NCBI RefSeq assembly: GCF_018977255.1 | Contig: NW_024704742.1 | Span: forward strand, 55,740,001 to 55,804,000 | Reading direction: 5' to 3' | Source: Callorhinchus milii | Lineage: Eukaryota | Length of the DNA: 64,000 bases | Part shown: positions 1 to 64,000 of the stretch, piece by piece | Layout of the letters: every line of letters starts with the position of its first letter | Numbering within the stretch: position 1 is the first letter of the stretch | Position numbers and translations under genes: made by a program | The notes under the pieces: model-generated | The model's input: the letters and a program-made list of their open reading frames with translations, nothing else | Databases searched by the model: none | Told to the model about the DNA's origin: nothing

Positions 1-557
1 TAATACAATGCAACAGCTATTTATTTATGAACAACTAATTAATTTTCATGTTAGTTCCACATGTTAGTGACTTGCTAGGGAACATGGTTAGTGTGGATGG
101 ATTAGAATCTGAAAGAAGAAGGAATCCAAGCTATGTGAAATATTCTTATTTGACTTTATGATGAAATGTTAAATTCAGTTGAGCTATTTTGCTTGAAACC
201 TGTTGCAGTGTGAAATGTACTTTCTTAAGCAGATCATGTGATAATTGGACTTACAACGTGTTATGAAATATTGCAATTTACACCCCTATGATTCTGTGAA
301 AAGAATGGGTTTACTCAGGTTCACTTAATAGGAAAGGTGCAGTTCACGCTGCTACTATTTGCCAGACATCCCATGTTTTCTTCCTGTGAATTTTCTAATG
401 AATACAAACTGCTTTGCTGTTACCATAGTGATGAAATTGACTGAGAGTACAAAATGACTCTTCAGAACAACTCAGCAGAAGTACTTCCATACATTTGAGA
501 GCTTTTGAACAGAGTGATCTAAAATAGACTTAAAATCTATGGTGTTGTAACCTGCAA

Positions 558-722
558 GACCATTTTACTTTAAAATTTAAGATGGAGCAGAACTATTGAA
601 AATTCTCAAACTCTGTCTTAATTCGGTTATTTTTAGACCAGAGAACCAACTTTCAAATTAAGACAGAATTTAAGAATTTTCCACAATTCCACACAATCTT
701 AAATTTTATGACTGAACAGTCT
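558..722. repeat. Old AT-rich palindromic MITE-like repeat (relatives at ~3590-3780, 9625-9740, 10110-10325, 10400-10590, 21260-21355, 30630-30695)
   Basis: 558-625 is an imperfect reverse complement of 652-722 (aaaatttaagat...gaaaattct.aaa.tctgtcttaatt). Confidence 0.7.
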
Positions 723-1244
723 TAGAGGATAAGAATAGAGGGTAATTTCAGGGCTAATAGTAGAAAGCCACATTTGTTTTACTTGAATTATGACTTTTGA
801 TTTGCAAATTTCAGTTTGCAAAGATCATGGGTGGAAATTTGCAAATTCCAAACTGGGAAATTCAAAACGATAAGGCTGGCATTTTGCTCATTAGCCTATT
901 TTCAGACTTTGCTGACTTAGTATGTGGAATATGCTGGTTGCAATTTCCACAATCAGAAATCTCAAATAAGTAACCAAATCTGATCGCCTGATTTGAACTT
1001 TGATATTTTGCACTTCAGTTGGCAGAAAACTTGAATGTGAATTAGTGCTAAAATGCTCCCAAGAAGCCTTCAGAAGTAATTAAGAAAATTCTCTAAACAA
1101 ATATAGCTCCTGGCAGCAAGATCTTGAATAGTCCTTCGGTTTAACATCTCATCCTACCGATGTGAAATGCGTTATACCAAAAGTAAGAATTATTATTATT
1201 TATTGTATGATACCTGCAGTCGATATTTGTAAATAGCAGATAAC

Positions 1245-1560
1245 CATAGATTCATAGATTGTGCAGCTTGAAACAGGCCATTTGACCCATCCAGTCTGCC
1301 TGGTGTTTATACACTACATGAGTGTCGATCCTACACCTCCCTATCCCTTGTCCTATATCTCGGCTTTCTCTCTATATCCCTCAAGTTTATTCTCTCAACC
1401 ATATGTCCAGTTTTTTTTAATGTGCACGTGATTGGCACTCTGACTGTGGCAGAGAATTTCAACTTCCAGCACTATCTGTGTGGAAAAGTTTTTCATAATC
1501 TCCATTCTGGACCTCCCAGTTCTGATTCTAAAACAATGCCCTCTGGTCTAGACCTTTGCT
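1245..1560 (-). mobile_element. CR1 3' end (similar pieces at ~5890-6110, 16900-17030, 23680-23920, 41830-41950, 47800-47960, 60120-60310 on -; 40070-40190, 61370-61500, 63830-63960 on +)
   Basis: catagattcatagatt...caggccatttgacccatc is the reverse complement of a CR1 tail. Confidence 0.7.
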
Positions 1561-4500
1561 ATCAGTTTTCTCATTCCGTGTCCTGCTAAATCCACCACCT
1601 TGTACCATGACACTTCACACTCAGTGTCCTGATGTACAATTAAGAAACAGTATTGCACAATGTACCTGTTCATTGTTCTTCAGATGGATGACGTTTGTAC
1701 CATCCAAGTTAGAAATGTATGCTTTGTATACTGCACTTTTGACTGGTAATCCAGGCAGCAGGACAGAAAGGATGTGGTGGTGAAAATGAAAAATTTCAGG
1801 TCTATGAAGAACTTGACCATTTTCAGTCCGACTATTATGCTGAAGTTGGAGGGAGAGGAGGTGGAACTTAACAGCAAATAAAACCAGATTAGGAGATGTG
1901 ACAATTATAGCTGGTGATAATTATATGACAGACTGCATTTCTCATCCCAAAGTTTCTACATAGTTTATAGTGAATCAGATTTCTATTGATGTCAGCACAA
2001 GTGCCAACATCCATACCAATAATAGAATTGAAACAGTGAGTCATGTTATGAGGCTAGCCTTTGACTCAGCTATGAGAGGTTAACTGTCACTCCATTGAGA
2101 ATGACTGTCTTTGGTCGAATGTCATGTTTTTCCTAGCAAGCCAAAGAGTAAACTATAACATGACTATATTTTAGCTTTCCAGCTGAAAGTTTCAATGAGT
2201 AGGAAGCATAATTCCCCCTTCACCATAGTGGGAAACAACAATGCTGGTGAGGTTTGTTTTCATGAGAAATGGGATGTGAAAACTAGTTTATAACAACAAA
2301 GGCTCCATATAGTTGAACAGTGCAAAAGTCACTCAAGGAAGAACTGAAAGAGCTGGGAATATGTTGTCACTGGTACAAAGAGATTAATCAATTACACCAA
2401 GCTAATTACATTCAAGTGATTACTTGTTGCAACCTCAGTAAACCAGACTATGCTGATCAATTCTGAAGCAGGCATTAATTACTGCCTTCAAGCTTGGTTG
2501 TATTATCTCCAGGGACGGTTGGTTTATGTCAAAAAAGGCCCTATGAAAGAAGCAGGTGTACAGATTAATTAAATCTGTAACAAAATGTTCTTTGGTGATT
2601 GACCCATGACATGATAAGGTACAGTACGACCAACAAAGCCTGATGTATATATATGAAGGGAATGGTATTTCATCACAAAGTATCCTTTATAGTGAAGCAT
2701 GAAGAGAATACTCTCTTGCAAATGTAATTTATATTGTTCCGTAGACATCTCTGTGGCAGCAGAATTTCTAATAAGTAAGAGTTATTTTAATAACAGGTGT
2801 TTTCATCTATGTAGGGATGCAGATGTGAATAAATAACTCCTCAGTGAGCGATTTGTTTCTGTGTCAACTTTCCGGTTCACTGATCAGTAATTATTTACAG
2901 GTTATGGCAATGAAGATAGGTTTATTCTAAAGTGTTTTTTTTAAATTATGTGTCATCTACCAAGAAACAATTCCAAACTTTCAGTCATTTAATCTATTAT
3001 TAAATTAAAATATTAACTTAACATTGTTTTCTGCAAAAATTGCCTCACTTATTAAAAGCATATATGGCTGTTCATTGAATTTAAATTTTATTACAAATTA
3101 AATCTAATTAAATCTAATTTTACTCGTATGGGGATATCCTCGGGGCTGTATAGTTTTCTGCATTGGACAAGAATTTTACATGATAGATGGAGTTCAAATT
3201 ATCTGTAAGAAACTGGCAGCTGATGTGTGCACTGTTTGTTTCCTCAAGGAGAAGCCTACTACACCACAGATCAACAGCATTGAACTAAGGTTCTGGTCGG
3301 CACTAACCCCATGTGGCAAAGCATATGTGCATTCTTATAAAAATACAGAGGGAGAGACACACAATCATAGACATACACACACAGCTCTGTTAAGGGAATT
3401 TTAAATCCCCAGCAACATGCCCTCTATTGCTTTAAGGAAGGCATAACCTGTTGCTTTGAATGCTTGGGGGGACAGGATAGGATATCACTGAGGTACAATT
3501 TATAATCCTAAAGTATGGGCACAATCCCTGATGAACTGGCACTGTTTCTTTTAGTAAGCTGTTTATTCTGAGTCACCCTCAAGGATAATTTTAGGGTTGT
3601 GAGGCACAAATTCAGTTCTCCGCAATTCTTAAAAAGGACTGCTTTCCAAACCAAGACTGAATTTTAATTATTTTCTGTAATTCTGTTTGATCATTGATCT
3701 TCATTTTTTTTCAGCCAAACTTTATAGCCTGAGATTAGGTAGAACTTCAGTTCTCTGACACTTTGAAAACCTAAATTTATTATTTCACAAACTGGTAATA
3801 ATAATAATGATAATACTTACATTTGATATAACACCTTTCACATTGGAAGACGTCTCATAGAAACCTTTAGGCTACCACTGGAGCTCAAGCAGCTAAATCC
3901 ACATAATTTGCCATTCAGAATAACTGTCAAGCAAGTTTCCCACTGCTTATCCAGTAAGGACGACACCGCCTGTATGAGCTTTGGCTTGCAAGGTTAACAT
4001 TCCTGAGTTGGAAAAATCCCTGCCCCCAGTGACCAGTCTGTCCATCCCAATCCTACTGATAAACTATGGGTGTCCTGGAATATTATGGATCTGCCTGGCT
4101 CAGGAACTGGACCAACAAGTCCGCCACAGAGATTGACTTGATTCCATTACCAAGCTGCTTCAGCTCCATGGAGACACAATTTTACCTCCGCCTCCCTCTT
4201 GTTGGGGACACACACTTGTTGGTCATAAGGACTAGAAAAAGTACCTCAGGATGTGAAGTGAGTCTCGTGCAAGAGAAAAGGGAATCCCTGTTGGAAAATT
4301 ACTACTATTGATTTGTGTAACAAAAGCAAGAAATGGCTTAAATGTTCTTGTGGTATAAGCTCCATAATAGATTCACTACATTGGATCCAATTTAGCAGAT
4401 TAATTTTTAAAATTGCTATTGCTATGTTTAGGAAGGAATTCAAACGTAGGGGCATTCAGTCCTGATTCCAGAGATGACAGCTTTACCTCCTCAAGCAAGC

Positions 4501-7500
4501 ACATATTAAATGGCTGAACTTCCCAAAGTTCTCGTTTTGAGTAGGATTACTACATTATAAGGAGGGTACCTAACCTGTCTCACGACATCACAGCAGTTCT
4601 GGTTACCACTTGTGTAAAAAGGAACCACTGGTGTAAAAATTCTGATGCGCAAATATAATGGTAAATTCCACCAATGGCCAGCATTATCAAAGGAGACATG
4701 CCTGACACTGAACAGAATTTCTACTCTACTATTTATGATTCAGAATTGTTAGTTGTGAATCTATGTAGTAAATACAGCATTTTTATTCTAATAATTTATC
4801 TGTGTTGTGGTGCAAGTTAAGACTTTTATGCTGGTGATGTTCTCTTGATTCTGCCTACTTAGAAACACAAATCCATAGCATTGACAGGATTGGATATTCT
4901 GAAATGTTAATTGCAAACAATATATGACCATCTTCCTACCAAAGTACAAAAAGCCTACAGAATACAGTCACAATACAATAAATCCCATGTAATGCTTTGA
5001 GATGTATCGATGAGATGATAAAGCGCTGTATCAAATGCAAGGATTATTATTACGATAGTTGAACACAATGCAACTCCAACACATATTCCACAGACTGATA
5101 CAAAAGATTCTCCCATTCCATCCACACAGAGAGCTGCTGAGTCACTGGGTGCAAGTAATGAGTGTGTCAGTAAAATAGTTTGGATGTAAGCAATGCCCAT
5201 ATTATAATTATTATATCACACTCACACCCTGGTAACAGCAAATGACAAAGGACATAGAGAGGAAACCATAGAGACAAAAATGACTTTCAGCAAATGCATT
5301 GAAAATCTGCTCAGCCCAAATGGTTAACCATCTAGGAAAATACCCTATACATTTTGTAATATTTTCCAGTAAGTCACTGCAAATTCATTTCAAGTACTGC
5401 AGTCCATAAAGATTAGTGATTTTTTTTTTTGGCAACTCAACGGGAATTCTTAAATTGAAAAGGCTGCTAAATTACAGGATAAACCCCTGCTGTTGGCTAA
5501 TGGTTCTGATTCAAATTGTGTGGGTTGTGTGGTTATAATCATTAACTATAATTTTTAAAAATATATTGCCAATTATTTATTGTTCCACATAATCCTTGCA
5601 TTTTGATACAGCGTTTTTCACATCTTCTAGATGTCTCAAAGCGCTTCACAGAATATACTATAAAGTGAATTGATTGTATACTTGTGGGCAAAATTGGGCA
5701 CATTGACACTAAATTACACATTACCAGTGCCAAAAAAGTAATTCATTTTATTCCTTATGACCTTAGTGTGACATAACCATTATATTTATACTTTTAAATC
5801 TACTCCAGTATTAGCAGTAACTTAAATACTATATTTCTAAGGCTATAGACCAAATCAAACCAACAAAATATAGAATCTTGCAGGACAGAAGGAGGCCATT
5901 GTGCCTGTGCTGGCACTTTGAAAGAGCTAACAACTAGTCCCTCTTTCCAATCTTACCCTGCAATTATTTCCTTTTTAAGTACCTATCCAATTCCGTTTTG
6001 AAAGCCATTATCGAATCTGCTTCCATCAGCCTTTCAGGCAATGCATTCCAAACTGTGACAACTCTCTGGGTAAAAAAAATTCTCCTCATCTCCACCCTGG
6101 TTCTTTTGCCATTAAATATATGTGTTACATTTATAATAATCCTTGCAATTAAATATAGTGCCTTTCACGTTGGGAGAACATCTGAAAGAGCTTCACAGGA
6201 TTTGCTGTCTAGGTAGATAGAGACAGTGCATTTTTTAGACAAACATGGCAACCAATTTAGACACAGCAATGTTCCACAAACAGCCAGTATATTTTTTCCA
6301 GGGGATTGTTGGTCAGAAAACTAAGAGAAACACTCTTCTTTTTTCAAGTAGTAGTTTTCAAGTAGTTTGCAAGTTTCCTTTTTATCTAATTTACGTAATT
6401 ACTCTTCTTACTTTAAACCACCACAATATTTCAATGGCTTTTTTAAGAAATAGATAGTTTCACATTTTATAAAATATTGCAAAATATAGCATCGACAGTG
6501 ATAGAACACTTTCTTAACCTAGTAAACTAGTATTAAACCTAATATTCAATTAGTTTTGTTAGTGCCTATCTCAAATTGAATGGAAACCGGCATTGAATGG
6601 TCAATAATCCCACCGAGATCATCTTTGAATTCTATTAATGAAAACCCTTCACTTTATGTACACATTGACTCTTTTATGTTCCAATATACATTACCTTGCT
6701 CTTGTCTACCTTTAAATCCACCTGATACTCCCTGGTTCAGATTTTCTTGAATATTCACTTGCTCACAAAGCTTGGTTTGTTAAAACATTTTAGACCACTG
6801 GAAAACATGTTGTCCTCTGAGTCATTTTTGAACAGTGTGAACGGCAACAGCTTGGAACAAACTCTTGTGAAAATATTGTCTCTCAGATTGGAGCTGCTTT
6901 CTGTTTATTGATCACTTTCTGCTTTCCATTGATAAATCAGTTTTAAATCCAACCATGAAATTGCCATAAATTTAGAGAGCTTTAACGTTGTTTAAAAGTA
7001 GCGTAGACTTTCTTAGATTTTGAACATTATGTAATATATAGCCAGAAAATGGCACAGTAGCTAAAGCACCATCCTGGGTTAACCTTATATTAACAGTTTC
7101 AGCGGAGAAGATCACACCAGCTGCATACTCAGAATGGCCAACCTTGTTGCTCACAAAGTTTCACGCACAAAATATACAGTCAATTCACTTTACAATATAT
7201 TCTGTGAATCTCTGAGATTTCTCAATGGCATGATCTGGTGCTAACTCAAATGTAAGGATTATTATTATTGAAAACTCAGAAATTTTGTTTATTTTTTTCC
7301 ACAAAATTGCCGTTTGAAAAACTATGAACAATTACTTATTCTTAAGATTTTCCTCAAAATCACTATAATTCCAATTTCAATGTCTTGAAACATATTTATA
7401 AAGGCTTGCTTCTTCAAGGTTGGAGCTTCAGGGTAAATATAATGGCTAACAGAACCAGTTTCATTGTGTTCTAGAGAATGAACTGCTTTCTCAGATCGAT

Positions 7501-7874
7501 AAGACAGCTAAATGTTAATTGCATTGGAGATTAAAAAAGCTACTTAACATCCCTTCAGAGAATTTTAATAGTCTTCTCCCAAGCACTGTTCAGAATAGGG
7601 TTCAGCAACTGACCTATAACCACTACAAGCAGTTGAGAAACGTTTTGCCATTAGTTGCTGATACTGATTCATTAACTTCAGCAGACATGTTCATTTAAGT
7701 AATAGCAGATTCGAGACGTCCTTCAGTCGCATCACCAAACAAGGAAACATATCACAAACATGTTAGCAAAGCTCTATTTCAGAAACAAAAACTTGAAATT
7801 ATATAGCACCCTTCACGTAGAGCAAAGTCTTAGAGTATTTTACAGAGATGGCTCTGGTAACAAAGAAGAGGGTG

Positions 7875-8112
7875 TAATAATAATAATCCTTGTATTTGAT
7901 ATAGTGCCTTATCACAACTTTGAGACGTCTCAAAGCGCTTCACAGACTATACTGTAAAGTGAATTGACTGTATATTTTGTGGGTGAAACACAGCAGCCAA
8001 TTGCGCACAGCAGTGTCCCCAAACAGTGTGGATTGTGTGACCAAATAATTTTTTAAAAAGGGATTGTTACCCTGGAAAGCGATCTGCTAATCGACTAACA
8101 AACAGGTTCCTA
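7875..8112 (-). mobile_element. SINE, variant subfamily sharing its upstream segment with 43100-43349 (+)
   Basis: The reverse complement of 8040-8112 (taggaacctgtttgttagtcgattagcagatcgcttt) matches 43103-43150. Short 3' SINE fragments also occur at ~5590, 13430, 30065, 31130, 34970, 42212 and 48360. Confidence 0.8.
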
Positions 8113-8114
8113 TA

Positions 8115-8460
8115 GTAGGGGGAGAAGGGAAGTGAATGTTAACACGGTCAAAGAGATAGACTATAGGCTTTCGAGGACAGAGAGGAGCAACATGGAAAGT
8201 TCGAGGGAGGGAATTCCAGAGAGTGGAACATGATGACTGAAGCTGCTGATCTTGGGCCAGAGAGGAAGAAAACAAACAGCAGGCTGGAGTTTACTGAGAG
8301 GAAAAGGGATGAACAGGGTGAGGGTGGAGAAAATTTTCAAAGGTAAGGAGGAGCAACGATATGAAGGGATTTGCAGGTGAGAGTGAGCATCTTGACATTG
8401 GCGCGCAAGGAGATAAGGAAACAATGGAATCTGCTAAGGACAGGGGTGATGGCCACGTGA
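8115..8460 (-). mobile_element. Old L2 3' fragment
   Basis: Minus strand reads TLWNSLP and YLFDR, with the purine-rich plus-strand signature. Confidence 0.65.
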
Positions 8461-11329
8461 AAAGTTGTTGAGGTTTGTACCAAGTTCAATTAGTTGGAGA
8501 AAGGACGAGAAGGTTAATAAAGTTGGAGGTTGTGGCAGAGTTGCGAAGGATTGTTTCCATCTGTCTATGTTTAGCTGAAAAAGGTTGAGATTCTCAATAA
8601 GGCACTATATCAAATGCAAGGATTATTACTATTATTATTATAATACTAGGAAGACATTCTTTTATAAGTTTCCTTCTTTACATGGAGAATGGATTCAGGT
8701 GATCATTGTGATGTTGTGGGCTCCATTAATTAGGCTCTGACATCTGGAGTAATGAACAAGTGGATTTTAATAACTCAAAGACTGGATCAGTCTACTCCAT
8801 AGGCAGCACTTTGTGCATCTGTTCATAACACCTCCCAGTCTGTGGGAAACAGCTGTCAGTGATCCTGAACTAGAATAATAACCGTATTAGAATAATGTGT
8901 AACCTGAATAGACATACATCCTGCCGCACTTTCTTCAAACCAATTTAAAGTTGCCTTAAGTGTAATGGTGTAATGGTGTAATATAGTGTAATGGTGGATC
9001 CTATAGTCTTTAAAATAGGCTTTATGTGAGAAGCTTAAGGCCTTATACTTGCTATGGGAAAGATGTTCTCCTGCGCCAAGCCTAGTGGCACAATGCCCAT
9101 GTACATTACATTGTCCATGATCTGACCAGGATGAGAATAAAACTCATCTGGATTAGTAATTTGTTTGGAATAGTATCTGGCAGGAAGTCAATAAATAGGA
9201 GTACCGTGTATAGGAGAATAGAGCAGCGTATCTCAGAGATTTTAGATTCATAAGGAATGGGCTCAGGAATGTCCTGGTCAACATTCCTCAAGATAAAATT
9301 GGTCATTCACTTCATGACTATTTTGAGACATCGCTGTGCAAATTGGCTGCCGAGTTCACCTACAAAATACACATTCTCTAGACTTTACAGTAAATCCTGT
9401 GAAGCGCTTTGAGGTGACCTCCCGACATAAAAGGTATTGTATAATTCTTACATTTTTTGAATATTGCTTTCTCCTCAGGAGGACAACCCATCCCGAAATG
9501 ATTATGTCAACTGCAAGGAATATTGTTATTACAGTATAAGAAATTACCCCAAATTTTATTCCTCTAAACTGTCATATAGGTGGTATTGACAGTATCCCAC
9601 AAGAGGTCAACATGCACAAGTCACCCAAAATTCCATCTAGTCTCAGCCTGAAAGACTATATTGCCTTAAAGTTTAAAATCATTGTAGAATTGGAAAATTC
9701 AGGCCTTACTAATATGGAAACCATTTTGTGGAATTTGTAGTCTCAATACTGTCTTTGCTTGATGCCCATCACCTCACCTCCCTCTCCCCCTGGCTCGTTG
9801 TCAGACTCCGCCACTGTTAGCCACTCCAGAAAGGTACCCACGTGAAGTGCTCTTTATAAAAGTCGTTTTTGTTGTGAGAGGGATTAAGGGTAAGATTCAT
9901 CCTGCAATGATGCACATATAAGACCTAAAATTCCATTTGTTCACTAAGATCATATAATATAATGTATTATATATAATAATAAACCCTGCATTTCATATAA
10001 TGCCTTTCATATTGGGAGGATGTCCAAAAGTACTTGCTTCACAGGATTTACGTTGAAGTGGCTGTGCATTTGTAGGTGAATAAAGCAGCACAATGTGCAC
10101 AACACTGACAGACCATTTTGTCTTAAAATTTAAGATTGCATAAAATTGTGAAAATTTGTAAAATTCAGTCTTAATTTGAAAGATGATATCCCACGTTACT
10201 TAAAATATAATTTAGCCTATTTTCAAATTAATTAATTTACCCTACAAAGAACTTGTTTGTACATAGCCTTAAATTTTAAGACAAAAACAGTCTCACAAGC
10301 TAAAACTTGGTGGAATTTTGGGCCTATTCTTTCTAGCATGGTTCTTTGGATAGTGATCGGAGATGGACAACTTTGCTAGTGCAAAGGCACTAAGACTCCA
10401 TTTTTATCTAGTCTTAGCCTATAAAAATATCTTGTATTAATAGTCAGGCCTTTGCAAAGTTCTTCATTTCAACCTCAATTTGGAAGCTGGTCTTCCTCAG
10501 TTCATAAAAAGAAACAAGTTCCAAATAATGAGTAAGTTTGAGAAATTCACAATTCTACCCAACCTCAAATTTTAAGACCAAATTTTCTTACATTTTCTTA
10601 CAGTGATTAGTTTCAGAGCAGGCGGTTTGCATCAACTGACAGATGGGTTGTTAATAATCAACATTTCATTTTAGCTTCTAAATCCTTTGGACTAATCTTT
10701 CACAATTAGAATTAAGTATGCTCCATGAATTCATAATTCACAATATTGTGTTTACATATCAATTAGGTATGGAACAATGGTAAGATTGTTTTAACATTAA
10801 AAAGTGAACTATCAAAAATTATTTAAGGCTACTCAAATTAGGCTTTACGTCATCTGTGTTATGGGGCAAGGCTAATTCATCTTTACATCCTCCATGTTTC
10901 AGGGTTAGATTGAGAGGAGTTAGGAATAGTCAGGTACTGTGCTGCAAGGTGAGCAAAATGCTGGGAATTGATTGACCCTGACTGAAGAAAACAATTGATT
11001 AAAAAAGAAAAGAGTAAAAAGAGTAGAAACAGATTCAATGGCTTAAAAACAAATTGAATGCTGCGCTGCAGTATGTTTGAGGTTGCACTCAATAAATATT
11101 GGCAAGGGAAGAACAGAAAAATGGCAGATTTTCAAATACTGTAAATTCCCTAGGGAAATGCAATTATGGAAAGCTTCAGAGTAGCTCAGGTTTATTCAAA
11201 GATTTGAATATTTCAGAGAAGCTTCATGTGAAAAGGGCAGATAAATTCAGATTAGTTTGTTCATATATATTGTTTGTGAAAGAAGCAAGATGTGGTGTAT
11301 TATCTTAAACTGACAGAAACATAGAATGG

Positions 11330-11780
11330 GCTTTAGTTCTACAAAAAAGGGAAGGCTAATTTTTGAGAGGAAAATTTAGCTGAAAGAAACAAGATTGTCT
11401 GTGGACACAATTAGGTTTTATATTGCTGAGCAGATCTGCAAGTCTGGAGCACCGTATGATGAAATGATTTGTGACTACATATTGGTTGGCTTCTGTGTTG
11501 AAAGACTGTTGGAAAGGCTCGAGCCTGACCCTGACCTTACTTTGGAAAAGACAATACAACAGGCAAGACATAGTCGAGCTGTTAAAAAACAACAGGTGGT
11601 TGTTATAAACCAGCCAGATGGGAAAGTAAATGTGGATCAGCTCAAGGCACAGGGGAAATCCCAGTAGCCTACAAAAGTGCAACAGCCAAAGTAATGTCTA
11701 AGTAACAAATGAAGAGTAAAGCCCAGTGCTAAAGTGAAAGCTGTGACTGGTGTGAAAATCTATCCCTACTGCAGACCAGC
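11330..11780 (+). mobile_element. Ty3/Gypsy LTR-retrotransposon gag relic
   Basis: AEQICKSGAPYDEMICDYILVGFCVERLLERLEPDPDLTLEKTIQQAR resembles the Gypsy gag pattern C.YG...DEMIRDRIVVG...LSE.LQ..PDLTLEKA...AR. No LTRs or pol were seen. Confidence 0.7.
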
Positions 11781-12090
11781 AAGGGCCACCCATGGCAGAA
11801 GAAAGGAAACTTCTCGGTACAATGCCAGAATAAGAACATCATCAAAATTGTCCGAGAAGCAATTTTTCATGCAGAGTATTGTTAAAATGTGGAATGCTCT
11901 TCCCCAGAACAAGTGGAATTAATAGTTCAAAGTTTGTTTGAAAAAGAGATAGATGGATACTTAGCCTATAAAGGCTTCTAACGAAAGTATAGGCCAGTGG
12001 TATTGCAAAATCTGCAAAGATCTGGTGGAACAAGCTTGATGGGCTGAATAGCCTTCTCCTGTTTCTCTTTTCCGACATTCTGAATGGAAT
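11780..12090 (+). mobile_element. CR1 3' end
   Basis: FFMQSIVKMWNALP motif and gatgggctgaatagccttctcctgtt. Confidence 0.75.
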
Positions 12091-13917
12091 GAACATTAAT
12101 TTACAGGTGAATTAGTGGCTGAAATAAAGCAAAAAAAGATAACAAATAATGAAGTTGATCTTTATTAATGTCTCAATTAATTTCAAGCGAGGCACAAGAG
12201 GAGGCATGACACATATTTTTAAATTCCCAATATCTGTGAAAATGGAGAACATAGCATAGAAAAGCTAACAATAGAAATGGAATAAAACCCTTGTAAGATC
12301 TAGAATTCTCTGCAGGTACATTGTAAGCATATCAAATAATAAGTGATCATTGCAGTTGATATAGTGCTTTTCACATTGGGAGGAAACAGATCAAGCTTTT
12401 TCACTATACTTTCGGTCACCTTCTCCCATCCACAGGTCCCCACACCCCCAGCTCAAGCTCCCACTCAGCTGTGTGAAGAGCTTTGAGATGGTCTTTTGAT
12501 TTGAAAAGCGCTATATAAATTATTATTGTTGCCTTACTGTGATGTAGGCTTGTTTTTGATGACATGAAAGGTGCTTTATAAATTCACTTTGTTCTTATTG
12601 TTAAACCTCTCCCTCATTGATTTTGTTTTTTTCTTACATTTTTCATATTTTCTTGCTTATTTATCCGCATTCCCTTCAATCTAAGTGTCAACCATCTGAC
12701 ATAATTTCACTCCACATGGATATTTATCTAATAAAGAGAAAATAGCAGAATAATAAATCCATCAAGTGTGATATTATTAGACTACCCATTGAATGAAGAT
12801 TGCAGGCTGGTGTCTGGAGTAGAAAGAGGACAATTGATCCTAATTTCTACTGTGCATGTATCAGTAATGTGCTCCAAGGTACAATTACCATAACAACAAC
12901 TTGTATTTATATAGCACCCTTCATGTAAGAAAAAGTCTTGGAGCACTTCACAGAGACAGAGTCTGAGCCAGACCCTTTGATCTGTTACAGGAATGAGAGA
13001 AGTTTTTAATAAATCTTTCTTTCTCTGCTGCCTCCAATATCCAGTGCTCTGAGAAGCTATCCAATGCGAAGGGTGTTATATACATACAAGTTGTTGTTGA
13101 AATGCATCTGATTTCCTGTAATAAACACAGAACCTCTGTAGAAGAATATTTTATAGTCATAGATCAAACTCAAGCAGCAAAATTAATTCTTAATATTCAA
13201 TGCTAGTGTGAATAACATGAAATCTACTTCAATTTGTGATTCATTTTCCAAATTAATTGTGAAAAATTACATGTTTTCAGTTCACAAGAAGGAGTAAGCA
13301 ATGGCCTTGTTATAATAGAAGCTTGGGGTGAATATTGTACTATTTCTTAGTGGGATTTCTTAATTAAGAAATCTGGAAGAAAGTGATTCAGACATACTAC
13401 TCCACACCAATTTGTTCTCATTGTTAGGTTAATAATTCCTGCAATTGATTTAGCACATAATCACAGGTCATGAAAACATCTTGAAGTGCTTCACAGAATA
13501 TTTACTATGTAGTCCATGACTGTATTTTGTAGGTGAAGACGGGAACAATAGACATACAGCAGACTGCCATGAAATGAATGAACAATTTTATCTGAGCGAG
13601 ATAATTTTATTGGACAAGCTAACCTACTCTTAACATAACCTTTTGATCCAGATGTAAGACTGCTACCAATTGAGCCACACCGTCATCTAACACAAGGGTT
13701 CCCTTGAGTTGGAGTGACATGAATACCATACATCAGAAGGAGTTCCCTTTCAGATTTCTTAATTAAGACATCTCATTCACAAAACTTAATGCAATGCATG
13801 AGAAGAATCACCTTGATGAGTGTGGCATGACCTTAAAATCCCCACACTCAATCCCTCTAATCTCGCACACTACATCCCAACTCTAACCGTCCGAGATAAG
13901 AGGACACAGGTTGAGGT

Positions 13918-14244
13918 GGAGTCCTGTAGCTCAGTGGCTAGAGCACTAACCTTGCAAGTGAGAGACCTAGTTTTGATTCCCGGCAGGGCGAAACCTTGGG
14001 CAAGTTTCCTTACTTCACATGCCTGATAATAAACCCTCAACAAAAAAAAATTAATAATTTGGTCACTTCAATTCATGACTGTTTGTGGGATGCTGCTGTG
14101 CACAATTAGCTGCCGCAGTTCGGCCAAAATATATACAGTCAATTAACTTTACAGTATATTCTGTGAAGCGCTTTGAGACGTCTAGAAGCCGTGAAAAGCT
14201 TTATATCAAATGCAAGTATTATTATTATTATTATGATTATTATT
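13918..14244 (+). mobile_element. Full-length tRNA-derived SINE (Deu-domain-like core, L2-type tail)
   Basis: Head ggagtcctgtagctcagtggctagagc with A-box and B-box-like motifs, core tgctgtgcacaattagctgccgc, and a stem-loop plus (TTA)n tail. Confidence 0.92.
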
Positions 14245-14245
14245 A

Positions 14246-15543
14246 ACCTTCCTTGCCAAAGTTCTGGAACGCAATGTTGCAGGTAAAATTCGGTCACACC
14301 TCTCCCTCCACTCTCTCCTCGAGCCCCTGCTGTCTGGTTTTTGCCCTGACCACAGCACAGAGACAGCGCTTGTCAAAGTCACAAACGACATTCTCTCTAT
14401 CTGTAACCACGACTCCCTCTGCCTCCTCATTCTCCTGGATCGCTCTGCCACGTTTGACACAGTCGACTGCGCCATCCTCCTCCATTGGCTCTCCTCCCTC
14501 ATCTACCTTAGTGAGACCGCACTCGCATGGTTCGAGTCCTAATTAACCAACTGTCTCCATTTCATCTCAGGAAATGATTTCTCCTCCCACCCCCACCTGG
14601 CCACCTGCAGGGTATCCCAGGGCTCCATCCTTGGCCCTTTTCTTTTCCTCATATATATGCTCCCTCTGGCGATGTCAACTGCAGACACGGGGTAAACTTC
14701 CACATGTATGCGAATGAAACACAAATCTACTTTGCCTCCTCCAGTACCAACTCCAGGATGAGTGTAACCTTCCTGAAGCTGAATATGGACAAGACGGAAG
14801 CCATACTCCTTGGCTCCCGTCAACATTTTTACTCTTGTGGATCTAAACTCCTCAACCTCCCTGGGCTCTCCCTCAGACTCACCAAACCAGTGCGCAAACT
14901 AGGCGTCCTGTTCAACCCATAGGTGTCCTTTCTCCCTCACATCCGGTGCCTGACCAGGACCGCCTTCTTCCACTTCTGCCACATTGCCCACTTCCGATTG
15001 TACCTTACCCCAAATCCAGCTGAATCCCTCGTGCATGCCACCTCCCACTTGGATTATGCTGATCTCCCCAGCTCCACCAATTACAAGACCCAGCTCATTC
15101 AAAACTCTGCTGCCCACATACTGACCCAGACCAAGCTCCGCACCCACATCTCACCTGTTCTGGCCACACTCCTCACACTCACGTTAAAATCCATTCACCC
15201 CGTGGCACCTCCCTACCTCTCCGACCTCCTCACTCCCCAATCCACAGACCGGCGCCTCTGCTTGACTGGCACAGGCCTCCTGCTCATCTCTCACACCTTC
15301 CGCCCCACCATGGAAGGTGATGCTTTCAACCACTATGACCCCAAACTCTGGAACACTCTCACTCAATTCCTCCGCCTTGTCCCCTCCCCTCTTTCAAGTT
15401 CCGCCTGAAAACTTTCCTCTTCGACCCTGCTTATGGCTGCCTACCCCCTCCCCCTGGCTCGGAGTCAGGCCCCACCACTGTTAAGCGTTCTGAGACGTTA
15501 CCCTGCATGGAGGGTGTTATATAAGCGCAAGTTGTTGTTGTTG
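14246..15543 (+). mobile_element. 5'-truncated, degraded L2 LINE (RT and C-terminal part)
   Basis: Degraded motifs LAKVLE, GVSQGSILGP, HMYANETQIY, LIQNSAAHIL, KLWNTL; ends in the stem-loop and a (TTG)n tail. Confidence 0.9.
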
Positions 15544-15809
15544 TATGTGATTCCAAATATCATACTCGAAAGATGCTGCTTAATTTCTGTAGTTGATGGC
15601 TACACTCACAATTAAAAGCCATTCATTTTTGAGCCAAGGAACATGAGAGAAATTGTTCTTTTCAAATCAGCACTTTCAATCATGTGTAACTGTAAGATTC
15701 TTTTCCTACACTGTTCTCATGTTTTTCTTTACCAACACCAGCCCGTCACTTCTCTGACTGTTTCCTCACCGCCACTGTCATGTGGATGAGTCTATGATGT
15801 TTTTAATGA

Positions 15810-16185
15810 TTTGTTCCCCCTTACCTCTCTGACCTCCTACCATCCTGTTTGCTCCCTCCGCTCAACGGGCTCCGGCCTGCTTCACGTCCCCCGCCTCGCT
15901 CATCCCACTATTAGCAGGGGGGCCACTTTCTGGAACTCCATCCTCCATCCTCCATCCGCTCCCACTTTCTGGAACTCCATCCTGCAGTCCGTCCACCTCG
16001 TCCCCTCCCTTGCCACCTTCAAGACTCATCTCAAGACCCTCCTCTTCGACCATGCTTTCGATTTCCCTGCTTCTCCCCCCTGCTTTCCACCCTCCCCAGC
16101 TCGGGTCCGTAACTCTGTCTGTGCAGTGCCTTGGGACGTCCTCCCAATGTGAAAGGCACCATGCAAATTAATTTTTTTGTTTGTT
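15810..16185 (+). mobile_element. L2 3' fragment
   Basis: LRSTGSGLLHVPR..., FKTHLKTLLFDHAF and the tail gccttgggacgtcctcccaatgtgaaaggc. Contains a short internal duplication (ccactttctggaactccatcct x2). Confidence 0.88.
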
Positions 16186-17029
16186 TTTGTAATAATGGCA
16201 GAAAATGACAAGATAATGGGAAAAATATGTGGGAATTTGAACCACTGACTTCATTCTGTGATATAGGGAGAAGCAGTACAAGTTTGACATTAAAATGAAG
16301 GCATTTATTTAAGATCTTAAAACTTGCCACGTTATTCTTTCCCTGCTATTATTATTTCAAAGCAAAAGTTATAGAGGGAAAGACATCAGACATCAGAGTA
16401 AACATTTCCTTATGATTTATAGTTGCTCTATTGTGATGTGAATGTGTAAATATTTGCATTCCAGTACTGATGTGAAAAAGGGTAATCGTTTGGCAATACT
16501 ATTTCCATTGGCAAGATGGATAAATCTGTTGTTGCATAGGCGGAAATCACAAACACTGTTAATAAGATGTGTCCTGTTTCTCCCAAATGTTACAATCGTC
16601 TTCCACAAGCTCCTAAGAATGAATGTTCTAAATAGGAAAGAGTATGTATGAATACCTGAGCATCTGATCAAGTTCCTCCATAATCCAAGTCCTCCAAATC
16701 CAAATGAGTGAATTCTGAACTGGAGCAGGATGGGGGGATGTGGGCAAGAGAGAGATATTGCTTCCTTATTTTGACAGACATTTGGAAATGTAGTACCAAT
16801 AAACAACCAAGGGTCAGAAACATACCTCCTTCCCTCCTTAGACAATGGGAAAGCTGCACATGCAACTCTGATGGATTGTCACAGATCAAAGTTTTGCTAT
16901 CACAAAATCACAAGATGATTGGTTTGGATGAAGAAGGCCCTACGGCCCATCTGATCTCATCCCTCCAGAACACCCACCCTACTGTCCCTCCATCATTGCA
17001 TCAAGTGTCCTGGCCTCTACCACCTTCAA

Positions 17030-18800
17030 CTGAGTTTAGTAATATAGCCCAGCATCCTGATTGCCTTGTTTATTGCTGGCTCATATTGTTTTAATATAGT
17101 GAGTGATGAGTCAACTAACACCCTAGATCTCTTTCAGCTTCCCCCTTGGCAAGTTCACTCATGCATGGAGTACTTGTGTTTCCTATTCTTGGATCCGATA
17201 ATACAGTACCTTGCATTTATCTGTGTTAAGCTTAATTTGCCAGTTAATGGCAAATGCAAATACCCTATCAAACTCTCTGTGAACAAACTGTCTTTGATAT
17301 CCTGGAGTCAAAGGTGGAGGCAGAGAGATAGAGTTGGGTGTCATCCGCATACATGTGGAAATTAACCCTGTGGCTGTGGATGGCATCACCTAGCAGGAGC
17401 AGATAAAGTTGCCAGGTTTAGTTTTGTCGCTGTTCTTGAAAAAGGGAACAATATTTGCTTGCTTCCAGTCCGTTGGAATCTGCCCAGTCCTGATTGATTC
17501 CCTCATGATATTTGTCAGTGCTGCACAAAACTCCTGCCTTGACTCCCTAAGTATCCTGGGTTACAGTTCATCCATTCCAGGGGATTTGTTAGTTTAAGCA
17601 CCTTCTGGCTCCTTTAATTAAAGTCCTGGAGCTCAACCAATGTTTGCTGGCTGTTTGGGGGATATCTCCGAGGCAAACCTCCAGAAAATAGTCATTTAAT
17701 AAGTTTGCTATCTCCTGCTCATTCTCTTTTTCAACCCCATTTGAGTTCTTTAGAATTTTAACATGTTCCCTGTTTACACTCTTACTGTTGTAATATTGAA
17801 ATAATTTGGGGGAGTTAAGTTTTGTATTTGTTGCTATGTCCCTTTCCAGTTCTCTCTTAGGTTCCTTAATCTAATTTTAACATTGTGAAGTCCTGTAGCT
17901 CAGTGGTTAGAGCACTGGCCTCACGAGCGAGAGACCTGGATTTGATTCTCGGCAGGGCGAAATTGTGGGCAAGTTTCCTTACACTACACACCTGATAATA
18001 ATCCTTCAAGAAAAAAAACAATAATAAATTGGTCACTTCCATCCAAGACTGTTTGTGGGACATTGCTATGCGCAATTGGCTGCCGCGTTTCGCCCATAAA
18101 AATATACAGTCAATTCACTTTACAGTATATTCTGTGAAGCGCTTTGAGATGCCTAGAAGACGTGAAAAGCGCTATATCAAATGCAAGGATTATTATAACA
18201 TCTTGCAGTACAGTCTTGTATTTGACTCAATGGTCACCCTCTCCTTTCTCCCTGCATTTTTCCCACAAAATTTACAGTCAATTCACTTTACAGTATATTC
18301 TATGAAGCACTTTGAGATGTCTTGAAGATGTGATAAGATGCTATATCAAATACAAGGATTATTATTATTATTACAAGCTTTATAAATCTTCCCTTTCTTC
18401 TTTATCTTCATGTTTTATTTTCCTATTGATCTATTTTGGTGTTTTTTTGTTTATTTTGCCCTTGTTGCATTTGGATAGACACTTATCTTTCATACACTGC
18501 ATAGTGTTCTTTAGGGATGCCCATTTATCCTCAACTAATATGGGCTTGAGTAACATCTCCCAGTCTATGTCTCTTAGCTCAGCTCTCATACCGCTGAATT
18601 TCCCCACCTAAAGTTGTATACCAGAGTTTGGTTATGTGTTTGAGCTTTTTCCCCAAGTGAAACTGAAGTTTACTGAGCTGTGATCACTGTCCCCTAGTAG
18701 ATCAACTCCTTCCACTTCTTGAACAGTGTCTGGGTCACTGACTGAAACTAAGTCAAAAAGGAAACTACCCCTTGTGGGCTCCTTGACACACTGAGCTATG
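17030..18800 (-). mobile_element. Degraded CR1-clade LINE relic, interrupted by SINEs (17887-18372) and carrying an L2 patch (~17300-17405)
   Basis: Minus strand gives GDSDH (EN), PTDWKQANIVPFFK...KPGN and NWQIKLNTDKCKVL (CR1-type RT). Confidence 0.82.
17887..18196 (+). mobile_element. Full-length tRNA-derived SINE, followed by a second partial copy (18255-18372)
   Basis: Same head, core and tail as 13918-14244. Confidence 0.92.
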
Positions 18801-19329
18801 GCTCTGTAAAGATGTCAGAGATTACTCACATATGACCTTCATAAATTTACAGGGAAATCGACGCATACTATGATAAATAGCAAACCAGTTACTAACCTTC
18901 TTTGACAAAAAACAGACATCGCACAAGAGTAGCATAACAAGAATGTCAGCCTCCTCTAAAAAAGGCCATAAAAGAATTCCCTTTGTTGCAGTAAGTCGAG
19001 CCACTGATACTTGCCGTAACTGAAGCAATTATTTTTCATTGTGCTGAAGTCGCTGTTATATGTGCACTTACAGACTTTGTCCCTCTGCACATAAGAATCA
19101 ATTCAACAATATTTCTTCCATCTCTAATACCACCTTCTTGCACTTTTGGAACATTGGCTATCCGTGTCCATACATAATATATAATCCTTGCATTTAATAT
19201 AGAGTTTTATCATGTTGTTAAAACTTCTCACTCCCTTTGCTATCTGTCTTGGGCCTTGAGACATCCCCCCTCCTCCCAGGGCTAAACAAATGTAATTTTG
19301 TTGTTGTTGTCTTCAAGTCTAATCATAAA

Positions 19330-19766
19330 TAATAATAATCCTTGCATTTCATATAGCACCTTATCACATTGTTGAGATGTCTCAAAGAGCTTCACAGGAT
19401 ATACTGTAAAGTGGATTAACTGTGTATTTTGTGGGTAATACGTAGTAGGCAGTTGCGCACAGCAGTGTCCCACAAACAGCCTTGGATTGAATGACCAATT
19501 CTATTTGAGGTATTGATGGCCAGGACATCAGGAGAAAGCAACTCCCTTCTCTTTTCAAAAAGTACCACAAGATCTTTAGCATCCACCTGAACTTGGTTTA
19601 ACTTCTCATCTGAAGGATGGCATCTCCAACAATGCAAACCTCCCCACCCCCCTTCCACCCAGCACTGCGCTGGCGTGTCATTTTATTCCAAGTCCAGACA
19701 AGGTACTTGAATCCACAACCTTCTGACTCAGAGGCAAGAATACTACCATTTGAGCCAGGCTGACAC
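19330..19766 (-). mobile_element. Long Deu-domain SINE (other copies: 20640-20955 -, 23940-24362 -, 28455-28800 -, 29640-30020 +, 34416-34830 +, 60985-61270 -, 6130-6350 -)
   Basis: The reverse complement matches 52433-52871 along its length. Confidence 0.85.
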
Positions 19767-20974
19767 ATGCTTAAAATCTACCTCTTCAACGACAACTATG
19801 GTTACCTCCACAATCACCCTTATCCGCTGCTCAGTATACCACCCATCACTGTAAAGGACTCTGAGATGTTATCCTACATGAAGAGTGCTACATTAATGCA
19901 AGTTGTTATTATTGTTGCATATGTGGTAATTTGCTGTGGGCTGGTAAAGGTGATTTCCATTATAGACACATGTTATGAAACTACACTAAATGTACCTTTC
20001 ATGCGGAACAATACCACAATAGTTTTCAGTTTGAATATGAGTTATAGTTTGATTTTTTTCCATAATATATAAGCCTTTCATACAATTATAATTCTTTGCC
20101 TTCAATTTGGAAAGCTTTCACCTGTCTGATATTTGATGCTGCTTTGTACCCAAATTGCTATTGCACATATATTTATATTTCAAAGCTCAATTCATGCGGT
20201 AGGTAGAATGTAGTCATGTGAATTCCAGACTGCATTGCTCATTATTACCATAAAACTGTAAACGTATGCACTTTCTATTTGATAAGGTCACAGCTGGTGA
20301 TTATATTGTACCTTAGATGTTAGACATTTCTGTTAAAACTAGTCATGAATGTTAAATTACTCTCATGGTCCTATTAAATGCCAGCTAAATCCCAATAGGA
20401 ACGTCATTTTTTTTTCAATGGATTACTTGTCATTGTTACCATAAATCACTGAAATGTTTCTGTTCAGTTGCTCAGTTTCTTATTTCTGTGGTTGGAACAC
20501 TGTGGTCACTCCATTAGGCCACTAGGGCAAACCAATAAGCTTTTTCTCTTCCTCGTTATGCTGCGTTGTCACCTTACATTGAGACTTTGAACTCACAATC
20601 CAGGCTGACAATCCAAAACAGTGCTTGGGTTGTGCTAAATTAATAATCCTTGCATTTGATATAGTGCCTTATCATGTCTTCAAGACGTTTCAAAGCGCTT
20701 CACAGAATATCCTGTAAAGTATATTGACTGTATGTTTTGTGGGCAAAATTTATTAGAGATCCCATCCTTCGAATAAGATGTTAAAACCTAAGTCCTTTAC
20801 TTTAACATCTCATGGGTCTTCCGACAAGGCATCACTCACCCAATTCTGCATTAAAGTATCAGCCTAGATGGTGAGTTCAAAGTCTTGAGGTGAGGCTTAA
20901 ACCCACAATCTTTTGACTCAGAGATGAGAGTGCTACCAACTGAGCCAGGCTGACATTTATTTTAAACTTTAAGA

Positions 20975-21256
20975 TTGCAAAGAACAATGGAAACTTTAGG
21001 AGTAAAATCAGAACGCATTTTTTCACACAAAGAGAAGTGGAAATTTGGAGCATTTTCCCCCAAACGGCTGTGGACACTGGATCAATTGAAATTGGAAATT
21101 TTAAGACTGAGGCTGATAGATTTCTGTTAGGTCAGGGTATCAAGGGATATGGAGCAAAGGCAGGCAAATGGAGTTGAGGTACAGATCAGCCATGGTCCAA
21201 TACAATGCTGAAACAGGCTCAACAGGCTGAATGGACTACTCCTGTTCCTATATTCC
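20975..21256 (+). mobile_element. CR1 3' end
   Basis: FFTQREVEIWSIFPQ...FKTEADRFL followed by the typical ggctgaatgg...cctgttcctat 3' end. Confidence 0.82.
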
Positions 21257-24200
21257 AGATTAAAACTGAATTTAAGACTTCTCCTTAATTCTGCATGATT
21301 TTAAGTTTTAAGATAAAATGGTCTTCCAAACTAAGACTAGGTGAAATTTTGGGCTTGCATGCTTTATTTGCTATTCATTATCTCTTATAGTGGACACCAG
21401 GCTATGGGACTTGGCACCTTCTGTATTGTATATTGGAATTTTAATTTGTGACATTGCTTAATAGGATATCTTAATAAAGTTTTGCAAGTAGTGAATCCTT
21501 CCTGTTACCAGAAATACAATATACCAACCTGGGGAATTTTTACAAGTCCTGTAAGAAATACTGTAAATTAGAGTCCAATAAATAACAAACAAGGAATCAA
21601 CTTATTGTTAACAGATATTGTAAACACCAGAGCTTCAAAGCTTCACTACTCATGTCTCTCAGAATCTTTCTTGTTCATCATCATTATGTTTTCCATTGCA
21701 AATCTTTTTTTTAAACTTTTGTTTAACGTTTCTTTAAATTCATGCTGGTCTAATGGGACAGCATCAAATCAAAATTGGAAAGAAAGGAAAGTTCATTGAT
21801 TGTAACTGGGAAAAGATTTTATCATGTTTAAATCTATTACCTGGAACTAACTGAAAAAAGTTCCTGTAGAAACTATAAAGGGCTGTAAAGGGATCACTTA
21901 ATAGGAGGTATGAAAGTGAAAGAGAAGTTTTGCAAGAGTGGAATTGAAATGCTTTAGGTCCATCAATCTGGGCACTGATATATTTGAAAAGCTTGCAGTA
22001 TGCTACACTATTTTCCCATTGTTCGCCTACAAAATACACAGTAATTACGTTTTACCATAAATCCTGTGAAATAATAAATCTTTGCATTTGTTATAGGACC
22101 CTTCACTTTCATGTTGGCATTTATATAGCCCCATCACATAGGATAATGTCTCGGAATCTTCACAATGGCAGAATTGATGTAATCTAAGAGGAAGAAGAAG
22201 GGAAATGACTATAGGTGTGGTGGAAGAAGTAGGTTTTAAGGTGGGATTTGAATATAGATAGAGAGGGTTTGATGCAGAGGGAAAGAGGCAGGGAGTTCAA
22301 GAGGACTTGGTGTGAAGGAGCAGGGGACACCCTGCAGGCAAGTGTTAGTCAGAGCTTCACAGGATTTATTGTTAAGTTTGTTAAGTGTAGTGACTGTGAA
22401 TTTTGTGAATGCAGCAGTCAATTTATGCTCTGCACTGTCCAACAAAACAGCTTTGAGATGTCCTGCTGATGTGAAATGTGCGATATCTTATTATCAATGG
22501 CTTGGTGATGGTTTGTGGAAAGGATTATCACATTACCTTTGCAAATTGATAGCATAGAAAGAGGACATTATTATTTATTATTTATAAATGTATTACTCCA
22601 CAGGATTTTTCTGTAAAGCATAATTACTCCATATTCATCAGAACCTCTAGTGAAGTTCTAATAAGGGCATGATATTGAAAAATCAAATTGAGATGAAATT
22701 TGTGAAGTTTTATAATGCATTACAAAGTGATTTAAAACACTGCAATTTTACTCCTTGTCTTTTTATTTTTGATGCTAACTGACCTGTTGCCCAGCATTTT
22801 CTGTTTTAATCAACAATTACAGTATCATACATTCAATCCAAAATCTTTCACTCATTAATACCGACAATACATATTTTGATAAGCAAGCCAGCAGCACTTT
22901 GCATCATTCTCAATTAATTCCTAAAAATGCAACAAAATGATATTTCCTGTGCAATTTGCAACCTTTTTGCCATGCTCATGTCAATACATATGCATTAAAG
23001 GCTTATCCATGCTTCCAGTACCTCAGACAATCATTGTAGAGGTCAATATGGAGACCTAATGCTGTGGTAGACTTTCAAATATGTTTAGAGTGTATTGGCT
23101 GATGGTTATAGATGTCATTGTCATTCAGGACATGCAGGCAGCCTGCATATCCTGAAACTATGTAAACTTCCAGCCAAATACAGAATTGCTGATGTACCGC
23201 AACAGAACTGATGCTATCACATGTCTGAAGCTGATAGGATGCAACAACCATCAAAATTAGTTAGAATTCACAATCGTTCTTTTGTATAATAATTCAAAAG
23301 CAGATTTGTATTCAAACAAAACAGGAAATGTGACTGAAGTTTGCTGAAACTGTACCTGCCTTGTGCTTGTTTTGTGGTTGTTGCTCTTCCTGCTGCACGT
23401 AAAATTGATGTTGTGTGGTTGTCTCCAATCTAATTTATGTGTACGTGTCTTTGGGCAGAAAGTAACAGAATGGGGGTCATTCAGCCATAAATCCAATGAA
23501 AGAAATACACCAGATCATAGATTTTTATCTCATAATCACAGAGTGACTTTAGTACCCTTGGCTGTCAATTCAGCCAGAAAATTTCAACTTCATAATTGTT
23601 TTTAGAGCTTCAATTCATACACTGTAATGCTGATTTGTTCCACTCTATTCTATTAGAAGCCTAAAATATTATTGCACAAAAGGCCATTTGTCTCATATCA
23701 TTTTTTGCTTCACCTTTTCAGATATTTATCTAATTCCCGCTTGAAATCTGATATGGATTCTGCCTACCCCACATTCCAAATCTGCCTTCCCATGTCCTAG
23801 TAATCCTCTTGGATACAAAATGTTCTCTTATCATCTCCCTTTGTTCTTTTCATAATTACCTTAAATCTATGCCATCTAATCCCTGACTCACCAACCATGG
23901 AATAATGTTTCCCTGTTTATGGAATCACAGTAATTAAATAATAATATTTCTTACATTTCATATGCACTTTTGGCCTCAGAAGAGTGTCTCGAAGCATTTC
24001 ACATATTGTAAAGCGTAGCAGTTGCATTTTTTAGGCAAATGCAGCAACCAATTTGTGCATAGCAATGTCCCACAAATAGCCATAACATGAATGATCAATT
24101 TTATCCTGGGGGGTTTGTTGGCCAGCACACCAGAAGAAACTCCCTCCTATTTTTGAATAGTACCATGGGATCTTTAATGTCCACCTGATGAGGTAGACTG

Positions 24201-27200
24201 GGCCTCAGTTTCAATCTGATCTGAAGGACACACCTCCAACAGTTCAGCACATCCCCTGCACTGCAGTATCAGCGTAAACTAAAGGAGTTCAAAGTCCCAA
24301 CTTGGGGCTTGAACTCACAACTTTCAGAGATGAGATTGCTACCATCTGAGCCAGGCAGACACACAGTACAGCAAGCAACAGCAACAGCTTCTTCACTTGA
24401 TGGTTTACTAGCTCCAATCCATCCCTCATCTCACGCTGCACTTTATGGCTTCACCACACTAAGGTTAGGTTTCTTCAATTTTCTCCTCACTGCTCTCCAT
24501 GACTTCATTCTTACAAATCATCCAGAATTTCATCACTCCAGCACTACAAAATCTCCACCCTTCCATCATCCTTGCATTGATAACTTATCGATCAACAGAT
24601 TGATTTCAAGATCCTTATCCTATTTTTTTTAAAAAACCTTTCAAACCTTATCTTCACTTTATTTGTGTTATCTTCTTCAGCTTCCACATCAGCTTTTACA
24701 ATATGCTTTTCTGGATAGTTTATTGTTTAAGCACCATTCCTTCAACTCTATCATCAATCAGCCCAGTCTGGAGTTGCCATGGCAGTGTCCTCTGGATATA
24801 ACTCCCAAAACAACTTCACTTTGTTACTTTTTTGCCTGCCTTTAAAAATCTCTCTTAGACCCATCTCTTTGACCATGTCTTTGGTCGACATCCTCAAACC
24901 TCCCTTCCTCATACGCAGCTCGGTAATCCCCATTGTTTCTGCAAAGCACTTTGAAACATTATTGTAATGAACAACAACTTGCATTTATAAAACACCCTTT
25001 GTCGTTTTCAATAGTAACAAAAGTCTAAAATAGTAGAAATACATAATTTTGAAGATATTTTCCAACATTTGCACAAAAACTATCCAAATACCATCTCTTT
25101 TTTTCTTGCCGATTACACCCTGTGGAGCCTGCAGCACAAAACAAGCAGATTCTGACAGAGCTGACAAAAATAGGGCTTCAAACTGTGCACAATGTGTTCA
25201 TCCTGCCTTGATATTCTTCCACATTAGAAGTTCGGCAATCCACGTCAACATTAGAAAGAAAATCTATTTTATTTATTATTTTTGACATGCAACTGAAGAA
25301 AAAAAAGCCGAAAAGGAAAGAAACAAAAAAAATGAACGTGCATATGATTTGAATCTGAGATAAACACAGAGTGGTTCAAGACACTATTGGCACAACTCTA
25401 GGTAATCTGCCAGATGGCAAAGCCCTGGTGCCAAAAAATACAGGTCATTAGAGGTTGGTAGGAAGAGCCTCTTTATTTCTTGCCAGGGCCTTCAGTATGT
25501 TTGGAACTGTCTGTGGTAATGCTTAGCACGGGGCAGAGTATAACAACAATTTAATTTGCAGCAATTTACTAATACAGCAGAAGCTCCTAGTCCCAAATAG
25601 CAACTCCTGATGGTAATTGAATGTGTGTTACACTGACCCATAGGAACTCTGCTCAACACCATCTACATCCAGTCACTGCAGTTCCAGTTGCTTGGCATAG
25701 CTCACTTTCTTCCAGTTTCTGCCACTCCAGTTAGGGACTGTCACAAGTTAGGCTCCAATATTAAATGGTATAGAATAAACTCTGGGATGAAAGCAGTAAT
25801 AAAATATAATAACGCTTGCAGTAGATATCACATCGTTCTTCCACATCAGGGGAATATCTCAAAGCATTTCACTACACCGTGTGTAATTTGTATAAACACA
25901 TTACTGCATTGCTCAATGTAAAATACAGGATAAACTGTACAGTGTGTATTTTGTAGACATAAAGATTCTCATGACGACCTGGCTGGAAAGTGATTTAACT
26001 GCATAAACACAACCACTGAGGATGGTTGTACTTCATGGCCTGATTTTACTGATTGAGAATTAGCAGGATTCATTTCATAGGTGACATTAGTTACCAGTTT
26101 TCAAGTCTCTCCACGTACTGAACTTCATGTTTGACGTATAATCCCAGTGAATTTCACTGTACCTTCTCCACAGCTCTACATTCTACAGTAAGGCTCCCAA
26201 ACCCGCACACAATGCTCTAACTGTGGTCTAAAATGAAACGTGAAGCGAGTAAAATGGGGCTTCAGTTACCCACTCACTGCTGGTGCGCTCTTCGGGTTCT
26301 TGCAGTGTTAAATTAAATATCGGACAGCTGTGAATGCTTCTCAATATCCAGCTCTTAAAACTGCAGGAGGGCTTTGCACCAAATGAATTATGTGCTCCAT
26401 GAATACATTGCTTGACAACTGTGAAAGAAGAAAAATACAAAAACTGCACTGAAATCAGATGTACTTGGTTTAATAATCTGATTTCCTCTTTTATTAAGGT
26501 TCTTGCAGAATTGTATAGTGATCGTCACAAAACAATGCAAGTGTGAAAGCCTCTGACACAGGCATCTCTAATCCCTGAGGTAAAAGAAACAGCAGTGTAA
26601 ACATGCAGTAAGTAGTACTGTGTGGTGTCAGATTTAATAATGTGACATTCTAAAATGAATGAATGAATTTATATTGAAAATAATTAGGGCTTGTCAAACA
26701 ATTAACAATAGACTAGTAATATTAATAATGCTGATAACTGCTATTGGAATTGTTTCCACTCTTATTATGCAAAAAGGGACATCATACTATTGTTTTAAAT
26801 TCTTTTATTCATACAGGAAAACCAGGGGATTATGAAAAAAGCATTAACATTAACACTGTGTGAAATTTCTGCAATACATTTATTTCAGGTTATCACACAG
26901 AATACGTTTGGTAAACTAAGCACACCCATTGTAAGTGTGCCTGATACTGAGTTTTGATTAAAAAAAAACGCACAGGAAATGTCCCAGAGACTTTCAACAG
27001 AATTACAAGGAGGGTGCAGTTATTTTTACCCACGAAAGCTATCAATGGAGAATTTGGCAGCAAATTGCATACCAGGAAGCTAAGATAATTATTTATACGG
27101 AAAAATGTTCCTATAAAGTCCACACGACAATGCCATATAAGGCTTGTTTTCATGAAATATAGAAAAAATACCCAGTGGAAAGTAAAAGCACTAGAAATCA

Positions 27201-30200
27201 AGTTCTTCAGATACACTTACAGTGCAAGTTATGCAAATGAGATCAAAAAGAACCACTTCAAATTAATTCAAGGTCATTTGAACAACCGAGGTATATTTCC
27301 TTGTGGCTTTTATAAATAGGAAAACGTGTTTCATTGCGTTTTAAAATCAGTAGGTGGCTGACCGTATGGCTTGACGTAAAACTCCGTCAGTCAAATGTAA
27401 CATGGCCATAATTCCAAACTGCATCACCTCCCACTGTGTCTGTAGTGATTTGGAACTAACTGTGGACAGCCCTTGCTGATTTCACACTGCAAGTTGGATT
27501 ATTTTTCAGCTCATAGTGGGAATTACCAGTTAGATTAGTTCGGACATAGGTTTCTGATGTGACAATGCATGTTATTTATTAGACCATGATTATAATTAAT
27601 TGAGTTGGAGTTTCCAATGCAGAGAGAAAGGAGCAGTATTACTGAGCTGAGTAAGTTCTTAAAAAATGATTGCTTTAACGTTTTTTATTGCAATGAGGAC
27701 TTGCATTGCTTTGCACGGAAAATAAAATTCACACATTTTTGGAGCAGTGAAAATACTTGTAATTCACTCACTCAAGCACTCATTCTGGGATCTTTACTGT
27801 TTTGCTTAATATAAATCAAGGAAATTGATTTTTCCACTAATTTTACAACTTCACAGCAAAAATGGAGTATTCTCGGTAAGTGTGATGTTATCTACCATCC
27901 TTCCCCTAAATTTAACCCATGGCATATTGATGGCAACAAAGTCCTTTTCAAAATAGTTACTTGATTTCTACCACACAGCAACTCTACATAACTTTTATGA
28001 TGGGCATTAGAAATTAGGATTTTAGAATTCATAGGATCATTTGGCATATCACTGTACTTTTGGCGCATTTGGTTTGTTATTTGACTTCTTGCCAAAATAC
28101 TACGTCAGTCCTTAAAGGATTAAGATGGTGTATTCTTATTTGCATGGGATTAAGATGACAAAGTTTTAGGAATTAAAATGACACAGAAAATGTAGTTATG
28201 AATAATATTCTTGTCATTGCTCAAACAGCTTTTTTTTTAGCAAATGATCAAATAAAAATATTACATTATTGATGGGATTAGACTAGAACATGCCAGTTGG
28301 TTGCTAGTACAGATATGATGGGTCCAAATAGCTTCCTTCTGTGCTGTAAATATTTTATGATTCCACCTCCAAGCGTTAAAGCAGGTAAACTGTTCGTAGA
28401 CTACTGACAATACCACATTTCATCCACAAATAATAATAGTAATAATAATAAAAATAATAATCCTTCCTTCCATTTGTTATAGCGCCTTTCACAACATGGA
28501 GATGCCTCAAAGTGCTTCACTGGATATACTGTAAAGTGGAGTGACTGTGCATATTGGGAGTGAAATGCGGCAGTAAATTATACACAGCAGTGTCTCACAA
28601 ACAGCCATGGAATGAGTGACCACATTTATTTGCAGGATTGTTGGCCAGGACAACAGGAGAAACTCCCTTCTTTTTTCGAATAGTGCCGTGGGATCATTAA
28701 CATCCTGGCGACGGGACTTCAGTTTAACATCTCATCCAAAGGGCGCCACCTCTGACAATTTAGTTCTACCCCAGCACCTCATTGGAGTGTCAACCTAAAA
28801 TATGAGCTCAAAGACCTAATGTCTTGTCTTCCCTCAAAACGATGACAATGGCATCTCCTTTGGAGCTTGGCTTTTAAATCTCACGTTGATATTTATATTC
28901 ATAAAATGTTTTACCATGCAGAAATAATAAGTTCTTAAAAATTTATTCGTCAGCAGCAATGCACATAATTGGATATTGGTGCAGTGTATCTACTGTGACA
29001 AACCATAGCTGACCACCATCAGATAAATGGAAAAGCTATACAGCTGTCAGACCAACTATCAGTGTTATCAGGCAAGTGCAAATCCGATCCAATGAATGAT
29101 GAAATAGATGACGTGTTCCAAGATCATCCCTCAGATACAGAGTTAATCTGCATGAGGAAAGATCCACTTGTGCAGATAAACTGTAAAAGTACCATAGGTC
29201 TATACTTTTGTCTTTGGTTGAAATGTTTGTCAATATATTGTAACTGATGTCAATTTAAATGTAGGAATATGGCAGAATGAAAGGGAAGAGACTGCAATGA
29301 CATCTGGAGTTCTTCATATGGAACGACTCTTCCCCACCCCCACCCCCACCAGATCACCCATCTGTGCGAAACGAGACCATGGTTGAATTGCAGGCAGGTA
29401 TGAATCAAATCGTGTCCAAGCAAGACACTCATGCTAGTAATATTGTATTCTGCATAGATAAAAGCACACAGTGCCAAATTATTTGGTCATGCCTCTTCTT
29501 AGGTTCTTATCCAGATGCTGTTGCTTCAATACAAAAATAATAATACATGATGACAAATTTTCCCCTCCTGTTTTCTCCTCATGATGACAAGCATCTAATT
29601 TGCAGCAGTTTTCAACAGGATAGTGAATTCTGCTGAACAGGCTGGCTCAGTTGGTTGTGCTTTTACCTCTAAGTCAGAAGGTTATGAAATGAGACCTCAC
29701 ATTAAGACTTTGAGATCATACTGAAATACAGAGCTTGGGGTATGCTGCTTTGTCAGAGATGCCATTCTTTAAATGAAATATTAAACCAGGGTCCTGTCTG
29801 CCTGTCCAGCCTGAAACTCGAATCCTGATTTTAGAAATCCCATGGCACAATTTGAAAAGAGAAAGGAGTTTCTCCTCAGTGTCCTGGCCAACAATCCTCC
29901 AGATAAATTTGATCATTCACTTATGGGACATTGCTATGTGCAAATTGACTGTGTTAGCTTACAACATGCACAGTCACTACATTTGCAATAAGTCCTGTAA
30001 AGATGTTGAGATGTTGCAATGAGTGGACTGAATTTTTATGGACACCCACATTAATAATAACAAATAAATATTCCTTGCATTGATATAATGCCTTATCATG
30101 TCTTCGAGACATCTCAAAGCGCTTTACAGAATATACTGTAAAGTGAATTGACTGTGGCTTTTGTGGGAGGAATGCTCTGTTCTATTGTCCAATTGTTTAT

Positions 30201-31102
30201 TCTTTTTGTGGGCACATCTATGGACCATAGTAGACAATCTGATATCCACACTAATTGGGACTCATTGTGATATGAAACAGTGCAGACAGATATACAGTAG
30301 TCTCCGTGTGTTTGTACATGCATGCATGTATGTGTGTGTCTCTCTCCTTCTCTAATTATCACTGTGTGTTTGTGTCTTCCTCTTATCCTTTAATCTTTAC
30401 CTGGATCAGTTCTCTCCACCTATTTGGTAACATGGACCAGGCATGCGCACAACTACAATTTTTCTTCAATACCACAACTTGACTCCACTTCAGACATGCA
30501 AAATGTCATTATGCATTTAAGTGGTAATCTGTGAGGAAGTATCAGAACGATGACCATCCTTGTCATCACATGAGATCTACGATTGTACTTTCTGCAAGAG
30601 GTGTAACTATAATGACTCAATTGAAGAAGAATTTTCATAATTCTACCCAATTTTAAATTTAAAGAAAAAATGGTCTTACAATGATACTAGATGATGTAAG
30701 GCCTCAGGTGGTTATTCACCCATTACATCATTAGGGGACCCCCACAAAAAATATTTATGCAGAATCTAGGAACACCAAAGCAGTACAGTGGTCCATATGT
30801 GTTTTCCTTATTGTCTGTGGTGTCAGACACTGCAGAGATGGTTCCTCTCTGATTGTCAAACACATGTTATTCTCCATTGATTGATGAGATTTACTAATCT
30901 TAGCAGCATGAGATTGTTCCCATTGTGAGCTAACACTGTCAAAGTTGATCATCCTTGACAGTGCTAACCCAACCAGCTACAAATAAAATGGGTACAACCT
31001 CCACAGTTGGTTAAATGTATAAATGGTCGAAACTTTGTCCTTTAATTCCTAGATTCCTCTGCCAGAATTCACTGCACGGAATAACAGAGTATAGTGTAAT
31101 AC

Positions 31103-31120
31103 TATATATATATATATATA
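31103..31120. repeat. (TA)n microsatellite
   Basis: Direct reading. Confidence 0.85.
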
Positions 31121-32267
31121 ACACTAAATAATAATCTTTGCATTTGATATAGTGCCTTTCAGTTGGGGGAAGTCTCAAAGCACTTCACAGGATTTACTAT
31201 AAAGTGTAGTGACAATGTTTTTCGAATGCAGCTGCCAATTTGCACACAGTAATTTCCCACAAAACTGAAGTTTATAAGAGAAATGAGAATTGCACTTTTT
31301 AAAATATGTGTTCCTGCTCATGGATTGTAAAACATCTGGTGTTTAATCTATGTTGTGGTGGTGATTTCTCTTGTCAATAAAGTTTCTACTGACTCACTAC
31401 TTTGAAGGAAAGCATAGTCCCAGTACTTAAATTGCTTTGGGTGGTATTAATGCCACTTTGATTCTGATGTGGGTTTAACACGGCAGTAAATCTTTAACAC
31501 TGGTGAACTAAAAGGATCCATTCAGCTAATTAAGGGGGGAGAGTAGGAAGATGATCCAATTAACTTGCAAAGAATAAATTATTACATGGTGCACTCTGCA
31601 GGAGTTACACATTCAACCCAGAACCTAGCTTAACCAACAGATGAAATTCAATATGACTCTCTTTTCCCTGTTATAATGTATGTGTCAGTCAAAATGAATA
31701 TGGATTTGTTATCCAGCTATGGAGGTTCTTGCGTTAACACTGTTGATTTTCATCCTTAGTGATATGCAATACAAAATATAGGGTCACATAATATCATATT
31801 ATATATTAATATTAATATCATAATAATAGCTCTGAAAAAGACCATTGTGGTCCAACCACCCAGTCTCAAGATGAACAAAAATAATAAATACTCTTATTCT
31901 ACTCGCAGGTCCCAGCAGGTGAGCAATCAGTCACTTTGCCTCCACTCTCTTGAACTCTCTTCCAGAAACTCTCCACTTTCAAAACCTGTCTATCTCTTTA
32001 ACTGCACCTTTGGACCTCCCCACTTGCATAGGGTGGTTTGAAGAGATAGGTATTTAGGTGGGATTTAAAGATAGTTAGAATGGGGGAGAAGGTGGAGGAG
32101 TAGAGGGAAGTTCCAGACAATAGGGACTGTGTGTTTCTTCTATGTGGTACATTTCATTGCTTCTTTGGTTCTAACGATTCTATGGAACACCATCCGGAAT
32201 CTCTCTGACTTGCCCCTCCATCACCTCGTTCGAGGTTCATCTAAAAACCTACCTCTCTGACAGCACT

Positions 32268-32600
32268 TTAACAACAACAACAAATTACATTTGTATCGCG
32301 CCTTTTGTGTCAGGAGCATGTCCCAAGGTGCTGGACAGTCAGGGATCCGCACTCAAGCTGGTGACTGGGATCAGGAGGGGTGGAAGGCGGGAAGGTTAGG
32401 ACTCAGAGGGTGACCAAATGCATGGTTGAAGAGGAGGATCTTGAGACAGCTTTTGAAGAGGCAAGGGAGTAGGTAAGGCGGAGGGACTGTGGGATGGAGT
32501 TCCGAAGGATGTGGACAGAGAGGCTGAAGGCCCGTCCGATATTGGTGGACGTGAAGCAGGCCGGAATTCGCTGAGCAAAGGGAGTGGACAGCTTGGTAGG
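32268..32600 (-). mobile_element. L2 3' fragment, within a cluster of further L2 pieces (~31890-32770)
   Basis: (CAA)n followed by the reverse complement of the L2 tail and 3' region, similar to 44062-44400. Confidence 0.8.
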
Positions 32601-34028
32601 GAGTTAGGAAGTCACAGAGTTTGGGAGGTCATCTTTAGGTCATCTTTCCCCTCTCGACTCCACATACCCTTGTCCCCCATCTGCAGCTTGGGTGCCAAGC
32701 CAGGATGTTTAAGTGCCTTGGGCTGTCCTCCTGATTTGAAAGGCATTGTATAAATGTAAATTTGTATTGCTTTGTAAACAACCTAGCACAATGTCACATT
32801 TATCAACAACAGAATGTTTAACCAGCTCTACATCCCCAATCTGAAATTGCATTTATCACATTCATTTTATCTGCACCATGTCCTGCTATCTTAGAGGCAA
32901 ATATTGTTATCTACAGAATTAAATATATTTGTGAGGGTAGATATTCACTAGGTGACTCCTAATGTGCTGATGTGACTTTCAGGACAAGGCGGACAACACT
33001 TTATCGACTGGAGCTCGTGGTAATGAAAACCATGTTCTTTAAGCATTCCCAGTTCAGAGCTTTTCATTCAAATGAAAAAGATAGCTCAGTGCCAAAGAAA
33101 CACCACTTATTAACCCCAAAGGGAAGGTAGAAAACAGTAGACAAGCAGGGTGAAAAGAACAAAAAATCGCCAGGCTAGAATAAGCAATCTTTTTAATATG
33201 TTTTCATTCATTTCACAGAATTAGGATTAATACAGGAATAAAATTGTCCTGATCTTTGAGTCGCTTTTTTATGCACAAGTTAAGCAAACAAAACAGTTAA
33301 GCTTACAACAACAAGAACAACTTGTATTTATCAAGACCCTTCAGGGAGGGTAACATCTTGAAGCATTTTACAAGGGCTGGGTTGGGTGGTGCGCAAGGAA
33401 GAGGTGGAGGGGAGAGGGAGAGGTAGTCAAAGGGGTCTCCATCTTAGAGAAGTAAGAGTCAATATGACAATTGATATAATACCATAGGAATATCCTTTTC
33501 TAAAACTTTGAATCTATTATTCAAGTTTAAACATGTTGACTGTTGGTTCTTATTTCATTGGGTGGTAAAAATGCCGATACGTTACAAAATTATCTAATTC
33601 GCCATTTGAATAATCATATCTATTTTCTTGATGCGTTTGTGTAAAATTAATTTACTGCAGCATACACTGTTTTATCAACTATTTCAATTAGTTTTGTTTT
33701 GAAGAATCCCGCTCTTATCTGGCATCTGGCAGCTAATTCTATCTAGGCAAAGGATAAGGTGCTTTACTGTATAGCTTTCTTTGATGCTTCTTATGGTTGG
33801 AAACTAAATTATGTGTTTTTAGTTTTGCTTACATATCTCCTAATTGTCCTCAGACTGTTCACTGTTCTTGTTCAAGCAGTTCCAAAACAGCAATAGCACA
33901 GAAGCCAAGGTTTTACCAAACACTGGCTCTCAAACCCAGTGTGGCAGTACAATTATGCTGCAGCTGTTACTTTGCAGCTGCTTGCAAATAAAACACTGAA
34001 ATAAAATGATGAAAACAATTTCAATATA

Positions 34029-34386
34029 CAGTGAAACCTATCTTCAAAGACCCATCAAGGAATGGGGCCAAAGTGGCCTTTACCCAAGGGTGGCCTCTGA
34101 GTAAGGAGACATTGCTGTGTGAATGCACACTGATAATAATCCCTCAAAAAATCCCAATAATAAATTGGTCATTTCAATCCACGACTGTTTGTGGGACACT
34201 GCTGTGTGCAATTGGCTGCAGCATTTCACCCACAAATATACAGTCAATTCACTTTACAGTTATTCTGTGAAGCGCTTTGAGACGTCTAGAAGACGTGAAA
34301 AGCGCTATATCAAATGCAAGGATTATTATTATTGTTAACTGAGGGTGGTTATCGAATGGAGGTGGTTCCTTGTGCAGGTTTGACTG
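34029..34386. mobile_element. Tc1/mariner (Tigger/pogo-like) MITE interrupted by a 5'-truncated SINE (~34130-34333)
   Basis: TA|CAGTGAAACCT ... AGGTTTGACTG|TA: 11-bp TIR with 1 mismatch and a TA target duplication. Confidence 0.8.
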
Positions 34387-37300
34387 TATTTAATTCAATG
34401 CATCTCAAAATCAGGTGTCAGCCTGGCTCAATTGGTAGCACTCTTGCCTCTGAGGCAGAAGGTTGTGAGTTCAAGTCCATGTCAGGGCTTTGAACTCACA
34501 TAGTGTAGACTGACACTCCAATAAAATGTCAGGGAGTGTTGCAGTTTTTGAGGAGCATCAAACCGAGACCCGTTCTGCACGTTCAGGCAAATGTTAAAGA
34601 ACCTATAACACTTCTCGAAAAGAGAAGTGAGTTTTTCCTGGTGTCCTGACTTACAATCTCTCAGATAAAACTCATCATTCACTTCCTTGTTGGAATCTAC
34701 TGTACGCAAATTGGCTGCTGCTTTCGATAACATAAGACACAGTTACCACACTTTATAGTGTGCTCTGTGAACTACTTTGAGATGTCCTCCCAACATGAAA
34801 GGAGCTAAATCAAATGAAAGAATTGTTGCTTATCAAATCTGTGAAACGAGAGAAGGGAAATGTCATCTGACTAAATGAAGCAATCAATAATTACGTGAAC
34901 TTTAAAAAAAACTATTTGTCAACTACTGCAACTAGTAGAAGGTATCCGAATGGTAGTTTGTATAAATAATAATAATCCTTGCATTTGGCATAGCACCTTT
35001 CACTTCAAAAGGACATCTCAAAATGCTTCACAGAGCACAGTATAAAGTGTAATGACTGGGTATTTTGTCAGTTAACGGGAATAAAACAGGAATTGTGTGA
35101 ATATTTCTTCCTTTAATTGTTTAAACTGTGTCGAATTGCTAATCACGATTCAGAACAAGAAATTTTATTAATCTGAGCTTTAATAGGTGTTCAGTGGGAA
35201 AGATAACATTCTGTCATATTCCGTTATGACACTAATTTACAATTCAAATACATTCCCCTTGGGTGCCATGAATATGAAGTGCACAAAATTATTTAAAGTC
35301 ATTTACACTTGACAACTATTTAAGACACAGTTTAATATTGAAAGACACACTCAAAGTACTGCACAATTTGATAAGGTTCAAATCAAAATTATCATGCAGT
35401 GATGTAATACGCAATAACAACTAATTCCAATGACGAGCTTTAGATTTTCAAACAAAAGATTAAGTATTGATGAGGAGTTATGCTAACAGCATTGTAAAAA
35501 TTACTCCGTGGTACACCGTGAGTCTGATTAAATGCCTTTGAAAATAAATGTTACTGTCAAGGAGGGAGTAGAGGTAGCTTGTACCTGAAGATTTCCTGAC
35601 CACAACCAGAATATAAAATAGGACATTACACAGATAGTGTTAGTCTATTTAAACTGTGCCTGAAGATCACTGGAAATCAAATATTCTATGAATATCTCAT
35701 GCCGAAAATATCCATTTTAAAATGCAGATTTTAATCCTGTTATGCGGGCATGTTATTTGTTCCCAGCTCTTCGACAAATCAGGAAGCAATATTTTCCAAT
35801 AATGCATTTAAGCCAATTTAAACAAAAAAACTGAACTCCATTTGGATCTATTGATCCTAACTTAATTCCGTCTTCCTGTTAGCCTGACCTGTACTCCCTG
35901 AAAAAGCACCTACATCAGTATCAAATTACATTGTAATATACGTGTACGGGCATACAGTAGGGTTCGAAAACCAATGAGAATTTAAATTATTTCCCCCAGA
36001 ATTGATTGGAATCATTTTCGTTTGCAGAGAATAATGGTAAAAGAAAATACAGTGAACATTTTACTTCCCAGTTACAGAAACCTAATTTATGCTGCTTAAA
36101 TGGTACATTTTGAAACAGCTGTAAATTGAGTACAAAATCAATTTATAGCTGCCAAGCAAATGGATTATTTGACAATTTGCTCTTAATGATTTAACGACCC
36201 ACTGGTTAAGTTAAGAGTTCAATTTTGTTTTTTACTTACGATATCTTGGCCACCTCTTGACACCAACAAATCATAATCCATTTATGAATTGTCTGTAATA
36301 ACCTATCATGTCGTTCCTTTTCGGTTCATGACAAGGACTGCTGTCCTCTACCTCTGTCACATTACTGTCTCCAACCCTATCTGATACCAGATGCTGCTGA
36401 AACCCTCCGCCACGCCTCTGTCACCTCCCTCCTCAAATTCTCAAATCCACCCTTACTGGTCTCCCCAGTTCCACCATCCACAAGGTCCAGATCCATTAAA
36501 TATATTTGGAATTTCCATGTTAAGATGGGATCCATGGAACTCTCAGTTTGGTTTGGATACTCTTAAGCATAGTGATAGGTTTCTGTCTCACCAAAGAAAA
36601 AAAACTTGGATACTAAAAATCTCATGACACAATTTGAAAAGAGAAAGATTTATTTTCTGAGTGTTCATATCAATCCTCCAGATAATATTTACATCATGGC
36701 AATCTGCGGAACCTGCTGCATGCGAATTGGTTGCCAAATGTGCCTACAAAATAAACAGTCACGGCACGTGTGAAGTGCTTTGAGATGTTTTGACTATATT
36801 AAATGCAAGGATTATCTATATCATATTTTCATAGTTTCAATTTATGTTTCGTGAAAACAAATACAAACTTATATTGATGAAACACAAGAAAACATTATCA
36901 AAGGGAAACCTTCTGATAATGGAGTTCTCTGGGTCCAATCTCTCAGAGGTTGAGTTCCCCTTAAAATGAGAAAGAATGGGTGACTTCTGTGTCATCAGAT
37001 CAGTGCTGACATTACTTTCTGCATGATGCATCCACTTAAAGGTTAAATATAGTCACTAGACTTTAAAGTGAAGCACTTTGTGACATTCTCCCGAAAGGAG
37101 CTTTGTCAAATACGAGGATTATTGTTAATAAATACAGGCTTGAACATAAGACCATGAGACAAAAAAAGACGAGGGCCTATCTAGTTCACCTTCCACCTTC
37201 CTGGAGGTCATATGCACATAGTCCCCAAACCACCTATGTTCTATATCCCATGAGACTTGAGTTTGAATTACAGAAAACTGCCTTCACGTTAAGACTGAAT

Positions 37301-38614
37301 TCAATAATTTGCCAGATGCTGGATGGCCTAAATTGTTACATAAATTAAGTAAATCTAGCCCCAGTTGGAATTTGATCCAAATATGCACAAAAAGTGTGAT
37401 TTTCTTTGTGAACTCGATTAACAGGAAGTAGTATAAGTGGCGACCTGACGACCTGGAAGTTAGCCTTTTTTTAATGTGCTGTCACTGCCAGAATCTGGAT
37501 TTACCAATCTTCTAGTTGGCATGTGCCAGCACTATAAGCAAGATAGATAATATTGGTGGTGGGGGTGGGGTTGGAAGGGTAGCGGGGGCTGTACTGCGTT
37601 CTCTTGTATCTGTCCATGCAAGTAAAGATATATGGAGGCAGCTGAGTCCTGCATCATAAGCTTCTAAGCTGACATCAAACATTTGACTACTGAGCTGCTA
37701 ATGATTCATGTATGTCTGTACCAATGATTGTGAACTTGGTCCATTTTTTAAGTTATATAATACAGTGATGTGCTGGTTGCAATTGAATGAGGAGCTCTTG
37801 TGAGTTTCATCCAATCTATCACAGAGCAATGACTGCAGCAAAAGGTCTATTACAATCTCACTGTGCTTATTCCATAAATTCAGAAGCTCATTAAGAGCTG
37901 CTCATAGAGATTAATACAATCCAATAATCTGATAGATTGGCCAGTGGCCCCTAATTGTCAGCACTACTCCACATTTCATGAATATATTTGTACATTGTGG
38001 GCACCTATTTAAAATTCAAACTGCTGCTGCCTCCCATCTAACACAGCTATCTACTTGGGCAATAACTTCAACCTGTCGGGACTATTTGAGACAATAAATA
38101 GCTCATGTGCTGTCTAAATGTCAAAGCTGAAGATTGAAGTATTTAATTGGAGCATGGTGCCATTTATTGCTGAGGGTGCTCTGGACAAACAGATTTGTTG
38201 CAATCATCCTGCGGTATATTTCCAGTGAAGTTCACATGAGTTTAAAGTGAACATGTTTGGATCATGGCTGTTTGTGGCACTTTGCTGGGCACAAATTGGT
38301 TGCCAAATTTACCTACAAAATGCACAGTCACTACTCTGCAATAAATCCTGCGAAGCACCTTGAGATGTTTTGATGACTTGATATGCCCCAATACCAAATG
38401 TAAAATTTATTATTATTATTTTGCAATCATTCCTACAGTCTTTGATGCTGGAATAGTAATGGTGAATGTTTGCTTATTTGATTTTTGATATGTGTCTGGA
38501 ATTGTGCGCACATTCGTGTCTTGGAGGACACATCCCACTCATTTAATCCCAGTAAGTATTAGGCACTGGTAGGCAAGAACCAAGGCTTGGATATCCACAG
38601 TGGGCATAGCAGTA

Positions 38615-38985
38615 CAATAACAACAACAAATTATATTTGTATAGCGCCTTTCACATTGGGAGGACGTCCCAAGGCATTGGACAGTCAATGTTTCAGACCC
38701 GAGCTAGGGTCGGAATCGGGGAGGGTGGAGGGCAGGGTGGGGAAGGAGGGTGATCGAAGGTATGATCGAAAAGGAGGGTCTTGAGACAGGTCTTGAAGCA
38801 GGCAAAGGAGGAGGAGAGGTGGGAGGACTGTGGATTGGAGTTCTAGAGGGTGGGGGCAGAATGGCATGGAAACCCGATGAGAGGGGTTCGTGAAGGGAGT
38901 GGCGAGAGAGGAACAAGCGAAGCTGGGAAGCAATGACTCATTCCAAGACCTTAGAAAGGAAAGGGAGGTTGGAGATGGGACTCCT
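38615..38985 (-). mobile_element. Internally deleted L2 fragment
   Basis: The minus strand reads PISNLPFLSKVLE and SGF (early RT), then jumps to the 3' region and tail. Confidence 0.82.
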
Positions 38986-38996
38986 TAAAGAGAGTG

Positions 38997-39473
38997 TGGG
39001 CATTCTCTTTAAGAAGCCATGTTGCATAACATTTGCTGTTAAAGCATTAATGCTGGAATATAAAACTGGACTGAGGAAAGTATTGCTAAAACACAGCTTG
39101 TTACCTATCAAGGCTGATAAGAGTGCAATCAATAATTAGCAATTTTAGCCTGTAGTTGTGTGAGTTGTTTTTCTTCCCCCATATAAACTCTTAGCATGGT
39201 CTTAAAATAATTGAATATTTTCTCTTGGTTTTGCATCCACTTTGTTCCCTCAAGAGCTGGTCTCTTATCTCCACAGTTGTTATTTCTCATAGAGAACTTC
39301 AGTATTATCACACCATCAATACATTATCAAATCTCACTGTCCATTTAAGCAGTGGCATATCCAAACACTGGAACCATCAGTGTGCAGAGTGGGCATTCCC
39401 TTTAAGAAGCTATGTTGTATCACTTTTGCTGTTGAAACATTAATGCTGGAATATAAAACTGGACTGAGGAAAG
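38997..39473 (+). repeat. ~84-bp direct repeat pair (38997-39080 and 39390-39473)
   Basis: tgggcatt..ctttaagaagc...cattaatgctggaatataaaactggactgaggaaag occurs in both; the last 36 bp are identical. Confidence 0.9.
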
Positions 39474-42400
39474 GGTTTGATCAGCAGCTAAGATGTACGC
39501 AACGAATATTGGTTACTCAGCAATAAATAAAACAAGATTTATTACTCCATTGAGGAGATGGGGTAAGATTATGAACATGAATCTAGAAAGGACCTCTAAA
39601 CTGAGATGAAGCTACTGCCTTAATAAATGCACAGTGGAGCTTTAATTCATTTGTGCTAATTTGTACAACGTTCTGGTGGACACTGACAGACAAGACACTG
39701 CAATTAATGTGGGGTGACATTTACACTGAAGAATACATAATTTGATGCAGGGACTGCTAATTTATGAATGATATCCTGTGATTCATTACCAGAAAATAAC
39801 ACTGCCAGTATATATTTATGATCTAAAATCTTTGAATACTGTAACCAACAGAACATGTTTTTCTCTCTGAATGATGACTACAAGTAAATCTAGAACCCTT
39901 CTTATTTAGGTAAGGAATGTTTGTAGCAGCAGACAGCAAAGTATGTTTTGTGGGGTCTCTTTAGTACCATTAATCACAAATACTGATTGCAGACTGATCA
40001 GTTATAAGTACTTTTAGTGATGTGGGGGTCCTTTGGTTAGGAAGCCTGTGGTGAGGATACTATGAAAGTAAGGTATTAAGGTATATGGGAAAAAAAACAG
40101 GGAAATGGAATTAAAAGATCTGCCATCATCTCATAATCTTGTACAACAGGCTTGATAGGATGAATTACTTCATCTTATTCTTATGTTCTTACCCTACAAA
40201 TTAAACCTCAGTATTGTTCCAACAATCTTGTTCTTCTTGTTCTTTGCTCTGTCAGAGGACTAAGATGAAATCTTAGTTAGAAATCTTAAATTAAATATTA
40301 TTATTATTTATTATTATAAGATGAAATCCACGATGACTCACGACAAATCAGCTCCCACCCAAGATTCCTTCAGAGCTTTTCAGGTCAGCATGACATACAA
40401 GAGTTGCCTGAAGGGTAGTACTTCATATCCTGAGATGCTTTCTCAAGTGCAAGGTACCATTTACTCTGTTTTTCCCATTTGAGCACTTTTTCAATCCCAT
40501 TACCAAGATTGGCAAATTTACTGACCAGATAACCTTGAGTTTCTTGGAGTATCTGGAAGATTAACAAAAGTGTTAACATTAAATCCAAGACCACCAGGGT
40601 CTGTTCATTTATGTTTGAATGATAGACTTATCCCAATGGGCATTGACCCTTACTGATTGAACTGACCAGTAAAAACATATGCGGAATCCGGGAGGTGAGG
40701 ATATGAAGCTTCAGCTTTAATGTTTCTCTTCTGTTTGGTAAACTATATCATGAAGCCTGGCAAAGTAGCATCTCACAGAGGATAATGAATTTAGAGTAAA
40801 TTGACCATGCAGTAACATGCTATTAATTGTGCCATGTAGAAAAAGGTTCAGAAATTCATCAATTCTTAGTAAAACTCAATTTTCTACATTTTGAACAGTG
40901 TGAAAGTAAAAAAGATAATGGACCATTTCCCGAGCACATTGGAAAGATTGTTCAATTTTCTCTTATCACTGACAAAAGGTAACAATGGATTAGCTGTCAG
41001 CTGGAATGCTGTTGTGAAAAGAAACCAGACAGATATAAATCTCTGCCTGCAGCTCAAGCATTAGAAAAATAACCAGTATTTATAAGAAATCTAGTAACCA
41101 ATAATGGGGTTTGGATCCATTATTTTCAGAGTTCCAGAGTTCTCTACTCTTGCAGAATGCTCATGGAAACAAATAGTTCAGATAAGTAAAAAGACTTAAA
41201 TGCTTCTCTTGAGTTTTCAGACATGTCCTGCAGAAACATAAAATGGAACCATATACCATGGATTATTTTTTAAAAGCAAAACATGGAGTTATTGACAGAA
41301 GAGCATTGAATGATATTTGAAGTGACATAGAATGTAGAGGGGAAGGAGAATGCTTTTGGTGCTGAAGATAACAAGCAGACAGGTCTTAGTTTTACATATC
41401 TTGCAGTGGCAAAGATAAAATAGTTAATGAGCTCATGTAACAGAATTTGTAACAGTAAATAGGAGCCTATTAGTCATATAGACAGTGCATTCAGTGGATG
41501 AGAGACACAGGCACTTCATGAAAAAAATGACTTTAATTTAATCTCTTTATTTACCATTTTCAGAAAGGTTCTTAAAACACTAGACCGTTATCAATTCCAT
41601 TAATCCTGGCACTTAATATCTGACAGCGAATGACTGATAACAATATCACATGCTTGCAAAATCATCAAGGCTGCAAACCAATGGAGTTCCTTTTGTCCTG
41701 AAACAATTTGAAAAAGGTCTTTCAGAATTTTCCCTGTATTTTATTGTACAGTGAATGCAACTCACATGAGAAGAATTATGCTTATGAAGCATGTACTTTT
41801 CTCGGAAGCATATCTTGCAGAATTTACATAGAATTACCTAATATCTTACAACACGGAAACAGCCCATTCAGCCCAAACAGTTGTGCAGTGTTTATACTTC
41901 TCATGAGCCTCCACTCCTAGTAATCCCCTTTCCTGTATCCTTCTATTAATTTGCATGCCCAATTCCTCATATTTGTAAAAACATCCAATGTCAGTAAGAA
42001 TTATTTGCCCAAGTGCAGCATGTGATGGTTGCAGGGTGAAGCTTCCTCCTTCAAAAATCTAGCTTAGTCTTAAATCCAGGGGCAAAAACACTGTATACCT
42101 CTGCGATTTTTTCCAATCTCTACATCAAATATCCTCGTATCATTTGTGAGTGAGAATGACATTCACTGTTGTCAAATGCTAAATTACTGGCAGTTTTCTG
42201 TTTGGATTTAAATAATAATAATCCTTGCATTTGATATAATGCCTTATAACGTCATTGAGATGTCTCAAAGCTCTTCACAGAATACACTTAAAGTGAATTG
42301 ATTGTATATTTTGTGGGCAAAATGCAGCAGCCAATTGCACACAGCAGTGCATTTAACAGTGTAGTGTATTTCTACCAAGACACTGGGAAGTCTTTGAGAG

Positions 42401-42924
42401 CTACTCAAACCCTTATTTTGTATCCTTACAGCTGGCAAAAATAGACGTACACCCCATTAACTTGAGCTAGATTCCAGTTGTGCAAAAGCAATTTATATAC
42501 CGAGTCCACCTCCGAGGTTTTCAGATTGATGTATGTTATGTTTTAATTTGTGAGCTAAAGAGCACAGTTCCTGTGGTACTGTAGAACATTTCTCATGCTT
42601 CAGCAGCCTATTAAACTAGCATTGTGAGCATAAGCATATATCATTCAGACCTTTGATGGCTAACTGCAATAGCTTCCTAGAGAGCTCCACAGTGACAGTC
42701 GCGTGAAGCTTTTAATCCATAAATACCAAATTCAATAGTGATTTTGACCACACATAAGAGGGAAAATGTGTATGAGATGTGATAATTATTACTATTCAGA
42801 GAGGTATGTATGAAGAAGGCCTTTCAGCCTATTTGATTTTATCCTTCCCGACCTTATATAAATACAAGCTGTTTTTGTTAAACAACTCTGGGTAAAGAAG
42901 TATTTCCTGGTATCTGCCTTTCAA

Positions 42925-43420
42925 CACAACAACAAATTACGTCAGGAGGATGTGCAAAGGTGCTAGACAGTCAGGGATTTAGACCCGAGCTAGGGATTGG
43001 TATCAGGAGGAATCGAGGGCAGGTAGGGTAGGGGTAAGAGGTTGGCCGAAGGCACAGTCGAAGAGGAGGGTCTTGAGGCGTATCTTGTTTACCTAGCAGT
43101 AAGTAGGAATCTAGTTGTTAGTTGATTGGCGGATCACTTTTCTAGGGGTAATAGTTTCTTCAAAAAAAAATTGGTTACTTCAATCCACGACTGTTTGTGG
43201 GACACCACTGTCCACAATTGGCTGCCGCATTTCGCCCACAAAAGTGCCCCCATTCTTATCGTGGACTTTACAGTATATTCTGTGAAGCGCTTTGAGACAT
43301 CTCGAAGATGTGATAAGGTACCATATCAAATGCAAGGATTATTATTATTGAAGGAGGGAAGAGAGGGAACGATGGGATTTGACTGTGAGATAGAGCTCCA
43401 AAGGGTGGGGGCACACCTGG
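42925..43420 (-). mobile_element. L2 3' fragment interrupted by a + strand SINE (~43100-43349)
   Basis: L2 tail reverse complement at 42925-43087 resumes at 43350-43415 after the SINE tail. Confidence 0.75.
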
Positions 43421-43439
43421 AATCTGTGCTCTCTGTTGC

Positions 43440-44061
43440 AACGTCGCCCGGCTCCCACACAGTCTCACATCGCAGGCCACTGAAACCCTCATGCACGCCT
43501 TCATTACATCGAGGCTCGACTACGCAAACTCACTGCTTGTCGGCATCCCCAACTCCTCCCTCCACAGGCTGCAGATCATCTAGAACTCTGCAGCCGGTGT
43601 CTTGTCCTGCACCAGGCTCCGTGACCCTATCACCTCCATCCTCGCCCGACTCTACTGGCTTCCCATCACATAGAGGATACAGTTCAAGATCCTGGTCCTC
43701 ACCTTCAAAGCCCTCCATGGTCTTGCTCCCCCCTACCCCTGTGACCTCCTAAGCCCCTACCATCCTGTTCACTCCTTCCACTCAGCGCACTCTGGCCTGC
43801 ATCATGTCTACCGCCTCGCTTGCCCCACTATTGGCGTCAGGTCTTCCACCACTCTGCACCCACCCTCTGGAACTCCATCCCCCAGTCCCTCTGTCTCGCC
43901 CCCCTCCCTTGGTACCTTCAAGACTCACCTCAAGACCCTCCTCTTCGACCGTGCTTTCGATTGCCCTGCTTCCCCCCTTCCCCTCCCCACCTCCCTCATC
44001 CTGACCCTCAGCTCAGGTGTGCAACTCTGTCCAGCGCCTTGGGACGTCCTCCCCACGTGAA
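43440..44061 (+). mobile_element. 5'-truncated L2 copy hosting the full-length L2; its last ~55 bp continue at 47742-47798
   Basis: Encodes C-terminal L2 motifs (HAFITSRLDYANSLL, WLPI..RIQFKIL, LWNSIP). It breaks at ...ctccccacgtgaa and resumes after the insertion as ...aggcctgatatgaatgtaattttgttg. Confidence 0.88.
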
Positions 44062-47000
44062 TAACAACAACAACAACAAGATTCCATTTATAGAGCGCCT
44101 TTCACGTCGGGAGGACATCCCAAGGCGCTGTACAGTTGGGTCAGGACCTGAGCAAGGGGGCAATGGTCAGGGTGAGGCGAGGGAAGGGAGGGAGCGAGGA
44201 GGGGGTAGAGAGTCAAGAGGGGAGCTGAAGGCACGGTCAAAGGGAAAGGTCTTGAGACCGGCCTTGAAGGAGGAAAGGGAGGAGGCGGCGAAGGCACTGG
44301 GGTATAGAATTCCAGAGCCTAGGGGCTGAGAGGCTGAAGGCCCAACCACCGATGGTAGGGCGGTTGGGGCGGGGGATGTGGAGCAGACCGGAGCCAGAGG
44401 AATGGAGGGTACGGGCAGGTAGGTAGGGGGATAGTAGGTCGGAGAGGTAGGAGGGAGCAAGGCCGTGAATGGCCTTGTAGGTGAGGATGAGGATCTTGAA
44501 TTCAATCCTCTGGGGGATGGGGAGCCAGTGGAGGCGAGCGAAGGTGGGAGTGATGTGGTCCCAAAGCCTGGTGCGGGACAGTACACGAGCTGCAGAGTTC
44601 TGAATGACCTGCAGCTTGTGGAGGGAGGTGCCGGGAAGGCCGGCGAGGAGAGAGTTCCCATAGTCCAGCCTTGAGGTGATAAAGGCGTGGACCAGAGTTT
44701 CAGCAGCGTGAGGGGTGAGGTAGTGCCGTAGTCTGGCGATGTTTCGGAGGTGATGGAAGGCGGTGCCAGTCGTGGCGCGGATATGAGGAAGAAAGGACAG
44801 CTCAGGGTCGAACAGAACCCCAAGGTTCCTGACGGCTTTGAGAGGTGGAGAGTGCAGCCTTGGATGCTGATGCTGTCAGCGCCTGAGGTGCGGAGGCGCT
44901 GACGTGAGCCAATCAGGAGGGCCTCAGGTTTACGCACGTTGAGCTGAAGAAAGTTATCTCTCGTCCAGGACTCGATGTCGGACAGGCAGCTGTCAGGACA
45001 TCGGTGGTCGTGGAGTTGAGGGTAGAGGAGGAAAGGTAGAGTTGGGTGTCATCCGCATACATGTGGAAGTTAACCCCATGTCTGCGGATGATGTCACCAA
45101 GGAGGAGCATATAGAGGGTGAAGAGGAGGGGACCGAGGACAGAGCCCTGAGGGACACCGCACGAGACAGTGCGGGCCTGGAGGAAAAACCATTCGTGGAA
45201 ACAAAGTGAAGACGGTGGGAGAGGTACGACCTAAACCATTCAAGGACAGGGCCTTGAAGGTTGAGGTGGGAGGACAAGCGGTGGAGGAGGATAGCGTGGT
45301 CGACCATATCGAATGCTGCCGATAGGTCGAGGAGGACGAGGAGGCAGAGGGAGCCCTGGTCACAGATGGTCAGGATATCATTGGTGACCTTGACCAGGGC
45401 AGTTTCTGTGCTATGGGCAGCACGGAAACCTGACTGAAGGGGTTCGAATAATGAATGGGTGGAGAGGAAAGAGCGCAGCTGGGAGGCGACAACTCTTTCC
45501 AGGACCTTGGACAGGAAGCAGAGGTTGGAGATGGGCCGGTAGCTTGATAGCTGTGATGCATCAAGGGAGGGACTTTTCAAGGTGGGAGTGATGGTGGCAG
45601 TTTTTAAGGGAATGGGAACAGAGCCAGAGGAGAGGGACAGGTTGACGATGTCTGTGATATGTGGGGCAAGGAGGTGGAGCTGGGAGATAAGGAGTGGAGT
45701 GGGGATGGGGTCAAGGGAGCAGGTGGTGGGTTTCAGGGATAGGATGAGTTTGGTGACAGAAGGTGGGGAAACGGGTACGAAAGTGTGTAGGGGAGGATGG
45801 GTAGGAGTCGGAGTGTGGGAGGGAGGGGGTGGGGGGTGGGTGGATGTTGGAGGGGAAGTGACCGCGGAGCGAATTCCCTTGATTTTGGATTCAAGGAAAT
45901 CCAGCATCTCCTCGCAGTGAAGGTTGGAGGAGATGACCTGCGCGGGGTGGCGGGGGGGACGGAGGAGTCGGGATGTGGTAGAAAACAGTAGCCTGGGGTT
46001 GTTCTTCGCCTCCAGGATTATCCTGGAGTAGAAGGACGACTTGGCCGAGGCTAGAGTGGAGCGGTAGATTTTGAGGAGGTCCAGCCAGATTTGTCGGTGG
46101 ACCGTTAGGCCAGATTTGAGGCAGGTGCGTTCAGCGGCCCGCACCTGGCTCTTCAGTGAGCGGAGGTGGGTGGTGAACCAGGGGGAGGAGCGAGAGTAGG
46201 AGACAGTACGGGAGGTGATGGGGGCAAGAGTGTCGAGTGTGGAGGAGAGGGTGTTGTGGAGGAGGGTGAGAGGAGAAGAGGGGTCGGTGAGGGTTGAAGG
46301 CCAGAGGGAGAGGAGATCAGAGGACTCCAAGGCAGCGGTTAGGGATTGTGGGGATAACTTCTTCCATGGGAAGTAGAAGATGGTGGTGGGTCTGGTGGAG
46401 GTGGGGAGGGGGGTGAAGGTGGTGAAGGAGATGAAGTGGTGGTCGGAGATGGCCTTATCGGTGATAGTGACATCCGAGACACTGAGGCCCCGGGTGATCA
46501 CCAAGTCGAGTGGGTGGCCGTGACTGTGAGTGGGGGAGTTGATGTGAAGGGAGAGGTTGAGCGAGGAGAGCAGGGAAGAGAAATCTGAGGAGATGGAGCA
46601 GGAAGGGGGTGAAGTGCAGGTTGAAGTCGCCCAGGATGATGAGGCGATCAGAGCAGAGGCAGAGAGATATAAGAAGTGTCGAAATATCGGAGTTGAAGGT
46701 GGGAGAGGTTTTAGGGGGCCGGTAGAGGAAGACAATTTTGAGCGAGAGGAAGGAGGGGTGGGAGAGGGAGAGGTACTCAAAAGAGGGGAAAGAGCCAGAG
46801 GAGTAGGGGGATAGGGCAAGTGGTGTCCTTGAGATAAGGGCTACACCACCGCCACGGCGGTTGGGGCGAGGGATGTGGTGGGAGGTGTAGCCGGGTGGTG
46901 TGGCCTCCGTGAGGGGGAAGGTGTCGCCTGGGGTGAGCCAGGTTTCCGTTAAGGCCATGATGTCAACGCTCTCATCAAGGATGAGATCGTTGATGACCAG

Positions 47001-47741
47001 GGCCTTGTTACAGAGGGAGCGGACGTTTTGTAGTCCGATGTGGAGGGAGCGGTTGACAGAAGGGTGTGTGGGGAGGGGGGGGTCCAGGTTGTGAGGCAGG
47101 GGTGGGGGGAATGGGGATAAGGGAGGAGAGGTTGGCTCCCCGGGTCTGTGTCCGGGGTGGCTGGCGAGTGTGGTGGGGAATGGGGCAGTCGGTGTGGCTG
47201 CTGCTGGACAGCCAACGCCGAGTGCCACGGTGAGCCCGGCGGAGGATTCCCAGGCTGGAGCAGAGAGAGGTTGTGGGAGGGTCAAGTGGGGATAGAAGGC
47301 GAGAGGGATGGAGAGAGAGGAGGACAGAGCGGGAGAGATGCAGAGGGGGGAGAGTTTGGGGGTAGAGAGGAGGGAGGAGGGAGGGAGGGGGTGAGGGGGT
47401 GAGGGTCAAAGCGACAGCCATAGTGCGCACGCGGGGACCGGGAGCGAGCGGTCAGATGGATGGCATTATCCCGTAGGCTGGGGCTGGGGCAGCCAACGCA
47501 ACAGGACCATGGTGGGCCCTGATGTGAGCCCTGGGAGGGTTGGTGGGCGCAGAGGATTTTTTATTTTTTTTATTTGTTGCACGCGCACACTCCTGAAAAC
47601 TAAACTATGACGTCAGTGGTTCCCCTGCTCCACCCCCACCCGTTCCCCCCACACCCCCCCCCCAGCTGCACTCCCTGCCGCCGTGACCTTAAATACCTGG
47701 GTAGGTAGCCCCAGGCTCCTCCCCGCGCTTTCCTGCCGCTG
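44062..47741 (-). mobile_element. Apparently full-length single-ORF L2-clade LINE (APE endonuclease + reverse transcriptase), frameshifted
   Basis: Minus-strand ORF pieces carry endonuclease motifs (LQNVRSL, MALTETWL, RRGGGVA, LYRPP, ILGDFNLH, LDLVI, SDHH) and RT motifs ([31 protein letters not shown]). The 3' end has a stem-loop and a (TTG)n tail at 44062-44080. Flanks are CTCCCC(A/G)CGTGAA at 44049-44061 and 47742-47754. Confidence 0.95.
44167..47421 (-). pseudogene. L2 ORF2 (EN-RT) broken by about six frameshifts
   Basis: Consecutive ORF-track frames (47008..47430, 46455..47285, 44993..46819, 44913..45110, 44167..44937) join into one colinear L2 polyprotein. The likely start is the ATG at 47421 (MAVALTL). 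Confidence 0.85.
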
Positions 47742-48479
47742 CTCCCCGCGTGAAAGGCCTGATATGAATGTAATTTTGTTGTTTTTGTTGTTGGTGTTGC
47801 CTGGACGTATTTGAAAGTGAGTTTTGGGTTTACTTTCTCAATCGCATTTAAAATCTTATTTGCCTCTATAAGGTCCCCTCTGAAAGGCCCCTTTTCAAGG
47901 CTGTAGAACCTTAGCTTGTTTAATTGTTGCTCATAGCCTCTGACATGGGGGATCTTCCTCATTAAGAATTATCACATCACACAGTGCATTTTCCATCTAT
48001 TCAACAAGATCTGCAGCAGGTAATATTTCAGCAAAATTCATATAATGTTTTTTGAAGCAAAATTGCCCCCATTCTTATCGTGGACATTATGAGCTCATCA
48101 TCTGATATAATTAAAGAGCTCTTGGCATACAGTTAGCTTCAGATTTTCTATGTGCCTTTTTTGAGGAATGGTTATAAAGGGAAATCCAATATTAATAAAA
48201 TAACTGAAGTAAACCCTCTCTTTCCATATTCAGCTAATGGTAATTAGAGGTTGACTGTGTAGACTGGGAATGTAATTGTGATGATTGTGATGAGAGGCCT
48301 CGAAGTCTATCGTCAGAGTCAAATTTTGCAGCTTCCACAGAATGCAGAGTAGTCTAAAATAATAATCCTTGCATTTGATACAGCACCTTATCACGTCTTC
48401 TAGACGTCTCAAAGCGCTTCACAGAATATGGTGTAAAGTGAATTGACTGTCTATGTTTGTGGGTGAAATGCGGCAGCCC

Positions 48480-48770
48480 ATGCGGTTTTAAGGGGAAGTG
48501 GCACAGAGCATGAGAGATGGACTGGTTGTTGTGTCTCCCAGCAATAGGCAGAGGAGGGGGAGTTGAGTGACCAGAAGCTGGGTGGGGATGGGGTCAAGGC
48601 AGCAGGTGGGTGATGATAGGGGAAAGGGAGGAGGGAGTGATTGGGGCAAAGGAGTGTTGGGTGGCATCTGAAATGAGGATCGGGGGTGCTTGAGAGGGGG
48701 TGTGGAGGAGGTGCTGGGTAGTAGTTAACAGGATTATGCTTGTGGCCTCGAGAGGAAAGGGCAGGATAGA
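48480..48770 (-). mobile_element. Internal L2 ORF2 fragment (EN-RT linker)
   Basis: Similar to 45690-46040 (gggatggggtcaagg; aggattatgcttg...ctcgagaggaaag). Confidence 0.6.
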
Positions 48771-49514
48771 CATTGTTAGTACTGGAAGGAGAGTGCAGCC
48801 ATATTCTAAGGCTGCCGTACTGTACTGAACACAGCATTTGATAAGTGGCTGGTCCATCGGGCATTCAAATCTAGGGCCTATTATCCATAGCAGACATGCC
48901 ACGGCAGGTTGTCAAACCAGAAAATCGTGCAAACTCGGAATATCCACATTATGATGTGATGGGCGAGTGCATTTAGGGGGAATAGGTACATTCTCAGACT
49001 GTGTCCAACCCAGTGCATCATTTAAAGTACCACAACTCTTCTCATAACAGCTGTGGAACAGATGCTTGTAGCTGGCAATGAATCCCACCCCAGCCTATCA
49101 GAAACACAACAAATATTGATTCAATGTGGCAATCTTTTAATGCAGCAGACACAAGAGTCAATAAAGTCATTACATTAGCTTGCATTCTGCCCTTTGGGTG
49201 TGAGATGTTCTCCAGTAGCGTTACCAACCTCACAAACCATATATAAATATATATTGAACAGTTATGCTTACAGTAGTAACATCAAGAAACAAAAGACACA
49301 TAGTTGGTGTGTATATGTATATGAATATAGGTGTATATGGTACTGTAGTTCTAAAGTTGTAAACCGGATTGTAAGGTAGAAGCATAGTAAAGATGGTTGT
49401 TCTTAACTTCATTTCCTGGGCAGGAAATAACATCAAGCCAGGCATCTTGACCATGTGCCTCCTTACAAAATGGTCCCTTGATGTCTCTTCATATCTGTGG
49501 ATGTGCACCACGCA

Positions 49515-49913
49515 AAGCAGGGCAAAACCGTAGGCAAGTTTACTTACCCCATATGCCTAATAATAATCCCTCCAAAACAATAATAAATTGGTCATTTTCA
49601 ATCCACGACTGTTTGTGGGACACTGCAGTGTGCATTGACTGCTGCATTTTGCCCACAAATATATGGTCAATTCACTTTACAGCATATTCTGTGAAGTGCT
49701 TTGAGACGTCTAGAAGACGTGAAAAGCGGTATATCAAATGCAAGGATTATTATTATTGTTAACCGAGGGTGGTTATCGAATGGAGGTGGTTCCTTGCACA
49801 GGTTTGACTGTATTTAATTCAGTGCATCTCAACATCAGGCGTCAGCCTAGCATTGAGGCGTCTAGAAGGAGTGAAAGCGGTTTTATCAAATGCAAGGATT
49901 ATTATTATTATTA
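49515..49913 (+). mobile_element. SINE with two tails separated by ~95 bp that matches the 34.3-kb locus
   Basis: Tail 1 ends at 49757, 49758-49851 matches 34334-34427, and tail 2 spans 49853-49913. Confidence 0.88.
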
Positions 49914-50560
49914 TATCAGAGCAGAAGGGATTTAGGCATTTATTGAGCAAACCTAGGATGTCTAACCTGAAGTTTAATCATCAATAGCCATTATTTCCAT
50001 TGCACAACATCGTAGCTGTAGTAAATGGCACAGGTATTTGACCTCCATTGACCTTTGCATACTTTAACAGCAAAACACAAATCCACTGTCAGTCTACGAA
50101 GCTGAAGACATGTCTCCTTGTGGGCTATTGTTAGGGTTGTCTCATGCATGCCACCTAAAAGAAAATAGAGAGAAGCACAATCTCACAACTTCAGGAAAGA
50201 CCAGCTACCATCATTGACATCAATACAGAGAAAAAGTCTGCAAAGTCTATTTTAACTTCTTGTGGTCTATACACTGAGGATTCTTTCTTCCAAAGTAAAA
50301 TCAGAAGGCACGTGTTTAGGTATTCAGTTAATCAAAAGTAATTTAAATATAGAGGATGTGTTCCACATGGATTCACAGCTGGGTGATTTTGTTGTACCTT
50401 CTGTTCTCTATCACAGAGAGTGATACCAAAGTACTGGTATAACTGCTGTTATATCAAGATGGTTGTCTGATTCCCTGAACTTGCCAGTTGCCAAGATGCA
50501 GACAACATGAAACCCTGTTCCCACTTTCCTGGTATCAGTCAGATGACTACTGGATTTATT

Positions 50561-50861
50561 GGAGTCCTGTAGCTCAGTGGTTAGAGCACTCGCTTTGCAA
50601 GCGAGAGACCTGAGTTCAATGCCAGGCAGGGCGAAACCTTGCGCAAGTTTCCATACTCCACACGCCTAATAATAATCCATCCAAAACAAAGCAATAATAA
50701 ATTGGTCATTTTCAATCTACGACTGTTTGCGGGACATTGCTGTGCGTTCACCCACAAATATACAGTCAATTCACTTTACAGTGTGTTCTGTGAAGCGCTT
50801 TGGGACGTCCTCCCGACGTGAAAAGCGCTATATCAAATGCAAGGATTATTATTATTATTAT
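50561..50861 (+). mobile_element. Full-length tRNA-derived SINE (L2-like ctccc loop variant)
   Basis: Head ggagtcctgtagctcagtggttagagc...gagttcaatgcc; tail gcgctttgggacgtcctcccgacgtgaaaagcgc...(TTA)n. Confidence 0.92.
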
Positions 50862-50961
50862 GGCCTATTCATCAATATTATTAATAATAATAATATGTAT
50901 TATTATTAATAATGCATAATATTAATTGTAATACCTGCATTTGATATAGTACCTTATCACA

Positions 50962-51215
50962 TAAACAACAACAACTTATATAATGCCCTTAATGCCGGGC
51001 AGTATCCTAGAACGCTTAACAATGGTGGAGCTTGATGCCAAGCCAGAGGGAGGGGGAAGGTGACCATAGGCACGGTCGAAGAGGAAGTTCTTCAAGCGCA
51101 ACCTGGAAATGGGGAAAGAGGGGGCAAAGGGACTGAGGGAGGGAGTTTCATAACTTTGGGGTGTAGTGGCTGAGGCATGGCCGCCAATGGTGGAATGGAG
51201 GATTCCTGGGGTAAT
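50962..51215 (-). mobile_element. L2 3' fragment
   Basis: (CAA)n tail; the minus strand reads RLKNFLFDRAY. Confidence 0.8.
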
Positions 51216-52432
51216 CGGGTTGCAAAGTTTATTGCAGGTGAGAATGCGGGCGGCGAATGCTACCAACTGAGCCAACTTCCTGTAAGTAGAAAAAACAGAA
51301 ATCGCAATGCATTATTGAGGTAAAGTTTGCAGCATTTCATCATTAACACAAAGAAGATGCTATGAATTGCTAGAAGCTTTATCCCATTGTCTCAAATGAT
51401 GTAGGTAGTTTCCTTAGTAATATTCTGCATTCTTCGAACATCGATCAACACTCTCTTAACATTCAAGTAAAAAATAACTCCTACAACCTTGATAACCATT
51501 ACTGACTATTAGCACTAAACCCATTATTTATAGAGAAGGAAGGAATGTCAGACTCAACAATAATGTGTGCCCAGAAGATGAAAATATTTTTAAAACCTCC
51601 AAACATTTAAGTGCACACTGTAAAAAAATCTCATAATTTGGCACTAATTGACATTAATTGGCAGTCACTCCCAAGCCATAAAGGTGGCTGATGTGTGAAA
51701 TAGCTCACTGGTGTCGAGTGCCTGAACTCTGATCAATGTATCTTGTTCTCCAATTTCCATCTTACTCTGTAAGAGTTATGTAGGTAACTTTTGGAATACA
51801 TTTAGATAGGAAGGACTAAAGTATTCTCAAAATTGTCTTGTTTTTGATTGAAGAAAATTTACATGTGCATGTCTTAACAAGCTTGTTGAGGGTGTGTGCG
51901 CATGAGTACTCTGTACATTCCTTGCAAAAAGGAATTCCTTTTTTTTCTGCTTTAGTTTACGACCTTTCAAGACGGTATATTTACAGGTTCATACAGACAG
52001 GCTCCAATTAGTTTGGTACCAGGCACAAATCTCGCGTCTGGCCCAGGTATCATAGATTTATAGGTTTACAGATAATGTCAAATGATTCAAGAAATGGCAC
52101 CATTTCTAATGTGGCTGCTTGTATCTTTTCAGGGTAGACTGAACAAGCACTTATTGATAGACACCTTAGCCTAACTGGACAGGAGGAGACCTGTCCTTGG
52201 TTTTCAATGATAATGACTAACTGATCCAGAAATAGGTTGAGCAGAACTGAGAGAAGTCACAGCATATTGCAAACGTAAATTCACTCCCTTTCAAAAGATA
52301 GGTTGCAAGAATGGAACCATCTGAATACATCATCTGACGACTTAAAGACAAAGACTTAGAGGAACATTCTGAAGAACAGGGAAGAAAATAGATTTGAGAA
52401 AATGCCTTGTTGTGCAATATTAGGGTACCTCA

Positions 52433-52871
52433 TGTCAGCCTGGCTCAGTTGGTCTCACTCTTGCCTCTGAGTCAGAAGGTTATTGGTCAAGCCCCATTTC
52501 GGAACTTGGAATTCATATAGTCTAGGATGATACTCCAGTGCAGCGCTCGGCGATGGCTGCATTGTTGGAGATGGCATCCATCAGATGTGATACTGAACTA
52601 AGGCTCCATCTGTCTGTTCAGGTGAATGTTAAAAATCCCCTGGTACTATTCGAAAAAAGGTGGAAGTTTCTCCTAGTGTCCTCGCCAACAATCATCCAAT
52701 ACAACTAATCATTTACTTCATGGCTATTTGTAGTACATTGTTGTGTGCAAATCAGCTGCCGCGTTCACCCATAAAACAAACAACTACTGCACTTTACAGT
52801 ATATCCTGTGAAGCTCTTTGGGGTGTCCTCCCAATGGGAAAGGTGAAATATCAAATGTAAAGATTATTATT
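52433..52871 (+). mobile_element. Older, longer Deu-domain SINE (SacSINE1/AmnSINE-like architecture)
   Basis: Head tgtcagcctggctcagttgg...gcctctgagtcagaaggtt, central ...ctgttcaggtgaatgttaaaaatccc..., Deu-like core and the shared L2-type tail. Confidence 0.85.
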
Positions 52872-53287
52872 ACTAATATTATTGCAAACCTCACACAAGG
52901 GCATTGTTTGAAACCAAAACTCAATCAATTGGTGGTGAAAGATATACAAGCAGGTTATGGAGTAAAGTACTCTTGACCAACCCTAACCCTAACTCTAATC
53001 CTATTTAGGATTATCTGCCATCTGTGCCGGACGCTGGAGCAAAAGCGCAGAAGGTTGATCCCATATTTCCCATATTACATCGTTGAATCAAGTTTAAATA
53101 TTGAAGGTCTTTATTCATTGCCTTTGCCTCAATTATGCTGGCCAGATTTGTGTTGGCTACAAAGATATATGTATAAACTGGGAAACCTGCTTTCTTCAAA
53201 ATTTAAAATACCATCATGTATGTGCAGCCAGATACATGGTTGTGTATATGTCTACATATACACAACTGGAGCTCATGCGGTGTGAAG

Positions 53288-54178
53288 ATGGAGGTCGGGG
53301 CCTGGAGCGGCTTCTGCTTCACTGTTGTCGTCGCAGTGGTTGCCTGTCAGACCTCGAACGAAACTGTTGTGAACCTGACTTCTTCAAGTCACACGTCGAA
53401 CAATGCGAAAGATAATACTACAATCGATACTTTCGAGCAAATCAATTCATCTTCAAGTCACGTAATTGACAGTACTGTCATTACTACCATTAATATTAAA
53501 CCCACTCCACGGTCTTCTACAGCACTGAATCTCAGCACCAAAAACAAGAATACTATGCAGAGTGTTGATCATAAAGCTAACGAAACACCTATTACATTAG
53601 AAAAAGATGCTGACAAGGCATCAACTGTGAAAGGAAGCACTGCAGTAGAGAGAGAAAGTACAACTGTGACTATGATCGATGCAGGTAATGCCGATGAAGA
53701 AGAACTTCCCGTAACACCCAATGATGATCCAACAAAGATAGATGAAATGACTGAAGAGTTGATTCCTGTGAGTTTGGATGATGAATCCGAGGCTTACTAT
53801 GATTCTAACCTGGACAAAGGAATGGATGATAGTAATCCAGTGGATTATTATGATCAAAGCCAAATGGATGAGGATGACGAGGATGACATGGACTCCAGCG
53901 ATATAGAGGAATCACTGGAGCTGCCCGATACACCAATATCCATTTCTGCACCAGAAGAAGACGACAGTCATTTCTTTTTTTATCTGGTTGTAGCTGCCTT
54001 TCTGGTTGCCATCATTTACATCACCTACCACAACAAAAGAAAGATTTACATTCTCCTAGTCCAAAGTAAACGATGGAAGGATGGTCTTTGCTCGAGGGCA
54101 GTTGAATATCAGCGGTTGGACCAAAATGTACATGATGCCATGCCATCACTTAAGATTACAAAGGACTATATTTTCTAA
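53288..54178 (+). CDS. C5orf15: Keratinocyte-associated transmembrane protein 2 (KCT2/C5orf15)-like type I membrane glycoprotein, 296 aa, single uninterrupted ORF
   Basis: ATG at 53288 is in a strong Kozak context (aagATGG) and opens a signal-peptide-like stretch ([20 protein letters not shown]). It is followed by an S/T-rich ectodomain with N-glycosylation sequons (NET, NLT, NTT, NSS, NLS), an acidic stretch, a TM helix ([21 protein letters not shown]) and a tail [49 protein letters not shown] that I recognise as the KCT2 C-terminus. The in-frame upstream ATG at 53216 is a less likely start. Confidence 0.92.
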
Positions 54179-55571
54179 GTGCATCACTTGCAGCTTTATA
54201 AAAGATAATAATTGTCAATCTTATTATATGCATTCCAGTTTGTAAAAATCTTTTTCATCTTGTGCTTACGAAAGAGTGCCATTGAAAACACGAATACTTG
54301 GCCTAGATCTATAAATATTACAGGTAAAGCAAATCAATTTGTTACTGATCTTTGCTGGAAACTGTCTTTGCTGGAAGATATTTTTATGTGGTTATGTGGG
54401 CCACATCAAAATTACCTCTAAACTGGGTCTCTTTACTGCATTACTATCTGTGAGCTCAACAAAGATGCTTTTGGTTTACAATAGCTGTCAAGACTAGAGT
54501 AGTCAGAAATAAAAAACAAAAGTTTGCTAATTGCTGGCAAAGGTTTTTTTCCACTCTTTGAATTGAAAAACATTTGCGTTTTGTCTCCTTTGAATTTCAA
54601 ATTTTCTTTTTTAGGTTACAGGGAAACGGGTGACTTAGAATTAGACATTTGGTTGTTGTTTGTTATCTGTCAGTTTAACAAATTTGTATAAATGGCAAAC
54701 ACTTTTACATAGCTTGAGTACTGGAAAGGAATAGGTTGTGTGACATGTTTGCCTGTTTTCTGTAATTAGGCTATTGATCTTTTAAACCAGTACTTTTTTT
54801 TAGTTCTGATCAAAATTGAATCCCTTTGAAGGTCATGATATTTCTGGGTTTTGTATCATAATTATTCTTAATAGCCTTTAAAATGTCTTATTAAATGGCA
54901 CTTTAGCCAATACTGGAGTGGAATTTCAAAAATGCCTGCCTGTTGCCTTAGCAAAATGTCTCCATCTTAAAATGCCTACCATTTTTATTCTGCAATCATA
55001 GACCTGGATCTATCTACTTAAATATGTAAACCACAAACATTTTTATATTGGGTTTTAGGAGTGTCATATTTTATGTTGCTATGTTTAGTAAGGTATCTTC
55101 AAATGTAGTGTATTTTTCAACGTTACTTTGTGTACAGCCACAAGTGGTGGATCAGGAGGCTTTGTTGATACCTTTTTTTAAAGTTATTGATAACTCTGAA
55201 CAGTGTACATGGTACTTTATACCTAATAGGTAGTTGCTCCAGAAGCCATTTATCAGTCTACCTGAAAGCATGATTTTTTTAAAGTGATTTTCGATAAGAA
55301 CCTGCATTCATAAGCTTGGTGTGGGATTATCAAGGTACTAGATCAACAAAATTGGTCAGTTGTCTTAAGTTATTTGGCCAAAATATCAGCTTTATTATTT
55401 TGCAAAATTATGTAGCAATCCGAATCATAAAGGATGAATGACGCATGAAACATTTACCGATGTATTCTTGACTATTTTGATCATGTTTTTACAAGGGAAG
55501 CCGCTTAAGGCGGATACATAGGGGGTGGGCATTTTGTCCGAATTAACTAGTGCCCGAGGTTAACTAGGGTC

Positions 55572-55788
55572 TTAATAATCCCTCCAAAAACTAAAAACAA
55601 TAATAAATTGGCCATTTTCAATCCATGACTGTTTGTGGGACATTGCTGTGCGCAATTGGCTGCTGCGTTCGCCCACAAATATATAGTCAATTCACTTTAC
55701 AGTGTGTTCTGTGAAGCGCTTTGGGATGTCCTCCCGACGTGAAAAGCGCTGTATTAAATGCAAGGATTATTATTATTATTATTATTAC
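55572..55788 (+). mobile_element. 5'-truncated SINE of the same family in the putative KCT2 3' UTR region
   Basis: Core and tail nearly identical to 50670-50861. Confidence 0.9.
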
Positions 55789-55869
55789 ATGTGTATTTTG
55801 ATGCTACAATTTTGGAAGAGGCCCAAACAATTATAATCTGGTCAGCGGACACTGGGACACTGTACTGTC

Positions 55870-55910
55870 ATTAAATAAAATGCAGAGCATTCCTGGTGTT
55901 GTGTTTGATT
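55870..55910 (+). terminator. Candidate polyadenylation signal for the KCT2-like transcript
   Basis: Overlapping ATTAAA/AATAAA (55870-55879) followed ~15-30 nt later by a GU-rich tract (ggtgttgtgtttg). An alternative AATAAA lies at 54508. Confidence 0.3.
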
Positions 55911-57614
55911 GTTAAAGCTTTAGTTGTGGACACACAAACACACATACACATAGTGCAAATCCACAACTGTCTACTACATTGTCTTGAAAGAATTGGAATG
56001 ATTAAAATAATAAAGGATTAGTAGAAATGTTATGCCACATTTATGATTTTACCGGTGTGAATGCAGAGCAATAATTCTAGTTTAAGGGGCAGAAGGAGTT
56101 ACAGCATTACTGTGACAGTATAGAAGAAGCATTTTCCTTCCCACATATGCAGTAGCTTATAAGATGTTCTGTCTCTAGATACAAAAGTAGACAAATGTTC
56201 TATTCTTCAGCATTAACATCCATCATTTTGATAAATGCAAAATACATAGAAAAAAATAGAGAAATGCTTACAAATCTGAAATGGTTGTTTTTTTTTGCTG
56301 CAGTTTACAATGTACAACACAAAACATGTAATGTGACAGATAAAGAAGGCAATGAATTCAGTCTGGTTTTATTCCAGAATTGCAGGGTTCTGGGATACAG
56401 GACTGCAGTTGCTGATGAATGAGTTATAGCATAGTACTGACAGATGTTACATCCTTACCACGTGATTAAGCAAACTAATGTGCTTCCTTTGTGAATGAAT
56501 ATCTGTCTGGGTTCCGGACATGCAGTAGGAACACACAATTACACTGCATGGATTTCTTACTTTTTTTTAACATTCTTTGGTTTAATTTCAGAATTAATAA
56601 TTATTCTTACTTGTTAAAGCATTTCATTTTTTTCACAGTAAGTTTTCAGTGAACTCTTGTTGTGATGTTCCATCTATTTAACGTATTTCTGTGGGACTTA
56701 AAACCTCATCAAATCAACAGTAAATCAATAGACTAGTTGAGACCTTGTGTTGATGATGGGAATGAAAAAAAAGTTTCTGAGTAAAAATAATGAAAATAAA
56801 AATTATAAAAATGTTATGAAATTATAGGAAATGGATACAATTCAGATAAAATATGCCAATCCTTTTGCGATGCAAAACTGAGCAACAGATATTCAACTTT
56901 GTACAAAATAACTACAGTATGAATGTTGGTAAAAACCTATCCATAGCTATTTGGCTGAACAAGAAACATCAGTCACTTTCCCAAGTTGTAAATTCAATTT
57001 CATGAAAATGTGACATGGGCACCCGATTTTACAGTGATTCCTTGCTTCACCTCCTCACAAGTGCTCAGGCAGGCTTAAAGATACCCCTGAATAGGATTTG
57101 ATAGTTACCTTTCTATCAATTAAGCAGGCAAACGGTTTGGGCCTGCGGTAGAGTTCATGGATAGTATGAGTTTCTGATTTCCATTTCATTCTTTGAACCA
57201 AATGCCTGTCTTTTGACTGAGCCATTGTGAATGTAATACATGTATTAACTTTTATCTGTTGCTGAGTTCAGGGAGGACAATATTAAGCTTTAAAGGTACT
57301 TCTTAAGGGATCTTGATTGGAAAGTATTTCCACACAGTGGAGAGTTTTTTATTGGCTATGCTTGTTGTAAGAAGAGGGGTTGGGAGTAAGGAGAATATGA
57401 GATCTGGGGATTCATAGGCAATTGGTTATAGTGCAGTGAAATGTGGATGAAGATTTAAATCCCCCCAAATCTGCCCAAATTATTGTGAATACTTTATGGT
57501 TTGATCTGAAATCCTTTCAATTTATCATGTTTTTTGTGGAAATGAGTAATATCTGTGTTTTGGGATCATGTGAACATATTATAAACCAGAATTCTTACTT
57601 GGTTAGCAATAAGC

Positions 57615-58090
57615 TCTAACCATAAGTTTCAAGTTATCCAAAATCCGTAGCCAACATCCTCATCCTCACCGAATTCTCACCCTATCTTCACCACACTCCA
57701 CTGGCTTCCCAATGGATTCATTTCAAGATACGCACACTCACCAATAATTCCTTCATGCCCTAGCACCATCTTACATGATCTACCCAACTCCTCTGCTCAG
57801 CCTCTTCACTCAGCAAACTTGGGTTTGCTGTACATTCCCTCCCTCTCCATGCCACCATCAGTGCCCCTGACCTCTGGATCATCCTCTCTCTACTCCTCCA
57901 TTTCAACCCTTCTCTATCTATCTTGAAGACCCGCCTTAAAACCTACCTCTTTGACCATGCCTATCACCATTTCCTTCCGCACTCTCTCTCTCCCTCTCCC
58001 TTGCTTGGCATCTGATCCCATCTTTGTATAGTGTTCAGAAACATTACCTTACGTGAAGAACACTAAGTAAATGCAAGTTTTTGTAGCTGT
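57615..58090 (+). mobile_element. Old L2 3' fragment
   Basis: LHWLP and LKTRLKTYLFDHAY motifs with a degenerate tail. Confidence 0.8.
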
Positions 58091-61000
58091 AATAAAGTTA
58101 TCAGATCTATTTAGCTGAGCGTTTGGTAGATGTATATGGGTTACATTCTTCTGATGGAGGTTCTATTTATGTCTCTGCCCACAGAGTGTGGTACGAGCTC
58201 CAGAATCATCTGTAACTTTTTGCTCAGACACATCCCAAGGTATGGATTTACTCCTGCTGGTGTAGAATAGTCTGCAGTGAGCTGATGCATCTTCCCTCAC
58301 GCCCACGTGTTTAGCGATTGGACAGTTATCTTCCAGGGAAAACTGAAATGAAGACTTTTCTAAAATGAGAAAATTAGACTATATAGAAGCAAATAATATT
58401 CCTGGATCCAATACAATCCCTTTGTTAAGACTGATGAAAAAATCTTTCTTTAGTGCCAGATAATTCATCCTATTTAAATAAAGCTAACAGCACCCACAGT
58501 GTGAGTTGCAGTAATAGGTTTCAGAGTGGGAACTGGCCCAGCTGGACACATGATTGAGTGATAGTCTTAGAGGGAACATAATTTTATGTGGAGGAAATTG
58601 AATGCCCTGATTTCCAGCAAAGTGATCGCTTTCTGGCAACATACTATATTAAAAGAATGTATTCTGAGAACAGAGCACCACTTTATGCATTAACTATTAA
58701 AGCAGAACGACAGAATAATCTTAAAGATAAGGTTAGTGAATGGGTAAGTAACAGTTAACTACTGTATTAGACAGATTAATTGTGTATTTGTGGCTTTTGG
58801 CTGGAAACTGGATGAAAAATAATCTGTTTTAGAAAAGGCTGACCTCGCTGACTATATTGTCTTGTAAATCTCTCACCTTTGGCAAGGGTTCAGACTCATT
58901 TATGGATGAGGCAGTCTTGTAGGCCAGTATTATGGCAATTATTAACAGCACACATGTAGAGAAAGAATTGGATGGGTTTAGAACGCTTACAATACTCCAA
59001 AGGATCTTGCAACCATAGTCAATGACTAATCTAGTTAAAGTATAGGGGCGAATTTCTATATTTCCCACTGATTTTAAACATTTTTGTTTATTTTGTTTTA
59101 TTTATCTGCTTTATCTAGCGAAACAGTCATCAATTAGAAAATGAGCGAAAAAGGGAGATATAACTTTTGAAAGGGAAGGACATTCCCTGTTTATGGGATA
59201 TTGTATGCAATGATGTGCTCTTGACTTCTTCTCTCCCACTTTTCCCAAATACCCTCTGCATTCCAGCTTACATCAAGGATTGCTGTGTCAGCATGGACTT
59301 GATTTGCATTCTTGCCAAGACAGCCATCTCCACGCTTTTTGGCTGTATTGCTGCCATTAGGCTATTTCCACTGTAAACAGACTTGTGGAGATGGTTAAGA
59401 AGTGTGAGATAGCCATGACATAATCCAGTATGTGTCTGCCTGCTACAGTGGAGCACATGCTTACACCTCCCGCGAGACCTGGCGATCTTATTGAAGAGTG
59501 GGATACAGACTCAACAGCAAAATAATACAAACATTCAATGGATGTATTGTGCTGATCGCATGCTTTTTCTGACCAGTGTGTAAAAGAAAACAATAGTCCT
59601 AAAAAAGAACAGAAGGTTGTTTGATACTCAGTAAGAGATTCAGATTGAACTTGCATAGATTCACCAGTGGGCTTTGAATGCATTATTTTCTTTCCAAGCT
59701 GCCATCAATCTCTTTCTCCAGCTGACATTGTTTTTATATGTCATTTTCCAACACCCTCCTGGAACATTTCTCTCTTGAGATGACAATATTTTCTTTTCTT
59801 TTCCTGTTCATTGATCTAGAAACTGCAAACAGTGGCTTGTGTTTGTAAGAGAAATAATGGACGCTTGATAATTTGAACAACATGCCTTCAGCGTACAGCA
59901 CAGTGGGGGATGGTAAAACCAGCAATTGTGATTGCTAACACAGTTCCCTAATCAATCCTTAGATAGTGAGGATTATAGTACCCTGCAGGATATATCAACC
60001 AATGCCCTGACATTTTTACTTTCAAACAGTTATTTCAGAAAGTTGTAAATCTTAAACAATTGGTAATTTGAGGAAATGTTTATAATTAGAAAGTACTAAT
60101 CCATTCACAAGATACCTTCACAAGAATGATTTAGTTGGAGAAGTCCCCTTCAGCCTATTTGATTTCATCCTTCCAGAACACCCACACTTCCGGATTCCCA
60201 GCACAGCATCAAACTGTTTTTTGATCAGTGCAGCGTTTTGGCCTCAATCACTCTTCCTTGTGACCTATTCTAACTGTTAATTACCTCTGGGTAGAGAAAA
60301 ACTTCCTGGTGTCAGAGATCATGTTAATGCAAAATCGTGCATATATTACACAAAAATTCTGTCAATATGCAAAAACTGACATGCCGTCCATCCCATGTAG
60401 GCAAGTTTTTTTTTACAATGCAAGACTTGTCAATCAAAGTTCTTTGTTTTCTCATGTGTCTGACTGTCGTCAGATGATCATGCGTGACATGGATCTATCA
60501 ATTGGCATATTTTATTTTGGTCCAAACCCCTATTAAAGATCTATTAATGAGTCATCAGAGACTTGACAATAAATCAACTGGAATATTCCTCCAATGGTGG
60601 GGTGGGCAGACCAGTGACTGCCAAGTGGAGGCAGAGTGGAGGTTAGTAAGTTTTCAGCAGTGCAAAGTTTAAGAAGAGCATGTCTGCATTCTGGCGCGTA
60701 GTCAAAGCTGTTCCTCATAAGGCTGCTTTCATATCCAAAACTATTTTTCATAAGAGATTGTAATCATAGCAATCTTACATTCTTGGCACCATTTTTTATT
60801 TATTTGTTTAAACTCTCAGAATTTTGCTGATAAATATCAACTGCTTGAGCTTTGCTGCTGTGTTCTTTGACATTGTTGGACACTCTTGAATTATACAATC
60901 ATTGTGTAGATTGTAGAGAGTCCTTCAGTATTCACTTTTACTTGTGCTGTTCATTTAAATAAAATGGAGATTTTTTATTATCTATAATAATCCTTACATT

Positions 61001-61501
61001 TGATATAGCATTTTATATATTGGAAGACATCTCAAAAGCTTCACAAGACTTGTGATAAAGTGTAATGATTGTTTTTAGGTGAAAGTGGCAGCCAATATGC
61101 AAACAGCAATGTCCCAAAAATCAGCAGTGAATTAATTGAGCTATTTCATCTGCAGGATTGTTTACCAGGAAACCAGGAGAAACTCCCTTCTCATTTTGAA
61201 GAATGTCATGGGACTTTAATATCCACCTGAACAGGCAGCTGAAACCTTGGTTTAATGTGTCACCTGAAGCATGTATTGAATCTTGTTAACAGTAAAAGAG
61301 TGCATGGTAAAATAAAATCAAGTTGAGTAATTCAATTGGGCTGACATCCATTAACTGTTATCACTAAATGAAGACATGAGAAAGAAGGGAATAAAGGCAT
61401 TCGGAAGAGGAGATAAGGAGCAATGGAGGCTCATGTGGAGTAAATTCCTTGCACGGACTAATTGGGCTGATTGGCCAATTCTGTGCTGTTATGTTCTATG
61501 T

Positions 61502-61728
61502 CAGTGGTGGCCAACCTGTGGCCTACAGACCCGAATTGGCCCACGTAGCCATCAAGAAGTGCCCTTACCCCCGAACTTTCGCACGTGTCTAGGTAAATCC
61601 GTGTTCGATTGGTAGCGTGTTTTCATTTTTTTCTTGATTGAATATTTCTTGATTTATGACACACACCAAGAAATATTCAATCAAGAAAATGCATTTTGTT
61701 TGCTGTCCATAAAGGTTGGCCACCACTG
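61502..61728. mobile_element. hAT-superfamily MITE (227 bp)
   Basis: Perfect 16-bp TIRs CAGTGGTGGCCAACCT / AGGTTGGCCACCACTG and an 8-bp TSD ttctatgt / ttctatat (1 mismatch). Inserted in a CR1 tail. Confidence 0.9.
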
Positions 61729-62139
61729 TTCTATATAATTCTATTTACTAGCAGACGCTCTTTTATGTGTTTATAGTGAGATGTTTCATTCAATCAGGCA
61801 AAAGGCAATGGTTTATAACTGAAGTAGAATGCTAAAAGAAACATCTAACATATTACTGCAGAAAATGACTAGCAATGCTTGTGGAGCATGTTACTACAGA
61901 AAATGACTAGCCATGCTTAATAAAAAGTTTTATCAGGAGCTTGTCACAAATTTACTTACAGTGTATATTTGGATTTCACCATATTTCCAATTATTCTGGC
62001 ATTTATGCTAATGAGCCTTCATTGAGGTCTGATATTATTATTATTTACAATATTCAAATTCTGGTTTGTGAAACTTGTAGCTGGTGAATCACAATTCCCC
62101 AGTTGGCTGAATCCAATAACAGCCCAGTGAGCAAGACTG

Positions 62140-62372
62140 GCAACAGCAACAACAACTTATATAGTGCCCTTCACACAGGGTAGCGTCTCAGAGCACTTAA
62201 CAGTGGCTGAGCCTGAGTCCGAGCTGGGGTTGGGGAGGCGGAGGTGGCCGTGAGCACGGTCGAAGAGAAAAGTTTTCAGGCGGGACATGAAAAAGGGGAG
62301 AGAGGGGGCAAGGCGTAGGGATTGAGGGAGAGTATTCCAGAGTTTTGGGGCATAGTGGCTGAAAACGCGGCA
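62140..62372 (-). mobile_element. L2 3' fragment
   Basis: (CAA)n tail and L2 3' region in reverse complement. Confidence 0.8.
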
Positions 62373-62739
62373 GAAGGTAACTGACTATTTCGCTCGCCCA
62401 CATTGTCTGGAAAGAGAAAACCCAAATAAAAAGTTACAATGAAAACAACAAATTCACTCTGTGAATATTCTAAATTAGATCCTAGCATGGTAATAAATGC
62501 AAGGAATTTTTCCATTTAGGAAACTATTCTGGTCGTATTGATTCAAAGACTGGATGGGTTCACAGCTGTGCAAACAGTCTGTTTAAACATCATTGTTTGG
62601 ACATATGGCCATTTTGTGGTGAGGTGATCCCCAGTGTTCAGCTTTTTTCACTATCAAATATGGTACCATTTAACATTAAATGGCAATTATTGAAATTTAG
62701 AGCATTATCCTGGATCATTTGCAGCTAAATAGAGAACTC

Positions 62740-63820
62740 CTCCTGGGGGGAGGCAAGTGGGGTTTCCTCGGAGCTGAACTGGCTTCAAGGTGACATGTTT
62801 GGCAACGGAATGTCAGAATCAAGCCAGCCCTCTGTGGCTGTCTCAGTAGTCCGGTTCCTGAGCCAGGAGGGCCACAGTACTCCAGAGGACTGCTGATGAT
62901 GGCACAACCAGCCTGGCTCATCTGCAGGACCTGGAAAGGCAGATCAGTCACTGGGGGCAGGGACTCTTCCCACCAGATCTTGTTTATCCGGCCCATCTAG
63001 CTAGACTAGCAGTGGGAAACCTTTTCAGACAATGATATCAATGGTAAGCTATGCGGTTTTAGCTGGCTAGACTCCAGCAGTACCCAAAAGCACACTGGGT
63101 CCCTAAGCAATGGCACTTGCCAACCTGCGCCTAATACTTAACGAAATTAAATAATCAGGTGCGTCCCTCCAGTGAGAGAGTGCACTTTTCATTCCAAAAA
63201 ATATCTCTGGAAATTCCATGCGTAGGTGGGATGCATGGGACTCTGTTTGGTTTGGATACTCTTAAGCATGGTGGAAGGTTTCCGCATATGTCAGACACAC
63301 AGCTGACGAGAAACAATAAATGGCGAACTAGATGTTCTTGATGGTATTTTTACTGAGCTGGAATAAAAATAGTATATATGTAAGTAAAACCATCAGCACA
63401 ACACAAAGCTTGGTAAGTGCAAAATACTATAGCTGGCATTTTCTTTTGGTAAGCTGGGTGTTTGTTACATGCGGAAACCCATCACCATGCTTAGGAATAT
63501 CTAAACCAGATTGAGAATTCCTCTTAGGCATCTACCTACACATGCTTATTTATGGAAAGTATTGTGCACAATTTGGCGAGGAACAAGGCTTGGGGACCCC
63601 AGAGTGCACATTAGGGAACTGCTTCTTCAGTTTGGACCAACCTAGCCTTTAAGGTTTTGATTTGCATGATTATCAGAAGCATCAGGGCATAATGCCCTGG
63701 TACAATGACCAGTCTGCCTCTCCAAGTCCTTCAGATGAGTCAGGTTGTCTGGTTGGATACCAGCAGTGCCCTGGAGTACTGTGGTCCCGCCTGGCTCAGG
63801 TACCAGATGACTGAGACCAA
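62740..63820. repeat. ~1-kb imperfect palindrome (foldback-type element)
   Basis: Four nested arm pairs are reverse-complementary around a centre near 63365. Dispersed arm fragments occur at 4018-4197 and 36505-36590. Confidence 0.8.
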
Positions 63821-64000
63821 GAGCAATGAGGATGATCCCCAGTGTTAGAGGAATGAGCTATGAGGAACTATTAGACAAGCTAGGGCTCTTCAGTCTTGAG
63901 AGAAGACCGATCATAGGGGATCTTACAGAGGTGTCCAACATTTTAAATGGGATTGAAAACAAGCGCTCCGGGACACTACCCCGCATTGAAGTTGTTGTTG

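What the first reader, a model, noticed from the sequence alone, without database searches (positions are those of the whole stretch)
53288..54178. Intact but intronless KCT2/C5orf15: candidate functional retrogene
Seen: signal peptide, ectodomain, TM and cytoplasmic tail lie in one 891-bp ORF with no stop or frameshift, and the [10 protein letters not shown] region is continuous (aaaagaaagatttac). CpGs cluster in the first ~180 bp of the ORF. I see no recognisable VDAC1 exons upstream. Recalled knowledge: mammalian C5orf15 has a multi-exon CDS and lies next to VDAC1. Inference: this is a retroposed mRNA copy kept intact by selection or by young age, or a case of lineage-specific intron loss. 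It would be notable in a genome region dominated by L2/CR1 LINEs, which are considered stringent for their own 3' tails.
Basis: partly seen in the sequence, partly recalled or inferred. Interest (0 to 1): 0.7.

Follow-up and report, generated by a model that had tools for sequence, protein, structure and literature searches.

The report
Young gene retrocopy with borrowed tail
This is a recent, intron-free copy of an ordinary membrane-protein gene in the elephant shark, with no sign of being a working gene, but its end suggests that the messenger RNA was pasted into the genome by borrowing the tail of a short jumping element.

Summary
The 891-bp ORF is real, intact and KCT2/C5orf15. It is a young processed copy, not intron loss. 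Callorhinchus milii has KCT2 records on three contigs. RNA-like contigs match 53269-55572 at about 97% and carry the alleles of the 301-aa parent. Function is unsupported: 15 amino-acid against about 6 silent differences (dN/dS 0.5-1.0), several at conserved residues. There is no poly(A). mRNA homology stops at 55572, at least 967 nt before the parent contig ends, and a 5'-truncated tRNA-SINE starts at 55573 in the same orientation. Its stem-loop tail is shared with a LINE in the window. A 13-bp hairpin sits at the 5' junction and a possible 5-nt duplication brackets the whole unit. Best reading (0.65): the reverse transcriptase of a tail-specific LINE began on SINE RNA and jumped to KCT2 mRNA. 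This is known for U6 snRNA; I did not find it described for a whole coding sequence in a cartilaginous fish. The mRNA-SINE junction was not confirmed in independent contigs.

The parts
53239..53266 (.). Perfect hairpin, 13-bp arms (53239-53251, 53254-53266), ending 2 nt before the mRNA copy; read as fold-back synthesis at the 5' junction
   Evidence: one of 2 hairpins with arms of 13 or more in 64 kb (the other is in an ATT repeat), 0 in 5 shuffles; 1 of 3000 random positions reaches this, 0 of 33 SINE/LINE-tail 5' edges; covered with 0 differences by X1 record 1
53253..53257 (+). Candidate target-site duplication, left copy (TACAT)
   Evidence: chance of a 5-nt match within 20 nt of a random boundary 0.106; post hoc
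53258..53268 (+). 11 extra nucleotides between the candidate duplication and the mRNA copy; 9 are an inverted copy of the flank 53239-53247
   Evidence: sequence; like the flank-derived 5' extra nucleotides of zebrafish L2 inserts (PMC4245944, passages)
53269..53287 (+). Last 19 nt of the parent's 5' UTR
   Evidence: X6 record 17 aligns from 53269 and has 44 further letters that do not fit the window
53288..54178 (+). Intact intron-free KCT2/C5orf15 ORF, 296 aa; closed junctions at 53360|53361 (phase 1) and 54043|54044 (phase 0); lacks 5 codons (DLLTN) present in the parent behind 53425
54179..55572 (+). Copied part of the parent's 3' UTR, about 3.1% diverged, cut short; no poly(A)
   Evidence: contigs of 4 of 4 runs stop matching at 55572 and run on for 48, 62, 967 and 1059 letters
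55573..55787 (+). 5'-truncated tRNA-derived SINE (lacks about 110 nt of head) in the mRNA's orientation, with stem-loop at about 55715-55750 and (TTA)7 tail
   Evidence: full copies with tRNA-Ala head at 50563, 17889, 13920
55786..55790 (+). Candidate target-site duplication, right copy (TACAT); its first two bases overlap the last tail repeat
   Evidence: no duplication found around the SINE alone (best 2 nt)
44060..46958 (-). Broken LINE (endonuclease and reverse transcriptase fragments) whose 3' end matches the SINE tail; shows the family that would supply the enzyme, not the active donor
   Evidence: Pfam RVT_1 E 1e-14 and Exo_endo_phos E 1e-9; 63 of 78 identical to 55709-55786; same stem-loop, z -3.86

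Best explanation
A young, probably drifting processed copy of KCT2 made in one insertion by an L2/CR1-type LINE that recognises its own 3' tail. Steps: (1) the LINE protein bound a SINE RNA by the shared stem-loop and primed at the target on the (TTA)n tail [inferred]; (2) after about 215 nt it jumped, without visible homology, to a spliced KCT2 mRNA lacking its last kilobase or more [inferred; the abutting anatomy is shown]; (3) it copied 2.3 kb to within 19 nt upstream of the start codon [shown]; (4) the 5' end was joined after a short fold-back copy of the flank, leaving 11 extra nt and a 5-nt duplication [hairpin shown, duplication suggestive]. Since then the copy has gathered changes about as a neutral sequence would and has not yet hit a stop or frameshift. 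If it were expressed it would give a type I membrane glycoprotein with a YQRL tyrosine motif like its parent (sorting role recalled from TGN38/46, not tested).
For: Retrocopy: three contigs (139.2, 19.6, 81.2 Mb) hold C. milii KCT2 records in one 90% cluster; parent P0122 95% identical; X6 record 17 covers 53269-55572 in one piece with 66 other letters and 23 gap letters; models P0123 and P0124 leave P0122 exactly at codon 25; skate-cluster ORFs P0140/P0142 read into intron sequence at both junctions and P0180-P0189 read from an acceptor into the last exon; X1 contigs end at 53389 and 54043 and X8 at 54043, where forks to introns are expected. Chimera: mRNA match ends 55572 in 4 of 4 runs, SINE match starts 55573 in the 5 best hits; same orientation; about 15 same-strand tail copies per 64 kb make a chance abutment about 0.2% (my estimate); tail shared with a LINE, one stem pair differing on both sides; SINE is 12 of 176 from its nearest window copy, the same order as the copy's age; hairpin and candidate duplication bracket the whole unit, none brackets the SINE alone. 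Precedent: U6-L2, U6-Mon-1 and U6-AnolisSINE2 chimeras with 1-9 bp duplications (PMC4476161, passages); 5-bp duplications and flank-derived extra nucleotides for zebrafish L2 (PMC4245944, passages); SINE/LINE tail pair in this species (PMC1845163 and PMC3747384, passages). Drift: 15 replacement and about 6 silent differences, dN/dS 0.53-0.97, 0.2 rejected at p below 0.02; window-side changes at N191 (13 of 15 elasmobranchs), Y218 (15 of 15), R261 (21 of 21), T271 (15 of 15), parent-side changes at 3 variable columns.
Against: No listed contig spans 55572|55573; X1 record 7 mixes window and parent alleles and runs on 1059 nt past 55572, and no window allele is laid at 55418-55513 in X1; I read this as an assembly mosaic but cannot show it. 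The duplication is 5 nt, 2 of them shared with the tail, chance 0.106, found post hoc. 0 of 33 other tail-bearing copies show such a hairpin at their detected 5' edge. Another SINE copy (34130) is cut within 4 nt of the same point, so this truncation need not involve an mRNA. The parent's introns are inferred, not read from its DNA. dN/dS rests on 21 sites, 3 of the silent ones inferred by subtraction; 0.5 is not rejected (p 0.19-1.0). The only indel in the ORF is in frame, against 7 listed indels in the 1394-nt UTR (4 in T runs); P(intact) under drift 0.08-0.27, extremes 0.006-0.71. In non-mammalian chordates 54-87% of retrocopies are intact and many are constrained (PMC3136929, passages).
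Confidence: 0.65

Rival explanations
1. Two events: an ordinary poly(A)-primed retrocopy (L1-type enzyme), later cut back by an unrelated SINE insertion with a target-site deletion, or by a deletion that fused its UTR to a neighbouring SINE; or an assembly misjoin at that point. The copy is non-functional as in the best explanation.
For: LINE1 is reported in all vertebrate lineages (PMC4350176 section 16) and retrocopy number follows LINE1 number in chordates (PMC3136929). SINE tails are dense here (33 in 64 kb). The junction is unconfirmed and X1 record 7 runs past it. A third copy exists whose end I could not see.
Against: Needs a deletion of 1 kb or more ending exactly on a same-strand SINE; no A-tract remnant on either side; no duplication around the SINE alone, a candidate one around the whole unit; X1 record 8 joins the tail region to the downstream flank.
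Confidence: 0.2
2. A functional young retrogene (however it was made), expressed in a tissue not sampled, such as testis, under weak or relaxed selection.
For: Whole ORF, start context, signal-like N-terminus, TM and YQRL kept; only an in-frame indel; annotated as protein-coding by public sources (P0125); present with 0 differences over 52900-53389 in X1; high share of functional retrocopies in non-mammals.
Against: dN/dS 0.53-0.97; replacements at residues unchanged across elasmobranchs; CpG-poor upstream flank; the RNA-like contigs that were found carry parent alleles at full depth at every listed site they cover (X6 39 of 39, X8 38, X13 30), though contigs cannot show absence.
Confidence: 0.12
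3. Intron loss at the single true KCT2 locus, or a DNA duplication of an intron-free gene.
For: The parent's genomic sequence was not read directly (no genome held).
Against: Homology is confined to transcript sequence and stops 19 nt before the ATG; a separate locus supplies the transcripts; introns at both junctions in skate and at the second junction in other vertebrates; no VDAC neighbour.
Confidence: 0.03

Closest known systems
KCT2/C5orf15 family (Pfam PF17818); C. milii XP_042196079.1 (P0122)
   Same: 95% identical protein, same layout and tail.
   Different: No introns, other contig, 5 codons shorter, 15 replacements, truncated 3' UTR.
U6 snRNA chimeras with L2, Mon-1 SINE (platypus) and AnolisSINE2 (lizard), PMC4476161
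   Same: Cellular RNA 5' of a short element of a tail-stringent LINE/SINE pair, same orientation, small or uncertain duplication, no poly(A).
   Different: Cargo is a 2.3-kb spliced mRNA with a whole reading frame, in a cartilaginous fish.
Mammalian L1-made processed pseudogenes and mRNA/L1 chimeras (PMC13174262, PMC5470649)
   Same: Intron-free copy of a spliced mRNA at a new site.
   Different: No poly(A), no 14-17 bp duplication; partner is a truncated SINE, and the SINE side does not start after an AG, so trans-splicing does not fit.
LTR-mediated retrocopies (PMC5131818)
   Same: Template switch between a retroelement RNA and an mRNA; 3' truncation without poly(A).
   Different: Element on one side only, non-LTR, no microsimilarity seen at the switch.
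SINEX-1_CM/SINE2-1_CM paired with CR1-2_CM (table in PMC3747384; PMC1845163)
   Same: tRNA-derived SINE sharing its 3' end with a CR1-like LINE in C. milii.
   Different: No repeat library was available, so the window's SINE and LINE are not assigned to these names by test.

Membership tests
KCT2/C5orf15 protein family | Pfam PF17818 above gathering score | tested here: met
   148.1 bits against 26.2
Processed retrocopy | Continuous across parental intron positions | tested here: met
   both junctions closed; introns shown in skate ORFs and inferred for the parent
Processed retrocopy | Homology limited to transcript sequence, at an unlinked site | tested here: met
   53269-55572 only; contigs of 139.2 and 19.6 Mb
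L1-type processed pseudogene | 3' poly(A) tract | tested here: not met
   no A run of 9 or more in 50001-62000; SINE at the end
L1-type processed pseudogene | Duplication of about 7-20 nt (range recalled) | tested here: not met
   best match 5 nt
Functional retrogene | Intact reading frame | tested here: met
Functional retrogene | dN/dS against parent significantly below 0.5 | tested here: not met
   0.53-0.97 on about 21-23 differences
Functional retrogene | Transcribed from its own locus | tested here: inconclusive
   contigs found carry parent alleles; contigs cannot show absence
Functional retrogene | Kept at the orthologous site in related species | not testable with these tools
   no vertebrate genome held
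Template-switch chimera of a tail-stringent LINE/SINE | Cellular RNA fused directly 5' of a truncated element, same strand | tested here: met
   55572|55573 in the window; junction not seen in independent contigs
Template-switch chimera of a tail-stringent LINE/SINE | Element ends in a LINE-shared stem-loop and short repeats | tested here: met
Template-switch chimera of a tail-stringent LINE/SINE | One duplication around the whole unit | tested here: inconclusive
   5 nt, chance 0.106
Template-switch chimera of a tail-stringent LINE/SINE | Both parts arrived together (empty orthologous site) | not testable with these tools
   no related genome; ages only of the same order

The most novel reading that the evidence does not exclude
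In a genome ruled by tail-stringent L2/CR1 LINEs, whole protein-coding mRNAs are duplicated by a jump of the reverse transcriptase from SINE RNA to mRNA, and this is the usual route for retrocopies in chimaeras (the third KCT2 copy would end the same way). It would supply a missing mechanism for gene retroposition where L1 is scarce.
Probability: 0.35. Interest if true: 0.65.

Novelty: new variant of a known kind. Interest (0 to 1): 0.42.

Why it matters
As a gene it matters little: a 3%-diverged spare copy of a poorly studied membrane protein, annotated as coding but probably drifting. As an insertion it bears on an open question that reviews state: which enzymes make retrocopies in non-mammals, given that CR1/L2 proteins recognise only their own tail (PMC5470649, PMC4476161). 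A whole coding sequence carried by a borrowed SINE tail is a concrete answer, and it can be tested at once by reading the 3' ends of all young retrocopies in this genome.

Tried and rejected
Own genome: none held, so parent introns, synteny and the third copy could not be read. Sequencing runs: no RNA holder listed as such; X5-X14 are only guessed RNA. No contig with window alleles was listed in X6, X8 or X13; contigs drop rare variants, so this is no evidence of silence. I laid 4 of the 24 runs listed. The SINE swamped the joint, loose-end and piece tables (44, 601 and 63802 rows not shown), so intron-side loose ends and the mRNA-SINE junction could not be seen. Host gene: 0 of 122 fragments hit Pfam. 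PDB by sequence: 0 hits. No fold or complex job was run. Earlier findings: nothing by sequence, words or place. Poly(A)-signal-like hexamers at 54508 and 54890 are followed by no A tract and lie inside the copied UTR. The ARAGORN tRNA-Ala at 50563 is a SINE head. The first wide SINE alignment was cut in output and was redone on 6 copies. Not in print as far as searched: C5orf15 + retrogene 0 papers; other searches (listings only) gave no description of this locus or of mRNA-SINE chimeras in cartilaginous fish. The library lacks most subscription papers; supplements of PMC13320880 (retrocopy tables) and RetrogeneDB were not looked at and may list this copy.

Full report
Observation. The ORF is as described: 891 nt, 296 aa, no stop, Pfam KCT2 at 148 bits, best relatives in sharks and rays at E 1e-50 to 1e-60 (best 120 of 616 listed). 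CpGs are enriched in the first 180 nt, 12 against 13 in the remaining 711. The VDAC part of P0035 has no match in the window and 0 of 122 chosen fragments hit Pfam.

There is a parent. The 90% cluster of the window protein has 7 members, the 6 named ones all Callorhinchus milii, on contigs of 139.2 Mb (this protein), 19.6 Mb (P0122, 301 aa) and 81.2 Mb (P0121, 207 aa). P0122 differs by 15 residues and 5 extra residues. Contigs of three runs guessed to be RNA lie on 53269-55572; X6 record 17 covers it in one piece with 66 other letters and 23 gap letters, about 97%. They carry the P0122 alleles, including the 5 extra codons, at full depth at each of the listed sites they cover (X6 39 of 39, X8 38, X13 30; 44 further rows were not shown). 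Their depth is zero over 52900-53167 and at most 4 beyond 55848. The DNA-like run X1 holds both versions side by side at 54577-54730 and matches the window without a difference over 52900-53389, across the 5' junction and the first closed exon junction; it may or may not be independent of the assembly.

The parent gene has introns where the window has none. Two other models with the parent's alleles (P0123, P0124) leave P0122 exactly at codon 25, and catshark and zebra shark isoforms part at the matching place. Two ORFs in the little-skate cluster (P0140, P0142) replace the first exon by intron-like sequence ending in F-A before the shared V and end HNKRK-VSR-stop, which reads as an acceptor and a donor. 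Ten short vertebrate ORFs (P0180-P0189) run from an acceptor-like Q into the last exon. X1 contigs end at 53389 and 54043 and X8 at 54043, where forks to introns are expected (a silent difference at 53359 could also give the first). The parent's DNA itself was not read. Intron loss at a single locus is rejected.

Function is not supported. Listed silent differences are 3; 3 more follow by subtraction from the 17 letters of X8 record 25. With 15 replacements and 6-8 silent changes dN/dS is 0.53-0.97; 1 and 0.5 are not rejected, 0.2 is (p below 0.02); the UTR is 3.1% diverged, like the silent sites. Over residues 90-296, 5 changes are private to the window, 3 to the parent, 6 to the third copy, and one site differs in all three. 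Window changes fall on N191, Y218, R261 and T271, nearly or fully fixed in 15 elasmobranchs; the parent's fall on variable columns. K261 is R in the other record of this locus (P0125) and in X1, so it may be a polymorphism. Against drift: the only ORF indel is in frame while the UTR lists 7; the chance of an intact frame under drift is about 0.08-0.27, low but not telling for an ORF picked because it is intact. The gene's normal ectodomain dN/dS could not be computed.

The ends are the finding. At the 3' side contigs of 4 of 4 runs stop matching at 55572 and go on for 48-1059 letters. At 55573 begins a SINE lacking its first 110 nt; full copies have a tRNA-Ala head. Its last 78 nt match the 3' end of a broken endonuclease-RT LINE at 44060-44135 at 63 of 78; both fold into the same stem-loop (z -3.86 for the LINE, -1.74 for this SINE), with one pair changed on both sides. 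There is no poly(A), no overlap at the junction and no AG before the SINE part in 5 aligned copies. The SINE is 12 of 176 from its nearest window copy, the same order as the copy's age. At the 5' side a perfect 13-bp hairpin ends 2 nt before the mRNA match; 1 of 3000 random positions does as well. A 5-nt word at the hairpin's turn recurs right at the SINE's tail; nothing brackets the SINE alone. Taken together this reads as flank, duplication, 11 extra nt copied back from the flank, mRNA, SINE tail, duplication.

Mechanism. Zebrafish L2 inserts give 5-bp duplications and 5' extra nucleotides taken from the flank (PMC4245944, abstract and passages). Tail-stringent L2 forms U6 pseudogenes only as chimeras with itself or its SINE, with 1-9 bp duplications (PMC4476161, passages). 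The main SINE and LINE of this species share their 3' ends (PMC1845163, passages; PMC3747384, passages and table). I therefore propose one insertion primed on SINE RNA with a jump to a 3'-clipped KCT2 mRNA (0.65). End-to-end jumps without homology are recalled from R2 work and come from no call; the L2 versus CR1 clade of the window's LINE was not tested.

What tells against it. No listed contig spans the mRNA-SINE junction, and X1 record 7 is a mix of window and parent alleles that runs 1059 nt past it. The duplication is weak (chance 0.106, post hoc). The hairpin is not seen at 33 other tail-bearing copies. A second SINE copy is truncated within 4 nt of the same point. LINE1 exists in all vertebrate lineages (PMC4350176, section 16) and tracks retrocopy number (PMC3136929, passages), so a two-event history keeps 0.2.

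Novelty. Retrocopies occur in all vertebrate groups at lower counts than in mammals (PMC13320880, passages; PMC4641402, passages). Chimeras by template switch are known for U6 with L2 and SINEs, for mRNA with L1 (PMC13174262, passages) and with LTR elements (PMC5131818, passages); a review names transcript recognition as the limit for CR1 (PMC5470649, passages). PMC3022923 (passages) had nothing on this. Nine searches listed no account of this locus or of a whole coding mRNA on a stringent SINE tail in a cartilaginous fish; supplements were not read. Verdict: an ordinary young retrocopy as a gene, a new variant of a known chimera type as an insertion; interest 0.42.

Noticed in passing
P0121/P0126 (contig of 81.2 Mb): A third C. 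milii KCT2 copy, modelled from residue 90 on, about as far from the parent (10 of 207) as from the window copy (12 of 207); probably a second retrocopy, ends unseen.
   Followed up: partly
window 43330-47960: Broken LINE on the minus strand with RT and endonuclease fragments; a related 3' piece lies on the plus strand at about 43330-44061, so two tails meet end to end near 44060, with an inverted copy of the stem-loop at 44026-44061.
   Followed up: partly
window 50563-50634, 17889-17960, 13920-13991: tRNA calls (ARAGORN tRNA-Ala, Rfam RF00005) are heads of full-length SINEs, not free tRNA genes.
   Followed up: yes
window 49557-49851 and 34130-34427: Two SINE copies are 91% alike over 300 nt including the sequence after the tail, so they were probably copied together inside another repeat.
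   Followed up: no
window SINE copies 55573 and 50670 against 17996, 14027, 49561, 34134: Two tail subtypes: the first two share the loop sequence of the window's LINE, the others differ, suggesting SINE subfamilies tracking different LINE partners.
   Followed up: partly
P0035 (Acipenser sinensis): A single model joins a porin (VDAC) and KCT2; likely two neighbouring genes fused by annotation, which fits the recalled VDAC1-C5orf15 adjacency.
   Followed up: partly
P0123, P0124: Models with the parent's alleles break or lose a residue at the F-F-F codons before the TM, which looks like a T-run error in the assembly they came from.
   Followed up: no
window 53216-53287: An upstream in-frame ATG in the flank would add 24 residues to the ORF; it runs through the hairpin and is probably chance.
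   Followed up: no
window 54821-55572, run X1 record 7: Contig mixing window and parent alleles and running 1059 nt past the SINE junction; unexplained, read as an assembly mosaic.
   Followed up: partly
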